A stretch of 64,000 nucleotides of DNA from Victivallales bacterium (GCA_963678815.1 OY787460.1:6394861-6458860); one strand, 5' to 3'; counted from the first letter of the stretch, positions 1 to 64,000 are shown. Notes: generated by a model from the sequence alone, not told the origin. Numbers and translations: made by a program.

Positions 1-1053
1 TTTCCAGTTCCTGTCATTGAAATTCAGCTTGTTCCAGCCTGAATAGCAATGAAAAGATCCTTTCCAGCTTTTATTGGTATATATCCTGCGGAAGGAACCG
101 TCTTTGTATTGGATGTAAACTTCAATGCCGGTTGAACACAGTGGATCGATGCGCTGCCTGATCAGATTGATTCCAGTCCAATCGCTGAAAGCAATGACAT
201 TTTTCCCCGGACGCAGGCAGCCAGTGATATTGACAGTTTCATAATTTGTTTTGGCAAGTCCAGATGCTATTTTTTTTCCATTGATGTAAAGTTTATAATC
301 GCAAGTTGGTATAAAACACAATTCCGCTGACTTTACCGGTTTGTCAATAATGAATTCCTTACGGAAATATTGCCGCCAGACTGGTCGGACAACCTTCACC
401 CAGTCAATCTCAATTTTGTTTCCTTTCCCGGAAATATCAAAACAAAGCGAATTGCGGCGAACTCCCTTGTTGCGTCTGTCCATCGGTAACAGGAACCTGA
501 TAATCTGCCAGCCAGTGCCTTTCACCAAAATAGTTTTCTTATCCATGTACGGCGGCATACCGGCCTGATTCGCAAGCACTGTCCATTTTGATTGCGGCAG
601 CAACTGCTTAACCCTTGCCTCGACTTCCCAACCGTGCCGGAAAATCATCTGCGAATTCAACGGCCAGGTCGAACCGATATCCAAACCTTTCACGCCTGGA
701 TCGTTGAAGTGGTCTCCCCAGTAGAAAAAAGCTTTATTGCCGGTAGTAAATTTCAGTTTTCCATCTTCCATTACAGGATTGATTATTCCCGGGGAGAATC
801 TGGTGATTCCATCGAACTTGCCTTTGTCGAAATTCCAGGTTGTCAGCTTTTCTATTTCCGGACTGTCCGCGTTCGTTTTATCTTCAAGCTTCGGGTTCCC
901 CGCGGGTAAAACCAGCTGGGCGTTCCAACGATACAGGGGAGTAGCCAGCCCTTTAGAATCAACAAGTTGAGAAAGGTTTTGCCGTTCATTGCCGGCAACG
1001 GTGATGCAGGATGAAGCGATTGAAAAAAGCAAAATAAGACAGATTTTTTTCAT
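1..1053 (-). CDS. Secreted protein, partial (runs off left edge); signal peptide plus beta-sandwich region resembling the N-terminal domain of alpha-L-rhamnosidase-type glycoside hydrolases
   Basis: Not in the ORF track because it has no stop inside the window. My translation of the reverse strand is open from the ATG (1053-1051) to base 1. It reads MKKICLILLFSIASSCITVAGNERQ (signal peptide) ... YFRKEFIIDKPVKSAELCFIPTCDYKLYINGKKIASG ... NKLNFNDRNWK, a pattern I associate with rhamnosidase-N / galactose-binding-like domains. The + strand ORFs at 341-970 are antisense to it. Confidence 0.55.
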   Translation of the reverse strand, partial: MKKICLILLFSIASSCITVAGNERQNLSQLVDSKGLATPLYRWNAQLVLPAGNPKLEDKTNADSPEIEKLTTWNFDKGKFDGITRFSPGIINPVMEDGKLKFTTGNKAFFYWGDHFNDPGVKGLDIGSTWPLNSQMIFRHGWEVEARVKQLLPQSKWTVLANQAGMPPYMDKKTILVKGTGWQIIRFLLPMDRRNKGVRRNSLCFDISGKGNKIEIDWVKVVRPVWRQYFRKEFIIDKPVKSAELCFIPTCDYKLYINGKKIASGLAKTNYETVNITGCLRPGKNVIAFSDWTGINLIRQRIDPLCSTGIEVYIQYKDGSFRRIYTNKSWKGSFHCYSGWNKLNFNDRNWK

Positions 1054-1125
1054 AAAAACTCTCATGTAAATTACATTATTTAAAGTTTGTTTTTGAAAGT
1101 ATAAATTATTAAGCAGGCTGCTTGA

Positions 1126-1833
1126 TCAGTCGTTAAGGTACCAATCCCTGAATTCCGGAGATCCGACCGTCATGCGGTTCTGAGTGGTCACATGCCCGTC
1201 CACCCACAAATAATTACAATTGCCGCTGTGCCTGGTTCCAGATACGTAATATCCCGTCGAACCCTGAGCTATTTCGGCGTCATAATAACCGTCTTCATTA
1301 GAATCACCAGCCAGAATCGTTGAAGCCGGTTTCTCAATTTCATTTGTTTTGGGACAATAATGTCCACAGTAAGCGCCGCCAATTGAAAAATTCATTCCAT
1401 AGAACGACCACGACCTGGCCATATACGAATTTGAATAACTGAGCCATTTATTTTGATTTCCCGCCGGACAATAAAATAACTCTCCCTTATTCATTTCATT
1501 AACATAATGCCATTGCTTCGCACCGCCCATTTCCTCATTTATCAGCCCAATCCAGCAATTTTCCGGATGATATCTTGTGCTGCCATCGTGCCACATCGGG
1601 AAGCGGTCATCCCAATTATCCAGATACATAGTAAATCCGGTGCCGATTTGTTTAAGGTTGTTACTGCAACTTGCAGTAAGTGCGGTTTCCCTGGCCCTTT
1701 TCAATGCCGGAAGCAGCATTGCCGCAAGTATGGCAATTATCGCTATTACAACCAGCAATTCGATAAGAGTAAAATCCCCGCGATTGAGATAATGCAAAAA
1801 ACCAGTTCCTCGTATTGAGTTCCGTGACTTCAT
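1126..1833 (-). CDS. Prepilin-type N-terminal domain protein, DUF1559 / H-X9-DG family (pseudopilin-like)
   Basis: ORF 1126..1854. I prefer the ATG at 1833 because AAGGAG (rc of 1840-1845) lies 6 nt upstream. N-terminus is ...[33 protein letters not shown]; C-terminus [14 protein letters not shown] matches H-X9-DG. Confidence 0.85.
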
Positions 1834-2054
1834 TTTCTTCTCCTTCAACTTCATTGCATAATTGTCCGCTTTATCGTAATTATAAAACTATTATTCCGCA
1901 AACAACAGACTTTTTAAAGTAATTTATAGAATAATCCGTCAATTATAGTATTGTCTGATATTGCCAAGTTAAACTTGACCAAGAACAAAGATCATGCTGA
2001 CCTAATCATGAAAAACTTATGACTCTTCATGAGAGTTAGCGATATCATGTTTTT

Positions 2055-2831
2055 TTATTTTCCGTCAAAATAATTCCACATATTAACTGGTGTTGATGAG
2101 GTTCCCAGAGGCGCAAAAACTTTAACTGAACCCGTGTGACCATCGGCATACAGCACGTTCACAATACTTTCAGAGTGATTTGCCGGACATAATCCATGCT
2201 TCATGTCCGTCAAAATCCCGGTCCTGGAACTGGTTTTTGCGGCATTTATCGAGATAGTGTCGCTTGAATCACCGTTGACCAGGTAATTACCGTCAAAATG
2301 AGTCCGGTAGAAATAACCTCCCGATAAATTCGTAGTATTATGGTTATACTCGGCCTTTTCCCAAATGCTTTCCAATGTCCAGCCTGCAAAGGCGTTTGAA
2401 ACATTAAATTCATATCTGACATCAATTGGACATGGACAGTAATGGATCCTTCGTGCGCTCCCGTTATAATTGCCAAAATATCCGCTTCCGTAAAGACGCC
2501 CCAGCCCAACCCAGCGATTTGACGAATTATATAAATACCAGTAATAGCCAGTGTAACTGCTTCCGCCGCTGCCTCCGGCATAATAAAATGGATTCGGGTA
2601 GTTTCCGTTAAAATCCCCGGCATAGGAATTCAGCGCGAAACCGAATTGCTTGAGGTTCCCGGAACAACTTGCAGTTTTTGCCCGTTCCCTTGCTTTTTTC
2701 AAGGCTGGCAACAGCATTGCCGCAAGTATGGCAATTATCGCTATTACAACCAATAATTCGATAAGGGTAAAATCTTTTTGATTCAGTCGATGAAAAGTAA
2801 TTGATTTATTAACTGATCTTTTTAATTTCAT
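2055..2831 (-). CDS. Prepilin-type N-terminal domain protein, DUF1559-like (pseudopilin-like)
   Basis: [49 protein letters not shown]; C-terminal [20 protein letters not shown] (rc of 2837-2842) lies 5 nt upstream of the ATG. Confidence 0.85.
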
Positions 2832-2849
2832 TTTTTACCTCCATAAATG

Positions 2850-2879
2850 ATTATAACATACATATGCACATTAATTCAA
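2850..2879 (-). promoter_or_regulatory. Proximal sigma70-like promoter of the 2055-2831 pseudopilin gene
   Basis: Minus strand reads TTGAAT (2879-2874), an 18-nt spacer, then TGT-TATAAT (extended -10, 2858-2850). The predicted start falls just upstream of the GGAGGT Shine-Dalgarno. Confidence 0.4.
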
Positions 2880-3104
2880 ATACCTGACGTCAAACTTTCC
2901 AGCAAGTTCTTTCCGCTTGCTTAGCTCCCCGCTAATCCCTCGCCAGTAGTCACTTTCACCATTTGGTTTTCCCCTCATGGAATTGTCTTTCAGTCAGCAT
3001 AGGGAATCACATTGATTTGCAAGCTATTATGCCCGAATAGCTTCCGGATTGATTTTTCGATCTCGCTCCTTTTATTCCTGCTCGGATCCAGCACCCTAAC
3101 TTCT

Positions 3105-3149
3105 TAATCGATTATGATGTATAATACCCTATCCGGAGCGGATTGTCAA
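3105..3149 (-). promoter_or_regulatory. Distal promoter with overlapping palindromic operator TAATCGATTA
   Basis: Minus strand reads TTGACA (3149-3144), exactly 17 nt, TATTAT (3126-3121), then the palindrome TAATCGATTA (3105-3114) at the predicted transcription start. The same architecture occurs at 58301-58351. Confidence 0.5.
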
Positions 3150-3247
3150 GACGTTTTATATATATTGTTCAGCTTTTTCTTCCACAAAACCAGAAATTCA
3201 ATCAGGACAATGCTTGAAACATCAGCATTTCCCGGCACTTGTAATGC

Positions 3248-3259
3248 ATAATCGATTAT
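3248..3259. promoter_or_regulatory. Perfect 12-bp palindrome ATAATCGATTAT (auxiliary operator candidate)
   Basis: Exact palindrome. Its centre lies 144 bp from the centre of the 3105-3114 copy. I could not read a convincing promoter beside it. Confidence 0.45.
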
Positions 3260-3359
3260 GTTGCTGACGGCAACAAAGGGGATCAGTGGCAATTCCACCT
3301 CTTTCCAAGGTGAGCATTTTCAGTTATACGATATATTCCAGCATGGCCGGACAGGAGCT

Positions 3360-3632
3360 TCAATGAAGCTCAACAGAGAATTCTAATTCAATTATGCAAA
3401 TATTATCCTTCCAAACCTGGACGATCCGGAAATTCTCCCTGAGCTCAATTACCTTCTCTACGAACTCAGGATTCATTTTGTGATTAAAAAATAATCCGCC
3501 ACCGTTCCTCGGGAATTCCAACGTCCCTCCGACTTGGCTATACGCATGTCGTCTGATTTCCCCGGCGGCTTCGATATCTCACGGCAAGCCATACGCAGCC
3601 CAACGTCCACGATCATTCATTATTTCTTCCAT
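3360..3632 (-). pseudogene. Small ORF (90 codons) interrupted by a single in-frame TGA at codon 18; unknown family
   Basis: The ATG at 3632 is 2 nt after the stop of the upstream Gfo/Idh/MocA gene (operon-like spacing). Translation: MEEIMNDRGRWAAYGLP-TGA(3581-3579)-DIEAAGEIRRHAYSQVGGTLEFPRNGGGLFFNHKMNPEFVEKVIELRENFRIVQVWKDNICIIELEFSVELH, with the stop at 3362-3360. Too short after the TGA to appear in the ORF track. Confidence 0.3.
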
Positions 3633-3634
3633 GA

Positions 3635-4594
3635 TTATTGAAATGATTGAGCTTTTATCATTTCAATAATTTTCATTGTTTTCACACAATCACGGAACGA
3701 AGAACTTGTTGTTTGTTTCCGGCTTTTAACAGCATCCATAAATTCCCGGTTTTTCTCCATATATCCACCATAAATGTGAAATTCGTCACTTCCGGCAACT
3801 TGCTTCGAATCAAACTTAATTCCTTCATAATCGTTGTTTCGATAAAAAGTAGCTACCCCTTCAGGTTCCGCATCCACATATACTCCAGGAGCATGAATCT
3901 CTATTTGAAAAACCCGTCGTCCTGAAGCAAAATTATTAAAAACATATCCTGTAGAACCATTATCAAAATGTAATGTTGCACCTATACAATTAACATCCGG
4001 AGTCTGAATATGCTTGCTAAAGCTCTCTACTTTAACTATCTCGCCACCACACATCCAGCGAACAGTGTCAACGGCATGGGATCCATCATTAGTCAGATGA
4101 TCCGTTGCCATTGTCCTTGGTTTCAGGGCACATTTGAAAAATTCACAACTGGAGTAGAAAACAGGACCATGTTTTAAACATTCATCCCGCATTTTTTTCA
4201 GCAAAGGACATGAACGCCGTTGATAGCCCACCTGAGTTATGCAATCATTTTTTTCCGCCAGATATGCAAGTGATTCCGCTTGATGCAAGGTAATCCCCAT
4301 CGGTTTTTCAATGAATAAATTCATCTTCTCCTCAAGACACCATGTCCATATATCGTACATATAATGGGCCGGACCGATAACATATAATGCATCCGGAGCT
4401 GTTTTTTCTACCATTTTCCTGTAGTCATTAAACCTCTTTTCAACACTGTATTTATCAGCAGTCTGATTTAAGCGTTGTTTGTCAATATCACAAATTGCAT
4501 CGATAATGACATCATCAAAAGATGCCAGAGATGGATAATGCACCATATTGGCAAGTTCTCCGGCGCCGACAAAAGCAATTCTTATTTTACTCAT
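3635..4594 (-). CDS. Gfo/Idh/MocA family NAD(P)-dependent oxidoreductase
   Basis: N-terminal Rossmann motif KIRIAFVGAGELANMVHYP, followed by the EKP motif (LFIEKPMG) and the C-terminal alpha/beta domain typical of the family. Confidence 0.85.
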   Translation of the reverse strand: MSKIRIAFVGAGELANMVHYPSLASFDDVIIDAICDIDKQRLNQTADKYSVEKRFNDYRKMVEKTAPDALYVIGPAHYMYDIWTWCLEEKMNLFIEKPMGITLHQAESLAYLAEKNDCITQVGYQRRSCPLLKKMRDECLKHGPVFYSSCEFFKCALKPRTMATDHLTNDGSHAVDTVRWMCGGEIVKVESFSKHIQTPDVNCIGATLHFDNGSTGYVFNNFASGRRVFQIEIHAPGVYVDAEPEGVATFYRNNDYEGIKFDSKQVAGSDEFHIYGGYMEKNREFMDAVKSRKQTTSSSFRDCVKTMKIIEMIKAQSFQ

Positions 4595-4657
4595 GATTTT
4601 CCTTGGTATTTTCGTTATTTAATCACTAATGATGAAAAATGTAGCTGTTGGATATTT

Positions 4658-5614
4658 TTAATTATTTACTTTAAGAATGCTTTTTTCATTCCCAGAACGC
4701 CAAATCAAATCAAGCATTCTCATAACGCTTTCCATCCGTTTTATTGAAAGCGGTGACTTTTTATTTTCAACCATTTCGATGATTTTTGCGATAGTCTGCT
4801 GGTAGTTGTTTTTCGTTTCAAAAGGATAATGTGATGTTTCCCCTGTTATAAGACCTCCATAATAGCAATAATCCATGCCGTTCCCGAGTTGCAGTGTTGC
4901 GATAAGACCATTTTTATATTTAATATTAACGGCATGAGTATCCGCAAGGTTATCCCGTTTAAATAAATGATGATCACCATGTGTCAGTGTTGAGAAAGCA
5001 GAATAGAGCTCATCTATATCCTCAAGACCGATAATTTCATCCAGGATGTCGACGCCATGTACACCGAGATATACCAACGGACCACCGGTATTGTCAAACG
5101 ACACGTGCCATTCACTTTCCGGAGTCAGATAACTGTTAACAGTGTGATGCAACGCAATAAAGGCAAGCTGAATACTACCGAGTTTTTGTTCACGAACAAG
5201 CCGCGCGGCTTGTTGTACAGCATCGTCATATCGCATTGCCGAAGTGCTCAAAAGAGGCGTTTCTGTCATCTTTGCACATTCAAGTATTTTCGAAGTATTT
5301 TCAAGATTGTTTGCCAGCGGCTTGGATATGTAGAGAGGCACTCCACGTTTCAGCACTTCGCATGCATATTTTGCTGTATCCCGCGTTTTGACATCCATAA
5401 TAATCAACTGGACATTATCCGCCACTTCCTCCGGAGTTTCCGCTTGTTTTTCAAGTTGATATTCTTTCTGAAATTCGGCGCAATTCTGCTTATCTTCGTC
5501 CCAAGCCATTGCCAATTCCAAACGCTCGTAATTTTCACTCATACAAGATGCAAATCTTCTTGGCATTCCCGAACAACTTGTTCCGACGAATCCCACTCTT
5601 ATTTTTTTAGACAT
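4658..5614 (-). CDS. Gfo/Idh/MocA-like oxidoreductase paralog with atypical dinucleotide-binding loop
   Basis: KIRVGFVGTSCSGMPRRF replaces the usual GxGxxG/A loop. PLYISKPLA corresponds to the EKP motif with E replaced by S. Same size and layout as its neighbour. Confidence 0.65.
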   Translation of the reverse strand: MSKKIRVGFVGTSCSGMPRRFASCMSENYERLELAMAWDEDKQNCAEFQKEYQLEKQAETPEEVADNVQLIIMDVKTRDTAKYACEVLKRGVPLYISKPLANNLENTSKILECAKMTETPLLSTSAMRYDDAVQQAARLVREQKLGSIQLAFIALHHTVNSYLTPESEWHVSFDNTGGPLVYLGVHGVDILDEIIGLEDIDELYSAFSTLTHGDHHLFKRDNLADTHAVNIKYKNGLIATLQLGNGMDYCYYGGLITGETSHYPFETKNNYQQTIAKIIEMVENKKSPLSIKRMESVMRMLDLIWRSGNEKSILKVNN

Positions 5615-5641
5615 AATTACCTTTGGGGTGTTAAGTTATTG

Positions 5642-7147
5642 TTATGCATTATTTTTAATGCTTTTGCCCTTCAGGAATTCTCTCCCGAGCTGATTGAAGT
5701 CAAATTGATTATAATCCTTCATCACAATCAATCTTTCTATACTGCGATTATAGTTATAATCATGTTTTAATATTATTTTATTTGCCCGTTCTTTACCTCT
5801 TAATTTCTTCATTATTTGTTCCGGGAACCAATTATTTTGGATTTTTTGCAAAAATCCGTCAACTATTTCTTTACAATCTACATCATTATATCTGTCGACT
5901 TTTTCATGAGGATCTTCTTCAAGATTAAAAAGCTGGAAAGATTTAAATTCGTGATAATATACAAATTTCCATTCATTTGAGCGAATCATGCAAGATGGTT
6001 TTCCTCCAAGGAGACCGCAAAACTCGGAAAAAGTTTCGTTTTGCCATTTTTTCTCTATATTATTTTTTAACAGCAATGACTTAAAACTTTTCCCCGATAT
6101 ATCCGGAAGTTGTTTCGCTCCAGCCATATCCAAAATGGTAGGGCCGATATCAATTAAATTTACTACGTTCTTGTTTTTAATATTTTTTCGGGGTTTTTCA
6201 GGCCATGATATGATGAGGGGAACTTTGACGGAACCATTGTAGAAACAGCTTTTCCACCACATCCCGTGTTCATTTGCCATATCTCCATGATCAGAGCAAT
6301 AAATAATTATAGTGTTTTTAGATTTTGGATGTGAATCGACTGCCTCCAGAATTCTCCCCAGGTTTTCATCCATTTCAGTAATCAGGCCGTAATATGCAGC
6401 TAAAGCCCTACGGTTTTGTTCAACTGTCAGTTCATCAACTTTGCGCCGTTTTCGCCAAATCCTGATTGCGGGATTTATTTCAGCAATATTTTTTTCGTTT
6501 GAATCTGCTGGTTCAATTGCACTGTAGTAATATTCAAACAAGTCCCTCCTGCAAATCAAAGGATTGTGTGGAGATATCATACCTGTGACCAGACAAAAAG
6601 GAGCAGAGGAATTTTCATGGCTTTTGATATATTCACAAGCTCTGTCAGTCACTTTCCTGTCAAACAGCTGATAACCAGTTTTGCCGTAACCAGCTACTTC
6701 AACAGCATATTTTGTTTGTCCGGTTGTTCTGTTGAATCCAGAGCCTAAAATCTCAGGTGACAGAAACGAACTTGCAGGAACACAGTCATCGAATATACGT
6801 TCCTGAAAACCATGAAACTGGTCGATTCCCCGGAAATGCATTCTGCCGCAAAGTGCAGTATCATAGCCGGAATTTGTCAACGAATGTGCAAATGTGGGTT
6901 CGTCAGAAGCTAAAACACAGTCATTCGACCATACTTCAATCTCACTGGGGTATTTTGAAGCCATAAACGCCATTCTTGAGGGAACACACAAAGGAGATGG
7001 GCAATGTGCTTCAGTAAACATTATGCCATTTGCAGCCAGCCTGTCAAGATTTGGGGTTTTAATTATTTTATTTCCGGTACACCCCATTAAATTTGCATTA
7101 TGCTGATCAGACATAATTAAAACGATATTTGGTCTTTCTTCTTTCAT
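5642..7147 (-). CDS. Sulfatase (formylglycine-dependent, Cys-type), no signal peptide
   Basis: MKEERPNIVLIMSDQHN...SPLCVPSRMAFMASKYP (C-x-P-x-R) and later CSDHGD. The ATG overlaps the upstream stop (ATGA at 7144-7147). Confidence 0.9.
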   Translation of the reverse strand: MKEERPNIVLIMSDQHNANLMGCTGNKIIKTPNLDRLAANGIMFTEAHCPSPLCVPSRMAFMASKYPSEIEVWSNDCVLASDEPTFAHSLTNSGYDTALCGRMHFRGIDQFHGFQERIFDDCVPASSFLSPEILGSGFNRTTGQTKYAVEVAGYGKTGYQLFDRKVTDRACEYIKSHENSSAPFCLVTGMISPHNPLICRRDLFEYYYSAIEPADSNEKNIAEINPAIRIWRKRRKVDELTVEQNRRALAAYYGLITEMDENLGRILEAVDSHPKSKNTIIIYCSDHGDMANEHGMWWKSCFYNGSVKVPLIISWPEKPRKNIKNKNVVNLIDIGPTILDMAGAKQLPDISGKSFKSLLLKNNIEKKWQNETFSEFCGLLGGKPSCMIRSNEWKFVYYHEFKSFQLFNLEEDPHEKVDRYNDVDCKEIVDGFLQKIQNNWFPEQIMKKLRGKERANKIILKHDYNYNRSIERLIVMKDYNQFDFNQLGREFLKGKSIKNNA

Positions 7148-8466
7148 ATTATTTTATCTATTTTCACAACTTTTTTTCCCATCATGGCTTGATCCGCGGC
7201 AAATCCTATCAGATGACCATATATGGAATCTTCCAAACATGTACAAGTCAGGGGATTCTGCTTGCCTTTTATATAATTTATGAAATCCTCTACCAGGCGT
7301 TCGTCTCCGCCACCATGTCCTCCAAAAGCTCCTTCGGTGTCTCCGGCAATATTAAGACTGATATTCTTAGATTTATATCCTTCCTCTGATTTTGGGTCAA
7401 TATGATAAACACTGAAGTTGCCTTCTTTGAAAATTCCTCTTATTTCCCCCTGTGTGCCTATAATATGAATTGAACGTTCAGGTTTTGCGGTACCGCCAAT
7501 CATGTTATGGGTTGCGGTGGCTCCATCTTCAAACTCAATAATGATTGATTGATGATCTACCACATTATTGTCACATTTCCATACACAGCGACCATGTGGA
7601 TTATCATTTTTCAATGATTCGATTTTTTGTCTGATTGTTGGATTCTTTATATTTTCGATTGAGGCCCAGACATATGCGCCCCACCTTTCAGGATGATCAA
7701 TATATTGCTTGTAAGCTGAATACGGACATTCTTTCTCCATTATGCAGTCAACTAAGCATTTTGTTCCTGAATGCTTCGGGGCATTTTCAGGTTTAAAATT
7801 CATCAAAGAGCCAAAACTCGAAACATATTTTGGGAAAGCCCCACTTTTCATCCATAAAATAATATCAAGATCATGACAGCTTTTCTGCATCAACATGGAA
7901 GATCCGCATTTTTCATGATTGTTCCACTTTCCGCGGATAAAAGCGGTAGAGAAATGATGATGACATACGTGTTCGGTTGTTTGGATATTAACAATAGTTC
8001 CGATTTCACCACTAATGACCTTTTCTTTTATAGCTGTATAAAAAGGCGCATAACGCAATACGTGGCAAATCATTATTTTTCGTTCAAACTTTTTGTTTGC
8101 CTCAACCAATTTTAACATATCCCGCTTATTTGTTGCAATAGGCTTTTCCAGCAATATATCATAACCTTTTTCAATAAGCGGCAATGATGTTGGAACATGC
8201 TGACGGTCCATCGTTCCATTTATAATTACATCCGACATTTTATTCTTTTCAGCTACCTCCGTTGCCGAATAAAAACATTGTGAATCAGAAAGATTAAAGA
8301 TCTTTGCGGTCTCTTTTCGTCTGTTAGCATCAGGATCTGCAACCCCCACTATTCTAAGATTTTCCGGATATTTTTCCGAATAACGAGCGTACTGAATTGC
8401 TCTATGTCCAGCACCAATAATTATTGCTGTAATTGGGTTTTTATTTTTCATATCCATCAATTCCAT
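7144..8466 (-). CDS. Gfo/Idh/MocA family oxidoreductase (long, ~440 aa form)
   Basis: ITAIIIGAGHRAIQYARY Rossmann motif, LLEKPIA motif, and a long C-terminal extension. The start could also be one of the Met codons 3-5 codons downstream. Confidence 0.85.
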   Translation of the reverse strand: MELMDMKNKNPITAIIIGAGHRAIQYARYSEKYPENLRIVGVADPDANRRKETAKIFNLSDSQCFYSATEVAEKNKMSDVIINGTMDRQHVPTSLPLIEKGYDILLEKPIATNKRDMLKLVEANKKFERKIMICHVLRYAPFYTAIKEKVISGEIGTIVNIQTTEHVCHHHFSTAFIRGKWNNHEKCGSSMLMQKSCHDLDIILWMKSGAFPKYVSSFGSLMNFKPENAPKHSGTKCLVDCIMEKECPYSAYKQYIDHPERWGAYVWASIENIKNPTIRQKIESLKNDNPHGRCVWKCDNNVVDHQSIIIEFEDGATATHNMIGGTAKPERSIHIIGTQGEIRGIFKEGNFSVYHIDPKSEEGYKSKNISLNIAGDTEGAFGGHGGGDERLVEDFINYIKGKQNPLTCTCLEDSIYGHLIGFAADQAMMGKKVVKIDKII

Positions 8467-8560
8467 CTGTATCTTTTGAAGTTAATCTTGACCTTAAAGT
8501 AAGAATTTTTTAATTAATTATCATCCCTTTGCGCCGACGTATATATGGTCTTTTGCTAGT

Positions 8561-8749
8561 GTCGTGTTTCACTAAGAACCTTGATAATGCGTGAGCTATT
8601 TTTACCGTTTCAGTTGTGCTCGCGGCTGCAAGGTGATGCAAACCCATCTCTGCCAGCCGCGAGCGTGACTGAACGGAAAAAGAGTCACGCCGCAAGGCGG
8701 TTGCGCCCTTTCGCAGCAACATTATCCAAGGTTATTGGTGAAACACGAC
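8561..8749. ncRNA. Intercistronic GC-rich nested-hairpin element (structured RNA or ERIC/MITE-like palindromic unit); family not recognised
   Basis: Closing inverted repeat: GTCGTGTTTCAC TAAGAACCTTGATAATG (8561-8589) pairs with CATTATCCAAGGTTATTG GTGAAACACGAC (8720-8749). Inside are an 11-bp stem GCTCGCGGCTG/CAGCCGCGAGC, GTGACT/AGTCAC, and CGCC-GCAA-GGCG (a GNRA loop on the + strand). It begins 1 nt after the stop of the 8751-9989 gene. Confidence 0.35.
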
Positions 8750-8750
8750 A

Positions 8751-9989
8751 TTAGACTGTTGCAAGTTCATGCAGGCTGTGCGGGTAATATATGGAAGGGA
8801 ATTGGCGGTATTCGTTTAAGTTCACTTCCAGCCCTTCCCGACTCCACGGAACATTTCCGAGTTCTGAGGGTAACGCATTCTGGTTGAAGCACCGGAACAA
8901 TACCTCTTGCAATGATCGTATCCAGGTTGTTTTATCGCCTTTTGCGTCAACGCTTAGTTCGATAAATTCTTCGGGAAAGGATACTATTTCCGGCATTGAT
9001 TCGTGTGCTCCATTCAGGCACAAAGTCTGGGAACTAGCAGCTTTTACTCCGCAAACGGCTTTTCTTCCGTTTTTTACGGCTTCAACACAATCTTTAAATT
9101 TTTTCAACTTATTATCGTTCGGACTCCCATAATTAATTATTTTTCCATTTTTTAATTTCGCGGAAATCTGCGTACGGTCATAATAGATATGTGCATGCTC
9201 AAATTTGAATTCCCCGCATGGACCAATCACTGAGGGAACCGCATGGGAAGTATAAAACAATATATCGGTTTTGCATTCGGTCAGGCAATGAATGAAAGCA
9301 GTATCGAAATTTTCAATATCATTCGCCCGGTAAAGTTCCGCTGTAACTTTCAAAGGTTTTGCACTTGAAAAAATATCTTTACCGAGAATATAGAACATAT
9401 TGTGCAAATAATGGGCAGTGGCATTATTGACTGGACTGTCTAAAATCCAACGATTCAAAGACCTTATTTTACCTGCCCAATTATTACGGTTATAATACGA
9501 GAAAGCCCTCGGCCAGCTAATGAATGCTTTGAGCAACAACGGCTTGCCAAATATACCCTTGAGAATATCCCTCTTCAATTTCTGAATTGCATCAGAAAAA
9601 GACCATTGGTATCCAACAGCGAGAAAGCCGGGACACTTTTCCTCGGCTTTTATCAGTTTCAAGGCTTCCTGATATGTTGCGCACACTGGTTTCTCACAAA
9701 GTACGTTTGCTCCGTTTTTCAATGCTTTCATGGAAATGGGCGCATGCAGGTGAATCGGCGCTGAAATAACAACAAGATCCGCGGTTTCAGAGAGATAGAA
9801 ATCTTCCAGAGTATCAAATACCGGAATTCCTAATTCCTTCAGCTTCTGGTAATGGATGGAGTTTTTTGCATAGGGATCAATAATGCCTGAAAGGAGGATA
9901 TTTTTATTTAAATACTTGAATGCTTCTTTTAAATAAAAATCTCCATAGCCGCATATGCCAACCAGAGCAACTTTAACTTTATTATTCAT
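8751..9989 (-). CDS. Gfo/Idh/MocA family oxidoreductase
   Basis: KVKVALVGICGYGDFYLKEAF Rossmann motif and VLCEKPV motif. GAAGGA Shine-Dalgarno upstream of the ATG. Confidence 0.85.
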   Translation of the reverse strand: MNNKVKVALVGICGYGDFYLKEAFKYLNKNILLSGIIDPYAKNSIHYQKLKELGIPVFDTLEDFYLSETADLVVISAPIHLHAPISMKALKNGANVLCEKPVCATYQEALKLIKAEEKCPGFLAVGYQWSFSDAIQKLKRDILKGIFGKPLLLKAFISWPRAFSYYNRNNWAGKIRSLNRWILDSPVNNATAHYLHNMFYILGKDIFSSAKPLKVTAELYRANDIENFDTAFIHCLTECKTDILFYTSHAVPSVIGPCGEFKFEHAHIYYDRTQISAKLKNGKIINYGSPNDNKLKKFKDCVEAVKNGRKAVCGVKAASSQTLCLNGAHESMPEIVSFPEEFIELSVDAKGDKTTWIRSLQEVLFRCFNQNALPSELGNVPWSREGLEVNLNEYRQFPSIYYPHSLHELATV

Positions 9990-10008
9990 TTTAATCCTTC
10001 AATATTCA

Positions 10009-11781
10009 TTACCCGGCATATCCTTTTTTTACTTCGTGATATGCCGCTTTCGGCTTTAATTTATCCGTCAACAACCCTTTGCGGTTGAACCCTTTCTGGA
10101 AACGCGACAACTTGATGGGGGTTTCATAATCATTCAGGACGAATATCGCCATTCCCTGCAACGTTTTTTCCTGAGTCAGTATTTTAAATAATTCCTGGAG
10201 TTTCCTGTGATATACAAGCTGCCGCTCTTCTCCGAAATCATAACCTTTTTCTCCTAAAACCCCATCGATTCCCGCCTCCGCCAAAATCACCGGTTTTCCC
10301 CAGGATGACGCCTGCCGGATTTTATCATACTGCTTTGGAAATTCATCCTTTCTGCCCGGTTCCGCGCCATCATAAATTCCCCGGTAACTGTTAATGCTGA
10401 CTATATCCAATAGTTCGATCAAAGCTTCCGGGCAACTGTGCTTTAACGTTTCTTCTCCAGCGCCTTCAACACCACCGGTATAGGTTACTAACCGGCTTGG
10501 GTCGTTTTCACGGGCATAGCCAGCCGCCTCAATAAAGAAACCCAAGTTGGATTCTTCTTCATCCTGAAGAATTTTCAAGCACTCGTTTCCAATGCTCCAG
10601 ATAATAACCGAAGGTGAATTCCTATGCTCGCAAATCATGGCTTCAAGCATCTTAAGGGCTTTTCGGCTCCGGGCCGGTTTCTGCATCGTATAAATCCAAT
10701 AGGCTGGGACTTCCTGCCAAACAAGGATTCCGGTTTTATCACATGCTTTTATGAAATCCTTGCCCTGCGGACGGTGTCCCGCGCGCGCGAAATTGCAGTT
10801 GAGATCTTTAAGGATATCAATAGTTTTATTCGCACTTTCCGGGCCAAGGGAAAAAATTCCTCTTTCCGGATCTTCGATCCAGGTTGCTACTCCTTTTAAT
10901 AAAATACTTTCGCCATTGAGTAGAATATCCTTGCCACGGATTTTGATTTCCCGCAAGCCAACTTCATCATGCCATACGTCACCGCTGCTCTGCATTTCAA
11001 TTTGAAGAAGATACAAATTCGGATTATCCGGAGACCAGAGTTTCACCTTATCCACATTCAGGGAAATAATACTTGAATACCAGGAACCTGGACGAGACTT
11101 AATTGTTTCATTTAAAACAGTTTCATTATTATCGGAAGAAATCAGTTTAACATCAACTTCTTTTAAATTGTCTCTACTCCCGGCTTCGGCCAGAACCTTT
11201 ATCTCAATCTCGACTTCATCATTAGTAATCCGGGTCGATACCGCAACGTCCCTTATATATTCCTTTGGACGGTAATACAATCTTACCGGACGAATTATTC
11301 CGCCATCGTGAAACCAATCATGAATAGTTCCCGGAACATCATCTTCATGCCTTGTGGCATCCACAAAAACCATGAGGCGGTTTTCCTCTTTCAGCTCCTT
11401 TGAAACCTCAAAAGTAAAAGGAATGCAGCCGCCTTCATGTTCGCCAATAAAAATTCCATTGAGGAAAACGCTGCACCGCTCATTTACGGCTTCAAAGTAA
11501 AGAAAAACCTTCTCATCCGTTCTGCTTAAACGAGCCGGAAACCTGTTGAGATAGACAACATTTCCCTCATAATATTTCAACTCCTTATGGAGACGGGTAA
11601 ATGCGCCGGGAACTGTTGTCGGCCAAAACGCGTCATCATCGTATGAGGGAAACCAGAAATTTTCTTTCCGGATTTTCTTCCACCATTCCTGTTTTCTCGA
11701 CCTGTTCATGGGATCAGGCAATAATCCCCAGCCATCTTTCAGTTCAATATTCTCTATTTGACCAAAATTGATTCTGTACAT
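10009..11781 (-). CDS. Glycoside hydrolase family 2 (beta-glucuronidase/beta-galactosidase-like), cytoplasmic
   Basis: Sugar-binding domain FLYFEAVNERCSVFLNGIFIGEHEGGCIPFTFEV. TIM barrel with NCNFARAGHRP, acid/base motif IIWSIGNE and nucleophile region PVILAEAG. At 590 aa it is of beta-glucuronidase-like length. No signal peptide. Confidence 0.85.
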   Translation of the reverse strand: MYRINFGQIENIELKDGWGLLPDPMNRSRKQEWWKKIRKENFWFPSYDDDAFWPTTVPGAFTRLHKELKYYEGNVVYLNRFPARLSRTDEKVFLYFEAVNERCSVFLNGIFIGEHEGGCIPFTFEVSKELKEENRLMVFVDATRHEDDVPGTIHDWFHDGGIIRPVRLYYRPKEYIRDVAVSTRITNDEVEIEIKVLAEAGSRDNLKEVDVKLISSDNNETVLNETIKSRPGSWYSSIISLNVDKVKLWSPDNPNLYLLQIEMQSSGDVWHDEVGLREIKIRGKDILLNGESILLKGVATWIEDPERGIFSLGPESANKTIDILKDLNCNFARAGHRPQGKDFIKACDKTGILVWQEVPAYWIYTMQKPARSRKALKMLEAMICEHRNSPSVIIWSIGNECLKILQDEEESNLGFFIEAAGYARENDPSRLVTYTGGVEGAGEETLKHSCPEALIELLDIVSINSYRGIYDGAEPGRKDEFPKQYDKIRQASSWGKPVILAEAGIDGVLGEKGYDFGEERQLVYHRKLQELFKILTQEKTLQGMAIFVLNDYETPIKLSRFQKGFNRKGLLTDKLKPKAAYHEVKKGYAG

Positions 11782-11800
11782 TATTATTCTACTTTATTCA

Positions 11801-14026
11801 TTATTTCTGATTGTCATACAATATCTTCAAAGAAGGGTTCGCTATAGTAAAATTGTTAATTGAGGACATACTAATTGATAATACAGTTGGATACGGCATA
11901 TTACTGTCTTTAAAAAATTCAGGGGATATTGAGAATTTATAACTGTAATGCTGCCATTGTCCGTTTCCTTTCGCGGCATTTCCCCTGAATTCTCCCGTTC
12001 TGGTCCATCTTGAAGTTCCGTATGTATTCAGGCCATAGCCGCTCTTTTCTTTGCCAGTTCTGATGCTAACATGGGTTATGGTGACTTTTACGGAATCACC
12101 TTTTGCCGCATTGTAATCAAACTCCAATTTCAAAGGAATTTTCTGCTTTGAAGGATTTTCAAAATCCATAAATAAAAATGGTTTCAAGTTTAGAACATAT
12201 TTCGCCGGAATTTCAATTGCGGAGTTATCTTTTGTAACAGGATTCGTAGTTCTTTTCAGGTCTTCAATTGTAATTTTACCTTTATTCCCCCTGATTCTCC
12301 ACGGTGTGCGCTTCCCGGCAATAATGAAACCTGGATCGGAAACAAGGTTTTTTTCCTGCGCCTTCTCTTCTTTATTAAGTTCAGCAAAAGAATTCCTTAA
12401 ATAGGAATATATCAGATTGCCATCATTTTTTTTCTGTTCTGACATTGTAATATTATCGATTGCTTTTTCACCCTTTGCATTCTTAAGCTGCCAAAGATAC
12501 AAACTCCTGGGAATTGCCGGAATGCCGTAAGATATCCAGTTCCCGAAACGTGCCCGTGTAGGAGATGACCTTTTAGAACCGATGCAACCGACAGCCCAGT
12601 TGGTGTCACCGGTTTCGGGCATATCGCAAACTATCTGGGCGGCGCGGCAGTTCCAGAGAATGTGGTTAACTCCCTGCCAGGCATGACTTCCCGTACCATT
12701 TCTTAAGTCAATATTTCTTTGTGGAGCCATCACATTATCATAAAGATATCCGGTACACCATTTCATGTGGGGGCCTACTGCGTCAAACCCCTTTTCAATA
12801 AGACAGTCCAAAAAAACATTCGGTCCTGCCGCCGCTGAACTGGATACAAATGCATGGCGCGCATTATACGCATAGCACCTCTGGACAAGCACCTTTGATC
12901 CATTTACCATAAAGGCGTATCTTCTGCCGCCTCTAATCCTTGAAACCGGACGCAGGCAGGCACAGTCCTGTACTGTTATGTTTCGGGCTCCGTGCTCAAC
13001 TTCCACCGCTGACAGAAAAAAATGCAGCGCGGTCATGTTTTTTACCCAGCAGTTTTTTGCTTTATCTACATAAACGGCGCTGCGCGCATGTTCTTCCGGA
13101 TTTTTGTAATTTTCCGGATTTTTGTAATTCTTTTCCGAGAAATAACTAACCAGTCGAATATTTTCTACACCACTTTGGGAAATTCTGTTATCATTGTTTA
13201 TTTTGTAAACGACAGCTTTTTTAATAGTATCTTTATCAATATAAAAAAGCATTGGAGCATCAAGGGTTAGCTTATTGCCGTTTATTTTCATTATTTTTCT
13301 TTCACAGTAAAACCTTCCGGTGATGCCTCTCCATTTTTTCTCAAGATTAAGCTTTTTGAGCCAATTTTTGTTAGGAATAATCTGAATTCTGATCTCATCC
13401 CCAACAGACAACTTGTCAGCGTTTCCGATTGTGACGGTTTTAGTTCCGACCGGAATATTTTTATCAGTCAAAACACCAATTTCATCCAAGCTTGAATAAA
13501 ATGCCCTGGTAGGTTTTTCCGGATTTACATTTCCAAGGTAAATAAGCGAATGCTGCCTGTAACCTCTGCCATAATTATTTTTAACTTTTAAATTTTTCTT
13601 TGTGTCAATAACCGTTGTGCCGTTTGAAAACTGTCCTTCTCCACGCAACACAACTCCGCCTTTACCGATTACAAGATATCCCGCAACCCGATATGTTCCT
13701 GCTTTCAGGAGTAACGCTCCGCGTAAGCCATCCTTGTCCGGTTTCATCTTTCCGATTTTATCAAGCGCAGCCTGGATGCGTTCACGGTCATCACCGTTTT
13801 TTTGAGGCGAAAGAACAATCTTCACCGGCACTTCCGGTAACTTCACGCCTCCCCCTTTATATCCAACGCTGGAAAAATCGGGAATAACATTTCCGGCTTT
13901 GTCCGGAATGCTGATAATATCTGTAATATCTTTCGGCTTCGCGGATTTAAGAGGTTTTGAATCAGCGGCATTGATTATTGAACCACTAAGTAAAAATATA
14001 ACGATGAGATGCTTTATTAAGTTCAT
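11801..14026 (-). CDS. Secreted right-handed beta-helix (pectate-lyase-superfamily-like) protein with C-terminal beta-sandwich
   Basis: Signal peptide MNLIKHLIVIFLLSGSIINAADS. Entry motif DFSSVGYKGGGVKLPE...RIQAALDKIG...GALLLKAGTYRVAGYLVIGKGGVVLRGEG. The specific enzymatic activity cannot be read from the sequence. Confidence 0.6.
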   Translation of the reverse strand: MNLIKHLIVIFLLSGSIINAADSKPLKSAKPKDITDIISIPDKAGNVIPDFSSVGYKGGGVKLPEVPVKIVLSPQKNGDDRERIQAALDKIGKMKPDKDGLRGALLLKAGTYRVAGYLVIGKGGVVLRGEGQFSNGTTVIDTKKNLKVKNNYGRGYRQHSLIYLGNVNPEKPTRAFYSSLDEIGVLTDKNIPVGTKTVTIGNADKLSVGDEIRIQIIPNKNWLKKLNLEKKWRGITGRFYCERKIMKINGNKLTLDAPMLFYIDKDTIKKAVVYKINNDNRISQSGVENIRLVSYFSEKNYKNPENYKNPEEHARSAVYVDKAKNCWVKNMTALHFFLSAVEVEHGARNITVQDCACLRPVSRIRGGRRYAFMVNGSKVLVQRCYAYNARHAFVSSSAAAGPNVFLDCLIEKGFDAVGPHMKWCTGYLYDNVMAPQRNIDLRNGTGSHAWQGVNHILWNCRAAQIVCDMPETGDTNWAVGCIGSKRSSPTRARFGNWISYGIPAIPRSLYLWQLKNAKGEKAIDNITMSEQKKNDGNLIYSYLRNSFAELNKEEKAQEKNLVSDPGFIIAGKRTPWRIRGNKGKITIEDLKRTTNPVTKDNSAIEIPAKYVLNLKPFLFMDFENPSKQKIPLKLEFDYNAAKGDSVKVTITHVSIRTGKEKSGYGLNTYGTSRWTRTGEFRGNAAKGNGQWQHYSYKFSISPEFFKDSNMPYPTVLSISMSSINNFTIANPSLKILYDNQK
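13094..13129. repeat. Perfect 18-bp x2 tandem duplication inside the beta-helix CDS
   Basis: TTCCGGATTTTTGTAATT occurs twice back to back. On the coding strand it encodes NYKNPE-NYKNPE. Confidence 0.9.
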
Positions 14027-14043
14027 TCTTTTTTATTCCTTTT

Positions 14044-15447
14044 TTATTTTTTACCAGTTAAAAATTCCTTTTCATTATATACATGATTTTGATAGCCTGG
14101 ATCGTGCTCAGGCTGTTTAGCATCAACCTTCAGCTCATAGAAATGATCGCTTGTTTTCTCAACATGTTCAGACAGCAAAGTTCTATGTTGTTTCAGCACC
14201 TCCAGGTATTCCGGATTTTCAGCAAGATTTTTAGTTTCTCCGGGATCGTTTTCTATGTCATAAAGCTCTTCTCCGTCATTTTCCAGAAACCTTGTATATT
14301 TAAATTTATTTGTTCGAATCATACGTCCGGGAGCTACCGGCCCAAACTCGGATCCCTGCCGCCATTCCGTCAGTAAATATTCGTGAATCTGACCACTGTC
14401 TTTGTTCTGGCAAATTCCCGCAAGACTTTTTCCGGACAAACCATCCGGAGCGGAAATTCCAGCGAAATCACATAATGTGGGAAACAAGTCCAGGAGTGAA
14501 ACTAATTGCTTGCGCTTTCCGCCCGCGAACCCGGCAGGCAAAGCTCCCGCGAAAACCATAGGAACTTTTGCCGCTTCTTCATAGAAATTGCCATGAGTGC
14601 TGACAAGGCGATGAGAACACATACCATTGCCATGATCCGCCATCAGAACAATAATGGTATTATCATTTTCCGGACTGGATTTTAAGGCATCGATCACCAT
14701 TCCGATATGCCGGTCCACGACTTCAACATAGTGGCAATATGCCGCCAGATAATGTTGATAATTTTCCCTGCTCCATTTTGCGGCTTGAGCAAGCCGGCGG
14801 TTCCGGCAGCACAAACGCTGTATGGAATCAGCCCGGTTGTCAAAGTCCTCTATTTCAAAGTTGCCGGGCAAAGACGGCAAATCTTTGTTCAAAGGCAAGT
14901 TATCGTGAGGCCCGATATTGTCATCCATCCAGGGAAGAACATCATGCGGATTGAAGAAATCGGCAACACACAGGAATGGTTTTTCGTGTTCTTCTTTCAG
15001 GAATCCGGCACAAAGCTCAGCGGTCCGGCGATCCATGAAAGTACCGTAATAGTCATTCCACGGCGCTTCCTCCCCGGGCGTCACAATCCTGGTCTTATTT
15101 GAATTCCGGCAATTAAAATCTCTCAATGCATGCGCATCATGCCTTTTACCAATATGTTCAGTTTGGTATCCGGCCTTTTTGAATACTTCTCCGAGAGTCG
15201 TTATCCCCTGATCAATTTCCAATGTTCCGGAGTTCCATTCTACGCCAATTTCATGTGGATATCTGCCAGTCCAGAATGAAGACCGTGAAGGCACGCATAG
15301 CGGATAATTGCAGTACGCATTTGAAAAGGAAATCCCGCTTTCAGCAAGATTATTAATATTCGGAGCATTGACATAATCATTATTAATCATCTTTGGCGAA
15401 AGATGATCAGAGATAACAATTAAAATATTCGGTTTTTTTTCTGACAT
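14044..15447 (-). CDS. Sulfatase (Cys-type), no signal peptide
   Basis: MSEKKPNILIVISDH...YPLCVPSRSSFWTGRYP. I prefer the ATG at 15447 (AAGGAAG upstream, no overlap with the GNAT gene) over the track start at 15504. Confidence 0.9.
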   Translation of the reverse strand: MSEKKPNILIVISDHLSPKMINNDYVNAPNINNLAESGISFSNAYCNYPLCVPSRSSFWTGRYPHEIGVEWNSGTLEIDQGITTLGEVFKKAGYQTEHIGKRHDAHALRDFNCRNSNKTRIVTPGEEAPWNDYYGTFMDRRTAELCAGFLKEEHEKPFLCVADFFNPHDVLPWMDDNIGPHDNLPLNKDLPSLPGNFEIEDFDNRADSIQRLCCRNRRLAQAAKWSRENYQHYLAAYCHYVEVVDRHIGMVIDALKSSPENDNTIIVLMADHGNGMCSHRLVSTHGNFYEEAAKVPMVFAGALPAGFAGGKRKQLVSLLDLFPTLCDFAGISAPDGLSGKSLAGICQNKDSGQIHEYLLTEWRQGSEFGPVAPGRMIRTNKFKYTRFLENDGEELYDIENDPGETKNLAENPEYLEVLKQHRTLLSEHVEKTSDHFYELKVDAKQPEHDPGYQNHVYNEKEFLTGKK

Positions 15448-15475
15448 TCTGTTGTCTTCCTTATAATTGTGTTTT

Positions 15476-16327
15476 TCATCCCACTTCCGGGCCGGCAATA
15501 GCATAAATTATTTCCGGTTTACCTGGGAATTTATTTTCACCGCGAAACATGCGGGTAAGTTTTCTTTGATATTTAAATCGATATTTATTCAGTATATTTT
15601 CGGCATTAACATTTGATAACGCATCCATATAGACCGTCTCCCCATATAATTCGTCAAGAACCTTTTTCAGCAGCGCTTCAGCCGCGAAATTACTGTCCGC
15701 CACCCATGGCCCTATATACCATGCCCTTGATCCGGGACGCACAAATATGTATCCTTTCAGATCGTTTTCATCTTCAGAAAATGCATAAGCCTTCCCTGTA
15801 TCCTGAATACTTTCCAGCAGCTCCATCCTGTCTGCGCCAAAACCACGCAAATCATATCGTGCTAAACTATCCGGGGGTAATCCTCCTAAATCAACGATAC
15901 TTTCCGGTGGCATATCTATTTTGGGAGTAACAACTTGCCAGCGATTCAAAATATATTCATCCTGAAATCCAAGTTTAACATAAACAGGTTTGCCCATCGG
16001 AGTTGCATCGAGTTTAATACTTGTCACTTTCTGTTCATCCAGATATTCAAGGCATTTTTTCATTAATCCGCCGCCTACGCCTTTTCCTCTCAGGTCAGGA
16101 TGAACAAGCACCATACCTATCCAGGCAACTTTATTCCGGTAATTAATGGTTGTGGCAGTACCTGCCGGCTTTCCATCGAAAATCGCAAGGAAACATCCAT
16201 TCGGAGCAATTTCAATATATCTTTTCCAGTCATCAACAGTTTGATTCCAACCTGCGATGTTCACCAATTCCATGGCAAAATCCAAATATTGTTCATTTAA
16301 TATTTTAAATTTCAATTGCGATTTCAT
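15476..16327 (-). CDS. GNAT family N-acetyltransferase (two-domain)
   Basis: Acetyl-CoA motif A: VLVHPDLRGKGVGGGLMKKCLEY. The ATG overlaps the stop of the upstream MttB-like gene (ATGA at 16324-16327). Confidence 0.8.
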   Translation of the reverse strand: MKSQLKFKILNEQYLDFAMELVNIAGWNQTVDDWKRYIEIAPNGCFLAIFDGKPAGTATTINYRNKVAWIGMVLVHPDLRGKGVGGGLMKKCLEYLDEQKVTSIKLDATPMGKPVYVKLGFQDEYILNRWQVVTPKIDMPPESIVDLGGLPPDSLARYDLRGFGADRMELLESIQDTGKAYAFSEDENDLKGYIFVRPGSRAWYIGPWVADSNFAAEALLKKVLDELYGETVYMDALSNVNAENILNKYRFKYQRKLTRMFRGENKFPGKPEIIYAIAGPEVG

Positions 16328-17703
16328 TTTAAATTCATCTTTGCAAAATAATGCTGTTCAATTTTTAGAAGTTCTTTAATTTGCTCCGGCTTTAAAACCG
16401 GCTCCGGATATTCTTTCAGCAGGTTCGCCACTTTCTCTTTAGCCTTATCATTCAGTGACTTCGCGCCTGAATTCCGCCATAATTCCCGCGATTGCCTGCA
16501 TAATATTTCAGGCTCGAAATTTTCCCGAAAGTGCCTGAAGGTATGTTCGCATCCCAGAAATTCGCCGCCAATTCCAATTTCACGGACAACATTCAGGGCC
16601 AGTGTTTCCGGGTTTATTTCAAATCCCCGTTTAAAACGTTTTGCGTAAGCGATCAATTCGTTGTCGATCACGGCCTGCTCCATCGAAAGCGCCATTTCCG
16701 ATTCCAGCTGCCCGGCGCCCCATATCAAATTGACGCCGCCTTCAATATGGGAATGAAAACCGAACATTTTCTCCGCTATGGCTTGCCCGTCCGGGATCAT
16801 TGCCTCCGTGGAAACCCAGGAACAGGAAGGCAAATTGTAGAACCTTCCCATTGCGGCGGACGCTTGCGCCATCAAGGAATTTTCCGGACCGCCGGTAACG
16901 GCAATCATACTTTTCATATCCATAACATGCGCCAATCCAAGATTGTAGACACAAGGGCGTTCTGGTTCAAGAATCTGATTGATTACCAATCCTGCAAGGA
17001 TTTCGGCGTTCCCGACAGCAATACTTCCGGCCAGAGTCACCGGCCCGGAAGCTCCGGCCATGGGTTCGCCATTGACGGTAACGGGGATTCCCTGTCCGGC
17101 GGAAGCGGCAAATATTTCCAGGGCCAGATTTGTCCAGCGCAATGGGCCATGAGCGGTGAACCCCATTGAAAACCATGGACTGTCACTCACTACTTTTTTC
17201 ATTTCGATCAATGCTTCACATCCTGTTTTTGTGCAGGAAAGGACCCGTAAATGTTTACGCGTATTATTTGCCATGACACGTAATCCCACAAAATCCCGGG
17301 CGCCCGGTGGCACGTCATCCATGGAAACCCCAAATACTCCGTCAACATGTTCAAGGTGTTCCATCAGAAAGGAAAATTTTCCCATATCCTCCATACTAAA
17401 AGGTCTTGTTTGATTGTCTTCCACTATTCTAAGGGCGGGGGTGCTCCAGAATAATGGTTCGGATCGAGATGTCAACATCCTGGAACTTCCCGAGCGATCT
17501 GAAAAAACAACTTCAGAAGGACAGAGCTTCAAGTATTCCTCGATCATGTTTTGTTCAAGCCGGACTACCTCCGCCGCATTTCCAGGTTTCGCGCCGTTTT
17601 TCATCAACATATCGAGGATTATTGAATGCTCGATTTTGATTCCGGGATTTTCCAGAAGCGCAAGGGACGTCCGGTGAATTTCTTCACATTGTTTCTGATT
17701 CAT
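16324..17703 (-). CDS. MttB-superfamily (trimethylamine methyltransferase-like) protein, non-pyrrolysine
   Basis: N-terminus QCEEIHRTSLALLENPGIKIEHSIILDMLMKNGAK, central GASGPVTLAGSIAVGNAEILAGLVINQIL, and a length of ~460 aa all fit the family. The reading frame is uninterrupted, so there is no in-frame TAG. Confidence 0.75.
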   Translation of the reverse strand: MNQKQCEEIHRTSLALLENPGIKIEHSIILDMLMKNGAKPGNAAEVVRLEQNMIEEYLKLCPSEVVFSDRSGSSRMLTSRSEPLFWSTPALRIVEDNQTRPFSMEDMGKFSFLMEHLEHVDGVFGVSMDDVPPGARDFVGLRVMANNTRKHLRVLSCTKTGCEALIEMKKVVSDSPWFSMGFTAHGPLRWTNLALEIFAASAGQGIPVTVNGEPMAGASGPVTLAGSIAVGNAEILAGLVINQILEPERPCVYNLGLAHVMDMKSMIAVTGGPENSLMAQASAAMGRFYNLPSCSWVSTEAMIPDGQAIAEKMFGFHSHIEGGVNLIWGAGQLESEMALSMEQAVIDNELIAYAKRFKRGFEINPETLALNVVREIGIGGEFLGCEHTFRHFRENFEPEILCRQSRELWRNSGAKSLNDKAKEKVANLLKEYPEPVLKPEQIKELLKIEQHYFAKMNLK

Positions 17704-17741
17704 TTTTTTTACTGTTTTCAGGTAAGTATATTCAATATCCG

Positions 17742-18512
17742 TTACGGAACATCCGTATGGATAAAACCCCAGGCACTATCTCTGACTGCCTCAAGATAAG
17801 GTATGCTTTCCACATGATAATCCAGAAACAGAACATTTTCAGCGTTATTGTGGCGAAACGTTGAATCCTGTTCAGGTCTTCCATACATGCCATTGGAACT
17901 GCCTCCAAACAAAATCATCTGGTCACATTCATACAACAACGGCAAATTCGACATATTCTTGCCGCTTCCGGTAATGAGGTCCGGATTGTCTATGAGCATG
18001 ACCGGGGCCCAAAGATCGAGACAGCCAATTACTTGGTTTTGCATATAAGTCCGGTTCTTTATGACGTTGTCGGGCGCGGGAGTGGCAGGACACCAAAAGA
18101 CGGTATTTGGCTTTTCCTGAGTATCATCATTGGCCTCCATACCTATATATGAACATATCTGTGCATCCCAGCAATTGAATGCAGGGGTTTTCGTTGATTT
18201 TGTGTATGCAGGATACCGCCCATTATACTCCTGGGTATACAGCGAGTATGCCAGTCCAAGTTGTTTCATGTTATTAACGCATGTCGATTGCAACGCAACC
18301 TCCCTTGCTTTTTTTAAAGCCGGAAGCAGCATAGCGGCTAATATAGAAATTATCGCTATCACCACAAGTAACTCGATTAAAGTAAACGATATAAACCGGC
18401 GGCAACCCCGGTTTGCCGTTCCAGCAGGCACAACGTTACTCTCTGTCCGTACAAGGCCGGGAACCTTGCGGCCCGAGACCGTTCCGAAATGTTTTTTTCC
18501 ATCACCGTACAT
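17742..18512 (-). CDS. Prepilin-type N-terminal domain protein, DUF1559-like, with 46-aa leader
   Basis: ...[38 protein letters not shown]-terminal [14 protein letters not shown] is a degenerate H-X9-DG (DG replaced by DY). GGAGGA Shine-Dalgarno precedes the ATG at 18512. Confidence 0.85.
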
Positions 18513-18585
18513 ACGTCATCCTCCGTTTTGTTTTATTTTATACTTGTGAATATCCGCCGTTTTAGCTTTATTTGAATATGCATAA

Positions 18586-19872
18586 TCAATACTCAAATGA
18601 TTTTATTTTTTCCCTTACGCCGACGCCTTCCAATGCGCCGGGACAAATCTGTTTATTCACGCACATGGCAGCGGCAATGCCTGCTGCCGTTCCGGTAAAC
18701 ATACAGGTGGGTTGCCCTCGCAAGGACGCCAGCGCCCCGCGGTCGGAAGAAATGCACCGTCCCGCTACGAGAATTCCCCTGGTATGCTTTGGAACCAGGC
18801 ACCGGTACGGAATTTCATACCAGTCACCTTCTTCAGGCCGGTTTGCCCGGATATACTCCAACGAATACGGAATGGTTGTACCCGGCGGAGAATCATGAAA
18901 ATCTATCCAGAAGTTGGCTTCAGCAACGCCGTCGTCGAATTTTTTCGCGTTCAGAACGTCCTCCCCGGTTAGAATGTAATGACCGGCAATGCGGCGGGAC
19001 TCCCGGGTTCCCAGCAATTCATGGAAACGTGATATCCGCATATTTTCGTGTCCGGGAAGGTGCTTCCGGCAAAACCTTAACAACCTGATTGCGGCAATTT
19101 GACAGTCAAGCAGAGTGTTGCTTACCTGTTCGGCTTCGGAACAGTCCACCCCTTCGACTTCCCATTGCCTGAATATGGGCTGATCATCCTTGATGGGAAA
19201 CGTTTCGGCGGGAGGGCTGAAAATTCCGTTTGGCACACTTAACTCGCCGCTTTTCCGCCCATCCTTGAATAATTGCCGCAATTTCTCCGCGCCGTATAAT
19301 TTACACAAAGATTGAATATCGACATTCTCAACATCCATCCTGAAATTCACATGCTGCAAGCGTTTATCCTCCGGGTCACCCTTCATGAATTCCGCCCCGG
19401 CATCCACTGCCAATTGCCCGTCAGCGGTGGCGTCGACAACCACGCTGGAACGGATCAGTTTTCTTCCGTTTTTATTGGCGGAATAAATACCTCGCGCCTG
19501 ATTCCCCGATTGATAGACTGATTCCGCAACCGTTCCATAAAGGATTTCACAGCCAAGCTCATGCAGTTTTTCGGCGACAATCGCTTTAAATGCCTCCTGA
19601 TCAAAACGCAACCGTCCCGGTTCATGGAACCGTTGCTTATTTTCAATTACCTCCGCAAAGCCGTCCCTGAGCATGATTTTTTTCAGATAGCTGCCGAAAG
19701 GCCCAAGCCTGGTATCAACCCAGCACGAAACCCGGCAACCGGTCCCCATGCCGCCCAGGGAATTACAGTATTCCACCAATAGCGTTTTCGCGCCACTGTA
19801 CGCGGAAGCCGCGGCTGCCCCGATTCCCGCCGGACCGCCGCCACACACTATGACATCATACTCTTTTGACAT
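18586..19872 (-). CDS. FAD-dependent oxidoreductase (GIDA/FAD_oxidored-like)
   Basis: YDVIVCGGGPAGIGAAAASAYSGAKTLLVE dinucleotide fold, DATADGQLA, and C-terminal GRCISSD...TGTAAGIAAA. I prefer the ATG at 19872 (MSKEYD...), 2 nt after the regulator's stop. Confidence 0.8.
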   Translation of the reverse strand: MSKEYDVIVCGGGPAGIGAAAASAYSGAKTLLVEYCNSLGGMGTGCRVSCWVDTRLGPFGSYLKKIMLRDGFAEVIENKQRFHEPGRLRFDQEAFKAIVAEKLHELGCEILYGTVAESVYQSGNQARGIYSANKNGRKLIRSSVVVDATADGQLAVDAGAEFMKGDPEDKRLQHVNFRMDVENVDIQSLCKLYGAEKLRQLFKDGRKSGELSVPNGIFSPPAETFPIKDDQPIFRQWEVEGVDCSEAEQVSNTLLDCQIAAIRLLRFCRKHLPGHENMRISRFHELLGTRESRRIAGHYILTGEDVLNAKKFDDGVAEANFWIDFHDSPPGTTIPYSLEYIRANRPEEGDWYEIPYRCLVPKHTRGILVAGRCISSDRGALASLRGQPTCMFTGTAAGIAAAMCVNKQICPGALEGVGVREKIKSFEY

Positions 19873-19874
19873 TT

Positions 19875-21257
19875 TTATATCACTTCTTCCCACTTTAAAT
19901 GCTGTTCAAAACTGTCATGGATGCTTGATGTTATGTCCGATTGGAGTTTTTGCGCAAAATCTTCCGGGCTGATCATTTCGGACCACAGCAGAGGAGTCAG
20001 TGCCTGGATCTGATCAAAAATCTCAAATTGGTGCGAATTCCGCATGCTTATTCTGGAATTTGGCAATTCTTTGATAAATTTCCATTTTATTGATTTTTGG
20101 GGAATTACGCTTTTCCTTATGGGAATTCCGCAATTATCCTGTTCCAGTTTCATCTGGTATTCAGCTGAAATTACCGTTTTAATAAAATCCACTGCAAGTT
20201 TTTCATGTTTTGTTTCTTTATTAATGCCAAATCCTGTAGCAAGTAAACCTGAAGGATACTTTCCCGGCCCCGGAACGGGAATGACATCAAAAGGGAAATT
20301 TGCTGAATCGATAAATCGAGGCAGAGTATAGCAACAATCCAAAAGCATTGCGACCTTGCCTTCACAAAAGAGTTTTATGACTTGTGACACCGGAGACGGT
20401 GATATTTTTGCTGAAGTCACATAATCACGGAAAAACTTCAGCGCTTTAACCGTTTCAGGAGAATCCAACTTGCATTTACCATTGTCGTCAAGAATGGAAC
20501 CGCCTTTCTTTGTAATCAAAACCGGCCAGCGGTTTTTATGGTCGCGAAATGCAAAACCGTACTGGTTTATTCCCGGGACGGTCAACTGCTTCGCAAGAAT
20601 GGAAAATTCTTTCCAGCTTAGATTTTTTCCGGGAATGGAAACTCCGCTTTTCCGGTAAATATCCTTGTTGCAAAAAATCATCACTGGAGAGAAAAGACAA
20701 GGAACGGCATACCGCCGGTTATCTCTTACATACGGGGAGTCAGGCAAGCGAATAATATCATCATTAAAAAATGCTGATTCATATTCGGAAATATCCTTTA
20801 ACAATTGATGCTGGAGTAAAGCGTCAAGGGTATTTCCATAGGTTAAAATGACGTCGAACTTTTTATTTTTCGGTCCATTTTCCGTTTCCATTCCAAAGTT
20901 GTATTCAAATTCCCGTAAAGAAAAATAAGTATAATCTACTTTTACCTGAGGGTGGGTTTTCTCAAATAAACCGGTGAGTTTCTCCATATCCATTTTAGGA
21001 TTGTGGGCAAGATATACGGAGAGCTTTGTCCTTTGCGACTCGCTTACATACGTGCCACGGTTCAAATCCCGGAACAATACCCCTTCAGCAACAAGACTCG
21101 ACAGAATTTTATTGATAGTAAGGCGGCTGATATGGTATTTTTCGGATAAAACCCTCTCCGACGGGATTTTATCGCCAGGTTTGTATATTCCGTCCCTGAT
21201 TTGTTTTTTCAGAAATTTGGTGAATTTTTCCGTTGTTGTAACTCGATCAAAACGCAT
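19875..21257 (-). CDS. Transcriptional regulator: GntR-type winged HTH fused to an ABC-type (MalE-like, family 1) solute-binding-protein fold
   Basis: N-terminus IRDGIYKPGDKIPSERVLSEKYHISRLTINKILSSLVAEGVL (GntR HTH). The remaining ~380 aa follow the SBP pattern (YAVPCLFSPVMIFCNKDIYRKSGVSIPGKNLSWKEF...LFCEGKVAML). Confidence 0.8.
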   Translation of the reverse strand: MRFDRVTTTEKFTKFLKKQIRDGIYKPGDKIPSERVLSEKYHISRLTINKILSSLVAEGVLFRDLNRGTYVSESQRTKLSVYLAHNPKMDMEKLTGLFEKTHPQVKVDYTYFSLREFEYNFGMETENGPKNKKFDVILTYGNTLDALLQHQLLKDISEYESAFFNDDIIRLPDSPYVRDNRRYAVPCLFSPVMIFCNKDIYRKSGVSIPGKNLSWKEFSILAKQLTVPGINQYGFAFRDHKNRWPVLITKKGGSILDDNGKCKLDSPETVKALKFFRDYVTSAKISPSPVSQVIKLFCEGKVAMLLDCCYTLPRFIDSANFPFDVIPVPGPGKYPSGLLATGFGINKETKHEKLAVDFIKTVISAEYQMKLEQDNCGIPIRKSVIPQKSIKWKFIKELPNSRISMRNSHQFEIFDQIQALTPLLWSEMISPEDFAQKLQSDITSSIHDSFEQHLKWEEVI

Positions 21258-21288
21258 CTTATTATTCCTATGGCTATTCCTGGATTAT

Positions 21289-21330
21289 TGGTTTAACCAT
21301 CATTATATCTTATATCCCGGAAATTGTCAA
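21289..21330 (-). promoter_or_regulatory. Promoter-operator cassette 1 upstream of the GntR-SBP regulator
   Basis: Minus strand reads TATTGACAATT (-35 TTGACA = 21330-21325), 17 nt, TATAAT (21307-21302), then GATGGTTAAACCAATAATCC (palindrome TGGTT-N-AACCA, 21289-21299). Confidence 0.6.
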
Positions 21331-21402
21331 TAGCTTAATATTTATCCATAACCCCGCAACTGAAATGGAATATATTTACAGTTCAGCCCTTTTTTGGATT
21401 AA

Positions 21403-21444
21403 TGGTTTAACCACTATTGTAACCTGAAAACATTAAATTGTCAA
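21403..21444 (-). promoter_or_regulatory. Promoter-operator cassette 2 (tandem duplicate, 114 bp upstream of cassette 1)
   Basis: Minus strand reads TATTGACAATT (21444-21439), 17 nt, TACAAT (21421-21416), then AGTGGTTAAACCATTAATCC (21403-21413). Confidence 0.55.
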
Positions 21445-21521
21445 TAGCTTTCGTAAAATTTTGCCAGGAAAATATATTTATTTCATCTTATACCGGTTTA
21501 CGATCTAAAAGCAATTCGGTA

Positions 21522-23009
21522 TTACTCATACCAGACAGGGCTGATCCATGCGGTTTGACCATCAGTCTGGACGGCCCTGGCATATATAAATCCCTTTTCC
21601 TCCGATGGCTTGAACAATCCATCATACGTGAATCTGAATTCTCTTTCGGGAATTGCGCGATGGATTTTTACCGCCGGGGAACAAAAACCTGAAACAGCCT
21701 GTCCGATAGAGCCTTTTATAAGCTCACTTACATTTTCTTTCATCCGGACATTGTCAACTTGCAATTCAAGTTCAGTGCGATGCGTTGCTTCAAGTTCCAG
21801 AACCACTGCCTGAGTTCCGCCGGCCGCGAAATGAGTTCCGCCGATAAGTCCCGCGGGATTGGGCTTTGTCCGGCACTGCCAATGGATCCGGCTTTTTTCC
21901 ACATGCAGCTTTTCACTTGACTGTTCTTCACTCATATCATAAGAACTGAATCGATAATAAGGCGTAACATCAATCAAGTTTCCATTTTTCACATTTATAT
22001 CAAAATCCCAATCCTTGATAATTCCCTTGCTTCCCCAACCGCATTCGATTTTTATCTTATATTTTCCCGGCACAAATTCCGTTGATATTATTTTCGTAGG
22101 TAATCCGTGAACTTTGCAATTATCCCCGGATCCTTCAATTAATTCAACCCTTTCCAGTGGCGCCGTTCCAGTCAATTCAATCATTAAATTCATTTCAGGT
22201 TCCGAGCAAACCGTTTCTCCAATAAAACAATCATTCAGATAAAACCTAGCATCAAAACGTGCCCCGGTGGAAGCAATAGTACGCCGGTTCCACATGCCAT
22301 CCCAGATATGTTTTCTATCGAGTTTATCAGCAATTACGCCAAAACGTCCATGCCCGTAATGTCCGGGATATCCGTCATGGGTGTCAGTTGATGCATAAAA
22401 ACCGAATTTATTGCCCCTTAAAAGCCCAGACCTGACTGAAGTTGCCTTTACCCTTGGTCCCATTGTATGGTAATAATCGTAATATGAATCATCGCTTTCA
22501 CCGCAGCCGTGATTGGAAAATATTTCTACCAAAGGAGATACTTTATTATTGAATTTTTTCCAGCTTGTTCCGCGGAAACCTTGAAGATACGAACAGTGAT
22601 GCGGAAGCAGCATCGGGCATGATTTTTCAGTTCTTTTGATTAATTCCGGCAATGTCGGGGCATCCAGGAGGGGAAGACTGCCGGATGCGGAATAAACATT
22701 ATAATCGCCATACTCCATGGAGTGCCATTCGTAACTCGGAAACGTAACAAATGATCCCGCCTTATCAGCATCATTTATATCATTTAAAAGGTCTTCCCAG
22801 AAATGCTTTAATTTTTCGAATCCTCCAAAATGAGTAATAAGTACTTCATTCTGGGTTTTGATGTCCATAGGCATGTCCGGCCAGAAAGCGTGTCCGGTAA
22901 TACTGCAGAAATCAAGGTGCGGCCTGGCGTTGTCAAGCGCTCGTTTCGGGGTCCCGAACCCGTAACTTACGGCACAATGACTGTGGATGTCCCCCCAATA
23001 AGTATTCAT
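21522..23009 (-). CDS. PHP-superfamily metal-dependent hydrolase-like protein (DUF3604 / CehA-McbA-like), cytoplasmic
   Basis: MNTYWGDIHSHCAVSYGFG...CSITGHAF (His-rich PHP-type N-terminus), a C-terminal beta-sandwich, and the terminal motif QTAWISPVWYE. The ATG overlaps the upstream stop (ATGA at 23006-23009). Confidence 0.6.
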   Translation of the reverse strand: MNTYWGDIHSHCAVSYGFGTPKRALDNARPHLDFCSITGHAFWPDMPMDIKTQNEVLITHFGGFEKLKHFWEDLLNDINDADKAGSFVTFPSYEWHSMEYGDYNVYSASGSLPLLDAPTLPELIKRTEKSCPMLLPHHCSYLQGFRGTSWKKFNNKVSPLVEIFSNHGCGESDDSYYDYYHTMGPRVKATSVRSGLLRGNKFGFYASTDTHDGYPGHYGHGRFGVIADKLDRKHIWDGMWNRRTIASTGARFDARFYLNDCFIGETVCSEPEMNLMIELTGTAPLERVELIEGSGDNCKVHGLPTKIISTEFVPGKYKIKIECGWGSKGIIKDWDFDINVKNGNLIDVTPYYRFSSYDMSEEQSSEKLHVEKSRIHWQCRTKPNPAGLIGGTHFAAGGTQAVVLELEATHRTELELQVDNVRMKENVSELIKGSIGQAVSGFCSPAVKIHRAIPEREFRFTYDGLFKPSEEKGFIYARAVQTDGQTAWISPVWYE

Positions 23010-24232
23010 ATTTTATACACCTTGCCGGTTTCGCATGATTCCGTGGCAAGAAACGACATTTTTGAAGCAAGGTAACCGTCGTAAACATCCGCCGGTGGCT
23101 TACTTCCCTTATTGGCGAAATCATCAATGGTTTTAACAATTACAAGGTCAGCGCCGCAATGTCCCACGGTTTCATGATTCTCATCCCTGGCGTCAATTAC
23201 CATGTTTTCCTTGCCGAAATTATAATCCACTTTTATGGTTCCGGAATGTCTTTCCAGCAGAAGTTTTCCGGAATCACCAACCACTTCCAAAGTTTCCTGA
23301 TCATGGGTTCTATAGCCGAAAATCGACAGGAAAAGCTGGGCTTTAACTCCGGTCTCATAACCGACATTTACAATTGCATGATCCACGGTATCAATCTCCG
23401 GTGAATAAACGCATTTGTCTTTTGCCAGAAGTACATCCTCTGAATCGACAGCGGTATTAAAACGGACCGGCCGCGGATGATTTTTTTGTTTTTCCAGTTC
23501 CTCTTTATATGAAAACCGGTAGTTGCAGTCCCGGTTACAGTCTTTACACCATTTCGGATAATTTTCCTTTGGCGTGTAAACAATTCTGTTCCCCATTGCC
23601 GATATCATTTCCGGCTTTGCTCCGGCAAACCAGTTAAGGACATCGAAATGATGAGCGCATTTTTCATTAAGTACGCCACCGGAATATTCCTTTTGGCTGA
23701 ACCATTTATGAAAGTAGGAATCGAATGGAATAATTGATCTGAGCAGGATCATTTTAACATTTCCGATCCGCCCTGAATCAATAACTTCCTTTGCCCGCCT
23801 CCAGGAATTTTCATAACGCCGGGTAAATCCTATCATCGCATTTTTTCCGCCGAGCTCATTCCACGCATTGTACATATTTTCAATTGATTCCATGGAATGC
23901 GCCAGAGGTTTTTCACAAAATACCAGCTTATCTTTGTCAAGGGCATACTTGAACGGTTCCTCATGGAAATACTGCGGAGCGGTAATCATGATAAGATCAA
24001 GATCACCGTTATCAATAAGTTCCTTGTAATCCGCGTACAATTTGATATCCAGATTCTTATCATCCTGGGCGGTAATGTTTTCCAGGGCTTCTTCAGTTTC
24101 CTTCATCCGCTTCGGGTATTTGTCGCATAGTGCTGTAATCCGCAACTTGCAGCCCGATTTGATTATATTAGCTCCGAGTGAAAACGCCCTGGAACCAGCT
24201 CCGATTATTCCGATATTTTTTTTGATTTTCAT
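23006..24232 (-). CDS. Gfo/Idh/MocA family oxidoreductase
   Basis: MKIKKNIGIIGAGSRAFSLGANI Rossmann motif and VFCEKPLA motif. I prefer the ATG at 24232 (GGGGAGG 8 nt upstream) over the track start at 24283. Confidence 0.85.
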   Translation of the reverse strand: MKIKKNIGIIGAGSRAFSLGANIIKSGCKLRITALCDKYPKRMKETEEALENITAQDDKNLDIKLYADYKELIDNGDLDLIMITAPQYFHEEPFKYALDKDKLVFCEKPLAHSMESIENMYNAWNELGGKNAMIGFTRRYENSWRRAKEVIDSGRIGNVKMILLRSIIPFDSYFHKWFSQKEYSGGVLNEKCAHHFDVLNWFAGAKPEMISAMGNRIVYTPKENYPKWCKDCNRDCNYRFSYKEELEKQKNHPRPVRFNTAVDSEDVLLAKDKCVYSPEIDTVDHAIVNVGYETGVKAQLFLSIFGYRTHDQETLEVVGDSGKLLLERHSGTIKVDYNFGKENMVIDARDENHETVGHCGADLVIVKTIDDFANKGSKPPADVYDGYLASKMSFLATESCETGKVYKI

Positions 24233-24257
24233 ATAAAACCTCCCCTGACAGTAAAAT

Positions 24258-25370
24258 TTAATCCGCTTCCTCTTTATGAACATTGTCGGCTCCGGGACGC
24301 CACTTGCAATGAACCCGGCCTTTGAAATCTAGCCCCGCTTCAAGCAGTTCGTCTATCCGGTGTTCAGGGATACCGATCAGATTTATTCCTCTGTTTACGG
24401 TATGCTCCAGAATTTTACGCATATCGTTATACGCCGGCTGTGACATATCAACAGTATAGAGTTTTTCAATATCTGTTGCCTGGTCTATGTAATGGTCTCC
24501 TTTCCCGCAAAAGTGCATCATTCCGCCACCGAGCTGATCGTATATTTCCGAGTCGTACGGTCTGCCGAATTCGCGATACATTTCCGGGGAAAGATTCATC
24601 GCCGAATCATTCCTGATGATCACCGTTCCCCGATAAAGCGTTCCCCAGTAAATACCATAACCATCTCTTTTTACCGGAAATATCTCATGCCATTTTTTTA
24701 TGAATTTAATATAAGTTTGAGTAATAAGCGCAAGAAAATCCTTTATCAGTTCCGGTTGGTCGAACAAGTCCAGGAAAAACCCGCTTCCCCATAAAAGTTC
24801 ACATACGTCCAGCGGTCCCTGTAAATCAGGATGATAGATGCGGGTATTTTTTTTTACCTTCGGATATTTCTCAAGCTTTTCCCTGATATAACCACCCGTA
24901 TCGAAAACACGCCCGCCAAGCCCGGAGTTAAGGTCAGGAACCCCGGCGTCAAGCATTTTTTTCGCGGAATCACCCGGGTTATCGGACGGCAGGGAAATCG
25001 GCATGGTGTTCAGTTCTTCATCCATGTAAAAAATTTCCGCGCCAAAAAGCGACGGCAGGATTGCGGTTCCGTAATTTGCCCCCGCGCAAAGAATGAATCC
25101 ATCGCCTTCCCGAAGATGCTTAAGGCAAGTACAAAATTCATTAACCGTCATGGTTTCAATATCAGCAAGGGTTTGGTTTATCGATATTCGCGGAATTTCA
25201 AATTTAATATCTTTTGCTTTTTCGCGCCGTGAAGGTCTGAAAACGTCTCCTGTGAATTTGCCCTCATGGAATCCGACCCACTCGGAATACAGTTTTTCTT
25301 CCGTTTCCGGAGCAATAAGACGTTCGAGTTCTTCCAAGCAAACCGATGAAGTTTTCACAGTATTTCTCAA
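24258..25370 (-). CDS. Uroporphyrinogen-decarboxylase (URO-D)/MtaA-like TIM-barrel family protein
   Basis: Family-typical C-terminal half: RNDSAMNLSPEMYREFGRPYDSEIYDQLGGGMMHFCGKGDHYI. The N-terminal part is divergent. The annotated start is a TTG, so the start is uncertain. Confidence 0.7.
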   Translation of the reverse strand: MRNTVKTSSVCLEELERLIAPETEEKLYSEWVGFHEGKFTGDVFRPSRREKAKDIKFEIPRISINQTLADIETMTVNEFCTCLKHLREGDGFILCAGANYGTAILPSLFGAEIFYMDEELNTMPISLPSDNPGDSAKKMLDAGVPDLNSGLGGRVFDTGGYIREKLEKYPKVKKNTRIYHPDLQGPLDVCELLWGSGFFLDLFDQPELIKDFLALITQTYIKFIKKWHEIFPVKRDGYGIYWGTLYRGTVIIRNDSAMNLSPEMYREFGRPYDSEIYDQLGGGMMHFCGKGDHYIDQATDIEKLYTVDMSQPAYNDMRKILEHTVNRGINLIGIPEHRIDELLEAGLDFKGRVHCKWRPGADNVHKEEAD

Positions 25371-25408
25371 GTTTTTATCATTTCGTAACAGGAATTACCA
25401 TGACTAAT

Positions 25409-27439
25409 CTAATCGATCCATACCGGACTTGCCCAGGCAATGTGTTTATCCTTCTGGATTACTCTTATATAATAAAAAGTGAACGGCTTTTCACAATATT
25501 TCACGGGAGGCAAATTGATATCTTCCAGCTCTTGATGGTCCGTCCATTCAAGCGAAAAGTCTTTCTCCAGGTTATTAAATGTTTTTACCGATTCGCCATT
25601 TCTAATGATATCAACTTTGCTAACATCTGAAGTGCCGTTGTAATCAATTGAAATTCGTCTTTTCCGGCTAACTTCCGGGAACTGACGCGAATTGATTTCC
25701 GTCCCCATTAGAAACTCATTTAATTTATAGTCAAGAATTACACGCGGCCCGGTTGTCGCCACTACCCGGCGGTTCCACATTCCTTCCCATAAGGATTTTT
25801 TTGTCAATTCTTTAGCAAATACACACATCATTCCGGCGCTCCTCTCCCTCTTCTCCATTCCCACTTTGTATGAGTGTTCATCCCCGCCGGAAGTAAATCC
25901 AACCCGCCAGCCCATTTTCAAAGCCTCACTTACATAGCCGGCCGGATTCGGGTTATACGGCGGTATGGTATTGCCTTCTTCTTCGGGACATTCCTGGCTG
26001 CCCCGGGTTTGGAATATTTCGACAAGACGTTCATGTTCAGGATCATGGTCAAGCCAATTACAGAAACTTCCGGAACATGTGGTATGATGAGGAATAATAA
26101 TGCATTTTTCATTCGCGACTGCTTTAAAAAGGTCATTAGGCCAGGGATAATGACCAAAGTCAGAACGGTACATCGGCCGGCCATTTTCAAGGTAGTATAC
26201 GTTGCGGTCTCCCTCTCCCTCCTTTCTCCATTTGGCGAATTCATAGCCAAGAAAAGTCACGAAATGCCCCGGTGAATTATATTTTCTCACACGTTCACAA
26301 GTGTGCCGCCAGAATTCATCGGAAGTTTCGGCAAGATGATCATGGTCTCCCGGAGCCCCGAAATCCATTCCGCAAACGTCCCGAAACTGCCGGAAATAAT
26401 GATCCATCGTACAGCTTCCATCCGAAATCTCGCTGTGACCGTGAATCATGCCCCAATAGGGAACAAGCGCGCTTTTTTCTGACACAATACGAATGGGGTT
26501 GGTATTCGTTGCCAAATTGTGATTTTTATCCTTGATAATGATTCTGTGGATGCCGGGTTCAGACAATGTAACAGTGATTTTTACTGTTGGCGTATTTTTT
26601 ACATTTCCTATCTTTGCATTAAGTTTGTGTTCCTCCAGCCACACCTCGAGATTCCGCAGGCCGGACATGGAAAGATTATCAAACTGGTCCTGTGGGGTAA
26701 CAGTGATTTCAAATGGTTTGCCCGCAATGGATTCCGATGGAGAATAAGCGCACAAACGTTCGACTTTACCGCCAAGAATATGTATCAATGCATAGTCAAG
26801 AATCTGGCCGTGATTTGCTTTAGTCCAGTATACCCCCTCCAGAGGTTTTTCCGCCACCTTACTGCCCCAGTCTTTTTCCCAACCGATATCGTTTTCAAAC
26901 TTATCGTCAGACACATAAAGCACAAAAAACTTGTTTAATCTCCAAAGATTACCGGGATCCGCACCCTTTTCCGTTTCACCGCGATCACCCATGACAAAAG
27001 TAAGAACAGCCCCCTTTTCAAGCGTATTGTCACCCGGATCAATCTCGAAAGTTCCTTTATTCACTTTTTGTCCGGGGAGGTCCAGCTCCGTTAATTTTAG
27101 CGGCGTGGATTCTTTTCCCTGCAAATAGCAGCTAATGTAATTGTCTTCGGATGGATTGTCTGACTGAAGAGAATTAAATCCAACTTTGTTGTTGCGGCCG
27201 CCCGAAGCTTGTAAGCGCAATTTTTCTTGCTTCCCGATACTCCTTGGCAGGATAAATGTTAATTTCCAGGAACCCTTTGTGCCGGCTATTGCATAGGGAG
27301 GATCGGCAAGGTTCATTCTGATGTTGCCGGGAAGTCTTAACGGAATGGAAAATTCGGGGATACACATCCCTGCGTCATCACATTTTTTTTGTGAACTATC
27401 ACTGCATAAATTTTTCTCAGTCATTTTTTTTCCTATCAT
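25409..27439 (-). CDS. PHP-superfamily metal-dependent hydrolase-like protein (DUF3604/CehA-McbA-like) with ~320-aa N-terminal beta-sandwich extension
   Basis: VPYWGMIHGHSEISDGSCTMDHYF...FGAPGDHDH...IIPHHT, and the terminal motif KHIAWASPVWID matches the 21522-23009 paralog. No signal peptide. Confidence 0.6.
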   Translation of the reverse strand: MIGKKMTEKNLCSDSSQKKCDDAGMCIPEFSIPLRLPGNIRMNLADPPYAIAGTKGSWKLTFILPRSIGKQEKLRLQASGGRNNKVGFNSLQSDNPSEDNYISCYLQGKESTPLKLTELDLPGQKVNKGTFEIDPGDNTLEKGAVLTFVMGDRGETEKGADPGNLWRLNKFFVLYVSDDKFENDIGWEKDWGSKVAEKPLEGVYWTKANHGQILDYALIHILGGKVERLCAYSPSESIAGKPFEITVTPQDQFDNLSMSGLRNLEVWLEEHKLNAKIGNVKNTPTVKITVTLSEPGIHRIIIKDKNHNLATNTNPIRIVSEKSALVPYWGMIHGHSEISDGSCTMDHYFRQFRDVCGMDFGAPGDHDHLAETSDEFWRHTCERVRKYNSPGHFVTFLGYEFAKWRKEGEGDRNVYYLENGRPMYRSDFGHYPWPNDLFKAVANEKCIIIPHHTTCSGSFCNWLDHDPEHERLVEIFQTRGSQECPEEEGNTIPPYNPNPAGYVSEALKMGWRVGFTSGGDEHSYKVGMEKRERSAGMMCVFAKELTKKSLWEGMWNRRVVATTGPRVILDYKLNEFLMGTEINSRQFPEVSRKRRISIDYNGTSDVSKVDIIRNGESVKTFNNLEKDFSLEWTDHQELEDINLPPVKYCEKPFTFYYIRVIQKDKHIAWASPVWID

Positions 27440-27454
27440 TAACGGGGATTCTTA

Positions 27455-28876
27455 TTATAGATTTTTCCTGCTCTTTTTTGTTTTTTCCGGACCGCCCAGA
27501 TATACTGGAAGTTTGTCGTATTCACCTTTTCTCAGATACTCGATAAAGTTATTTGCACGCAAATGAGTATGGTCGACGGAACGGAATCGCCAGAGCAGCA
27601 TTGCCTGCCTGAGCTCATTCAGAACCTGTTGGCAGTCTGGATATTCGGAAAGATTGTTCCATTCCCAGGTATCCGACGGGAGATGATACAATTCCTCGTT
27701 CCCGGTGGACGACAAAATATATTTATACTCCTTATTTCGAGCGGAAAAGAAAAACGGGCCTTGTCCATAAAATTCTTCACTGAAAGAAAATTCACGTTCC
27801 GTTTCCGCCGTTCCTGAAGCCAGCGGGATCAAACTTTCCCCTTGGAGTCCGGCCGGTTTCTCCAAACCGGCAAGTTCCGCCAAGGTCGGAAAAACATCAA
27901 TCGATTCTACCAGGCTTTCCACTTCGCGCAGTTGAAATTTTGCCGGACAATTCACGATCAGCGGCACATGGATCAGCGCTTCATCAAGGGACATTCCCTT
28001 GCCGACACAATTGTGGTTGCCCATGAAATCTCCGTGATCGGAAAGGAAGATAATAATGGTGTTGTCACGTTGTCCTGATTCGTCCAGGGCCGCCAGCAGT
28101 TTGCCCACGTTGCGGTCCATCAGCGTCACCATGGAATAGTACATGCTGAGCGCGAATTTTAAAGTCTCGTCACTCTTCGCAAGTCTTCCGCGCGCCTGCA
28201 TGTAGAGTTTGCGTTCGAAAGGTTTGGAGTCAAGCGAATTTTCCGGGGCTTTCGGCAACTCGATTTCCGCCGGGTCATAAAGCTTGGATTCGTCCCGGGG
28301 ATATGTTACCGGGCCGTGCGGGGCCTCAAAGCTCATCATCAACAGGAACGGATTTTCCTCCTGTTCACGTTTTCGGATGTAGTTTCCGCCGAGATTACCC
28401 AACACGTTCGTAGCCCAATCTTTAGAGGGAATGTCGGAGTACCCGTGACAGAGGTCTTTCAGCGGCGGCTGTTCCGGATATCTTACTGAAATATTCCGGG
28501 ATTCCAGATAATGATTGTAATCCGGGTAGAGGTCGAAAATTTCATCCCAGTCATCCCGGTTTACCGAGTGGGTTTTGCCGAAATATGCCCGGTGGTAGCC
28601 ATGTCCGCCCAGAAAACGCGCAAAAGTCAACTGATCTTCCGGATAGTACCCGGTGCTGTTGTCGAGCACTCCATGACCGCTGACATATTTTCCGGTATGA
28701 AGCGACATCCGTGAGGGCATGCAAACCGGATTCTGTGACGTACAGTTGTTGAACTTTATCCCGGTTTCCGCAAGTTTATCGATGTTCGGGGTTTTAACTG
28801 TCGGGTTGCCGTAACAGCCCACGGCCCGCGCGCCCAGCGTATCCGGATATATTATCAGAAAATTCGGTCTGATCAT
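27455..28876 (-). CDS. Sulfatase (Cys-type), no signal peptide
   Basis: MIRPNFLIIYPDT...NPVCMPSRMSLHTGKY...LSDHGD. I prefer the ATG at 28876, which forms an ATGA overlap with the lyase stop and has GGAAGG upstream. Confidence 0.9.
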   Translation of the reverse strand: MIRPNFLIIYPDTLGARAVGCYGNPTVKTPNIDKLAETGIKFNNCTSQNPVCMPSRMSLHTGKYVSGHGVLDNSTGYYPEDQLTFARFLGGHGYHRAYFGKTHSVNRDDWDEIFDLYPDYNHYLESRNISVRYPEQPPLKDLCHGYSDIPSKDWATNVLGNLGGNYIRKREQEENPFLLMMSFEAPHGPVTYPRDESKLYDPAEIELPKAPENSLDSKPFERKLYMQARGRLAKSDETLKFALSMYYSMVTLMDRNVGKLLAALDESGQRDNTIIIFLSDHGDFMGNHNCVGKGMSLDEALIHVPLIVNCPAKFQLREVESLVESIDVFPTLAELAGLEKPAGLQGESLIPLASGTAETEREFSFSEEFYGQGPFFFSARNKEYKYILSSTGNEELYHLPSDTWEWNNLSEYPDCQQVLNELRQAMLLWRFRSVDHTHLRANNFIEYLRKGEYDKLPVYLGGPEKTKKSRKNL

Positions 28877-30720
28877 ATTAAATTTACCTTCCATGATTTT
28901 TCACAATATTCAATAATATACTCATTTTGAGATTTTTTGAATACCGGCAGTTTTTCCACTTTTTCATTTACCGGAAAGATCAAAGTATCGATGACGCATG
29001 GCCCGGTTTGCCACGCAGCCAGCTCATACGCCGGAACCTTTCGGGAATATTCCGGACAATGCCATCCCCGGATCGGATCATCAGAACCTTTAAACAAACT
29101 GTAATCACAATTTTGCCCCGCCAGCGTCATTATGATCAGATTGGCGTCGGGATTCCTGGTTACCGCGCAATTATTTTCCGGCAGCAGTTCTACGTCATTT
29201 TCCGGGGCAAAGTGCCAAAGTTGCTCAATGGGAACAGCCTCGTCACTTTCTATTATATCACGGACAATCCAGAAATTCGGTTTATTAAAATAGATAACCC
29301 GGCGATGCTCCATTTTTACAGACTTTTCCCCGTCAGAATAACCGGCATTGAAGATTCCCTTGGCAATATCATGATCAGTTGCAATTTCCATGCCGCCTTC
29401 CGCATCGGCAATCACCTGGGTATACCCGGCGGGAAACACCGTATTGCAGGAAGCGGAAGATTTGAAGTATCCGGCTTGGCGCATCCATCCCAAATTCTTG
29501 TCACTGGTGGTGTAACGCCAGCGACCGCCATTAACAAGGAACTTGCGGCCATACGCGGAAACCTCAACCGACAACTGGTCACCAATGCAATGTCTGCCTT
29601 TCTTACCCACATCGAAGCTCATATACAAGGCTTTTTCCGACCAGTCTGACCTCATGACGGCAAATCCGGCGTCTGGATAAAAATAAGAGGCCCCGGATGG
29701 TTCATTCCCATCCGCGCCCCGGCTCAACACGTATTGAATTTCGCTATCTTCAAATGCGCCGAGAATACGCTCTAACTGCCTTTTTCGGATGGTCCCCGAA
29801 TTGGATTCATTTGTAACCGGAACCGAAAAATCCGGTTTTAGCTGGTATAGTTCAGCTTTGCAGATATTCCTAAGCCAATCAGGAAAACCGGCAGGAAAAA
29901 TATCGCCCATTCCATTCATTTCAGCAACACAATACAGATTAAAATAACCCCGCACCATAACCCAGCGGTAACCCCCTGAGTTTTCCCGGCTATAGCCATC
30001 GGGATAAAACTCACGATCACGTGCCGACATCAAAAACCGCACACCTTCTTCCAGCCATTCTTTAGCATCGGAAAACTCCCGGAAAACAATGCCGCAAACC
30101 GCCAAAAACGAAGTTTCCATTATTGAATGGTTGCCTATAAGCCAGTAACTTTGATGCAAATGTTGAGCCTGCTGATGAATCGAATTCAGGATTTTCGTAA
30201 ATACTTCCGGAGTCATCGACGGACTTTTAATCAGATGCTTCAACGCCAGCGGCCAGGTTTCGCCAATCCTAAAACCGGTTTCCAGGACCCGCCAGTTACT
30301 TCTCTTGACCTTAAGGTAACGTTCACCCCACATTTCCCGGAAATCCGCTTCAGGCAGATCAGGTTTTGGAACGCGGTCAATCCAGTCCGTCATCTGGAAA
30401 ATCGCGGCTTCAGCAAACTTTTCATCACCTGTATCACGGTATTTCCAGGCAAGTTGCTCCAAGTGATGATGATGGGCCAGTGTGCAAGTCCATTCCAGAT
30501 CTCCTTCAGGGGCGCAAGTCCAGTCTGGAGAAGCGCAAAACTCCATACAATGTTCTCCAAGGCAAAAAATATTTCGCGCATATTTTTCCGACAGGCCGGC
30601 ACGTTTCTGTTGCATCACCGGCCCCAACTCTTCGGCAATCTCGTCCGGAATCCGGCTGTCAAGTTCATGCCGGTAAAACTCCAAGGTTTCCGTGGCGTCG
30701 GTAAAAGGTAAATTGTTCAT
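28873..30720 (-). CDS. Heparinase II/III-family (alginate-lyase-fold) polysaccharide/oligosaccharide lyase, cytoplasmic
   Basis: N-terminal toroid: DLEWTCTLAHHHHLEQLAWKYRDTGDEKFAEAAIFQMTDWI. Also WLIGNHSIMETSFLAVCG (N-H catalytic-type motif) and a C-terminal beta-sandwich. No signal peptide. Confidence 0.75.
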   Translation of the reverse strand: MNNLPFTDATETLEFYRHELDSRIPDEIAEELGPVMQQKRAGLSEKYARNIFCLGEHCMEFCASPDWTCAPEGDLEWTCTLAHHHHLEQLAWKYRDTGDEKFAEAAIFQMTDWIDRVPKPDLPEADFREMWGERYLKVKRSNWRVLETGFRIGETWPLALKHLIKSPSMTPEVFTKILNSIHQQAQHLHQSYWLIGNHSIMETSFLAVCGIVFREFSDAKEWLEEGVRFLMSARDREFYPDGYSRENSGGYRWVMVRGYFNLYCVAEMNGMGDIFPAGFPDWLRNICKAELYQLKPDFSVPVTNESNSGTIRKRQLERILGAFEDSEIQYVLSRGADGNEPSGASYFYPDAGFAVMRSDWSEKALYMSFDVGKKGRHCIGDQLSVEVSAYGRKFLVNGGRWRYTTSDKNLGWMRQAGYFKSSASCNTVFPAGYTQVIADAEGGMEIATDHDIAKGIFNAGYSDGEKSVKMEHRRVIYFNKPNFWIVRDIIESDEAVPIEQLWHFAPENDVELLPENNCAVTRNPDANLIIMTLAGQNCDYSLFKGSDDPIRGWHCPEYSRKVPAYELAAWQTGPCVIDTLIFPVNEKVEKLPVFKKSQNEYIIEYCEKSWKVNLI

Positions 30721-30754
30721 GGAATTTTCAGTCCTTTTTTAGCTTTTAATATTG

Positions 30755-30783
30755 ACAATAGTATTTTTTCATGAAAATGTAAA
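30755..30783 (-). promoter_or_regulatory. Candidate promoter of the lyase-sulfatase-PHP operon
   Basis: Minus strand reads TTTACA (30783-30778), 17 nt, TATTGT (30760-30755). It directly abuts the ATGGCATAAT repeats. Confidence 0.4.
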
Positions 30784-30813
30784 TGGCATAATTAATAATT
30801 AATATGGCATAAT
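30783..30813. promoter_or_regulatory. Two 10-bp direct repeats ATGGCATAAT spaced 21 bp (AraC-type half-site arrangement)
   Basis: Exact copies at 30783-30792 and 30804-30813, between the divergent AraC gene (ATG at 30816) and the lyase operon promoter. Confidence 0.45.
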
Positions 30814-30815
30814 CA

Positions 30816-31622
30816 ATGATAAACAAACAAATGCATAACATTGACAGCCAAGGAGTGATTTGTCATTTTAAATTACATCAGCGGCGAAAATCAAAATCAA
30901 AAAAAACAACGGTTGCACATGTTCACGGAAGCTGGCAACTAGAATTGATTCTTGATGGAATCCAAAAAGCGGAAATCAACAACTGCGTCTATGAGCTGTC
31001 CGCGGGAACAGTAGTTCTAATTCCGCCCCAAATTCCACATGGCTTTACTTACGCCACTCCTACCTCCTGGCTTTCAATTAAATTCAATGCAACGGGCAAC
31101 GTTCCTCATCAGGTTGAAATCCAAGGCATAAATCAGAACCCGGTTTTAAAATCGCTGCTCGACACCTTGGATGCGGCCCTTCCCGACTTCAATCCCGGAG
31201 CGAAAACCGTGGCAATCGTGAACCATCTGCTGGCCGCTTTGATGACTCATTTTTATTTTAGCGGGGCTCCGACTCAACAGATCAGTTCGCAACTTGACAA
31301 AATTTCGCTCATCGTCAGTCAACGCCGCGGAAAGCCTGTAACTGTAGCGGAAATCGCAAAATCCCTTGGATACTCCACCTCACATCTTTCCGCCTGGTAC
31401 CGGCGTCATACCGGCATCCCGATCAAACAATTTATCGACCATGAACGAATGAATTTCGCCCGGGAATTGCTGCTTTACTCAGATTTGAATATCGGTGAAA
31501 TCGCGGATCAGCTCGAGTTTCCCGACCTTTTTGCCTTTTCCCGGTTCTTCCACCGTCACCAGCAACAAGGCCCCCTGAAATACCGTCAAGAGCACACCTT
31601 TCAAAAAATTAAGGGTTCCTAG
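30816..31622 (+). CDS. AraC family transcriptional regulator (cupin sensor + HTH)
   Basis: Cupin region: YELSAGTVVLIPPQIPHGF. C-terminal region: VAEIAKSLGYSTSHLSAWYRRHTGIPIKQFIDHERMNFARELLLYSDLNIGEIADQLEFPDLFAFSRFF. Confidence 0.9.
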   Translation: MINKQMHNIDSQGVICHFKLHQRRKSKSKKTTVAHVHGSWQLELILDGIQKAEINNCVYELSAGTVVLIPPQIPHGFTYATPTSWLSIKFNATGNVPHQVEIQGINQNPVLKSLLDTLDAALPDFNPGAKTVAIVNHLLAALMTHFYFSGAPTQQISSQLDKISLIVSQRRGKPVTVAEIAKSLGYSTSHLSAWYRRHTGIPIKQFIDHERMNFARELLLYSDLNIGEIADQLEFPDLFAFSRFFHRHQQQGPLKYRQEHTFQKIKGS

Positions 31623-31634
31623 TATTTAGATAAA

Positions 31635-31753
31635 GGACACCTCTAATAATTGCAGTTTCGGCTCCGGACGGTTTTTTTTATTCCTGCTTTGTCGCGAAAA
31701 GAATGAAAAATTTTTCCGTCCTCGCTATGAAAGTCAATTTCTAGAAATACCCT
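31635..31753. repeat. Intergenic repeat element, copy A (inverted-repeat bounded)
   Basis: Shares the blocks CTCTAATAAT-GCA-TTTCGGCTCCGG-C-GTT, CCTGCTTTGTCGCG and GAAAGTCAATTT-TAGA with 39212-39348. The ends are mutually complementary (TCTAATAATTG / CAATTTCTAGA, 9 of 11). Confidence 0.6.
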
Positions 31754-31759
31754 ACATTG

Positions 31760-32569
31760 TTAAATATTGTTACATAAGTAAGCCCCATCTATTGGCATTG
31801 TCGCGCCGCTGACAAAACTTGCGCCATCAGCACATAAAAATATGGCTGGAGCACAAAGTTCCCCGGGATTGCCAAAACGATTGAACGGAGTATGGGCCAA
31901 AATATTTTTTCCTCTCTCTGTAAGAGTCCCGTCTTCATTTTTAAGCAGCCGCTTGTTTTGTTTGCCGATAAAAAATCCGGGAGCTATTGCGTTTACGCGT
32001 ATTCCGTAATCCGCCAACTCCCTGGCTTGGGCCATCGTTTGATTTACTACCGCGGCTTTTGCCGCGGAATATGCCCAGCCCCCGGATAGAGGATTGTATG
32101 AAGCCATGGAAGCAATGTTAAGTATGGTTCCCTGGATATCGTTTTTTATCCAATAAGCGGCAATTCTTTTAGTTGGCATAAAACATCCCGCAAGCAAATT
32201 AAGCTTGACGATTTCTTCAAATTCTTCGACGTCAGCGTCCACCAATGGACACCTGACACTGCTGCCGCCAACACCATTTACCAATATGTCCAACTTGCCC
32301 ATGCATGATATTGTTTTTTCCAATGCCAGGTCTATCTGACTTTCATAAAGCAAATTTGCTTCGACCGGGTAAATGTTTGATACATCGCATCCTTTTCTAC
32401 ATAAATCTTTTTGCTTATCGGTGAGGGTTTTAATGTTCCTTCCCCATAAAGCGACCTTTGCTCCCGCTTTCAGGAAACCTTCGGCGATAGCGCCGCAAAG
32501 AGTTCCGCCCCCACCCGTTATGACGGCATTTTTTCCTTTGAGTGAAAAATGTTTTTCAATATACGGCAT
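31760..32569 (-). CDS. Short-chain dehydrogenase/reductase (KduD/gluconate-5-dehydrogenase-like)
   Basis: KNAVITGGGGTLCGAIAEGF cofactor loop, catalytic YSAAKAAV, and IRVNAIAPGFF. Confidence 0.9.
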   Translation of the reverse strand: MPYIEKHFSLKGKNAVITGGGGTLCGAIAEGFLKAGAKVALWGRNIKTLTDKQKDLCRKGCDVSNIYPVEANLLYESQIDLALEKTISCMGKLDILVNGVGGSSVRCPLVDADVEEFEEIVKLNLLAGCFMPTKRIAAYWIKNDIQGTILNIASMASYNPLSGGWAYSAAKAAVVNQTMAQARELADYGIRVNAIAPGFFIGKQNKRLLKNEDGTLTERGKNILAHTPFNRFGNPGELCAPAIFLCADGASFVSGATMPIDGAYLCNNI

Positions 32570-32571
32570 AA

Positions 32572-33666
32572 TTATTTTTCCTTCAGGTTGGGTAAATTGA
32601 ATTCATTGGCTATCGTTTTCAGATTCGCATAAGTTGTTTTTGAAACAGGAATACCGTTTTTTCCCGCCTGCTCTTTAAATTCAAATTCTTTCTGTCCGGC
32701 AAACCAAACTTGTCCGCAACCTTCCGCCACGGGGGTTTTCCTTAACCGTTGCAGCATTTCATCCATATCATTTCTGAAATTCTCCGGGTTTCTGAACCGG
32801 TCAATTTTCACGGCGCCGAAAAAATGGCTGACCCTGGCAGACGAATTCGCCGTATCACATATATCTGAACCAAAAGGGGCGCCGCACAATACCGCGCAGA
32901 GAATATCAACCATGACGGCCAATCCGTAACCTTTGTAACCGCCGTATCTTTCCCCCTCCCCTCCCAATGGAAGAATGCCACCTCCATATCGGTGAAACAT
33001 ATCACTCAGGATTCCGGTCGCGTCTTTCGCGGATTTGCCCGTTTTGTCAACGGCCCAATTAAGCGGCAATTCCTTTTTTTCCCGTTCGTAAACTTCTATT
33101 TTCCCTCGCGATACAACTGTTGTCGACATATCCAGGACAAAAGCTTTTTCATGATTTGCCGGCGCGCAGAAAGCCAACGGATTAGTGCCGAACATAACTT
33201 GTCTCCCAAAAGTCGGCACTCCTAAAGCCGCCGTGTTTGTCATTGCAATTCCCAGCATATCATGATTGAGCGGCATCATTGCGTAATATCCCGCAATGCC
33301 AAAATGATTCGAATTTTTCACACATCCGAATGCGGCCCCGCTTTTTTCAGCCTTCTTTATCACTTCCCGCATGGTTTTAATGCTTACCGGAGCGCCCATT
33401 CCGCCATTTGCATCAACAACAATTGATGAATCAGTATCCTTCAAAACAAAACTTTTGGCGTCAGCCAGCATTTGCCCGGTCTGCAAGCCGTTGATATAGC
33501 GCTTCAAACGGCCTACTCCATGTGATGCAATCCCCCGGATGTCCGCTTCAACCAGAACCTCCGCGGCATGCCCTGCGTCAGCACTTGATAATTTCATTTT
33601 CCGGAAAGCTCTTTCGCAAAATTCTTTTAACTCTCCGCAATTGATATAAACACAATTATTTTTCAT
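32572..33666 (-). CDS. Ldh_2 family (malate/L-lactate/sulfolactate/diketogulonate-type) dehydrogenase
   Basis: EADIRGIASHGVGRLKRYINGLQTG and SNHFGIAGYYA are characteristic of the Ldh_2 family. Substrate cannot be assigned from sequence. Confidence 0.8.
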   Translation of the reverse strand: MKNNCVYINCGELKEFCERAFRKMKLSSADAGHAAEVLVEADIRGIASHGVGRLKRYINGLQTGQMLADAKSFVLKDTDSSIVVDANGGMGAPVSIKTMREVIKKAEKSGAAFGCVKNSNHFGIAGYYAMMPLNHDMLGIAMTNTAALGVPTFGRQVMFGTNPLAFCAPANHEKAFVLDMSTTVVSRGKIEVYEREKKELPLNWAVDKTGKSAKDATGILSDMFHRYGGGILPLGGEGERYGGYKGYGLAVMVDILCAVLCGAPFGSDICDTANSSARVSHFFGAVKIDRFRNPENFRNDMDEMLQRLRKTPVAEGCGQVWFAGQKEFEFKEQAGKNGIPVSKTTYANLKTIANEFNLPNLKEK

Positions 33667-33804
33667 TTTTATCGCCGAATTTAATAATTTTAAGCTCAGA
33701 CCGTTTTAGCCTGAACGAATTTTAAAAAAATATGGTATGCCTTGTGCCAAGACCAATAACCGCAATTTCACTTTGTCCCTTTAATTACCACGTCTTGTGG
33801 TTAT

Positions 33805-33847
33805 ATGGTTTAACCATTACCATACGCGCTGTTTTCAGAATTGTCAA
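33805..33847 (-). promoter_or_regulatory. Promoter-operator cassette 3 (same design as 21289-21444) upstream of the Ldh_2-SDR pair
   Basis: Minus strand reads TATTGACAATT (-35 = 33847-33842), 17 nt, TATGGT (33824-33819), then AATGGTTAAACCAT (33805-33817). Confidence 0.55.
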
Positions 33848-33884
33848 TAACCTTTTCACTTTTTAAACGGCATGTCCAGCTGCG

Positions 33885-35321
33885 TTATCTTCCGGTAATC
33901 TCGGAGTTGAGCTTTTCATCGAAATTACGTTTGCCTGGAATGACCCCGAGTTTTTGTGCAAGTTCATCGCAACTTTTTTTCCAGTTAATAATTTCTTGTT
34001 TCAGTAGCCGAGCTTCTTGTGGCAGTTCCGAATTACCGTCAATCAGATTGTGTAATTCATTGGGATCATTTTCCAGGTCATAGGCTTCGTCGCCGTAATC
34101 AGGATCAATAATATATGAATATTGCTTTGACCTTGCGGCCATAACCAGTCCAGGATGACGGCCGGAATACGGCAGTCCCCAGGGCATCGTGGTTTTCAAG
34201 TGTCCGTGATATTCCCCCACTGCGCTGAACACCGTCTCGCGGAGCGGTTCGCGGCAACCTTTTTCGAGCCATGCTTTCAGGTCGTGTCCCTGCGCCTGCT
34301 CTGGAATTTCGCAACCGCCAATCCCGAGGATGGTTGAAAACAAATCAGTCAACTCCACCAGCTCGCCAGTTCTGAATCCCGCCAGTTTTGCCTGCTTTGG
34401 AGCCCGGATCACCAGCGGCACGTGAGTCAGGCATTCGTAAAGGGTTTCGCATTTGGTAAAAAATCCTTTTTCACCGGTGAAATCGCCGTGATCTGAAGTC
34501 AAAATGATCCAGGAATTTTCAGCCAGCCCTTTTTTGTCGAGATAATCAAGGAACCTGCCGATTTCATGATCGACATACGAAATCAGGCCGTAATATGCCG
34601 CAACCAGCTTTTTGATGTCATCAACATCAGCGTCAGCGGTTTTGTAATCTTCGAGCATCTGTTTATGCCATGCAGGAGCTTGCCCCGGTTCAGCTCTGGG
34701 TGGTAACGGAATGTCGTTAAAATCCACGGTATTGCCGAAATCGCTTGGCGCAAAATAAGGTGGATGCGGTTCGATGTAGGCCAGATGGACAAACAAAGGT
34801 TCATCATCCGCCGCGTTTTTTTCGATCAGGTCGATGGCGGTGTCCGTCAGGAGAGCAGCGTGTGCCTTTTCTCCCGCAATGTCCTGAGTGCCTGATGACC
34901 AACCGCATACCCGCGAACCGTGCTTATACAGCTCCTGCACGGCATGTTTTAGTTCGGGAGTTTCCATCATATCAACATGTTCATCCCAACCCTTGGTCAG
35001 GTTGCGCTCTGACTCGTAATGTCCGGCGGCAAAACAACGGTAACCCATTTCTCTCAGATATTCCGGAAGCTGCTTCAAATTGCCGGGGGCGTGGTTCTGG
35101 TGGCAAAACACCTGATGTACCGGCGGGTAAGTCCCGGTCATCAGCGTCACCCGGCTCGGGGTGCAGATCGGACTTGCCGAATAAGCGTTATCGAACACCG
35201 CGCCCTGTGCCGCCACCCGTTCCCAAGTGGGGGTTTGCACCTGTTTGTTGCCGTAAATGCTGGTTGCGGAAGCCTTTTGCTGATCGGTCATGATCAGAAA
35301 AATATTTGGTTTTTCAGGCAT
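33885..35321 (-). CDS. Sulfatase (Cys-type), no signal peptide
   Basis: MPEKPNIFLIMTDQQ...SPICTPSRVTLMTGTYP...TSDHGD. The ATG at 35321 has GGAGGTGAA upstream. The 32-codon extension in the track (to 35417) would contain the promoter. Confidence 0.9.
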   Translation of the reverse strand: MPEKPNIFLIMTDQQKASATSIYGNKQVQTPTWERVAAQGAVFDNAYSASPICTPSRVTLMTGTYPPVHQVFCHQNHAPGNLKQLPEYLREMGYRCFAAGHYESERNLTKGWDEHVDMMETPELKHAVQELYKHGSRVCGWSSGTQDIAGEKAHAALLTDTAIDLIEKNAADDEPLFVHLAYIEPHPPYFAPSDFGNTVDFNDIPLPPRAEPGQAPAWHKQMLEDYKTADADVDDIKKLVAAYYGLISYVDHEIGRFLDYLDKKGLAENSWIILTSDHGDFTGEKGFFTKCETLYECLTHVPLVIRAPKQAKLAGFRTGELVELTDLFSTILGIGGCEIPEQAQGHDLKAWLEKGCREPLRETVFSAVGEYHGHLKTTMPWGLPYSGRHPGLVMAARSKQYSYIIDPDYGDEAYDLENDPNELHNLIDGNSELPQEARLLKQEIINWKKSCDELAQKLGVIPGKRNFDEKLNSEITGR

Positions 35322-35367
35322 GATATTATATTCACCTCCAACGTTTCTGCATATAAATTTCAGATGT

Positions 35368-35396
35368 ATAATAATAATGTAAAAACACAATGTCAA
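35368..35396 (-). promoter_or_regulatory. Promoter of the 33885-35321 sulfatase
   Basis: Minus strand reads TTGACA (35396-35391), 17 nt, TATTAT (35373-35368). Confidence 0.5.
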
Positions 35397-35444
35397 AGTT
35401 CCTGGCACAGAAATCAATCAACTTTTCAATTCGGCATTTATTCC

Positions 35445-35472
35445 CATAATTTTATATGTCATAATTTTATAT
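35445..35472. repeat. Direct repeat CATAATTTTATAT x2 (15-bp period) between divergent promoters
   Basis: Exact 13-nt copies at 35445-35457 and 35460-35472. Confidence 0.5.
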
Positions 35473-35496
35473 TTACATATATTCATACTTCAATAG

Positions 35497-35525
35497 TTGA
35501 TTATAATATATTAGTTTAATATAAA
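35497..35525 (+). promoter_or_regulatory. Candidate promoter of the URO-D-like gene at 35623
   Basis: TTGATT (35497-35502), 17 nt, TATAAA (35520-35525). Confidence 0.35.
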
Positions 35526-35622
35526 TGCTGCAATATGCATGTCTTGAAAATAAGCGGATGGGGTTTTTCTAATATTACATGATCTGAAGAAAATTAATAA
35601 ACCTTAAACATTAAAGGATATT

Positions 35623-36726
35623 ATGAATTCAAAAGCGAGGATGAAAGCGGTATTTACCGGTCAACGGCCTGACAAAGTTCCATTTTGCCCGACCATATAT
35701 CTGGATCATGCGGCGCTGGTCAGCGGCAGACAGTTTGAAGATGTGATTGCCAATCCCGCGTTGTACGGGGAAGTGTTGGCTGGGGCCGCCGCAACATATA
35801 AAACCGACGCGGCAAGATTCATCATGGGGCCGGAAGCTTCCTGGTATGAAAAAAAGGAAGTCAGGAAAGAACAGGATAAACTTATCCAGTACGACAGGAT
35901 CTCCGGAAAGGCGGAAGGATATTTTGATATCGAAGGCGGCGGCGGTTTTATTCCCTATAATGAGCCGACCCCGGTCACTTCAAAAAGCGATGTTGACGCC
36001 ATCGAAGTTATCACCTGCGATGAATATCTGGAACGAGGAAATTTCAAGGACACCAAAACCTGGATAGCCAAAGCCGATGAGCAGGAATTTTTCACCGTCG
36101 GGCTGTCCGGCGCGCAAACCCTGAATTTCATGGTTGAAAAAATGGGCTCGACAGAGGCGGCGCTCCTATGCTTTTACGACGATCCCGAGCTTGCCCTTGC
36201 CCTTATCAATAAAGGAACAGCAATCAGTCTCGAGAAAGGCAAAGCTTTCATCAAATGCGGAATCGACTGTCTTTACATCGGGGATTCTTATGCTTCCGGA
36301 AGTGTAATATCTCCCGATATTTACGAACGGTTCTGCGCTCCGGCTTACAAGGAAGCGGCTGAAGAATTTCACCGTCTCGGGGTATTCTGCTACAAACACT
36401 GCTGCGGAAATTACAATCCGCTGTTGCGAAGTCTGCCCGAAACCGGCGTCGACGGCATGGACGGCATCGATCCAACCAGCGGGATGAGCGTAAAGCATAC
36501 CAAGGAACAGATTGGCGATAAAATTACGCTGATGGGCGGAATAAGCTGTCTGACTTTGCTGAATGGCTCCCCCGGGGATGTTTACGAGGAAGCACGGCAA
36601 TGTATCGAAGCCGGGAAACCCGGCGGCGGATACGTGTTGGGCAGCGCTTGCGCGGTACCGAAATTATCGCCGTTTGAAAACCTGCACACAGTATTTCAGG
36701 CAAGGGAAGACTTCGGAGTTTATTGA
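35623..36726 (+). CDS. URO-D/MtaA-like (uroporphyrinogen decarboxylase family) TIM-barrel protein
   Basis: N-terminus ARMKAVFTGQRPDKVPFCP. Core: CLYIGDSYASGSVISPDIYERFCAPAYKEAAEEFHRLGVFCYKHCCGNYNPLL. C-terminus: GGYVLGSACAVPKLSPFENLHTVFQA. All three are family hallmarks. Confidence 0.8.
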   Translation: MNSKARMKAVFTGQRPDKVPFCPTIYLDHAALVSGRQFEDVIANPALYGEVLAGAAATYKTDAARFIMGPEASWYEKKEVRKEQDKLIQYDRISGKAEGYFDIEGGGGFIPYNEPTPVTSKSDVDAIEVITCDEYLERGNFKDTKTWIAKADEQEFFTVGLSGAQTLNFMVEKMGSTEAALLCFYDDPELALALINKGTAISLEKGKAFIKCGIDCLYIGDSYASGSVISPDIYERFCAPAYKEAAEEFHRLGVFCYKHCCGNYNPLLRSLPETGVDGMDGIDPTSGMSVKHTKEQIGDKITLMGGISCLTLLNGSPGDVYEEARQCIEAGKPGGGYVLGSACAVPKLSPFENLHTVFQAREDFGVY

Positions 36727-36730
36727 TAGG

Positions 36731-38206
36731 TTACTGTCCGCTTTGCCGACTTACCTGGCAAGTGTCGGGGCCGAAAATAGCGGTTCCGAGCGCAGTGACC
36801 GTCAATGCGGAAAGAAATGCCGTTGGCGACACCCATAGCACCATAATCTCGAAATAAAATCTTGCTAACCAGGCGATTGCACAGCCGGCAACCATTCCGG
36901 CGATCAGCGAGGCGCGATGTACTTTCCTGTTGGACACCGCAACCAGCATGCACAGAAGTAACGGGCCAAGAAACGCACCCAAAAGCGTCATGGTAATCTG
37001 GAAAATAGAACCAAGCTTGTTGACCAGACCGGCGCTGATAGTGCTGAGCAACCCAATTATTATGCTGCATATTTTTCCGAACCGGACCTGTTGCCGAGGC
37101 GTCAATCCGCCCCAGCAACGCTGTTGGAAATCCAAGGTTATCACCGCCGACAAAGTATTGACGCCGCTGGTAATACTGCTGACCGTGGCGGAAAGCAGCG
37201 CCGCCAGCATCAATCCGGCGATTCCGGCCGGAAGCTGGCTGGCAATGAAATACGGCAGAATTTTATCGGGTTTCACCGGGAGATTCGGATCCGGAACGAA
37301 CATGAACCAGGCGCGGAGCGACAGTCCGATGCCAACCAGTAGCACAATCACGCAAATTACCCCGGACAACGACACCATCATGGAGCGGGAAGTGGCTTTT
37401 ATATTGGCGGTGGTAAGATAACGCTGGAGCGACATCTGGTCAGCCATCCAGGAGGATGAACTGGAAACCAGGAACCCTAATGCCGACCAGAACGTAAAAG
37501 GAATTGTCAGGCTCAACGTAAGTCCGGGCGGTTTCAATAACCCTTCCCTGGCAAGTTTCGGGAACGCTTCGGATAAACCTGCCGGCAGGTTCCAGAGAAT
37601 GTACCCTATCGTGAAAATCACGCCGCCGCCCATGATCAAAAACTGGATTGCATCGGTAATTATCACCCCGCGCACTCCTCCAATTGCCGTGTAAATCGTG
37701 GCGCTTAACCCTATCAGCAACGCCAGCGGCCAGAACCAGCCGGAGCTGAGATCCATAGTTGCCATCACCGCCATCACCGGAGCATAGATCAATGCCGACA
37801 TCCAGCCGATCCGCAACAGCACATACATGCTGGCGGCAACGGTCCGGACCCGCGATCCAAGCCGGTCTTCAATTACTTGATATGGATGCTGGTTACCAGT
37901 CCGGAGGTAACGCTTCAGGAACCAGAAACGCGTGATCAGCCAGGTCCCCGGAAGGCTGATCAGGCAGATCAGCACTTTGACCCCATTCTGCCAGGAAACA
38001 CTTGGATAAGCCAGAAAACTAATGCCGCTGAAAAAAGTTGCGGCGATACTCAATCCCACCAGGATCGAGCCCATCATGTTTCCCATGCCGCCGCGGGTAG
38101 TGAAATAATCGTTGACGTCGTCCTGTTTGCCGCGGCAGGCAATCCCAACCACCACCATTGTGCATAAATAAACGATGATCAGGAGTATATCAATCCAGTA
38201 CAGCAT
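36731..38206 (-). CDS. Sodium:solute symporter family (SSS/SLC5) transporter
   Basis: Polytopic and hydrophobic throughout. N-terminus DYFTTRGGMGNMMGSILVGLSIAATFFSGISFLAYPS is typical of SSS. Its stop lies only 4 bp from the convergent URO-D-like gene stop. Confidence 0.85.
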   Translation of the reverse strand: MLYWIDILLIIVYLCTMVVVGIACRGKQDDVNDYFTTRGGMGNMMGSILVGLSIAATFFSGISFLAYPSVSWQNGVKVLICLISLPGTWLITRFWFLKRYLRTGNQHPYQVIEDRLGSRVRTVAASMYVLLRIGWMSALIYAPVMAVMATMDLSSGWFWPLALLIGLSATIYTAIGGVRGVIITDAIQFLIMGGGVIFTIGYILWNLPAGLSEAFPKLAREGLLKPPGLTLSLTIPFTFWSALGFLVSSSSSWMADQMSLQRYLTTANIKATSRSMMVSLSGVICVIVLLVGIGLSLRAWFMFVPDPNLPVKPDKILPYFIASQLPAGIAGLMLAALLSATVSSITSGVNTLSAVITLDFQQRCWGGLTPRQQVRFGKICSIIIGLLSTISAGLVNKLGSIFQITMTLLGAFLGPLLLCMLVAVSNRKVHRASLIAGMVAGCAIAWLARFYFEIMVLWVSPTAFLSALTVTALGTAIFGPDTCQVSRQSGQ

Positions 38207-38371
38207 ATTACCTTTTTTTAAATTATCTTCCGGATTTATAATAAATATACCAAATGCAGTTCCCCCATCCTATATATAAAAAGGTAAATAATTTGTCTGA
38301 TCAGGTATAGGAGGGAAAAGTATGCGGCTGGCGCTTTATTAAGGCTATATCGCAGGGATAAAAATACCTAT

Positions 38372-38428
38372 TTTTATAAATATTATACCTTTTTGAATAT
38401 ACCAAGTTTCTATCATAATGTGTATAAT
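38372..38428 (+). promoter_or_regulatory. Conserved upstream block, copy 1, ending in a TATAAT -10
   Basis: TTTTATAAATATTATACCTTTTTGAATATACCAAG...TGTGTATAAT is shared with 39412-39478. The -35 position is non-canonical (TACCAA). Confidence 0.4.
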
Positions 38429-38479
38429 TAACTTAGAGGTATCTGAAAATTCTGCCGAATTAATGCATGGAGTGGAAAA

Positions 38480-39193
38480 ATGAGGGCAGACAAACGGGAT
38501 TTCACACTAATCGAGCTATTGGTTGTAATAGCGATAATTGCCATACTGGCGTCAATGCTGATGCCTGCACTTCAAAAAGCCAGGGAACAAGCAAAAAAAT
38601 CTGACTGTGCAAGTAAGCTCAAACAGCTCGGAACCGCTTTCATGCTTTATGCCGATGATGTCGGCGGTTACCTGCCGGTGGCATATATTGACGACACCTG
38701 GACCAGATCATACGGCAACTGGGCGTATCTTTTCCATCGCGACAAATATGTTACGGGTCACGAGATATTCATGTGTGAAAGCGCCGACAACCTGGGTTAT
38801 TACGGCATACACAGAGACGTTACCGGAACCAACCTGGTGGGCTGGGATTATGTCTGTTACGGCTATAACGTGCTTCACCTTGGGAGTAGCCGGTATCTGG
38901 ATTTAGCGAACACCGACTATTATCACAAGACCGCCAAACTTTCCGAATTGCAGAAACCCTCGATAACAATGCTTGCCGTAGACGCCTGGCACGAAGGCGA
39001 CAACCGGACAACCAGTAAAATTTTCGATAATTCCGGCGGTTCAACCCGTGATTATAAACTCCATGCGCGGCATTTAGGCACGTGCAACATCCTCCATGCA
39101 GACGGACACGTTCAGAATTACCCACAGGCTTTTATTGATGCTGAAATCTGGATTAGGAACAATCCGAACATGTATTTTAAACGCCGCGAATAA
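38480..39193 (+). CDS. Prepilin-type N-terminal domain protein, DUF1559 / H-X9-DG family
   Basis: [43 protein letters not shown]; C-terminal [14 protein letters not shown]. Confidence 0.85.
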
Positions 39194-39211
39194 TCAATTT
39201 CCGCCCTTTTA

Positions 39212-39348
39212 GGGTAGCTCTAATAATAGCATTTTCGGCTCCGGGCAGTTCTCTTTCGTCCTTGCTTTGTCGCGGGAACTCGACATAGCTTGAGGCTATG
39301 CCTCCGATACCGGCTTCTCGTCAGGAAAGTCAATTTTTAGATTTCCCC
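39212..39348. repeat. Intergenic repeat element, copy B
   Basis: Same conserved 5' and 3' blocks as 31635-31753. The variable middle contains the hairpin CATAGC-ttgag-GCTATG. Confidence 0.6.
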
Positions 39349-39411
39349 TTTTATTTATAATTCCACTGCTTCTACCGTGTTGCCTGAACAAACAATGCCA
39401 TCTATACCATA

Positions 39412-39478
39412 TTTTATAAATTATATACCTTTTTAAGTATACAAAAACTATATCATAGTAAGTATAATTATAACAAAT
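39412..39478 (+). promoter_or_regulatory. Conserved upstream block, copy 2, ending in a TATAAT -10
   Basis: TTTTATAAATTATATACCTTTTTAAGTATACAAAAAC...AGTATAAT, with TATAAT at 39473-39478. Confidence 0.4.
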
Positions 39479-39522
39479 GGAACAAATTTTATAACCGCCA
39501 AATAATATAAGGGGTAGTCAGA

Positions 39523-40242
39523 ATGAAAATCTGGAAAAAACACTTCACGTTGATTGAACTGTTAGTTGTAATAGCAATAATTGCAATATTAGCGTCCATG
39601 CTGCTCCCCGCTCTCCGGCAAGCCAGGGAGCAGGCAAAAAAATCCGACTGCGCTAGCAAACTCAAACAGATCGGCACCGGTTTTATGGTGTATACCGATG
39701 ATTTCGGAGGATTCCTCCCGGTCCCAAATCCCGAACTGAAAGCCAACGGGTCCTGGGACGCGTCCAAAGGCAACTGGGCTTATGTAATGGAACGGGACAA
39801 CTATATCAAGGGCAAGAAAATGTTTCTGTGCGAAAACGCGGACAACCTGAATTATTACGGTACGCACCTGAATATAACCGGAACCAATCTTGCCGCTTGG
39901 CAATACATTTGTTACGGTTATAACGTGCTTCATCTGGGGAGCAGCCGCTACCTCGACCTGGCTTCGGGATTTCATGACAGCGCGAAACTATCCCAGCTCC
40001 AGAAGCCCTCGATCACAATCATGGCCGCCGATGCCTGGCATGAAGGGACCAGCCGGACTTCCGACACGCTGTTCGACAACTCAAGCGGTGTAACCCGGGA
40101 CTATAAACTCCATGCGCGGCATATGGGCACGTGCAACATCCTCCATGCCGACGGGCACGTTCAGAATTACCCGCAAGCTTTTATTGATGCTGAAATCTGG
40201 ATACGAAATAACCCGAACATGTATTTCAAGCGGAAAGAGTAA
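39523..40242 (+). CDS. Prepilin-type N-terminal domain protein, DUF1559 / H-X9-DG family (tandem paralog)
   Basis: [43 protein letters not shown]. The last 49 aa are identical to the 38480 paralog at 47 positions. Confidence 0.85.
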
Positions 40243-40313
40243 TCCTTCAGACATTTTTATGGGTTCTTTACTTTTACCGAGGATATGGCATTGTTCAGTT
40301 ATGACCAAAAATG

Positions 40314-40342
40314 TTTAATAATTCACACTTATGATTTATAAT
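40314..40342 (+). promoter_or_regulatory. Candidate promoter of the 40373-52180 six-gene operon
   Basis: TTTAAT (40314-40319), 17 nt, TATAAT (40337-40342). AGAGGTG Shine-Dalgarno precedes the ATG at 40373. Confidence 0.4.
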
Positions 40343-40372
40343 AAGATGAACCTGATAAGAAAGAGGTGAAAG

Positions 40373-41905
40373 ATGAAATCAAATTTTCTTAAGTTTGCGT
40401 TGTTATTGGGAGTTGTATACAATTTTAACGTTGTGAATCTGACGGCTGTCGACGCACTGCCCCGGGAACCGGTGGAAATCGGCTCGGCGCCACAATTTTT
40501 TGTCGACGACTACATGGTTTTCAACCGCTGGGCGGTAAGGCCCAAGTATAGCGTGGTCAGGAAGTTTCACCAACCCGTTAAACATCCGAAAAATCCCATG
40601 CTTGAAGACGTCGGATACATCAATGTCATTTATGACGCCGATAAAAATATCTTCCGCTGCTGGTATCAGACCGCCTGCATGGTAAAAGAAACCAAACCAC
40701 GTAAAGCCCGTTATGGAATTGCATATGCCAAATCGAAAGACGGTATCACCTGGACCAAGCCGGAACTCAAACTGGTTGAATGGCAAGGAAGCAAAAAAAA
40801 TAATCTTGTAATGGCGGATTTATCCGGATGCTTTCTGCTGGACATTCCCAAAGAATATCGGCGGGGCTACAAATACCTGATGCTGGTAAATGAAAAAGGT
40901 TTCCACCTGATCGGCAGTCACGACGGTATTAACTGGGATACCGAAAAGGCCGCATATCTCGGTTCACACCTTCGCAGCGACAGCCAGAACAGTATCGTAT
41001 ACGATTCTTTGCGCAAGGAGTTTGTGATGTCCTGCCGTCCGCGCCCGCCGTTCTGGGGCGGCGGCAATCGGATGATCGCGGGCGCTTCCCGGCGCGTTGC
41101 CCGGTTGAGCAATTCAAAATTATGGACCGAATGGCCGGGAACTCCGCAAACCATCTTGATTCCGGATAAAATCGACACGGAAAAACGTTTCAACTTTTTC
41201 TACGGTATGCCCTTAACTTACAAATACGGTATTTACTGGGGATGTTTGTGGCCTTTCAAACTGAACACCGACATTTACACGGAAATGGTTTACAGCCGGA
41301 ACGGAATCAATTATACACGCCTGCCGGGACGCCCCCCGCTGATACCTCTCGGCAAGAACGGCGAATTTGACGACGGCATGACTTTCGCAACAGGCTGGGT
41401 CGAATACAAAGACGAATGGCGCTTTTACTACTGCGGACACGATGGGCCTCATGGCGCTGGAGCAAATAAACGGACGGCCCGAATGGGCATGGCCTCGGTG
41501 AAAAGGGGACGCCTGGTTTCCCTGTACGGCCCTGAAAGCAAAGGCGGAGTTGTCTGCACCCGCATGGTAAAGTGGCCCGGAGGTAAGCTGTTGCTGAATG
41601 TGAAGGCACTGAATGGCGTCGTTAAAGTAAGAATCATCGACCGCAATCGCAAGGACATTCCCGGATTCACTTACAAGGACAGTGTCTCATTCACTGGTGA
41701 TGCTCTCGATCACGAAGTTCGCTGGGAAAAAGCCTCAATTGAATCAATGAAAGGCAAATGTTTTTATATTGAAATTTTTCTGCGGGATGCCGACCTGTTT
41801 TCTTTCCGGGCAACTGGCGGTTCACCTGATACGGTTTCCAAACAACAACAGCCTGGGAAAGAATCGTTCGCGCCGGAATACGATAAATTCAAACGTAAAC
41901 ATTAA
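40373..41905 (+). CDS. Secreted beta-propeller GH-like protein (GH43/GH32-clan-like; family not assigned)
   Basis: Signal peptide MKSNFLKFALLLGVVYNFNVVNLTAVDA. PQFFVDDYMV...KNPML...IFRCWYQ...GIAYAKSKDGITWTKPEL are blade-like motifs common in five-bladed propeller hydrolases. Assigned by eye only. Confidence 0.5.
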   Translation: MKSNFLKFALLLGVVYNFNVVNLTAVDALPREPVEIGSAPQFFVDDYMVFNRWAVRPKYSVVRKFHQPVKHPKNPMLEDVGYINVIYDADKNIFRCWYQTACMVKETKPRKARYGIAYAKSKDGITWTKPELKLVEWQGSKKNNLVMADLSGCFLLDIPKEYRRGYKYLMLVNEKGFHLIGSHDGINWDTEKAAYLGSHLRSDSQNSIVYDSLRKEFVMSCRPRPPFWGGGNRMIAGASRRVARLSNSKLWTEWPGTPQTILIPDKIDTEKRFNFFYGMPLTYKYGIYWGCLWPFKLNTDIYTEMVYSRNGINYTRLPGRPPLIPLGKNGEFDDGMTFATGWVEYKDEWRFYYCGHDGPHGAGANKRTARMGMASVKRGRLVSLYGPESKGGVVCTRMVKWPGGKLLLNVKALNGVVKVRIIDRNRKDIPGFTYKDSVSFTGDALDHEVRWEKASIESMKGKCFYIEIFLRDADLFSFRATGGSPDTVSKQQQPGKESFAPEYDKFKRKH

Positions 41906-41919
41906 AGGATAGGATAATT

Positions 41920-43311
41920 ATGAAATTGACTATTTTTATATGGGGCTGTATGGCGCTTTTTACCGGCCAATTAATATGTAAAGGTGTAACCATAAAGGTT
42001 AAATACATCGAAGACAGCCCAACAAAAGGTATTCAGGAAGCAGCAGACATGCTGCATGCAAAAGGCGGCGGCAAACTGATCATACCCTCAGGGCGTTACG
42101 TCATCAGGCAACCGGTTTTCGTTTACGACAACATGCTGATTAGTGGCGAAGGTTCTAAAACTATAATCCAATCCGATGCGGAATATGAGAGCCCTCTGGC
42201 GCAGGACGCGAAAAAGGGAACGGATTATATTGTCGTGAAAGATCCCGCCAGGTTCCGGGTTAACGACGCCATCTGCGTAACCAGCCGGAAAGCAAAAACC
42301 GGATACTCCGCCGCCTTCGGCGTCATCACGAAAATCAACGGCAATAAAATTTATCTTGAACTATGTAAATACAGCAAATTCAGGAGAGACTATCCGGTCA
42401 GTCTTCAGGCCAGGGCCGTTCACACCCACTGTATATTCCGGACCTTTACCAAGAAATTTCGAAATCACGGAAAAAACGGCGTCGACAACCTGACTATTCG
42501 CGACTTGACCGTACTCGGCAGCGCCAAGCCCCTGAAATATACTAATTGGTTCGCCAACAGCGGACTGTTTCTCGGCGGAACCAACATCACCCTGGAAAAT
42601 CTTGCCATCAGCAATGTTGCCGGAGACGGCATTACTATCGGGGGACACATGAAAGGACGTTACCTGATTCGCGGTAACCGTATCTCCCACACCGGATACC
42701 GGGCTATTCATTTCGGGGACAACGCCCAGGAAATAATTGTCACTAACAACATTATCAACGATACCGGCAATGACGGCATCTATTTTTGCTGGGGATGTCA
42801 ACGTGTGATTGTTTCTAATAACCTGATTACCAAAACAAAACTTTCCGGCATTGGCGGAGTCGGCGGTGGAGGCAATATGGACCGTTATGACATCATTGCC
42901 AGCAACGTTATCCAGGACTGCGGCAAACACGGCATCGAATTCAAACGTCAGAAACTCGACAAGACCCGGTGCGGCAAGTTTATATCGATTAACGCCAATG
43001 TCATTAAGAATACAAAGGAAGCGGGATTATACCTGTACGATGCCGAATGTATTAACTTTACCGGCAACACCATAACCAGATGTGCCGCCGGTGTTGATAT
43101 CCGTAACTGCGCCGGATGCCTGATCGCAAACAATCTTATTGTTGATACCGGTGTTGCCGTAATAATTTCAGCGGAATCCAAGTTCAGAAAACCGGATGAG
43201 TTCACGGAAAATAATTATATTCACGGAAATTCATTTTTGAAGAACAAAAAGAATATTGTGAATTCAGTGAAAGATAAAGAAAATATTATCAAGAATAATT
43301 TAACAAAATAA
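41920..43311 (+). CDS. Secreted right-handed parallel beta-helix repeat protein
   Basis: Signal peptide MKLTIFIWGCMALFTGQLIC. GGGKLIIPSGRYVIRQPVFVYDNMLISGEG, followed by repeated NN-I/L-I..-G..GI coils (for example IVTNNIINDTGNDGIYF, VSNNLITKTKLSGIG, IASNVIQDCGKHGIEF). Confidence 0.75.
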   Translation: MKLTIFIWGCMALFTGQLICKGVTIKVKYIEDSPTKGIQEAADMLHAKGGGKLIIPSGRYVIRQPVFVYDNMLISGEGSKTIIQSDAEYESPLAQDAKKGTDYIVVKDPARFRVNDAICVTSRKAKTGYSAAFGVITKINGNKIYLELCKYSKFRRDYPVSLQARAVHTHCIFRTFTKKFRNHGKNGVDNLTIRDLTVLGSAKPLKYTNWFANSGLFLGGTNITLENLAISNVAGDGITIGGHMKGRYLIRGNRISHTGYRAIHFGDNAQEIIVTNNIINDTGNDGIYFCWGCQRVIVSNNLITKTKLSGIGGVGGGGNMDRYDIIASNVIQDCGKHGIEFKRQKLDKTRCGKFISINANVIKNTKEAGLYLYDAECINFTGNTITRCAAGVDIRNCAGCLIANNLIVDTGVAVIISAESKFRKPDEFTENNYIHGNSFLKNKKNIVNSVKDKENIIKNNLTK

Positions 43312-43323
43312 TTAAGGACAATA

Positions 43324-45537
43324 ATGAAAGCTTATTTTATCTTCACTTCTATTTTTATGATTTTAACAGCTTCAGCAAGTGGACAGAAGGCCGGATTGAA
43401 GAATGGCCGGATTGAAAATATTTTCACCGGGAAAATCCGGCTGACCGCCGAAAAAAACACGTTGCCCGCCGGAGTGGTGGAACTCGAAGATCCTGATGGT
43501 AAAATCACGGTAATCAATTCAACCCGGAAACAGGCAGGCGATTACCATATTGCGGAAAACCTTCAAAATTCCGGGGCACTCTACACCGTCACCCGCAACG
43601 GAAAAAAAGTTCTGCAATTTGAATTGAAAACAAGAGTGGGTAAAGACGCGGCAGGATTCAAATGCTCGATCCCGTTTATTGCCGCAAAATACCGGATAGC
43701 CAAGTTGAAATATCCCTGTTTCGCACTGGCTAAAATCGGCAAAACCGATAACTTGCTTGTCCCGATTTCATACGGGCAGGTTTTTGCCGATCCCCATCAT
43801 AAAAAAGAAGTCCGTTCGGGTAAAGGCAGCGCTAAAGTCAAGGCTGTGTATTACGGACGTTATCCTTCGAAAACCTGCAACCTGCAAATGGTTTATTACT
43901 ATCCTGACAACGGATCGGGAATCCTGTTCATGGTTCCTGATCCCACCCGTTGCGTGAAAGAATTCATCTACGACCGGAACAGTAACAAACAACTCTGTTT
44001 TTCCATGGTCAATTATCCGTCTGACCCGCAACCGGAAAGAGACCGCAAACTCGATTTCCCCTACATCCTGAAAACCGTCGAAATAAACGGCTCCTGGTAT
44101 GATGCCGCTCAGGTTTACCGGAGATGGGCGTTGAAGCAGTCCTGGGCAGGAGAACCCCTGAATAAAAAACCGACAACACCTGAATGGTTCGCAAGCCTTT
44201 CCCAGTTTGTGAGAATTCCGCGTGACCCCGGTGTGGCCAAGAAAGTTAAAAATGAGTATCCGATAAAATGGCGGAAACGAACCGGCGCGTCCGTTGCCGT
44301 CCACTGGTACGGCTGGGATGTGGAGAACTGTCCCGGCAACACCACTTTCATGGCCTGGCGGAAACCATCCCAGGAAACCGTGGAATACATAAAGAAATAC
44401 CATAAACTCGGGATCAAGGTTTTTCCGTTCATCAATGCCCGGGTGGTGGCATTCGTGGACCCGATGTGGGATAAATATAAGGACGCGACCGTGCGTGACC
44501 GCGACAATGATTTCGAAGGTCTGGAATCCTGGAAAAATTATGTTTCCAAAGAAGAATATAAAAAGGGAATTGCCGAAGGCCGGAGAGGGGTGAAACGCAG
44601 AAAAACCCAAAGTCTTTATTATAAATTCGCGGTCGGGTGTTTCGCCACTCCCGAATGGCAAAAACGAGTTGTCAATAACGTTATATCCAGTATCAAGGAT
44701 TATAATTTCGACGGTGTTTACCAGGACCAGATAATTTCATTCGCCATGATCTGTTTCGCGAAAAATCACGGTCATGTACCCGGCTCCCCAGACGCCTGGC
44801 TCAATGGTTTCCGGAAAGCCTACGGGGAAATCCGGAAATGGCTGAAAGAACACAACAAAAAGGCGGCCATCATCAGCGAATACCTGGGAGAATGGAACAT
44901 TCCATGGCTCGACGGCGGCCTTACTATCTCGGGCTACACCTGCGTGGGACATCGCCCGTTGCCTCTATTTCCCGCCGTGTATCACGAGAGGCAGGCCGGA
45001 ATCGGTTGGCCAACGTCCTCAAAAGACCTGAATGACAACCTCCAAAATTATTGTTTTTCCCTGATGATGCCGTTTATTTACGGCAGCAAAATGGGTTGGC
45101 TCTCTTACGGTGTCGACCGACTGTCAAGGAAAAAATATGCTGCGATTACCGACTGCTATGCCCAAGGCGCGCAACTTCGGGACAAGTATCCGCAAATGCT
45201 CGGTTACGGCAAGATGCTGCGTCCGCCGGTTGTCAGCGGCGTGGAAATTCTCAAAGCCCCAACCGAAAATCCCAAGCAAGCCATTTATGCCCATCCTTTC
45301 CCGGCAGTGCTTTCCAGTGTCTTTGCAGCTGAAAACCTTAAGTCCGCGCTGGCGGTAATGTGCAACTGGACTCCACAGGAGCGCAGCGGAAAGATCACGC
45401 TCGATCTTTCAGAACTCAAAGGTGTTTCAAAAATCCGTTTTGTTGACGGCGGTCAGGAAATTAAAGTCAAAGGAAACTCTGTTTCCATTCCGTTTAAAAT
45501 TGCGCCATACAGCGTCAGGGCGCTCCTTATCAACTGA
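43324..45537 (+). CDS. Secreted protein of an uncharacterised GH-like (predicted TIM-barrel) family; paralog of 50027-52180
   Basis: Signal peptide MKAYFIFTSIFMILTASASG. Motifs shared with the paralog: YPSK..LQM.YY...G..FM.PDP, W(Y/F)DAAQVYR(R/K)WA, VH.YGWD, (F/Y).N.RV, D.VYQDQ, GH.PG.P.AW, ISEY. Confidence 0.5.
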   Translation: MKAYFIFTSIFMILTASASGQKAGLKNGRIENIFTGKIRLTAEKNTLPAGVVELEDPDGKITVINSTRKQAGDYHIAENLQNSGALYTVTRNGKKVLQFELKTRVGKDAAGFKCSIPFIAAKYRIAKLKYPCFALAKIGKTDNLLVPISYGQVFADPHHKKEVRSGKGSAKVKAVYYGRYPSKTCNLQMVYYYPDNGSGILFMVPDPTRCVKEFIYDRNSNKQLCFSMVNYPSDPQPERDRKLDFPYILKTVEINGSWYDAAQVYRRWALKQSWAGEPLNKKPTTPEWFASLSQFVRIPRDPGVAKKVKNEYPIKWRKRTGASVAVHWYGWDVENCPGNTTFMAWRKPSQETVEYIKKYHKLGIKVFPFINARVVAFVDPMWDKYKDATVRDRDNDFEGLESWKNYVSKEEYKKGIAEGRRGVKRRKTQSLYYKFAVGCFATPEWQKRVVNNVISSIKDYNFDGVYQDQIISFAMICFAKNHGHVPGSPDAWLNGFRKAYGEIRKWLKEHNKKAAIISEYLGEWNIPWLDGGLTISGYTCVGHRPLPLFPAVYHERQAGIGWPTSSKDLNDNLQNYCFSLMMPFIYGSKMGWLSYGVDRLSRKKYAAITDCYAQGAQLRDKYPQMLGYGKMLRPPVVSGVEILKAPTENPKQAIYAHPFPAVLSSVFAAENLKSALAVMCNWTPQERSGKITLDLSELKGVSKIRFVDGGQEIKVKGNSVSIPFKIAPYSVRALLIN

Positions 45538-45545
45538 AGGAAATT

Positions 45546-47030
45546 ATGATTTCGACAACCCCCAAACCTAATGTGCTGGTGATCCTTGCCGATCAGCACC
45601 GCTGGGACTGTATCGGCGCTAACGGCAATCCCGATATCAAGACCCCGAATCTGGATAAACTCGCCACGGAAGGAACTTCGTACCATAACAGTTTTACGGT
45701 ATTCCCGGTATGCACCCCGTCGCGCTATTCCCTGCTCTGCGGGAAATTCGTCCGGAATCACTGCTGCTGGACGAATCACGCCACTTTGCGCCAGGAATTT
45801 CCGACTTTCGCCCGAACCATGCGCAACAACGGTTACTCTACCGCGGCGGTTGGAAAGATGCATTTCAGCCCCACATACATCGACGTCGGTTTCGAGCGGA
45901 TGAAACTCTGTGAACAGCACGGCGACGGGCGCTGGGACGATGATTATCACCGTGAGTTGCGGAAACTCGACCTTGTTGACCGTCTTGACCTGCTCGACCA
46001 GCGTGACGAATATTTTGAAAACGCTCCGCCGGTGTATCACGAATCCTGCGGTTCCGAGCCAACCAACCTCCCCGAACACCTTTATTCAACCGAGTGGATA
46101 GCCGATAAAGCGTTGGAGGAGATCGACAATTGGAATCAGGATGGAAACTTATTGATGGTAGGGTTCGTCAAACCGCATCACCCGTTCGATCCTCCGCAAA
46201 AATGGTGGGACATGTACGATCCCGAGGAGCTTTCCCTGTTGCCCGGCTGGACAGAACAACCCCTTTCCGTGGATATGGACCGCGACCAAGGGCGTTTCCC
46301 GCATCCTGGAATCACTCCCGAACGCTGCCGGAATGTCATGGCGCGATATTATGCGGCTATCAGCGAAATCGATGAAAAAGTCGGCGAATTGGTTGGCCGG
46401 CTCAAACAGAAAAACATGCTCGATAATACCATTATAATCTACACCAGCGACCACGGCGATTACATGGGTTTCCATCACATGATCTTGAAATCCAATCATT
46501 TGTATGATCCTTTGATTAAAGTACCGCTGATTATCAGATACCCGGAAGCATTCAAGCCGTCGGTAAGTGACAGAATGGTTAGCAATATCGATATTTTTCC
46601 AACGTTGGTAGAACTTGCCGGATTACCGGAACCGGAAAACCTGCCGGGCATTTCAGTCCTTAACAAACAGGAGGAACATGAATTGATTTTCAGTGAAGTG
46701 GACCGGGGATATTACTCATTGGTCAGGTCGCGCCGGTATAAATTTATCCGGGACCGGAGAAATAACCTGGAATTGCTGTTCGATCTGGAAACCGATCCAT
46801 TCGAGGAACACAATGTTGCGGACAATCCTGAATATGCTGACACAAAAAAGCAATTAGCTGCCGCTCTGGACAACTGGGAAAAACAATTGGTTTGCAAAGA
46901 GAACCATCTCGATGAAAACGCCCCAGCCATTACTGCGCCAAATGTGCCGGAGAATATTTCCGGGCATCGAATAAGTATCGGCAAATGGTACAATGAAAAG
47001 ATGAAAAAGGAAATCCAGGTATATGGGTAA
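45546..47030 (+). CDS. Sulfatase (Cys-type), no signal peptide
   Basis: PKPNVLVILADQHRWD...FPVCTPSRYSLLCGKF...TSDHGD. Confidence 0.9.
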   Translation: MISTTPKPNVLVILADQHRWDCIGANGNPDIKTPNLDKLATEGTSYHNSFTVFPVCTPSRYSLLCGKFVRNHCCWTNHATLRQEFPTFARTMRNNGYSTAAVGKMHFSPTYIDVGFERMKLCEQHGDGRWDDDYHRELRKLDLVDRLDLLDQRDEYFENAPPVYHESCGSEPTNLPEHLYSTEWIADKALEEIDNWNQDGNLLMVGFVKPHHPFDPPQKWWDMYDPEELSLLPGWTEQPLSVDMDRDQGRFPHPGITPERCRNVMARYYAAISEIDEKVGELVGRLKQKNMLDNTIIIYTSDHGDYMGFHHMILKSNHLYDPLIKVPLIIRYPEAFKPSVSDRMVSNIDIFPTLVELAGLPEPENLPGISVLNKQEEHELIFSEVDRGYYSLVRSRRYKFIRDRRNNLELLFDLETDPFEEHNVADNPEYADTKKQLAAALDNWEKQLVCKENHLDENAPAITAPNVPENISGHRISIGKWYNEKMKKEIQVYG

Positions 47031-50025
47031 ACTTGCTGAAATCCTTGGTTTGCTGATTGCTCGTGAACAGGCTTTGCTGAATGGAATCGAGATTAATTGG
47101 CGTTATCCTGAAATTGCTCCGAAAAACCCTCTGGATTTCCGGATTACCCCGGGAATGCAGGTACTCGATCCACAAAAATCCGGCCCCTGGAAAGCGAATT
47201 GCGACAACTGGTTTTACGCCGAAATCGAGTTTCCGGAAAGCTTTGAAGGCCATCACCTTGACAACAGCAGTGCGTTGCTTTATATCGGCGGCTGGATGCC
47301 GTTTCAACTCTGGATCGACGGGAAGGAGTTTTTCCGAGAAAATCAAGCATGGCACGCCACCGGCCCGATTGTTCAGCCACTGTCGGTTCCGGTTGTTTCC
47401 GGGAAAAAATGCCGGCTGGTCTTGAAGGTACGCCCTACCTCTATTCCCGGAAATATAATTAATTTGCGTTTCAAGGTAGTTTTTGAATACTGTGAATTTT
47501 TGGCAATGGAACTTGCCTCTACAACCGCGCAAATTCAATATTCCCTGGTTCTGGCAAAGACAGATAATCAAAGAAATATTGTTGAACAGGCTACCGATAA
47601 TCTAGATATTTCCGCATTGAAAGAAAATCGTTGGCAGGATTTCCTTGAATCGATTTTCTTAATGGAAAATAAGCTCGAATGCTTCCGGGAAGAAGCGCGA
47701 AAAATGACTGTGCACCTTGCCGGACACGCTCATCTCGATATGGACTGGCTGTGGACCTGGGAAGATACGGTTTCCTGTATCAGGCGGGATTTTAAAGCAG
47801 TGGTTGATGTCCAGAAAGAATATCCGGAAGTAACATTCACTCACAGTCAGGTTCCGACTTATAAGGTGGTGGAAAAATCGGATCCTGAAATTTTCCAGCA
47901 GGTTAAAGACGCAATTAAAAAAGGTACATGGGAACCGGTAACAGGGTTGTGGGTGGAAGGTGATTTTTATCTGTCCGATGGTGAAGCATTTGCCCGTCAT
48001 GCGGAATTTGCACGGGAATGGTCGGATAAAAATCTAGGCACTTGTTCTCCGGTCCTCTGGGCCCCGGACACTTTCGGGCATCCGGCAAATATGCCGCAGC
48101 TGGCGAAACTTGCCGGATTCGATGCGTATTACCACTGGCGTTCAAATCCATCCGGTGAAGACCGATTTGCCCCGCATTTTGCCCAGGCTACGCAAAATAT
48201 TACCGGAAAAATCACGGAATCCACTCCTTGGCCAGCCAGGATATGGCAGGGATGCGACGGTTCGGAAATTCTGGCGCTGTCGCAATGCTACAACGGAACG
48301 CTGTATCCACGAAATATCATGGAAAATGTTATTAATCATTACCGTTTCGGACTGCATGACACATTAAGCATCTGGGGCTTGGGAGATCATGGCGGCGCAC
48401 TTAATTTACGTCAGCTTAAAATTCTAGATAAATATAAAAATAAACCGGTAATGCCTAAGTTTAATTTTGCAACAGTATCAGAATATTGTAAAATAATTCA
48501 TAAACAAAAAGAAAATCTACCGCGTAATCAGGGAGAGTCTTTTCACGTTTTTGAAGGCTGTTTCACCACAAATGCAAAAATAAAAAGTTACAACCGCCAG
48601 TGTGAACAGGCGTTACTGGAAGCGGAAACGCTGGCGGCAATCGCGGGGCTTGATGCTTCCGGGGAATTGCGGGACGCCTGGAAAAACGTGTTGTTTAATC
48701 AATTTCATGACATTATTGCCGGAACCAGCGTTGCGGAAGCTTATGAAAATGCTTATTCCCGTGCCGGGAATGCCCTTGCCGCCGCCAAGATCATCAGAAC
48801 GGAAGCTTGCAGGATAATCACGGAACCAGTGACCGGAAAAAAAAGTATTATTAATACGTTAGGGGTTGCTTACACTGGCCCGGTGGATGGATCATGGGTG
48901 GAAAACGTTCCGCCGTTTTCAGTTGTCGAGATGGATTGCCGGAAAACTGATAAAAAATTGAATATTGCGGAAGAAAGCGGATATTTCCTGCTTGAAACAG
49001 ATTACGTAAAATTGCGGATCCAAAAAGAGTCAGGAGTAATTGTAGAATATTTCAGCAAAAAACTGAAACGGGATTTACTGGTTAAAAATAAAAATGCGCC
49101 TGAACTTGGTCTTGTTGAACGTCCTGACTTTGGCTTGAATGTATTGAGTTTTGCCGATGAAACGCCAAATTCCATGACCGCATGGCTGAACTCCGGGCTT
49201 TACCGTAAGGAACCGCTTATCAGGGATGCGGAAACAAAACTGGTCTCGGCTGACTCGGTATGCGCGGTATTTAAAACCGTTTATAATCACCGTAACAGTA
49301 ATATTATTCAAACCATGATAGTATACGGATATTGTGAAAGAATCGATTTTATTATTGATGCCGACTGGCATGAAAAAGGATCTGATAAAGTCGGGGTTCC
49401 GCAACTGCGGATGCAGTTCAACAGCATAACCAGCAATCCGGTTCTGACCACCGACACTATCTTCGGATGGAATAGGTACAATCCTGACGGTAAAACCAAA
49501 CCACAGCAGAAATGGGCTGATTTATCAGGCACGGATTGGGGTTTCACAATTTTCAACGACTCTGTTTACGCCTGCGAAACAATTGGAACCGCGCTGGAAA
49601 TCCCACTGCTCCGCAACGCTTATTTCCCGGCGGCGGATTTAGATTCCGGAAGTCACCGTTTCAGGTTGTCTTATGTCCCTCATCTCGGACCATGCGATCC
49701 TGGAGCAGCCGTAAAGATAGGACTTTGTTTTCAGCGTCGGCCACTTGCCTTGAAAGGTGCAGATTCTCATAATTGCAATCTTCCTTTTAAATTTGATATT
49801 GACAGTCCGGTTATCTGTACGTCACTGACTAAAATTGACAGCGGTTTCAGAATAAGATTATTCAATCCGTATGAGAAAGAGAAAGCAACTTCTATTGATT
49901 TAAATGGTTCGATAACAGGTATTGAACTGATTGATTTTACCGGAAAGAAAATCGCGGATTTGCCTGACTGCCGGAAATTGCATTTTGCTCCTTTTGAAAT
50001 AAAAACCTTGTTATTTAAGAAATAA
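47023..50025 (+). CDS. Glycoside hydrolase family 38 alpha-mannosidase, cytoplasmic
   Basis: HLAGHAHLDMDWLWTWEDTV (metal-site motif), LWAPDTFGHP (nucleophile Asp region), and NQFHDIIAGTSV. 1000 aa, no signal peptide. The start overlaps the sulfatase stop by 8 nt. Confidence 0.9.
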   Translation: MGKLAEILGLLIAREQALLNGIEINWRYPEIAPKNPLDFRITPGMQVLDPQKSGPWKANCDNWFYAEIEFPESFEGHHLDNSSALLYIGGWMPFQLWIDGKEFFRENQAWHATGPIVQPLSVPVVSGKKCRLVLKVRPTSIPGNIINLRFKVVFEYCEFLAMELASTTAQIQYSLVLAKTDNQRNIVEQATDNLDISALKENRWQDFLESIFLMENKLECFREEARKMTVHLAGHAHLDMDWLWTWEDTVSCIRRDFKAVVDVQKEYPEVTFTHSQVPTYKVVEKSDPEIFQQVKDAIKKGTWEPVTGLWVEGDFYLSDGEAFARHAEFAREWSDKNLGTCSPVLWAPDTFGHPANMPQLAKLAGFDAYYHWRSNPSGEDRFAPHFAQATQNITGKITESTPWPARIWQGCDGSEILALSQCYNGTLYPRNIMENVINHYRFGLHDTLSIWGLGDHGGALNLRQLKILDKYKNKPVMPKFNFATVSEYCKIIHKQKENLPRNQGESFHVFEGCFTTNAKIKSYNRQCEQALLEAETLAAIAGLDASGELRDAWKNVLFNQFHDIIAGTSVAEAYENAYSRAGNALAAAKIIRTEACRIITEPVTGKKSIINTLGVAYTGPVDGSWVENVPPFSVVEMDCRKTDKKLNIAEESGYFLLETDYVKLRIQKESGVIVEYFSKKLKRDLLVKNKNAPELGLVERPDFGLNVLSFADETPNSMTAWLNSGLYRKEPLIRDAETKLVSADSVCAVFKTVYNHRNSNIIQTMIVYGYCERIDFIIDADWHEKGSDKVGVPQLRMQFNSITSNPVLTTDTIFGWNRYNPDGKTKPQQKWADLSGTDWGFTIFNDSVYACETIGTALEIPLLRNAYFPAADLDSGSHRFRLSYVPHLGPCDPGAAVKIGLCFQRRPLALKGADSHNCNLPFKFDIDSPVICTSLTKIDSGFRIRLFNPYEKEKATSIDLNGSITGIELIDFTGKKIADLPDCRKLHFAPFEIKTLLFKK

Positions 50026-50026
50026 T

Positions 50027-52180
50027 ATGATTAAGCGAAAAAATGACGGAATCACTATCAAGAGCGGTATTATTAAATCGCTTTACCTGAATGGCAATGA
50101 ATTAGTCGTGCCCGGTTCCGGAGAATCCTTGTGGAAAATGGAGTTAAGAAACCGGGAAACTTTAGAGACATGTTGTATATCCGCAACTGAATGTAAAGAT
50201 TGGAAACGGACTGAAGAAATCTTTCGTGAATCCGAAAAAATCACCTTAAAATATGTAATAAATGATAATAAAAAAGACATTATTTCCTTTAAAATTCAAG
50301 TAATTTTACGTGACGGCAAAGCGGAATTTAATTTTTTCATTAAAAGCATATTTGCTGATTGGCAATTGTCAAGGGTATGGTGTCCGGTGATACCCCTTGA
50401 ACGGCTTCCCGCCGGAAAAACTGACGGCAAACTTTTAATTCCGCATTACTGCGGACAGGTTATCCAAGATCTGCATAATGAACCGGAGAGAATTGTAGAT
50501 TACGGAGACGACGCTTTGATGGCAATTGCCCGTTGCCGGTATCCATCGAAACACGCAACTTTACAGATGGCTTTTTACTTTGGCGACGCAGGCGGAGCAT
50601 TGTTTATGACTCCAGATCCGCAACGCAAACTCAAGGAATTTTTATTCGACCGCAATCCGGAAACAAATGGAGTACGCGCAAGTTTTCTGCATTATTTCAA
50701 CAATCCGGAAACAGAAATAACTGATTTGAGTCCCGGTTGTCCCTCGGTAGTTGAGTGGGTTGACGGCGACTGGTTCGACGCCGCCCAGGTTTACCGGAAA
50801 TGGGCCGAACAGCAAACCTGGACGGAGAAAACCATTCCGGAGCGCGAAGATATTCCGGATTGGCTGAAGACTCTTCCGCACTGGCTCAGGACCCCGAAAG
50901 ACATCAATGTTCCCTGGGAAAATTTCATGGACTGGCCGCTGAAATGGGCCGAGGCCACAGGAAAACCGATGGGAGTGCATGTTTACGGCTGGGATGCTCC
51001 GGGCGGACCGGTAAATACCAATTATCCGAAAATGGGAAAGCCGCGCGCGGAGTTTGCGGAAATGGTGAAATGCTTTCATGACTCCGGGATTTTTGTTATG
51101 CCTTATACCAACACCAGAGTGACCTGCACCGACAGTCCGGCTTGGGATGATTTTAATGATACTCCGGTCCTGGACCGTAAGGGAAATATTGCTTCAGTTG
51201 AAAGTTGGGGCAGCAATACAACGGACCAGAAAGAGTTCAATCTGGCGATTAAAGGCGGCAGGAAAGTTAAATACGAAAATTACGCCGGTTTGCCTGCCAT
51301 GATGATATTTCATAATTTCGCGGTGAGTTGTGCCGGTGCGGAAAAATGGCAGGAAAATATTCGCGAAAACACCATGAGTCTGCTTATTGATGAAAAGGTT
51401 GACGCGGTTTATCAGGACCAGCTGGGAAGCATTCCGCTGATTTGCTACGACTCCCGGCACGGACATTATCCCGGAGATCCGGAAGCCTGGCAACGGGGAA
51501 CCGAAAAAACCTATCGCGAAATCCGTGAATCCATGCGCCGGGAAAATATCAAAGGGGCGCTGATTTCCGAATATATTTGCGAAGCGCAATTGCCGTATAT
51601 TCACGGCGCACTGACGATAAGCCCGGCAATGGCGTTCCATTCGGCACTGCCGCTTTTTCAGGCGATTTATCATCCTTATTTCATTTCTCTAGGCTGGATC
51701 GAAGCAAAACCGGCAAGTTTGAAGCGTGATAAACATGAGTATCTGCGTCAGCTCATGCAGCCGTTTTTTTACGGCAACCAGCTGGGCTGGTTTTTCTATA
51801 CTGTTGAGGAACTGATCGAGAATCATCCCGACTTGGTTTCGTGTTACCGGAAAATGGTTGATCTGCGGAAAAAATATCCGGAGATGCTTTGTTACGGAAG
51901 GCTGTTACGCCCTCCCCAAACCACCGGTTTCAAACAGGATGTTTTCGGAGCAATGTTTTCTGATTTGTCCGGGAAACGGATGCTGGCGGTGTTCGGAAAC
52001 TTTACGGAAAGGACGCAGAGCGGCAAAGCGGCATTGGATATTTCCACTGAAAAAGGACCGGCTGTGATTGATCTGGAGCTGCCCCCATGCTCAGTGCGGG
52101 AATTCGTGTTCACCAAGTCAGGTGTTAAACTTACAAATCTTTCCGGTACTGCAACGGAGAAACTCCGGTCTTCCGTTTAA
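50027..52180 (+). CDS. Cytoplasmic paralog of the 43324-45537 GH-like protein
   Basis: Same motif set (WFDAAQVYRKWA, VHVYGWD, MPYTNTRV, DAVYQDQL, GHYPGDPEAW, ISEY) but no signal peptide (MIKRKNDGITIKSG). Confidence 0.5.
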   Translation: MIKRKNDGITIKSGIIKSLYLNGNELVVPGSGESLWKMELRNRETLETCCISATECKDWKRTEEIFRESEKITLKYVINDNKKDIISFKIQVILRDGKAEFNFFIKSIFADWQLSRVWCPVIPLERLPAGKTDGKLLIPHYCGQVIQDLHNEPERIVDYGDDALMAIARCRYPSKHATLQMAFYFGDAGGALFMTPDPQRKLKEFLFDRNPETNGVRASFLHYFNNPETEITDLSPGCPSVVEWVDGDWFDAAQVYRKWAEQQTWTEKTIPEREDIPDWLKTLPHWLRTPKDINVPWENFMDWPLKWAEATGKPMGVHVYGWDAPGGPVNTNYPKMGKPRAEFAEMVKCFHDSGIFVMPYTNTRVTCTDSPAWDDFNDTPVLDRKGNIASVESWGSNTTDQKEFNLAIKGGRKVKYENYAGLPAMMIFHNFAVSCAGAEKWQENIRENTMSLLIDEKVDAVYQDQLGSIPLICYDSRHGHYPGDPEAWQRGTEKTYREIRESMRRENIKGALISEYICEAQLPYIHGALTISPAMAFHSALPLFQAIYHPYFISLGWIEAKPASLKRDKHEYLRQLMQPFFYGNQLGWFFYTVEELIENHPDLVSCYRKMVDLRKKYPEMLCYGRLLRPPQTTGFKQDVFGAMFSDLSGKRMLAVFGNFTERTQSGKAALDISTEKGPAVIDLELPPCSVREFVFTKSGVKLTNLSGTATEKLRSSV

Positions 52181-52961
52181 AGAACGAGGAAAAGACGTAA
52201 ACGTTGGCGAAGTTGAGCGATTCCGCGATTTCCGAGATGTTCCGTTCGGAGTTTTCGAGCATGTTCTGAGCCATGGAAAGTTTGCGGTTCAACCAGTATG
52301 AATAAGGATACATGCCAGTAACCGCTTTAAATTTTTTCCGGAAACTTTCATATCCCACTTTTTCCATTTTCAGAAACTTCTTGACATCGAAATGGCGCTC
52401 CCGGGTATTCTCATCGACATATTTCCGAAATTTTTCAATGATATTCAAGGATTCCTCATCGGAAAGGAATTCGTTGTGATATGTGCTGGTGATTTCCGCG
52501 AGCAGCGAACACAGTTCCCCGGACGCCTGGGCCGCCGCGATTCCAGTGTTTTTTTTGCTCATTTCAAGAATATACTCAAAAGAATAGCGGAATTTTCGCG
52601 GATTTTCCGGTTTTAAAACAATCGGTTTACCGGGGGAGATCATGTTCATCATGGTTTCCGCGAGTTTACCGTTAAATCTGATCCAGATGTGTTTGAAAAA
52701 CGCCCCGGGAACCGGCTTATAACTGTACCAGTGGCCCTGGAAGGCCAGAATCAAACAGTCCTTTTTAAAAAACATCGGCTTACCGCTGGCCCGGCTCAGG
52801 TATCCGGAGCCATCAAGCACGTAATCAAGCCCGTAAGCCCTTGGCATATAGCCGCCGGCCTTTTCATGGCGATTGTCGTCAATGACTGTTTCCGCCAGTT
52901 TGGTTATCTCAAGCACCGAGGAGAAAGCGTTTTCCGGAGGATAATAAATAACTTCTTCCAT
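52131..52961 (-). CDS. AraC family transcriptional regulator
   Basis: Cupin-like N-terminus. C-terminal HTH: ISEIAESLNFANVYVFSSFFKRKTGVSPLQYRKDL. The 3' end overlaps the convergent 50027-52180 gene by 50 bp. Confidence 0.9.
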   Translation of the reverse strand: MEEVIYYPPENAFSSVLEITKLAETVIDDNRHEKAGGYMPRAYGLDYVLDGSGYLSRASGKPMFFKKDCLILAFQGHWYSYKPVPGAFFKHIWIRFNGKLAETMMNMISPGKPIVLKPENPRKFRYSFEYILEMSKKNTGIAAAQASGELCSLLAEITSTYHNEFLSDEESLNIIEKFRKYVDENTRERHFDVKKFLKMEKVGYESFRKKFKAVTGMYPYSYWLNRKLSMAQNMLENSERNISEIAESLNFANVYVFSSFFKRKTGVSPLQYRKDL

Positions 52962-53075
52962 ATTGTACCTTTTTTAATAAAATATATACCTGTTCTTATA
53001 TTCCATTATCATACTTTATTGCATAACTTAATACAAGAGACTTAAGATGTAAAACTACTTTTGCGGGAATTTGAG

Positions 53076-54548
53076 ATGTTTGAATTCGATGCGGATAAAA
53101 TAGCCTTGAAAGGCAAAAAGATTTATGAAACGGCAGTGGGCTTGCTCAGACAGCACGGCATGCTGGTGCAGGATGAATTTTGTCGTGAAAGGATACTTCA
53201 GCATGACGGAACCCGGATTGAAGGAGAGCGGATTTGCTATTCCGGGGAATTGATCCGGAAGCTGGTTCCGTTTGACGGCAAAAATCAAGAGCAGCTCTGC
53301 GATACGGATGGAATGTCCTTTCATTTCCGTGGCAATTGCGAAGACGAAGCAGGATACCGTTTCCGCGCCGGTGGATTTGCCATGGCGGTTTACGATGCCG
53401 GGTTGAAAAAAACGCGTCCGTCAACCATGAAAGACCTTGAAGAAGCTTTAATGCTATGTGACGTAATGGGTTTTGGGGGACATTATCCCTGTACTGCCAC
53501 GGACTGCAATCCGGAGCTGAGAAATGTGGCTTCGCATTACATGAACTTCAGTAAATCCAGGTTTAACTGTACACATGTTTGTATCGGTACGGAGCAGGCG
53601 GAATTCATTTACCGGCTGCACGAAGTAATGGGACCTGAAGCCCGGATGCCTATCACCATGACCATTGTTACACCGTTCCGGATCGAGGAAACCAACCTGA
53701 AAGTTATCAGGTATTTCATGGAAAAAGAAGTGCCGTCGGAGTCAATCCGGATAGTTCCGGTAGCATATGGTCTGGGAGGAATGAATTACCCGATCACCCT
53801 GGGCGGTTCCTGGGCCTTGAGCATTGCCGAACACATGGGATTGAAAACAACCGCAACACTGCTGGACAGCGGATTTAAAATCGAACCGGGGATCGGCCCG
53901 GCCGGAATTGGCCCGATAGATTTCAACAACATGTGTCTGGCGCTGGGAAATCCGAACCAGTTTTTTTATCATTTCGCGAATAATATCCTGGCGCATGCCG
54001 TGTTCGGTCGCGACTGGCGGGAATACCCGGTAATTCCCCAGGAACTCTGGACCGGAAGCCCGGTTCCGGATTCCCAGGCCGCGGCCCAGAAACTCGCCGC
54101 CGCGATTTTCGGTCATTTGCACGGCTGTAAAAGATTCAGCACCCTGGGCAATCTTTGCGTCGACGATGTCTTCTCCTGTGAACAGATGCTTTTGGACACG
54201 GAAATGATAAAATACGCCGGACAGGTGGTAACACAGTTCGGCAAAGCTGATGATTTCATGGACCTGGCGAGTTTAGAGCAGGAGGTAAACGACTTTGTTA
54301 TAAACGGCACAAATTTCATGATGGCGGATTCCACCCTGAGACATCTTCGAAACCTGTGTCCGGAACCCGGAATATTCGTTCACAAAAAGCTTCCCGCTAT
54401 TTCCAATACCGGCAGTGACCGGTTGCTGAAAAAACTTACGGCACGGAAAGAAAAGTTGTTGAAACAATATGATTTCGCTTTGCCGGAATCACAGCAGCGT
54501 GAACTTGATAAAATTTTCGCGGAAGCCCAAAAGAAACTAACAGAATAA
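53076..54548 (+). CDS. MttB-superfamily (trimethylamine methyltransferase-like) protein, divergent, non-pyrrolysine
   Basis: N-terminus KGKKIYETAVGLLRQHGMLVQDEFCRERILQHDGTRIEGERICYSGELIRKLV follows the family's N-terminal pattern. Central YPITLGGSWALSIAEHMG corresponds to the PVTLAG region. The track start at 53061 is a TTG; I prefer the ATG at 53076. Confidence 0.65.
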   Translation: MFEFDADKIALKGKKIYETAVGLLRQHGMLVQDEFCRERILQHDGTRIEGERICYSGELIRKLVPFDGKNQEQLCDTDGMSFHFRGNCEDEAGYRFRAGGFAMAVYDAGLKKTRPSTMKDLEEALMLCDVMGFGGHYPCTATDCNPELRNVASHYMNFSKSRFNCTHVCIGTEQAEFIYRLHEVMGPEARMPITMTIVTPFRIEETNLKVIRYFMEKEVPSESIRIVPVAYGLGGMNYPITLGGSWALSIAEHMGLKTTATLLDSGFKIEPGIGPAGIGPIDFNNMCLALGNPNQFFYHFANNILAHAVFGRDWREYPVIPQELWTGSPVPDSQAAAQKLAAAIFGHLHGCKRFSTLGNLCVDDVFSCEQMLLDTEMIKYAGQVVTQFGKADDFMDLASLEQEVNDFVINGTNFMMADSTLRHLRNLCPEPGIFVHKKLPAISNTGSDRLLKKLTARKEKLLKQYDFALPESQQRELDKIFAEAQKKLTE

Positions 54549-54563
54549 TAGCAAAACAAGAAA

Positions 54564-55994
54564 ATGAAAAAACCCAATATTCTCTACATAATGACCGACC
54601 AGCACCGGTTCGACTCGTTGAGTTGCACCGGTAATCGCGGGGTGCGTACCCCAAATATCGACAGCATTGCAGAGTCCGGGGCGAATTTCCGAAACGCCTG
54701 TACGCCGTCGCCGGTTTGCGCACCCGCCCGGGCCGCGATTTTCAGCGGACAGTATCCGCCTGGCTGCGGGGTCACGGGCAACTGGCTTCCCTTCAACGGC
54801 AATCAGGTATTGATGACCGATCAACTGAAACGCGCCGGATACGATACCGCATGTGTAGGAAAACTGCATTTTGTTCCGCACGTCTGCAGTTGGGGATTCG
54901 ATCACAAAGAACTTCATGACTGCCCGTGCAGCATCTACGCTGACGATGACAAATATTCCGCATACATTGATTACCTTAAGGAAGTCTACGGCGAAAAAGC
55001 GGGCGCGGAGCTTGTAAAAATGTTCGACGAGGATGAATTGTGCTATCCGAAGGGCATGAAGCAGTTTATTCTCGGCCGCAATTTCATTCCAGAGGAACAC
55101 CACATGGTTACCTGGACCGCAAACCGTTCGGTGGAATATCTGAAAAATCGTGAAAAATCAAATCCGTTTTTCATGCACGTGTCTTTCATGGGACCGCACC
55201 AGCCCTGGGACGTGCCGGAAAACTGGCGGAGAATAAAACCGGAAGACATAAAGGTTCCCGAATTCGACGACGATTATTCCGATAAACCGATCATTCTGAA
55301 AACCAAGCAGAACAACTTCAGGGAATTCAAGAAACAGCTTACTAAAGATGATTACCGCTTTCTGATCTCTCAATATTTGAACCACGTGGAAATGATCGAC
55401 CATTATATCGGTAAACTCTTTGAACAACTTAAGCAGTCCGGGGAATGGGACAACACCATGATTATCTTTACCTCCGATCATGGCGACCACAACGGTCAGT
55501 ACGGTTTATTTTTCAAAGGGACGATGCTGGAAACCTCGGTAAAAGTGCCCCTGATAATCAAACCTCCCGGCGGAATTGCGGAAAAAGAAGTAGTTGATCC
55601 GGTGTCTTTGCTGGACCTTTACGGGTCCATTCTGGACACTGCCGGAATATCGGACTGGAAATATGAGCAGATTGAATCCGGTTCACTAAACAATTATCTT
55701 AAAATGCCCTCGACCACCGGACCAGGCAAATGCTTTTCATATCACCGCAACAATGGAGCAACGGTTCTTACCATGTACCGCGACGGCAAGTTCAAACTTG
55801 TCAGGTGTGAAAAAAATGACGCCCCAATCCTTTATGAATTCTATGAACTCAAAGCTGGCCGGCTGGATGGCGGAAACCTGTTCGATTTTCCCGCTTATCA
55901 ATCAAAAATCCGCGATATGAAAAAAATTCTGGATGATTGGTCGGAACAGCAGAAAACCCCGGCAGCCCATAACTGGCGCAAAAGTAAGCCGTAG
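54564..55994 (+). CDS. Sulfatase (Cys-type, CAPAR variant), no signal peptide
   Basis: MKKPNILYIMTDQHRFD...SPVCAPARAAIFSGQYP...TSDHGD. It lies 15 nt downstream of the MttB-like gene. Confidence 0.9.
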   Translation: MKKPNILYIMTDQHRFDSLSCTGNRGVRTPNIDSIAESGANFRNACTPSPVCAPARAAIFSGQYPPGCGVTGNWLPFNGNQVLMTDQLKRAGYDTACVGKLHFVPHVCSWGFDHKELHDCPCSIYADDDKYSAYIDYLKEVYGEKAGAELVKMFDEDELCYPKGMKQFILGRNFIPEEHHMVTWTANRSVEYLKNREKSNPFFMHVSFMGPHQPWDVPENWRRIKPEDIKVPEFDDDYSDKPIILKTKQNNFREFKKQLTKDDYRFLISQYLNHVEMIDHYIGKLFEQLKQSGEWDNTMIIFTSDHGDHNGQYGLFFKGTMLETSVKVPLIIKPPGGIAEKEVVDPVSLLDLYGSILDTAGISDWKYEQIESGSLNNYLKMPSTTGPGKCFSYHRNNGATVLTMYRDGKFKLVRCEKNDAPILYEFYELKAGRLDGGNLFDFPAYQSKIRDMKKILDDWSEQQKTPAAHNWRKSKP

Positions 55995-56032
55995 TCTGAT
56001 ATTTTCTCAGAATTGACCTGACGCAGCAAGTT

Positions 56033-58261
56033 TTAAATGGACAATTCCGCTAAAATTCTGTTTTCTTCCGTGGCGTTTTCTCCCGGGCCCCATTCGTAAC
56101 TTCCGCCAGGTTTGAGCATAAGATTCTTAACAATACCTGGAGCCGTGAGGTTAATTTTTTTGAATTCCATATTTTTATTTTGAACTTTTAATTCAATCAT
56201 TTTACCATCGTTCATCTTTGCGGAAACAGCGATACCGTCATGAGTTATAATATTTTTGATTTCAATATTTTTCCATCTTGCCGGGAGCATATCAAAAATC
56301 ATTAATTTTTTTCCCTGGCGGTTAATCAGCAGTGAATTTACCGCAAGAATAAAACTTGCATGCGAAGTAAAAAACCAGTTTAGGACCAGTTCCCCATGAT
56401 AAAATACTCTTTCAGGAATCCCTCCGTAATAATTAGTGAATTTAGCGCATTTTATCAATCTGTCCCAAGCTTCAGGAATACGTTTCTCAGCTAGAATACG
56501 GGAAATCCAATATTCAGTCCAGGTAAAAATCCGGTCTTTGTACGAAATTACGTTGTGAGAGTGATAGCTATCCAGTTCCGCATCGTAAAAAGACATTTCA
56601 TCGATGGTTTTCCTCCAAGCCGGATGCTCCGGGAACAGATTAAATATAAGTGACCCCCAATGTGGCAGCGCGCCGCCGACGAACGACTGCAAAACACCGT
56701 TCTCATCGATATTATCGTTCATGGCCATTAAAACCATATTTTCAACAATATCCAGGTTTTCCCGATATGGCGATTTCTTAAGCTTATTGCATGTATTTAG
56801 ATAGTAAGCAATAGCTTTCGCGGTAACCGCCGCCGTCCATGTATCGGTTCTTTTCAGTTCGCTTTCCGATTCATCAATCCCGGAACATTCACGAAGATAA
56901 GCCTTGCCATTTTCAACTTTTACTAATGCTTCTATGAGAAATATCAAAGCGTTTTCCATGGTTTCGAACATCTCGCTGAGAAATTTTATATCTCCTGAAT
57001 TCTCAAAGCACTGCCATATCTGAATAACGATTATACCGTTGTTATGATACTGGCGGCATTGTTCAGGGCGCAAGTTAAAATTCTTGCGGTTGGTTGTCCA
57101 GGCAAACCTTGCGCCGGGAATCCCCATTTTTTTTGCAAGCGCTTTGGCTTCCGGCAGTTTATCCTTCCAGAAATATGAAATCTTTCTTGAATAATCCGCA
57201 TGGTCAGATCTTAGCCACGCCATTGACGCAAACCACGAATCCCAGAACATTGCGTTTTCAAACATGTAGGGAAGTATCCCCATTGGCAAGAATCCGGTGT
57301 CCCATTCGATATTGCTTTTCATAAGATAGAGACTGCAATTATAAATGAATTCCAGTTTTTTATCGGGAAGGTTAATCGAAGATTTTGAAAAATATTTCTC
57401 CATTTCCAATTCGTGGTTTTTCACAATATGATTGTAACCGAAGCTGTTTACACTTTTTATCAATTCATCCATATACTGTTGCGGATTTGATAAATCAGTA
57501 TCATCAATGATTGCGGTATAATTGGTAATGGTATCGCCTTTATTAAGCTTCCGGGTCACCAATTTATGCGGCGAATAATTTTTTTTGTCATAAATAAGAT
57601 TTTCAGGAAATTCGCAAACGGATGCCGGACAGTCCGTCCAGGTTGCGGCAACTCCCGAAAATTTTTTAAACTGGTATGAAAACTGAAATCCGTTTGAGTT
57701 TTTCATATTGGAAAATTCAACTTTTTCCGGTCTTATGCAAAGATCATATTGAGACGGGCGCACTGCCGGCCCCATCAGGAATTCAATAGTAAAATCCACT
57801 TCAGGAACTTCCAGGACTTCATAATGTTTAACCAGAATATGGCTGCCGGTCAGAAATGTTTTTACCTTTATCTTGAGGATTCCGCGGCTGCGATGGCAAC
57901 GCTGAGAAAAAACCGTGGTTACGATTCCTTTTTTCGGATCAAAAAACTGTTCCGTCCGCGATATGCCAATCGCCTGTATTCCCAATTTCAAGATAACGTT
58001 CATGTCGGCCAGACAAACACTGTGCCCATACGACATGTTGGAAAATTCATAATCTTTACGCCCGGTTTTATACCAGCCGAATGAACAGCCCCGTGAAAGT
58101 TGAGGAGAATATTCCAGTGACCCGTGCGAATCAGTTGAGCCGATCATGTTAATCATCATTGCGTCAATACCATTTGCGAGTATCACCGGGAAGTAAGGAC
58201 GTCCGGGAAAATATCCCCCGTCCTCCGTAAGTATCATATTATTATTTTTCTGATCAAGCAT
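56033..58261 (-). CDS. (alpha/alpha)6 six-hairpin glycoside hydrolase/phosphorylase-like protein (GH65/GH15/GH63-like)
   Basis: NAMFWDSWFASMAWL and GIPGARFAWTTN resemble the FWDTE / G-A-x-(F/Y)-P-W motifs of GH65-type enzymes. It has an N-terminal beta-sandwich plus C-terminal beta domain, and no signal peptide. Confidence 0.6.
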   Translation of the reverse strand: MLDQKNNNMILTEDGGYFPGRPYFPVILANGIDAMMINMIGSTDSHGSLEYSPQLSRGCSFGWYKTGRKDYEFSNMSYGHSVCLADMNVILKLGIQAIGISRTEQFFDPKKGIVTTVFSQRCHRSRGILKIKVKTFLTGSHILVKHYEVLEVPEVDFTIEFLMGPAVRPSQYDLCIRPEKVEFSNMKNSNGFQFSYQFKKFSGVAATWTDCPASVCEFPENLIYDKKNYSPHKLVTRKLNKGDTITNYTAIIDDTDLSNPQQYMDELIKSVNSFGYNHIVKNHELEMEKYFSKSSINLPDKKLEFIYNCSLYLMKSNIEWDTGFLPMGILPYMFENAMFWDSWFASMAWLRSDHADYSRKISYFWKDKLPEAKALAKKMGIPGARFAWTTNRKNFNLRPEQCRQYHNNGIIVIQIWQCFENSGDIKFLSEMFETMENALIFLIEALVKVENGKAYLRECSGIDESESELKRTDTWTAAVTAKAIAYYLNTCNKLKKSPYRENLDIVENMVLMAMNDNIDENGVLQSFVGGALPHWGSLIFNLFPEHPAWRKTIDEMSFYDAELDSYHSHNVISYKDRIFTWTEYWISRILAEKRIPEAWDRLIKCAKFTNYYGGIPERVFYHGELVLNWFFTSHASFILAVNSLLINRQGKKLMIFDMLPARWKNIEIKNIITHDGIAVSAKMNDGKMIELKVQNKNMEFKKINLTAPGIVKNLMLKPGGSYEWGPGENATEENRILAELSI

Positions 58262-58300
58262 CTACGTATCCTGTTAATGTTCACCCTCATCATAATTTCT

Positions 58301-58351
58301 TAATCGATTATGCAATGGTGTTATTATACCTCAATACCGGAATTACGTCAA
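58301..58351 (-). promoter_or_regulatory. Promoter of the six-hairpin GH with TAATCGATTA operator
   Basis: Minus strand reads TTGACG (58351-58346), 17 nt, TATAAT (58328-58323), with the palindrome TAATCGATTA (58301-58310) about 13 nt downstream. Confidence 0.55.
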
Positions 58352-58539
58352 GTATTTTTACTTGAATATTACGATTTTCAGTCAATGAATTAAGTCTGCA
58401 CTTACAGATAATTACAAGTCCGGGCCACATAAGCGCCGCGATATTGCTGCTTAATTGTCAGGAAAATTGGCACTTGTCATTGCGATTTGGAGAATCCATG
58501 ACAATATTATAAAGTAAACGGAAGGTATCCGGATCGATT

Positions 58540-59640
58540 ATGAAAAATGAGTTACTGCCAAAATACTACGTCATCAAGGAAAAGTTAAAAAAACAAATCC
58601 TTGACGGGGAATATGCTCCCGGTGATCTTCTTCCTTCCCAGAACGAGTTGATGAAATCCGAACAGGCCAGCTACTCTACTATTTCACGGGTACTGACGGA
58701 ATTAAAAAACGAGAACCTCATTTACCGGGTTGGCGGCAAAGGCACTTACGTCCAGAAAAGAGCGGTTTTCGTTAAAGAAAAAATGAAGATATGGATAGCA
58801 TTATTAGAACAAGATGATTCAGATTCCACCGAAAAAGACAATTTGGGGTTCCCTCATGTTGAACTGATGCACAGCATTATTGCTTATTGCGCATCAATCG
58901 GAATGCAGGTGAAACCGGTATATCACGACGATAACGATTTTATAAACCAGGAAGTATATGATTCAAATTCAGGAATCATCTTCCTTGCCTCATCCGGCAA
59001 ACAGCATCTTTTTGAACGCCTGAACAGCCTCAATGTCCCTTATGCCGCACATGCCCCAATGGATTGCATTTATGGCAATTACAACGCCGTGACCGTGAAT
59101 GTCAACCACGGGGCCTACCTGGCAACAAAGGCGTTAATCGATGCAGGACACAGAAACATTGCATTTTTTCATACCCCCAGTAAAAATGATTTCTGGGCCT
59201 TGCCCAAATTCGACGGATATAAAAAAGCATTGCGGGAAGCCGATATAGAATTTCGCGAGGAATTAATACTAAGATCAAAATGTGTTACGCAAGATTGCAC
59301 AAAAGAAGCCGAACATTTTTTCAGCAGGAACGGTTCCGCTGAAAAGGTTACCGCCCTGTTCGCGATAAATGATACCAGGGCCCTGGCCGCAATGAAAGTC
59401 ATGACCGGACTGGGAATCAAAATCCCGGACGATATAGCGGTTGTCGGCTATGATGACTTACCGCAATCCAGAAACTGTCAAATTCCGCTGACAACGGTTA
59501 AATTACCATGTGAAGAAATGGGAAAAGCGACAGTCAAGCTACTGCTTTTACTCGCTCAGAAACCGGAGTTCGCGCCTCTCATTAAAGTAATGAAATCAGA
59601 AATGATTTATCGAGAATCTTTTCCGGATCCAGGTGTTTGA
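58540..59640 (+). CDS. AraR-type regulator: GntR winged HTH + LacI/GalR-type (PBP1) sugar-binding domain
   Basis: HTH: YAPGDLLPSQNELMKSEQASYSTISRVLTELKNENLIYRVGGKGTYV. Effector domain: GHRNIAFF...FDGYKKAL...ALFAINDTRALAAMKVM...IPDDIAVVGYDDLP...PLTTVKLP. Confidence 0.85.
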   Translation: MKNELLPKYYVIKEKLKKQILDGEYAPGDLLPSQNELMKSEQASYSTISRVLTELKNENLIYRVGGKGTYVQKRAVFVKEKMKIWIALLEQDDSDSTEKDNLGFPHVELMHSIIAYCASIGMQVKPVYHDDNDFINQEVYDSNSGIIFLASSGKQHLFERLNSLNVPYAAHAPMDCIYGNYNAVTVNVNHGAYLATKALIDAGHRNIAFFHTPSKNDFWALPKFDGYKKALREADIEFREELILRSKCVTQDCTKEAEHFFSRNGSAEKVTALFAINDTRALAAMKVMTGLGIKIPDDIAVVGYDDLPQSRNCQIPLTTVKLPCEEMGKATVKLLLLLAQKPEFAPLIKVMKSEMIYRESFPDPGV

Positions 59641-59688
59641 GATAATTTTCCAGTAAAATAGAAATTCAGATAAAGCATCATTTTTGCC

Positions 59689-60546
59689 ATGAACACATCA
59701 TTCAAACCGTGCTTATGGTCACCGTATCCCCGGCTGGTTCACGATTTCAAAAATCCGGCCACCGGGGAATATGTTTACTTTAAATCCCAACTCACCGACC
59801 ACGCGCTGCATTATTTTCTATCTGGTTCCGGGAAGTACAACCTTGAAGGAAAAACCTACCGAATCGAACCGCATATGCTGTTTGCGGTGCGCCCCGACAC
59901 CGGCTACAGTTTCAATCTTTTCCCCAATACAAAACCGCGCATGCTGAACATCCATTTTGACCCGATCGAACAGGAGGATTCCAATTACCCGTTTCCGTAT
60001 CCCCCCGGCAAGCGAACAGTGCCTCCGGTGGTCATGCCGCGCGACTTTCCCTCGGCAATGCGGATGCACAATCATCAAAACTACGAACAACTTTTTTATC
60101 AGTTGCACGCTATCTGGCAGCTGCCGGGAATGAATTGGCGGCTCAAAAGCAAAAGCCTTATGCTGGAAATCCTGGGATTGCTTTACACGAATACCGGGGA
60201 AAATCCGCCGGGAACGGAAGCATTTCACCGCGAAACTGTAAAAAAAGCATTGGAACATATTCAACAAAACCTCCACCGGAAAATCCCCCTGGACGAACTT
60301 GTCGCGGCAAGTGGAGTATGCCGCGCATTGTTCATCAGGATATTCAAGGAAGAGTGCGGAATGCCCCCGGCAAGATACATAAGCAAACTGAAAATCGACA
60401 AGGCCAAAAATGAACTCGCCTATCATGACACCCCAATCAAGGAGCTGGCCGACAATCTGGGGTTTGTCAATGTCCATCATTTCACCCGGATATTCCGGGA
60501 GTTCGCCGGCATTCCTCCCGGACAATACAAAAAACACATAAAATAG
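59689..60546 (+). CDS. AraC family transcriptional regulator
   Basis: Cupin-like N-terminus (YRIEPHMLFAVRPDTGYSF). C-terminal HTH: PPARYISKLKIDKAKNELAYHDTPIKELADNLGFVNVHHFTRIFREFAGIPPGQYKK. Confidence 0.9.
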   Translation: MNTSFKPCLWSPYPRLVHDFKNPATGEYVYFKSQLTDHALHYFLSGSGKYNLEGKTYRIEPHMLFAVRPDTGYSFNLFPNTKPRMLNIHFDPIEQEDSNYPFPYPPGKRTVPPVVMPRDFPSAMRMHNHQNYEQLFYQLHAIWQLPGMNWRLKSKSLMLEILGLLYTNTGENPPGTEAFHRETVKKALEHIQQNLHRKIPLDELVAASGVCRALFIRIFKEECGMPPARYISKLKIDKAKNELAYHDTPIKELADNLGFVNVHHFTRIFREFAGIPPGQYKKHIK

Positions 60547-60577
60547 ACATTTAGACAAATATTTATACTTCCCGGCA

Positions 60578-60606
60578 AAGACATTTTTCCTTTTCCGCCG
60601 TATTAT
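60578..60606 (+). promoter_or_regulatory. Candidate promoter placing the transcription start at or next to the GRE start codon
   Basis: AAGACA (60578-60583), 17 nt, TATTAT (60601-60606). The ATG at 60614 is 7 nt after the -10, and no Shine-Dalgarno is visible. Confidence 0.3.
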
Positions 60607-60613
60607 TTACGAC

Positions 60614-62947
60614 ATGAATAATACACGAAAATCAAAGTTGGAACTTCTGAAACAGGATGTTACGGAGCGGCACGGTTCGTTTGTTCCTGAAATGAATATT
60701 TTCCGCCGTGACCTGGCGTTATGGAACTCGGCGGTTAATTACGGGCAATCGATCATTACCACCAAGGGGGGACTGCTCCTTGAACTGGTTAAAACCGTGA
60801 CAATAAAAATCTTCCCGCACTGGACACTCGCCGGGGAACACCTGATATATTCTAGTGAAAAGCATTCCCAAAATGCTTTTTTCGGGTTCAAGCATGCAGT
60901 TGTGGAAGAACATCTGGAAGAACTCGAGGCCATGAATTTTTCGGAGGAACAGGCTGTAGCGATCCCGGAACTGGTGAAAAAAATAACTCAACTCAGGGGA
61001 AATCTTGTCGGGCATCCCAAACCTGAATCCGGCAAAGAACCGTATGAAGACGCATACCATCAGAAAAATCTGGAAATTCTTTTGGCCCGGGGCTGGATGG
61101 AAAATCATTCGATCCGCGACTTCGCAAAACTGGTCAAAATTGGATTTTCCGGACTAAAAAAAGAAGTGCGAAATGAGCTGTCCGGGCTTGATATCGCTTC
61201 CCCCGAGTACGCGGAAAAAGAAAATTTCCTTACTGCCGTTTCACTGGTCTGCGACGCCGGAATCCTGCTGGGAAAACGCTATGCGGAACTGGCAAGGGAA
61301 ATGGCCGGCAAAGCCGATAATCCGGAAGAAAAACGGCGGCTGTCAATGATGGCCGAAACCTGTGAAAAAGTGCCGGGGAACGGCGCGCAAACCTTCCGTG
61401 AAGCAGTCCAGGCGCTCTGGTTCGGACATATCATGACCTGCGCCGAAGACGGCATTAACGCCAACTCCATCGGCAGACTCGACCAGATATTGTATCCATA
61501 TTATGAAAAAGATCTTGCCAGCGGACGCATCACCCGGCAGGAAGCACTGGAACTGATGGAGGAACTCGCCTGCAAGCTATATCTGGATTATGACGTCCAG
61601 GCGATCACTCTCGGCGGTGTGGACAGAAACGGCAAGTGCGCCGTGAATGAACTCAGCTACATAATCCTGGAAGCCACCGAAAACTTCGGGCTGATCCGGG
61701 ACCTGTCGGTTAGGATCAATGATGACACCCCGGAAGAGTTTATCGATGCATGTTCGCGGCTGATTGTCAGGGGCGGAGGCATTCCGTTTATTTTCAATGA
61801 CGATTCTTTTATCAAGGCGCTGACCGACCGGGGAATCAGTCCGGAAGACGCCACCGACTACGCTCCAATCGGCTGTGTTGAACTCACGATTCCCGGCAAA
61901 GCCAATCCCCATGCGGTATCGGGCTGGTTCAATTCAACCAAATGCCTGGAGCTGGCGCTGTTCAATGGCGTCGACCATCGTAGCGGTTGCCAGTTCGGGC
62001 CGAAAACCGGCGAGCTTTCTACGTTCAAAAGCTTCGATGAGCTGTATAAAGCATACTGCGCCCAGGTTAAGTTCTTTGCCGACCGGATGGTTTACCGCTG
62101 CAACGCCGGGGAGCTTAAACAGCGCGACTTCGGCCCCATGCCTTGCTGGTCACTCCTGACCGACGACTGCATCAAGCGCGGAAAAGACATTACCAACGGC
62201 GGTCCGCTTTACAACTATCATTCAATCTGCTTTCTCGGCGCTCCCGACACCGCCGACTCGCTCTTCGCCATGAAAAAATGTCTGTTTGAAGAAAAAAACG
62301 TTGATCCCGAAACTTTGCTGGAAGCGCTCCGCAATGACTTTTCCGGATTCGAGATTCTGCAAAAACAGCTACGGAAACTGCCGAAATACGGCAACGACAT
62401 CAGTGAAGTTGATTTACTGACAAAACAGGTTTGCGACGACTTTATCAGCCTGATGGACACCATGCGCAGTCCCCTCGACGGCAGATACTTTGTGCATCTG
62501 TTTACGTTCATCCTGAACCTTTCTTTCGGGAGAGCGGTCGGGGCGATGCCGGACGGACGGAACGCCGAAACCCCGCTGGCATATTCGCTCTCGGCCCATC
62601 AGGGACGCGATGAAAAAGGTCTCACCGCCATGCTGAACAGCCTGGCGAAACAGCCTCACGATAAAGCTGCCGGAGGATCGGCGGCGATCATTGATATTAA
62701 TCCGTCACTTCTGCAGGGGAGCGGCAAGGAGAAGCTGATGAGCAATATTATCAGGACCGGACTGAAAATGGGCATCGGCCAGATGCAGTGGAACATTACC
62801 ACGGTTGAACAACTGGAAAAGGCCCGGAAAGATCCTGACCGGTATGGCAATACCCCTGTGCGGGTGGCCGGATACTCCCAGATGTTCAAACTGATCACCC
62901 CGGAACTCCAGGACCATATTATTGCCCGGACAAAACACCAATCCTGA
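60614..62947 (+). CDS. Glycyl radical enzyme (PFL-fold; GCVE-type 1,2-eliminase/dehydratase-like)
   Basis: C-terminal glycyl radical motif TPVRVAGYSQMFKLITPELQDHIIARTKH (Gly codon at 62870-62872). Cys loop YAPIGCVELTIPGK (Cys codon at 61874-61876). 777 aa. Confidence 0.9.
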   Translation: MNNTRKSKLELLKQDVTERHGSFVPEMNIFRRDLALWNSAVNYGQSIITTKGGLLLELVKTVTIKIFPHWTLAGEHLIYSSEKHSQNAFFGFKHAVVEEHLEELEAMNFSEEQAVAIPELVKKITQLRGNLVGHPKPESGKEPYEDAYHQKNLEILLARGWMENHSIRDFAKLVKIGFSGLKKEVRNELSGLDIASPEYAEKENFLTAVSLVCDAGILLGKRYAELAREMAGKADNPEEKRRLSMMAETCEKVPGNGAQTFREAVQALWFGHIMTCAEDGINANSIGRLDQILYPYYEKDLASGRITRQEALELMEELACKLYLDYDVQAITLGGVDRNGKCAVNELSYIILEATENFGLIRDLSVRINDDTPEEFIDACSRLIVRGGGIPFIFNDDSFIKALTDRGISPEDATDYAPIGCVELTIPGKANPHAVSGWFNSTKCLELALFNGVDHRSGCQFGPKTGELSTFKSFDELYKAYCAQVKFFADRMVYRCNAGELKQRDFGPMPCWSLLTDDCIKRGKDITNGGPLYNYHSICFLGAPDTADSLFAMKKCLFEEKNVDPETLLEALRNDFSGFEILQKQLRKLPKYGNDISEVDLLTKQVCDDFISLMDTMRSPLDGRYFVHLFTFILNLSFGRAVGAMPDGRNAETPLAYSLSAHQGRDEKGLTAMLNSLAKQPHDKAAGGSAAIIDINPSLLQGSGKEKLMSNIIRTGLKMGIGQMQWNITTVEQLEKARKDPDRYGNTPVRVAGYSQMFKLITPELQDHIIARTKHQS

Positions 62948-62985
62948 TCAGGATTGCGTCAGCAAAGTTCCGGTTCAAAATCTGC

Positions 62986-64000
62986 TTAAACCGTTAAATC
63001 GCAACCTTCCGGCAGTCCCTGGAGAAACATCAGGATATCAGCCTGCATGAATGCGCATTCAGTGATGCCATTAGTATTGTCGCGCATTTCCGGCAGTCCG
63101 TCCCGTCCGACCCGGCGGCAGGCATGGTTAAGCAGCTTCGCGGCGGCGGCGGAATTTTCTTCCCCGCCCTTGCGCAACAATACGTTGATAGTGATGAAAT
63201 AAGTCCACAGGTTGAATTTTGCGGATGAAGTTTCAAACTCCTCCCAGTTCAGTGTACCATCCGGATTTATGCTGCCGCGCAGAAATTCACATCCCTTGGC
63301 AAGCGACGACTTACATTTGTCCATATCCTGCTGAGTAAAAGGACTGACCACCATTTGCGACGCATGCTCCATCACGTTTAAAAGACACCACAATACCAGC
63401 GAGGTGTAATTGATAGTTGTCCAACCGTAATCCCGGTACGGCATACAACCGTTTTCCCATTGCAGTCCGAGGGTATGACTTACCGCCCGTTTCACCCCCT
63501 GGGAAAAAATGTTCAGCCTTTTGCTGTAAATCTGATCAAGAACGCGTCCGATCAGGAATAAAGCGTCGGCAGTATGCATGTTGGCGTTCAAGGTGTCGTA
63601 AGGAGAGCGTTCATGGTGTGGAAAAATGCCGGAACCCGGTGGAAATTCAATGCCTAGAAACCAGTGACCGGCATTTTGCAGACAGTCCATGTAGCTTTTT
63701 TTCGGTGGCAGGCCATTGAGCAATGCTTCCGCCATTCCGTGAATGGCAAATCCGGTGGAGATTGTCGACAATTCCTCCCGCCCGGTTTTTTCCCAGTCGG
63801 AAGGTTTTTCATGATTCTGAATCTCGAACCAGCCCCCCCGCGAATGCTGACGGCTGACCAGCCAATCGAAAGCAAGTTCCGCGCGATGTTGAATATCTTT
63901 ATCACCGGTCATCCACAGCGCAAGCGCTCCACTCCCGCAACCGCGGTGATGATGGGCGCCCCCAGCGTTCCAGTCGAGCAACGGACCGTGATAAGCCTTT
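62986..64000 (-). CDS. alpha/alpha-toroid protein with prenyltransferase/terpene-cyclase-like (QW-type) repeats, partial (N-terminus beyond right edge)
   Basis: The frame stays open upstream of the TTG at 63981 to the window edge (KAYHGP-LLDWNAGG...). It contains LVSRQHSRGGWFEI and INPDGTLNWEE, which are QxxxGGW/DGxW-like repeats. Function unknown. Confidence 0.4.
   Translation of the reverse strand, partial: KAYHGPLLDWNAGGAHHHRGCGSGALALWMTGDKDIQHRAELAFDWLVSRQHSRGGWFEIQNHEKPSDWEKTGREELSTISTGFAIHGMAEALLNGLPPKKSYMDCLQNAGHWFLGIEFPPGSGIFPHHERSPYDTLNANMHTADALFLIGRVLDQIYSKRLNIFSQGVKRAVSHTLGLQWENGCMPYRDYGWTTINYTSLVLWCLLNVMEHASQMVVSPFTQQDMDKCKSSLAKGCEFLRGSINPDGTLNWEEFETSSAKFNLWTYFITINVLLRKGGEENSAAAAKLLNHACRRVGRDGLPEMRDNTNGITECAFMQADILMFLQGLPEGCDLTV

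Follow-up and report, generated by a model that had tools for sequence, protein, structure and literature searches.

A divergent MttB-superfamily gene recurrently paired with a sulfatase gene in bacterial carbohydrate loci

In every characterised enzyme of the MttB superfamily the substrate is trimethylamine or an acidic quaternary amine; none works on sugars (PMC12155760, PMC13080624). Among the non-pyrrolysine members from Eubacterium limosum, MthB requires phosphocholine rather than choline, and MtpB, MtcB and MtyB all use MtqC, a precedent for a distal, shared corrinoid protein (PMC12155760); in MtgB of Desulfitobacterium hafniense, glycine betaine is bound by Y97, R312, H348 and F356 (PMC13080624). 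Methyl groups are taken off algal sugars by a different route in aerobic marine bacteria, where a cytochrome P450 with ferredoxin and reductase demethylates 6-O-methyl-D-galactose (Reisky 2018; PMC6292453). The locus described here, from a Victivallales bacterium, resembles the glycan islands of anaerobic PVC bacteria such as Pontiella, which combine sulfatases, many of them cytoplasmic, with glycoside hydrolases, AraC/GntR regulators and DUF1559 prepilin-like genes (PMC6388578); MttB-like or MtaA-like genes were not found as regular members of PVC sulfatase islands in the literature searched.

An ORF scan of the whole 64-kb stretch of DNA analysed (GCA_963678815.1 OY787460.1:6394861-6458860; ‘the window’) placed the annotated genes at the coordinates given in the initial annotation. 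An AraC/XylS-type regulator gene (52131..52961, minus strand; 276 aa) encodes a C-terminal double helix-turn-helix (Pfam HTH_18, E = 6.3e-15, 55.7 bits; HTH_AraC, E = 3.6e-09, 37 bits) and an N-terminal cupin-like ligand domain (AraC_binding, E = 5.3e-05, 23.4 bits, cut-off 21.1). Its 3′ end overlaps by 50 nt with a convergent DUF6259 gene (50027-52180) and, as originally described, it is divergent from the MttB-like gene (53076..54548, plus strand; 490 aa, ATG start). The AT-rich region of 114 nt between them (52962..53075), presumed to hold promoter and operator, contains one weak sigma-70-like match (52974-53002) in a promoter scan and only weak inverted repeats (52975-53020). The sulfatase gene (54564..55994, plus strand; 476 aa) begins exactly 15 nt after the MttB-like gene, in agreement with the earlier description, and no terminator-like structure was detected in this spacer (54549..54563, plus strand). 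We suggest that the two genes may be co-transcribed as an operon under the control of the AraC gene.

The MttB-like protein, identical over 490 aa (100%) to database protein P0001, is assigned to the MttB superfamily by its sequence model (Pfam MTTB, PF06253; E = 9.9e-15, 54.0 bits vs a cut-off of 25, residues 15-480). It is predicted to have the MttB-type TIM-barrel fold: the best PDB matches of an AlphaFold model (pLDDT 76, pTM 0.77) in Foldseek were 7xcn, 2qne and 9yce at TM 0.65, with 7xcl also among them, and the top ten comprised only MttB, MtgB or 4yyc (E ~1e-17, TM 0.62-0.66). Family, predicted fold and core residues are thus common to this protein, MtgB and the E. limosum enzymes MtpB, MtcB, MtyB and MthB, and like other non-pyrrolysine members its gene has no pyrrolysine codon, but identity to solved MttB and MtgB members is only 16-18%. 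Its clade is tiny: across 5.8 billion clusters, six proteins reach at least 45% identity. Trimethylamine methyltransferase MttB proper was rejected, as the reading frame is uninterrupted by UAG and the score for the MttB equivalog model TIGR02369, 62.9 bits, falls far short of its cut-off (525).

Alignments and column statistics located the features that set the clade apart. The central PVTLAG-type region, flagged initially as altered, does differ, and the change is specific to the clade: YGLGGMNYPITLGGSW replaces the M-P-x-x-G-x-[TS]-A-P of the wider branch. In its central motif YPITLGGSWALS (residues 238-249; 53787..53822, plus strand) and just before it, P239, T241 and G244 are common to a canonical-like paralog in the window, whereas N237, Y238 and W246 are clade-specific. 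The core superfamily residues G235, P239, A251, E252, D332, Q334 and D374 are retained. Profile alignment to 7xcl sets W325 (codon 54048..54050, plus strand) opposite pyrrolysine-334 of Methanosarcina MttB; this position is Trp in all six closest proteins and Tyr in P0008. Within an invariant block LGNLCVDDVFSCEQ (residues 357-370; 54144..54185, plus strand), D363 aligns with the MtgB cation-pi residue F356, and the pair D363-[D/E]364 is a hallmark of the wider divergent branch. When MtgB positions were mapped transitively, by way of 7xcl and the paralog in the window, an alignment that is uncertain in the Y97 loop, Y97, R312, H348 and F356 corresponded to Gly, a variable residue, Ser/Gly and D363, so that the MtgB residue is present at none of the four; identity as a glycine betaine methyltransferase was accordingly set aside. 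Together with these changes, residues that are invariant in the clade and absent from the wider branch (C139, H154, H167, H182, H253, C361, C368, Y231, Y238, W246 and W325) make the neofunctionalisation proposed at the outset plausible.

The same residues bear on a somewhat unlikely alternative, that the pair is real but the MttB-fold protein has lost methyl transfer and works without a corrinoid, for instance as a metal-dependent isomerase, lyase or hydrolase whose substrate is a sulfated sugar, either ahead of the sulfatase or following it. The many His, Cys, Asp, Tyr and Trp residues gained by the clade would suit such a role, as would the Asp or small residues that take the place of aromatic or basic ones in the MtgB pocket; retention of the seven core residues argues the other way, and to our knowledge no member of the superfamily has an activity other than methyl transfer.

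The sulfatase is an S1 formylglycine-type enzyme by family model (Pfam Sulfatase, PF00884, E = 7.5e-51, 173.7 bits; SGSH_C also matched), by its Cys-type modification motif C52-A-P-A-R56 (54717..54731, plus strand) and by the N-terminal metal-binding D12 in MTDQHR; GKLH occupies the signature-II position. The motif had been called a variant, but it lies within the C/S-x-P/A-x-R consensus and is hardly one. Because the Pfam match begins at residue 4, there is no space for a signal peptide, and the enzyme, like its MttB-like neighbour, is expected to be cytoplasmic. Its nearest PDB chains were 9koq, 4upi, 5g2v and 6fny (140-152 bits). No Pfam match to a sulfatase maturation enzyme (radical-SAM/anSME or FGE) was found among window ORFs of at least 200 aa.

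One substrate class first proposed for the pair was that of sulfated quaternary amines such as choline-O-sulfate, in which case the MttB-like protein would demethylate the zwitterion, with the sulfate ester as its acidic group, and the sulfatase would then desulfate the product. We regard this as very unlikely. The known substrates of the superfamily, trimethylamine and acidic quaternary amines, with phosphocholine for MthB (PMC12155760), would accommodate it, a sulfate ester being plausible as the acidic group. A cation could be bound by the clade-specific aromatics and by D363 and D364, and the sulfatase resembles BetC of the Sinorhizobium betICBA operon in being a cytoplasmic S1 enzyme with a Cys-type motif and, we infer, a small-molecule substrate, aligning end to end with the choline sulfatase 6fny (140 bits). 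Comparison with BetC nevertheless went against it: for the choline-sulfatase equivalog TIGR03417 (cut-off 433.45) the protein scored 203.6 bits, not above the level reached by the window's five other sulfatases (180-322), and a BetC-type choline-O-sulfatase was rejected. The MtgB cation-pi residues are not conserved, and neither choline/betaine transporters (BCCT, ABC) nor bet genes were found in the 64-kb window or any related locus. All seven loci of the divergent branch are instead surrounded by carbohydrate catabolism.

The pairing also occurs outside this genome, in a few other uncultured bacteria. In the close clade five loci could be retrieved (the window, L001, L003-5, L006 and L011), and in three of them a same-strand sulfatase gene lies 15-21 nt downstream of the MttB-like gene: the window and, at 18-21 nt, L001 and L003-5, whose MttB-like proteins are 45% and 47% identical to that of the window. 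It is absent from L006 and L011. Against the other genes of the same loci, the enrichment is 3/5 versus 6/74 (Fisher p = 0.009); counting independent lineages (2/4), p = 0.05, and correction for phylogeny gives p ~0.03-0.08, all of these values coming from five loci. The partner sulfatases are non-orthologous (27-30% mutual identity), so the pairing has been built or rebuilt with different sulfatases, which argues for selection on the combination.

The initial annotation had inferred a functional couple from MttB-like genes directly preceding sulfatases twice in the window. This is inexact for the first case (14044..17703, minus strand), where a canonical-like, non-pyrrolysine MttB gene (16324-17703, minus strand; Pfam MTTB, 238.9 bits; PDB 7xcm, 162 bits) is separated from a leaderless sulfatase gene (14044-15504, minus strand; Pfam Sulfatase, 148 bits) by a GNAT acetyltransferase gene (15476-16327, minus strand; Pfam Acetyltransf_18 and Acetyltransf_1), although the three look like one operon. 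Six of the window's ~47 genes encode sulfatases, so that p is ~0.13 for one directly downstream and ~0.03 for the two-fold pattern; this is suggestive only, and the window alone proves little, whereas the comparative data, with the pairing in two independent lineages, do help. Sulfatases account for 8-13% of genes in such genomes (window count; PMC6388578).

It is rather doubtful, but worth weighing, that there is no functional couple and that adjacency is a by-product of high sulfatase density, the two enzymes acting on different molecules. The enzyme encoded ahead of each of the six window sulfatases is of a different kind every time, comparable PVC anaerobes devote 8% of their genes to sulfatases (PMC6388578), the partners are not orthologous, two of the five loci lack one, and the phylogeny-corrected significance is slight. 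Chance adjacency would sit less easily with the tight same-strand spacing in all three pairings, with recurrence across such dissimilar MttB-like proteins, with enrichment over the local background, and with the pair seen here standing as a minimal unit under a divergent regulator of its own.

Around the pair, genes for leaderless glycoside hydrolases (GH38, DUF6259 and GH65-like) are found; in L001 and L003 an aldose-1-epimerase-like gene is immediately upstream, and related contexts hold DegT aminotransferases, GFO/IDH/MocA oxidoreductases, an Amidohydro_2 gene, an HpcH aldolase and a sugar ABC transporter. A corrinoid partner was sought in the same neighbourhoods. No B12-binding Pfam match was obtained among the ORFs scanned (window ORFs of at least 200 aa, the larger ORFs of L007 and precomputed matches for the called genes of the other loci). 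Six-frame translation of 12 loci and the window revealed no DxHxxG motif, and a cobalamin riboswitch was detected neither in the 64 kb of the window nor in ~100 kb from related loci; a cognate corrinoid-binding protein was thus not found in the window or related loci. The locus differs in this from non-pyrrolysine MttB systems, having no adjoining corrinoid protein, methylcorrinoid:THF methyltransferase or activase, and also in its carbohydrate setting beside a sulfatase, in a sugar-degrading PVC-type bacterium and not an acetogen or methanogen. The absence of corrinoid protein and riboswitch from all seven divergent-branch loci, and neighbours that are ordinary sugar-catabolic enzymes, favour the corrinoid-independent alternative; the recurrence of MtaA/CmuA-like and MetH activation-domain genes near clade members speaks against it.

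One such gene (35623-36726, plus strand) encodes a putative MtaA/CmuA-type methylcobalamin methyltransferase and candidate distal partner (NCBIfam TIGR01463, 109 bits, vs 28 bits for HemE). In alignment to 4ay7, its His-x-Cys and later Cys match MtaA residues that we take to be zinc ligands. In L011 a protein 62% identical to it is encoded ~2 kb from the gene for P0008, with two genes between, and in L001 two URO-D-family genes and a MetH activation-domain gene lie near the MttB-like gene. Like the methanogen MttB-MttC-MtbA system, the window contains both enzyme families (two MTTB-family genes and one MtaA/MtbA-type gene), but MttC is absent from it, the genes lie in different operons at a distance of 17 kb and there is no pyrrolysine. 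The coenzyme M thiol acceptor of the methanogen system is not expected in a bacterium.

Our leading reading, to which we give a probability of roughly 0.4, is that the two cytoplasmic enzymes form a module for a small molecule derived from sugar, sulfated and probably methylated; if methyl transfer is retained, the corrinoid partner would be encoded elsewhere. The two enzymes would act successively on one molecule, perhaps a mono- or oligosaccharide freed by the neighbouring glycoside hydrolases. The sulfatase would remove the sulfate ester, and the MttB-fold protein would most likely take an O- or N-linked methyl group off the same sugar and hand it to a corrinoid protein whose gene lies in another part of the 8.6-Mb genome, for which a protein of the MtaA type, such as that of 35623-36726, could serve as second methyltransferase. 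Such a substrate, the other class first proposed, fits the contexts better than choline-O-sulfate, although it is unproven.

For this module we counted the operon geometry (15-nt gap, no terminator, divergent AraC gene), the recurrence, the non-orthologous partners, the sugar context, the nearby genes of corrinoid-type methyl-transfer families, the MtqC precedent for a distal corrinoid protein and the probably anaerobic life of the organism. Counted against it were the missing corrinoid protein nearby, superfamily substrates that are not sugars, the low identity (16-18%) and the 0/4 match to MtgB residues, as well as L006 and L011 without a sulfatase, the sulfatase-rich background and statistics on five loci.

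The P450 system would be a possible functional analogue, likewise removing methyl from an algal sugar in a polysaccharide-degradation locus beside sulfatases; it differs in its unrelated fold and its oxygen-dependent oxidation to formaldehyde, and activity on methoxy sugars is only putative here. The organism is probably an anaerobe, given a glycyl-radical enzyme gene at 60614-62947, and the oxygen-dependent P450 route for methoxy sugars would therefore be unavailable to it. The recurrent pairing hints at an unknown anaerobic step in the breakdown of sulfated sugars. A bolder and unlikely extension is that the MttB-fold clade and the recurrent MtaA/CmuA-like proteins together form the missing system by which anaerobes, independently of oxygen but with a corrinoid, demethylate methylated and sulfated algal sugars; it would work on monosaccharides in the cytoplasm alongside a dedicated sulfatase. 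If true, this would carry the MttB superfamily beyond quaternary amines, to carbohydrates.

The focal unit comprises an AraC/XylS regulator gene on the minus strand (52131–52961; Pfam HTH_18, E=6e-15, and a weak AraC_binding domain), a 114-nt AT-rich spacer and, on the plus strand, an MttB-like gene (53076–54548) followed by an S1 sulfatase gene (54564–55994; Pfam, 173.7 bits). The MttB-like gene had a weak match to Pfam MTTB, yet one above threshold (54 bits, cut-off 25); it ended in TAA, with the sulfatase gene starting 15 nt further on and no terminator-like hairpin between the two. The three gene positions and the 15-nt gap proposed by the initial annotation were exact, and its leaderless sulfatase is borne out, since the family match runs from residue 4 and the Asp that binds the metal stands at position 12, which leaves the protein without a predicted signal peptide. 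The formylglycine motif, C52-A-P-A-R56, had been taken for a variant but falls within the usual C/S-x-P/A-x-R consensus. A GH65-like gene on the opposite strand converges with the sulfatase gene, and a plus-strand DUF6259 gene and the AraC gene overlap convergently by 50 nt at their 3′ ends (52131–52180).

An AlphaFold model of the MttB-like protein, made from nine sequences (pLDDT 76), had MttB, the glycine betaine methyltransferase MtgB and 4yyc as its best PDB matches (TM 0.62–0.66, identity 15–18%), and core superfamily residues were kept; judged by the modelled fold, membership of the MttB superfamily is secure. The pocket chemistry, as read from alignments, is clearly altered. Trp325 occupies the pyrrolysine position in a profile alignment to Methanosarcina MttB and does not vary among the six closest proteins; P0008, a close-clade relative, has Tyr. 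The glycine betaine-binding residues of MtgB (Y97, R312, H348 and F356; PMC13080624) are here Gly, a variable residue, Ser/Gly and Asp363, respectively. Asp363 is invariant within the block LGNLCVDDVFSCEQ, and the pair D363-[D/E]364 marks the entire divergent branch; in addition, C139, H154, H167, H182, Y231, N237, Y238, W246, H253, W325, C361 and C368 are fixed in the close clade and absent from the wider branch. Because the residues that bind glycine betaine in MtgB are replaced and this clade has a large set of fixed His, Cys, Tyr, Trp and Asn residues of its own, the neofunctionalisation suggested earlier is a reasonable reading of this changed pocket.

Relatives of the MttB-like protein were few. 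Word-indexed searching across 5.8 billion protein clusters gave just six proteins at E≤0.001, each at least 45% identical, three of them paralogs within one and the same 8.6-Mb genome (P0002 and P0004 among these). An exhaustive HMMER search against 1.84 billion representatives placed three representative clusters above 600 bits and those that followed at 331 and 257 bits; 41 proteins passed E<1e-30, and 770 passed E<1e-3. This scarcity of close matches in both searches points to a small clade on a divergent superfamily branch. Profile searches of the protein database (A1, A2) brought only P0008 and P0012 in addition; a scan of species-representative genomes yielded only L007, the locus of a 29% identical relative, and the fragment L008, and a metagenome scan two further fragments, L009 and L010. 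All three fragments look broken and are uninformative. No match was found by tblastn against plasmids or in a scan of viral contigs.

The initial annotation had counted two MttB-like genes in the window that each directly precede a sulfatase. For the pair outside the focal unit, whose MttB gene is a far more canonical, non-pyrrolysine one on the minus strand (16324–17703; Pfam 239 bits, 162 bits to 7xcm), this is incorrect, as a GNAT acetyltransferase gene (15476–16327) intervenes before the leaderless sulfatase (14044–15504). These three minus-strand genes (14044–17703) overlap or abut, MttB and GNAT overlapping by 4 nt, and their layout looks like one tight operon; upstream of them stand genes for a DUF1559 protein, an FAD-dependent oxidoreductase and a GntR–solute-binding fusion regulator. 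At a sulfatase frequency of 0.13, the double pattern has p~0.03, and the window alone is not compelling evidence for an MttB/sulfatase couple.

We compared gene context at the five close loci with retrievable surroundings (the window, L001, L003-5, L006 and L011). In the window (P0001) the AraC gene is divergent from the MttB-like gene and its sulfatase. L001 (P0006, 45% identical) carries an aldose epimerase, the MttB-like gene, a sulfatase after an 18-nt gap and an AraC gene, and L003-5 (P0005, 47%) has AlaDH, DegT, unknown, GFO, epimerase-like, MttB-like and, 21 nt on, sulfatase genes. At L006 (P0003, 54%) the MttB-like gene is last in its transcription unit, and at L011 (P0008, 45%) it lies between DUF3604 and Amidohydro_2 genes, towards which an HpcH aldolase gene and an MtaA-like gene converge. 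Around two distant relatives (L007, 29%; L012, 26%) lie genes for GFO oxidoreductases, for an aminotransferase and for a sugar ABC transporter, with no sulfatase among them.

A sulfatase thus lies immediately downstream of the MttB-like gene in three of the five close loci, compared with 6 of 74 other genes there (Fisher p=0.009). The proteins P0005 and P0006 form a sister pair at 65% identity, and their partner sulfatases are orthologous (79%), so that the independent count becomes two of four lineages (p~0.03–0.08). The pairing proposed earlier as a functional couple is a recurrent arrangement, at reduced significance once lineages are counted; with five loci, the adjacency may be pure coincidence. 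The window sulfatase shares only 27–30% identity with its counterparts in L001 and L003, no more than with any other sulfatase, which rules out orthology and indicates that the pairing was built with different sulfatases in different lineages; such non-orthologous partners offer modest evidence that selection has acted on the combination of MttB-like protein and sulfatase. The AraC regulators of the window and L001 have no detectable similarity and are not orthologs. In the paired sulfatases of L001 (11483–13042) and L003 (8452–10011) the formylglycine motif reads C-M-A-T-R, Ala replacing Pro. Downstream of its MttB-like/sulfatase/AraC unit, L001 has a second sulfatase set among methyltransferase-family genes (14056–20749: epimerase, DegT aminotransferase, URO-D, sulfatase, URO-D and a MetH activation-domain homolog).

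Neither a corrinoid-binding protein nor a B12-binding motif nor a cobalamin riboswitch was found in the window or related loci, and over the whole 64 kb no Rfam family reached its gathering score, hence no riboswitch, cobalamin type included. A new, corrinoid-independent activity of the MttB fold is a serious rival to methyl transfer. Against it, other genes of corrinoid-methyltransferase families recur beside clade members, namely the two URO-D-family genes and the MetH activation-domain homolog of L001 and the MtaA-like gene of L011. The window has a homolog of MtaA/CmuA-type methylcobalamin methyltransferases on the plus strand (35623–36726; Pfam label URO-D, MtaA/CmuA 109 bits against HemE 28), between a sulfatase (33885–35417) and a sodium:solute symporter (36731–38206). 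Alignment with MtaA of 4ay7 shows its His-x-Cys and a further, later Cys to be kept; in MtaA these residues are zinc ligands. The L011 gene, an ortholog at 62% identity, lies ~2 kb from the MttB-like gene, with two genes between. Because one distal corrinoid protein, MtqC, serves several MttB-family enzymes in Eubacterium limosum (PMC12155760), the local absence of such a protein is not decisive.

Choline-O-sulfate, one of the substrates suggested initially, has a low probability. The window sulfatase scored 203.6 bits on the choline-sulfatase equivalog against a cut-off of 433, which rules out its identity as BetC; all six window sulfatases fell below that cut-off (180–322), and no choline or betaine genes lie near the pair. 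Its best PDB relatives were uncharacterised sulfatases, a GlcNAc-6-sulfatase and a choline sulfatase (140–152 bits). In favour of choline sulfate, the ester could act as an acidic handle, as MthB requires phosphocholine and the known superfamily substrates, trimethylamine apart, are all acidic quaternary amines (PMC12155760).

The Pfam map of the whole window (G+C ~45%) describes a carbohydrate-degradation island. Six of its ~47 genes encode sulfatases, all leaderless (starts 5642, 14044, 27455, 33885, 45546 and 54564), alongside GH2, GH38, two DUF6259 proteins, a heparinase-II/III-like protein, a beta-helix protein, many GFO/IDH/MocA oxidoreductases and AraC and GntR regulators. As the GH38, DUF6259 and GH65-like proteins also lack signal peptides, the island's action on imported oligosaccharides seems to be wholly intracellular. 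Five DUF1559/N-methyl prepilin-like genes (1126, 2055, 17742, 38480 and 39523), a type typical of the PVC superphylum, indicate an organism of that group. In a minus-strand operon (21522–27439), two DUF3604 genes are accompanied by one for a GFO/IDH/MocA oxidoreductase and one for a protein with very weak URO-D resemblance; DUF3604 recurs at L011, directly upstream of the MttB-like gene. Two large glycan-operon ORFs, 40373–41905 (plus, 510 aa) and 11801–14026 (minus, 741 aa), had no Pfam match. On the plus strand, an AraC regulator precedes a 777-aa glycyl-radical enzyme (59689–62947), which suggests that the organism is an anaerobe. This enzyme fell below all equivalog cut-offs (nearest hydroxyproline dehydratase, 424/1100; sulfopropanediol dehydratase, 414/1000; choline TMA-lyase, 344/1050) and may have a new specificity linked to the breakdown of sulfated or deoxy sugars; short of the region near 64000, the window showed no gene for an activase.

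We propose that the AraC regulator would switch on a cytoplasmic MttB-like/sulfatase module, which would complete the breakdown of a decorated sugar freed by the adjoining leaderless hydrolases. The sulfatase would take off the sulfate and the MttB-fold enzyme most likely a methyl group, via a corrinoid protein encoded elsewhere. Aldose-epimerase-like genes directly upstream in L001 and L003, together with the lactonase-family (Amidohydro_2) and aldolase genes of L011, argue for a free, monosaccharide-level substrate.

Our literature search found no prior description linking MttB-family genes with sulfatases, with PVC glycan loci or with anaerobic sugar demethylation. To our knowledge, the only known demethylation route for algal methoxy sugars is an oxygen-dependent P450 system; for anaerobes, a recent paper describes the mechanism as unknown (PMC12316285). 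The protein family is a known one, and the setting in which it recurs here is unexpected. Were the pairing incidental, it would be merely one further uncharacterised gene in a sulfatase-rich island; the finding is of moderate interest as things stand, and would be of high interest were the sugar-demethylase reading proven. A clade fixed in sugar-degradation islands and repeatedly coupled to cytoplasmic sulfatases would indicate a new substrate class for the MttB superfamily, and could bear on how anaerobes strip methyl decorations from algal polysaccharides, a step relevant to sulfated-glycan carbon turnover in anoxic sediments and guts.

Follow-up and report, generated by a model that had tools for sequence, protein, structure and literature searches.

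Organization of the locus

The right end of the 64 kb stretch of DNA analyzed here (hereafter the window) contains a gene for a glycyl radical enzyme (GRE) of 777 amino acids (60614..62947, plus strand), which we identified from its open reading frame, Pfam matches, phylogenetic tree and AF2 model. The product matches the ten-stranded barrel of the PFL-like domain (PF02901, E 4.4e-145) and the C-terminal Gly_radical domain (PF01228, E 4.4e-17). The open reading frame is full length and contains both the RVAGYS glycyl motif and the GCVE Cys loop that had been noticed from the sequence alone. The glycyl radical loop VRVAGYSQ (62858..62881, plus strand) carries Gly753, lies in the Pfam Gly_radical match and is family-invariant, while sequence and conservation place the catalytic Cys421 and Glu423 of the CXE motif in the Cys loop PIGCVELTIPG (61865..61897, plus strand). 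A further strand, HSIR (61106..61117, plus strand; ENHSIRD in the translation), supplies His165 and a family-specific invariant Arg168. The protein had also been described as short, but glycerol dehydratase (GD) has 787 residues, PflD 765 and A. fulgidus PFL2 776, in a family that spans roughly 730-840, so that its length is ordinary. The Leu that follows GCVE is indeed different from the GCVEP of GD and propanediol dehydratase (PD), but it has a precedent in the GCVELSIPG of PflD. The AF2 model (pLDDT 86, pTM 0.90) matches more than 40 GRE structures, eliminases and isomerases alike, with a TM-score of about 0.85, and its confidence is lowest at the Cys loop (pLDDT ~52, residues 421-430).

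Two sugar-type regulators had been proposed upstream of the GRE gene, and Pfam confirms the domains of both. The nearer one is an AraC-family regulator with an AraC_binding (cupin-like sensor) domain and HTH_18 (59689..60546, plus strand). The other, 48 bp further upstream on the same strand, combines a GntR-type HTH with Peripla_BP_3 in an AraR-type architecture (58540..59640, plus strand). Twelve other loci have an orthologous AraC gene directly upstream of the GRE gene and in the same orientation; among the 12 are a near-identical copy of the window (L004) and a duplicate (L071, of L069). This arrangement occurs in every readable locus of the subclade to which our GRE belongs, and the linkage is kept across loci of 37-65% GC. 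AraC and GRE thus constitute a conserved two-gene module. The AraR-type regulator is a neighbor and not a conserved partner; it is not among the recurrent neighbors in an unbiased neighbor clustering of 87 loci, and its position and strand differ in L001, L002 and L005.

A candidate shared cis-element, CAGATAAAG (59667..59675, plus strand), precedes the AraC start codon by 14 nt and has no other exact copy in the window. L001, L002 and L009 each have this 9-mer upstream of AraC and, a second time, 55-68 nt before the GRE start. The AraC-GRE intergenic region of the window is 67 bp long (60547..60613, plus strand), and cross-locus comparison finds two degenerate copies of the motif on its plus strand, TTTAGACAAATA at 60550-60561 and GGCAAAGACA at 60574-60583. 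A weak promoter-like site at 60578-60606 matches at 9 of 12 positions, which is not above chance for the region.

Downstream, a convergent gene on the minus strand (62986..64000) is truncated at the right edge of the window; in L004 it encodes 378 residues. The alpha/alpha-toroid fold suggested for its product from the sequence alone is at most putative: the all-helical model is of low confidence (pLDDT 41), the Pfam match to SQHop_cyclase_C is sub-threshold and the protein has no relative in the PDB. The gene is not conserved beside family GREs in the 87 loci and is outside the AraC-GRE module.

Genomic context of the AraC-GRE module

Pfam analysis of the 43 large open reading frames of the window detected no microcompartment shell, aldehyde dehydrogenase, sulfite-handling or radical-SAM gene, in agreement with the sequence-only reading; the small intergenic open reading frames are noise. 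Across the 87 loci no shell protein, aldehyde dehydrogenase or phosphotransacylase is recurrent beside family GREs. A GRE-associated microcompartment (GRM) locus was consequently rejected, as these genes are absent both from the window and from this set. In the same 87 loci no downstream enzyme or transporter is conserved with the module, and genomic context therefore names no pathway. The host region encodes seven sulfatases and the window two MttB-like genes. A suggested link between the GRE and MttB-like/sulfatase pairs finds no support, as these genes are not conserved neighbors in the 87 loci. The glycan-degrading setting that had been assumed for the GRE is borne out both in the window and in the loci of relatives.

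A distant candidate activase

No open reading frame of at least 40 amino acids in any of the six frames of the window contains a CX3CX2C motif, and the best match of an activase HMM to the window has E = 0.62. The metagenome contig L004, which is 99.75% identical to window positions 50614-64000 without gaps, reaches 4.8 kb past the right edge, and its additional sequence likewise contains no activase. Together, the window and L004 cover 60.6 kb upstream and 5.8 kb downstream of the GRE gene, all of it free of activase genes. A candidate is nevertheless available in P0188, a protein of 309 amino acids with Radical_SAM and Fer4 domains. The contigs that encode P0188 and P0001, a GRE 100% identical to ours, are both 8,611,128 bp long and come from the same sources. 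Because contig size and sources match, P0188 is apparently encoded on the chromosome of the GRE, outside the 69 kb covered here, although this placement is indirect. A second GRE, P0328, likewise comes from a contig of that length.

P0188 is of the activase type found beside family GREs in other organisms. It is 57% identical to the activases of L030 and L067, with which it shares a clade, and an activase directly follows the family GRE in these two loci as well as in L017, L018, L019, L028 and L083. Within the subclade of our GRE no readable locus has a nearby activase, and in the genome of L005 the activase is ~96 kb from the AraC-GRE pair. Activases encoded in trans are the norm for this subclade. 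Calling the GRE an orphan was thus an overstatement, and its orphan status is largely resolved. This situation is similar to that of TdcE in E. coli, which is served by an activase, PflA, that is encoded at a separate locus (PMC13450708). The sequence of the Gly loop is thought to govern activase specificity (review PMC13450708). While the Gly loops of TdcE and PflB are identical, those of the co-resident GREs are not, with a co-resident short GRE family having VRIGGYTD versus VRVAGYSQ. As the loops differ, it is not assured that one activase is shared.

Placement and conserved residues

The GRE belongs to a monophyletic, functionally uncharacterized clade, of which 115 sequences were analyzed. 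Its members share a core identity of at least 49%; with GD, PD, HypD, IseG, YbiW, PflD and PflB the value is 40% at most. Among the curated NCBIfam models, the GRE is below every cutoff. The subfamily model for B12-independent glycerol/diol dehydratases (TIGR01774) gives 475.9 bits, short of its cutoff of 678.2, and all equivalogs score at most 424 against cutoffs of at least 994. For example, the PflD-type equivalog NF007437 scores 324.4 against 1109, the CutC equivalog TIGR04394 343.7 against 1050, and the C-S lyase/DHPS dehydratase equivalogs NF048011 and NF048009 414 and 363, each against 1000. HypD (trans-4-hydroxy-L-proline dehydratase) was tried as an identity and rejected, with a score of 423.8 against the NF043068 cutoff of 1100 and a core identity of 36%. 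Chloroflexi and Planctomycetota from freshwater, peat and digesters also have members of the clade.

His165, Cys421, Glu423 and Gly753 are invariant in all 115 sequences, as are T425, P427 and G428 of the Cys loop. Cys421 aligns with GD C433, YbiW C441 and PflB C420. A defining role of the CXE Glu in the eliminase/isomerase clade comes from a review (PMC13450708), and the complete conservation of Glu423 in C421-V-E423 bears out the membership of this clade that had been proposed. The residue of GD that aligns with His165 is His164, for which a general-acid role has been proposed, and a His at this position is common to the C-O-cleaving enzymes GD, PD, YbiW and PflD; in C-S lyases the position, as located through an alignment offset, is Gln (PMC13450708). 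Arg168 is likewise conserved in all 115 sequences, while the aligned residue is Val or Ile in GD, PD, YbiW and PflD and His in IseG.

In place of the residues that set specificity in diol dehydratases, C-S lyases, HypD and CutC, the family has what appears to be a polar set of its own (R168, N282, N284, H433, H536, H628, Y657 and S658). For CutC the rejection comes from the equivalog score. At positions that align to the pockets of other GREs, many of the invariant residues are Asn, His, Tyr, Ser or Arg; the term polar pocket refers here to this alignment and not to coordinates. By this comparison R168, H536, Y657, S658, Q663 and R665 are candidate pocket residues. The tree and alignment therefore keep the GRE apart from the known subfamilies, as had been supposed, with neither tight clustering nor intact specificity residues.

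Possible functions of the GRE

We consider it most likely that the GRE is a C-O-cleaving eliminase or isomerase that acts on a glycan-derived hydroxylated molecule. We assign a probability of roughly 0.55 to this explanation as a whole, which includes the prediction that the gene product is a functional GRE of the CXE (1,2-eliminase/isomerase) branch. Under anoxia the distant activase would install a radical on Gly753 that would then move to Cys421. The Cys421 thiyl would take a hydrogen off a substrate carbon with a hydroxyl that Glu423 binds by a hydrogen bond. Deprotonation would then give a ketyl radical, which would lose an oxygen leaving group from the beta position with general-acid help from His165. 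The outcome would be either dehydration or opening of an ether or ring C-O bond as in YbiW and PflD, after which Cys421 would give the hydrogen back. As the substrate we would expect a small molecule derived from glycans, polar and polyhydroxylated, that differs from every known GRE substrate; presumably the AraC protein detects this molecule and turns on the GRE gene. The chemistries named by the sequence-only reading (1,2-propanediol/glycerol, isethionate/DHPS, choline and hydroxyproline) are disfavored by the residues and the curated model scores. Its other proposal, new chemistry on a sugar itself, is compatible with the PflD-like Cys loop and the putative polar pocket, which are not a demonstration of it.

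Among the alternatives, all of them improbable, the foremost is that the GRE is a diverged member of the B12-independent diol/glycerol dehydratases and makes an aldehyde from glycerol or from the 1,2-propanediol that arises when fucose or rhamnose is fermented. In sequence, C. butyricum glycerol dehydratase (1R8W/1R9D) comes closest (E 3.5e-114; core identity 37.5%), and in fold the best matches are this enzyme and the propanediol dehydratases 5I2A and 9RCO (TM 0.85). These enzymes share with the GRE the CXE Cys loop, the His at GD 164 and the Gly loop RVAGYS. Additionally, GH78 rhamnosidases recur near family GREs in four loci, and anaerobic PVC relatives turn fucose into 1,2-propanediol, which they excrete (PMC7356697). 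However, the TM-scores are equal across all eliminases, the TIGR01774 cutoff is not reached, and the diol-binding residues are all replaced by residues that are themselves invariant (GD H281, S282, H446, D447 and Y640 by N, A, A, V and F). GD W445 is replaced as well, by an invariant H. Unlike GD and PD, which also have Pro after the CXE Glu, the GRE has no adjoining activase, aldehyde-processing or microcompartment genes, and neither the window nor, as recurrent neighbors, the 87 loci provide an aldehyde/alcohol dehydrogenase, phosphotransacylase or shell protein. The loss of the acid/anchor dyad H446/D447 (GD numbering) would be tolerable with a good leaving group, which leads to a next, also doubtful, possibility that the GRE is a radical beta-eliminase that would expel a sulfate or phosphate ester from a sugar, providing non-hydrolytic desulfation in sulfated-glycan catabolism. 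Such a role fits the seven sulfatases of the host region and the gain of the invariant basic or polar residues R168, R665 and H628, the last of which stands where IseG and IslA have their sulfonate-binding Arg. This reading is purely inferential, however; most family GRE loci are not sulfatase-rich, the freshwater, peat and digester members count against a sulfate-ester role, and His165 is kept even though a general acid suits poor leaving groups.

We regard as still less probable an equivalent of YbiW/PflD (PDB 8ID7, 8ID0, 8YJO), the sole characterized GREs that act on sugars, which would make the GRE a ring-opening isomerase of 1,5-anhydrohexitol-6-phosphates. This "anhydroglycolysis" chemistry suits a sugar-degrading host, the His and CXE residues are common to all three proteins, and the Cys loops of the GRE (GCVELTIPGK) and PflD (GCVELSIPGR) are almost the same. 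Yet the resemblance to PflD is confined to the Cys loop, identity to YbiW and PflD is only 32-36%, the PflD model score falls far short (324 against 1109) and the PflD His432/Asp433 dyad is lost. Furthermore, the E. coli ybiW and pflD loci have their own activase, PTS components, F6P-aldolase and sugar phosphatase, none of which are conserved beside family GREs. A C-S or C-N lyase (for isethionate, DHPS or choline) tied to the MttB-like and sulfatase genes is very unlikely. IseG (5YMR), IslA (7KQ3) and HpsG (6LON) are of the CXE clade and have the same fold at about 35% identity, the HpsG and CutC models give significant matches, and two MttB-like genes are present in the window. These matches are nevertheless sub-threshold (HpsG 414 and HpfG 363 against 1000; CutC 344 against 1050), W161, H165 and H628 stand in the place of the Arg/Gln/Arg triad that binds sulfonate, the window contains no sulfite-reduction or TMA-handling genes, and in the 87 loci MttB-like genes are not conserved beside family GREs. 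Least probable of all is a stranded, non-functional GRE that was parted from its activase by rearrangement. The missing nearby activase would fit this scenario, and the locus of the closest homologue (L001) has a 115-aa activase fragment beside a phage integrase, so activase-losing rearrangements do happen. Against stranding are the full-length open reading frame, which the 99.75% identical strain (L004) keeps intact, catalytic residues that are all invariant across a clade of at least 49% identity, retention of the AraC linkage over a wide range of GC content, and the cognate-type activase P0188 on a contig of the same size as that of P0001.

This oxygen-sensitive enzyme and its AraC-type switch travel together in anaerobic bacteria that degrade glycans. 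The clade that it represents is a large, widespread and unstudied branch of the GRE superfamily, and this GRE is a good target for characterization rather than a paradox.

A distinct clade of glycyl radical enzymes

The glycyl radical enzyme (GRE) at 60614-62947 (+) is a protein of 777 aa with PFL-like (E 4.4e-145) and Gly_radical (E 4.4e-17) Pfam domains, and its translation places the Cys loop PIGCVELTIPG at 61865-61897 (+) and the Gly loop VRVAGYSQ at 62858-62881 (+). It closes a three-gene row, with gaps of 48 and 67 bp, that begins with a GntR-HTH/Peripla_BP_3 regulator of AraR-type architecture by Pfam (58540-59640, +) and continues with an AraC regulator carrying AraC_binding and HTH_18 domains (59689-60546, +). 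The sequence-only reading of this DNA was thus right in describing a real GRE with both loops and two regulators upstream. Its view that 777 aa is short is contradicted by the lengths of glycerol dehydratase (787 aa), PflD (765 aa) and A. fulgidus PFL2 (776 aa). The Leu that follows GCVE, also singled out there, does differ from the Pro of glycerol and propanediol dehydratases, but it is the residue found in PflD, whose Cys loop (GCVELSIPGR) is nearly identical. The convergent gene located 3' of the GRE runs off the window edge; its product, labelled an alpha/alpha-toroid protein in that reading, gave no firm match to such a fold but a sub-threshold SQHop_cyclase_C match and an all-helical, low-confidence single-sequence AF2 model, and a PDB search with the part inside the window returned no relative.

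The GRE does not reach the cutoff of any curated NCBIfam model, including TIGR01774 for the PFL2/glycerol dehydratase subfamily (476 bits, cutoff 678) and the models for HypD (424, cutoff 1100), HpsG (414, cutoff 1000), HpfG (363, cutoff 1000), CutC (344, cutoff 1050) and PflD-type enzymes (324, cutoff 1109). The closest solved relative is glycerol dehydratase 1R8W (E 3.5e-114), with an alignment that begins at residue 165 and leaves the N-terminal 164 residues without sequence alignment to solved GREs. A search of 5.8 billion proteins yielded at least 120 full-length clusters at 54-62% identity, which derive from Planctomycetota, Phycisphaerae, Lentisphaerae, Chloroflexi and other metagenome-assembled genomes and bear generic names or none. 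Additionally, a metagenome scan provided 80 further loci, and a scan of representative genome contigs with the protein returned one fragment only (L003, Victivallis sp.).

We aligned 115 family sequences with 16 co-located GRE paralogues and eight references (glycerol dehydratase, two propanediol dehydratases, HypD, IseG, YbiW, PflD and PflB, a set without CutC, HplG, HpyG, HpzG and HpfG). In the resulting neighbor-joining tree the family is monophyletic, and the phylogenetic placement that had been proposed as a check puts the window GRE in this group of its own, apart from all eight references. Core identity is at least 49% inside the family and does not exceed 40% with any of the eight; for the window GRE it amounts to 37.5% with glycerol dehydratase, 36% with both HypD and YbiW, 35-36% with the propanediol dehydratases, 35% with IseG, 32% with PflD and 26.5% with PflB. 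An AF2 model built from the family alignment (pLDDT 86, pTM 0.90) superposes equally on all GRE eliminases and isomerases (TM 0.82-0.87). Its weak spots are the Cys loop at residues 421-430 (61874-61903; pLDDT ~52) and N-terminal residues 130-152 (61001-61069; pLDDT ~40). A June 2026 review (PMC13450708) lists the characterised GREs of the CXE type, named for the Cys-loop motif, and notes that entire clades still await validation. The family of the window GRE matches none of the characterised enzymes listed there. Literature searches on the clade, or on GREs of Kiritimatiellales, Lentisphaerae and Phycisphaerae, found nothing relevant.

Active-site signature

Pocket positions were assigned by sequence alignment to other GREs. 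His165, Cys421, Glu423 and Gly753 are conserved with other C-O-cleaving GREs; His165 aligns with His164 of glycerol dehydratase, the proposed general acid of that enzyme (PMC13450708), and is likewise a His in propanediol dehydratase, YbiW and PflD. In contrast, the specificity residues of glycerol dehydratase are exchanged in the family, with H281 becoming N282, S282 A283, W445 H433, H446 A434, D447 V435 and Y640 F630, and these replacements are 94-100% conserved. Family-specific residues include R168 (Val or Ile in glycerol and propanediol dehydratases, YbiW and PflD, and His in IseG), H628 (Gly in the former enzymes, Arg in IseG), Y657 (Asp or Glu in CXE-type references) and S658 (Gly in all references), together with N284, T425, H536, Q663 and R665. 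The sulfonate-binding triad of C-S lyases (PMC13450708) aligns to W161, H165 and H628. Since the catalytic residues are kept and the known specificity residues are replaced, the enzyme appears to combine C-O-cleaving eliminase/isomerase machinery with none of the determinants of any known substrate class.

Genomic setting

The window, from an organism with a GC content of ~44%, is a sulfated-glycan utilisation region. Pfam assigns seven sulfatases among its 43 large ORFs, and the region also encodes GH2, GH38, one GH65-like and one heparinase II/III-like protein, two DUF6259 proteins, five GFO/IDH/MocA oxidoreductases, two MttB-like proteins, one URO-D-like protein, six DUF1559 proteins and three AraC regulators. 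The DUF6259 genes (43324-45537 and 50027-52180, both +) enclose genes for a sulfatase and for a GH38 alpha-mannosidase-like protein of 1000 aa (45546-50025). With a beta-helix protein ahead of it, this group resembles an uncharacterised, compact cassette for glycan processing. The two MttB-superfamily proteins adjoin sulfatases and the URO-D-like protein is methyltransferase-like, the three genes lying at 16324-17703 (-), 53061-54548 (+) and 35623-36726 (+); no corrinoid protein was seen alongside them. URO-D-like genes also occur near family GREs in six loci, for example L042:1387-2841. Dispersed among the glycan genes are numerous small proteins that combine DUF1559 with a prepilin-type N-terminal methylation motif (1126-1854, 2055-2831, 17742-18512, 38480-39193 and 39523-40242); L001, L005 and L028 have them too. 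Such scattered proteins are typical of Planctomycetota, Lentisphaerota and Kiritimatiellota.

The searches uphold the earlier statement that no activase, shell, aldehyde dehydrogenase or sulfite gene lies in reach. Within the 64-kb window, CX3CX2C is absent from all six-frame ORFs of at least 40 aa, an activase HMM from related loci and E. coli PflA, PflC and YbiY gave noise only (best E 0.62), Pfam found no radical-SAM, aldehyde dehydrogenase, shell or sulfite-handling gene among the 43 large ORFs, and the small intergenic ORFs are noise. The view past the right edge that had been called for came from L004, a JGI metagenome contig with gap-free 99.75% identity to 50614-64000 that reaches 4.8 kb further right. 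This extension holds the remainder of the helical protein, IclR, a second GntR-PBP regulator, a GHL10-like protein and two unknowns, again without an activase.

An AraC-GRE module

Neighbourhoods of 87 loci were analysed as six-frame ORFs with phmmer and hmmsearch. Of these, 25 non-redundant loci have at least 5 kb on both sides of the GRE; an orthologous AraC gene lies directly upstream in 8, an activase within 5 kb in 7, both together in none, and another GRE nearby in 5. Unbiased clustering of neighbours recovered only AraC (13 loci), other GREs (13) and activase (~11) as recurrent partners, the remaining recurrent neighbours being generic glycan-locus genes (GH2, GH78, sulfatase, IclR, DUF1559, URO-D-like and NrdD). 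No dehydrogenase, kinase, aldolase, transporter or shell protein accompanies the GRE in this 87-locus clustering. NrdD, the class III anaerobic ribonucleotide reductase and itself a GRE, is a neighbour in L016, L066 and L082 (e.g. L082:204-2858). In L062 two family GREs stand in tandem (9902-12289 and 12267-14651, +; 957 and 899 bits to the window GRE), so the family can be multi-copy.

The subclade of the window GRE in the neighbor-joining tree comprises L001, L002, L005, L008, L009, L069/L071, L080 and the window, and wherever the context of these loci is readable, AraC is linked to the GRE. They span 37-62% GC and include the human-gut contigs L069 and L071. The 9-mer CAGATAAAG has one copy in the window, at 59667-59675 (+), 14 nt 5' of the AraC start, with degenerate copies in the AraC-GRE gap. 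It recurs 5' of AraC and again 55-68 nt 5' of the GRE in L001 (9006 and 9928), L002 (9018 and 9933) and L009 (9011 and 9933), and is present in L008 (482). It is a candidate operator or promoter element shared by the AraC-GRE module. Promoter and terminator scans gave no signal above chance, an Rfam search found no RNA element, and neither PDB nor NCBIfam offers an informative relative of the AraC sensor domain.

Probable activation in trans

An activase lies directly 3' of family GREs in L017, L018, L019, L028, L030, L067 and L083, and thus the family uses a conventional activase. A search with the activase of L009, a close AraC-type relative, recovered P0188, a 309-aa protein with 60% identity and Radical_SAM and ferredoxin domains. 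Its sole contig is 8,611,128 bp with NCBI and ENA as sources, exactly as for P0001, a 100%-identical copy of the window GRE; P0328, a 713-aa GRE of a second, short family, is on this contig as well, contig sharing being read from equal bp figures across three match lists (family GRE, activase, short GRE). The same search recovered activase P0190 on the 5,611,985-bp contig that bears the AraC-GRE pair of L005, ~96 kb from that pair and immediately behind a 702-aa GRE that belongs to a different unassigned family. P0188 clusters with P0190 and with the activases directly 3' of family GREs in L030 and L067 (57% identity). It follows that the "orphan" state is normal for the subclade, with the activase encoded in trans and probably beside another GRE; E. 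coli TdcE with PflA is a precedent (PMC13450708). The description of this GRE as an orphan thus holds for the window and 4.8 kb beyond, but not for the contig matching that of P0001, which carries P0188, and the puzzle is largely solved. Further activases may be present in the genome.

The short GREs (~700 aa; Gly loop VRIGGYTD, Cys loop TCVEITPRG) include P0328, L091:7889-9997 (+), L048:15598-17793, L023:2164-4416 and L010:5954-8233, and an activase typically comes directly after such a gene. They share contigs repeatedly with an activase (73371, 36252, 20881, 26237, 18526 and 5851 bp) and often with the family of the window GRE (21992, 29639, 21615 and 10104 bp). The short GRE may be a core GRE whose activase serves dispersed GREs. 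Gly-loop sequence is thought to influence activase specificity (PMC13450708), and VRVAGYSQ differs from VRIGGYTD, so that one activase common to both families is only plausible. Some loci line up 3-5 different GRE genes head to tail along with one or two activases, namely L010:1264-14042, where five GRE ORFs precede one activase, L048:6782-18244 and L017:1875-12206; these GREs have at most 37% identity to any characterised GRE. In L001, the locus of the closest homologue, a 115-aa activase-like fragment (88 bits), 71 bp after the GRE and beside a phage-type integrase (12321-12668 and 12889-14196, both -), suggests an activase truncated by rearrangement.

Proposed chemistry

In the mechanism that we envisage, the activase would generate the Gly753 radical, which would convert Cys421 to a thiyl radical able to take hydrogen from the carbinol carbon of a substrate bound to Glu423. 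Glu423 would deprotonate the hydroxyl to give a ketyl radical, the beta oxygen substituent would depart, with His165 as acid, either as water or as the alkoxide of a ring or ether, the latter being the case for YbiW and PflD, and Cys421 would return the hydrogen. A polar substrate derived from carbohydrate, and distinct from every known GRE substrate, is suggested by three features: the many invariant Asn, His, Tyr, Ser and Arg residues in or close to pocket positions, a Cys loop resembling that of PflD, and hosts that degrade glycans. We give this reading a probability of roughly 55%. A more specific proposal, which we offer tentatively and regard as doubtful, is a hitherto undescribed GRE reaction: radical C-O cleavage on a glycan-derived monosaccharide (e.g. 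opening of an anhydro or ether bridge, dehydration of a deoxy or amino sugar, or elimination of a sulfate ester), with hub-and-spoke activation, where several GRE families at dispersed sites, each under its own AraC sensor, would depend on one activase next to a core short GRE.

Among the alternatives, a divergent diol or glycerol dehydratase agrees with 1R8W as closest solved relative, and is made unlikely by the exchanged specificity residues and the sub-cutoff score. Elimination of a sulfate or phosphate ester, which the sulfatase-rich surroundings might invite, ranks below it. Lower still is equivalence to YbiW or PflD, which the PflD-like Cys loop recalls and the core identities of 36% and 32% disfavour. 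A C-S or C-N lyase is improbable; H628 stands where IseG has Arg, and the HpsG, HpfG and CutC scores are all below cutoff. Least probable of all is a dead relic, given the intact catalytic residues. What stands of the sequence-only interpretation is that the GRE belongs to a separate clade, unassigned as yet and found in glycan degraders; the substrates it named, among them diols, sulfonates and choline, are disfavoured by the replaced residues and sub-cutoff scores. A polar, carbohydrate-derived substrate is the reading that we prefer.

Significance

GREs carry out chemically difficult anaerobic reactions, and to our knowledge each newly assigned clade has so far led to a new metabolic route; such routes include choline to TMA, hydroxyproline, isethionate to H2S and anhydroglycolysis. 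Members of the present clade occur widely, in anoxic sediments, lakes, peat and digesters as well as in the human gut (Victivallis-like contigs), and the clade pairs an active-site signature unlike that of any characterised GRE with hosts that are specialist glycan degraders. The window GRE is no anomaly, but a worthwhile characterisation target, and a tractable one since its AraC partner offers a route to the inducer: regulator and promoter could act as a biosensor for this compound, which is probably the substrate. The scattered layout of several GRE families and fewer activases also bears on how specific GRE activases are. If the monosaccharide proposal is true, C-O cleavage by this clade would constitute an oxygen-independent step in the anaerobic breakdown of sulfated algal or mucin glycans by PVC bacteria.
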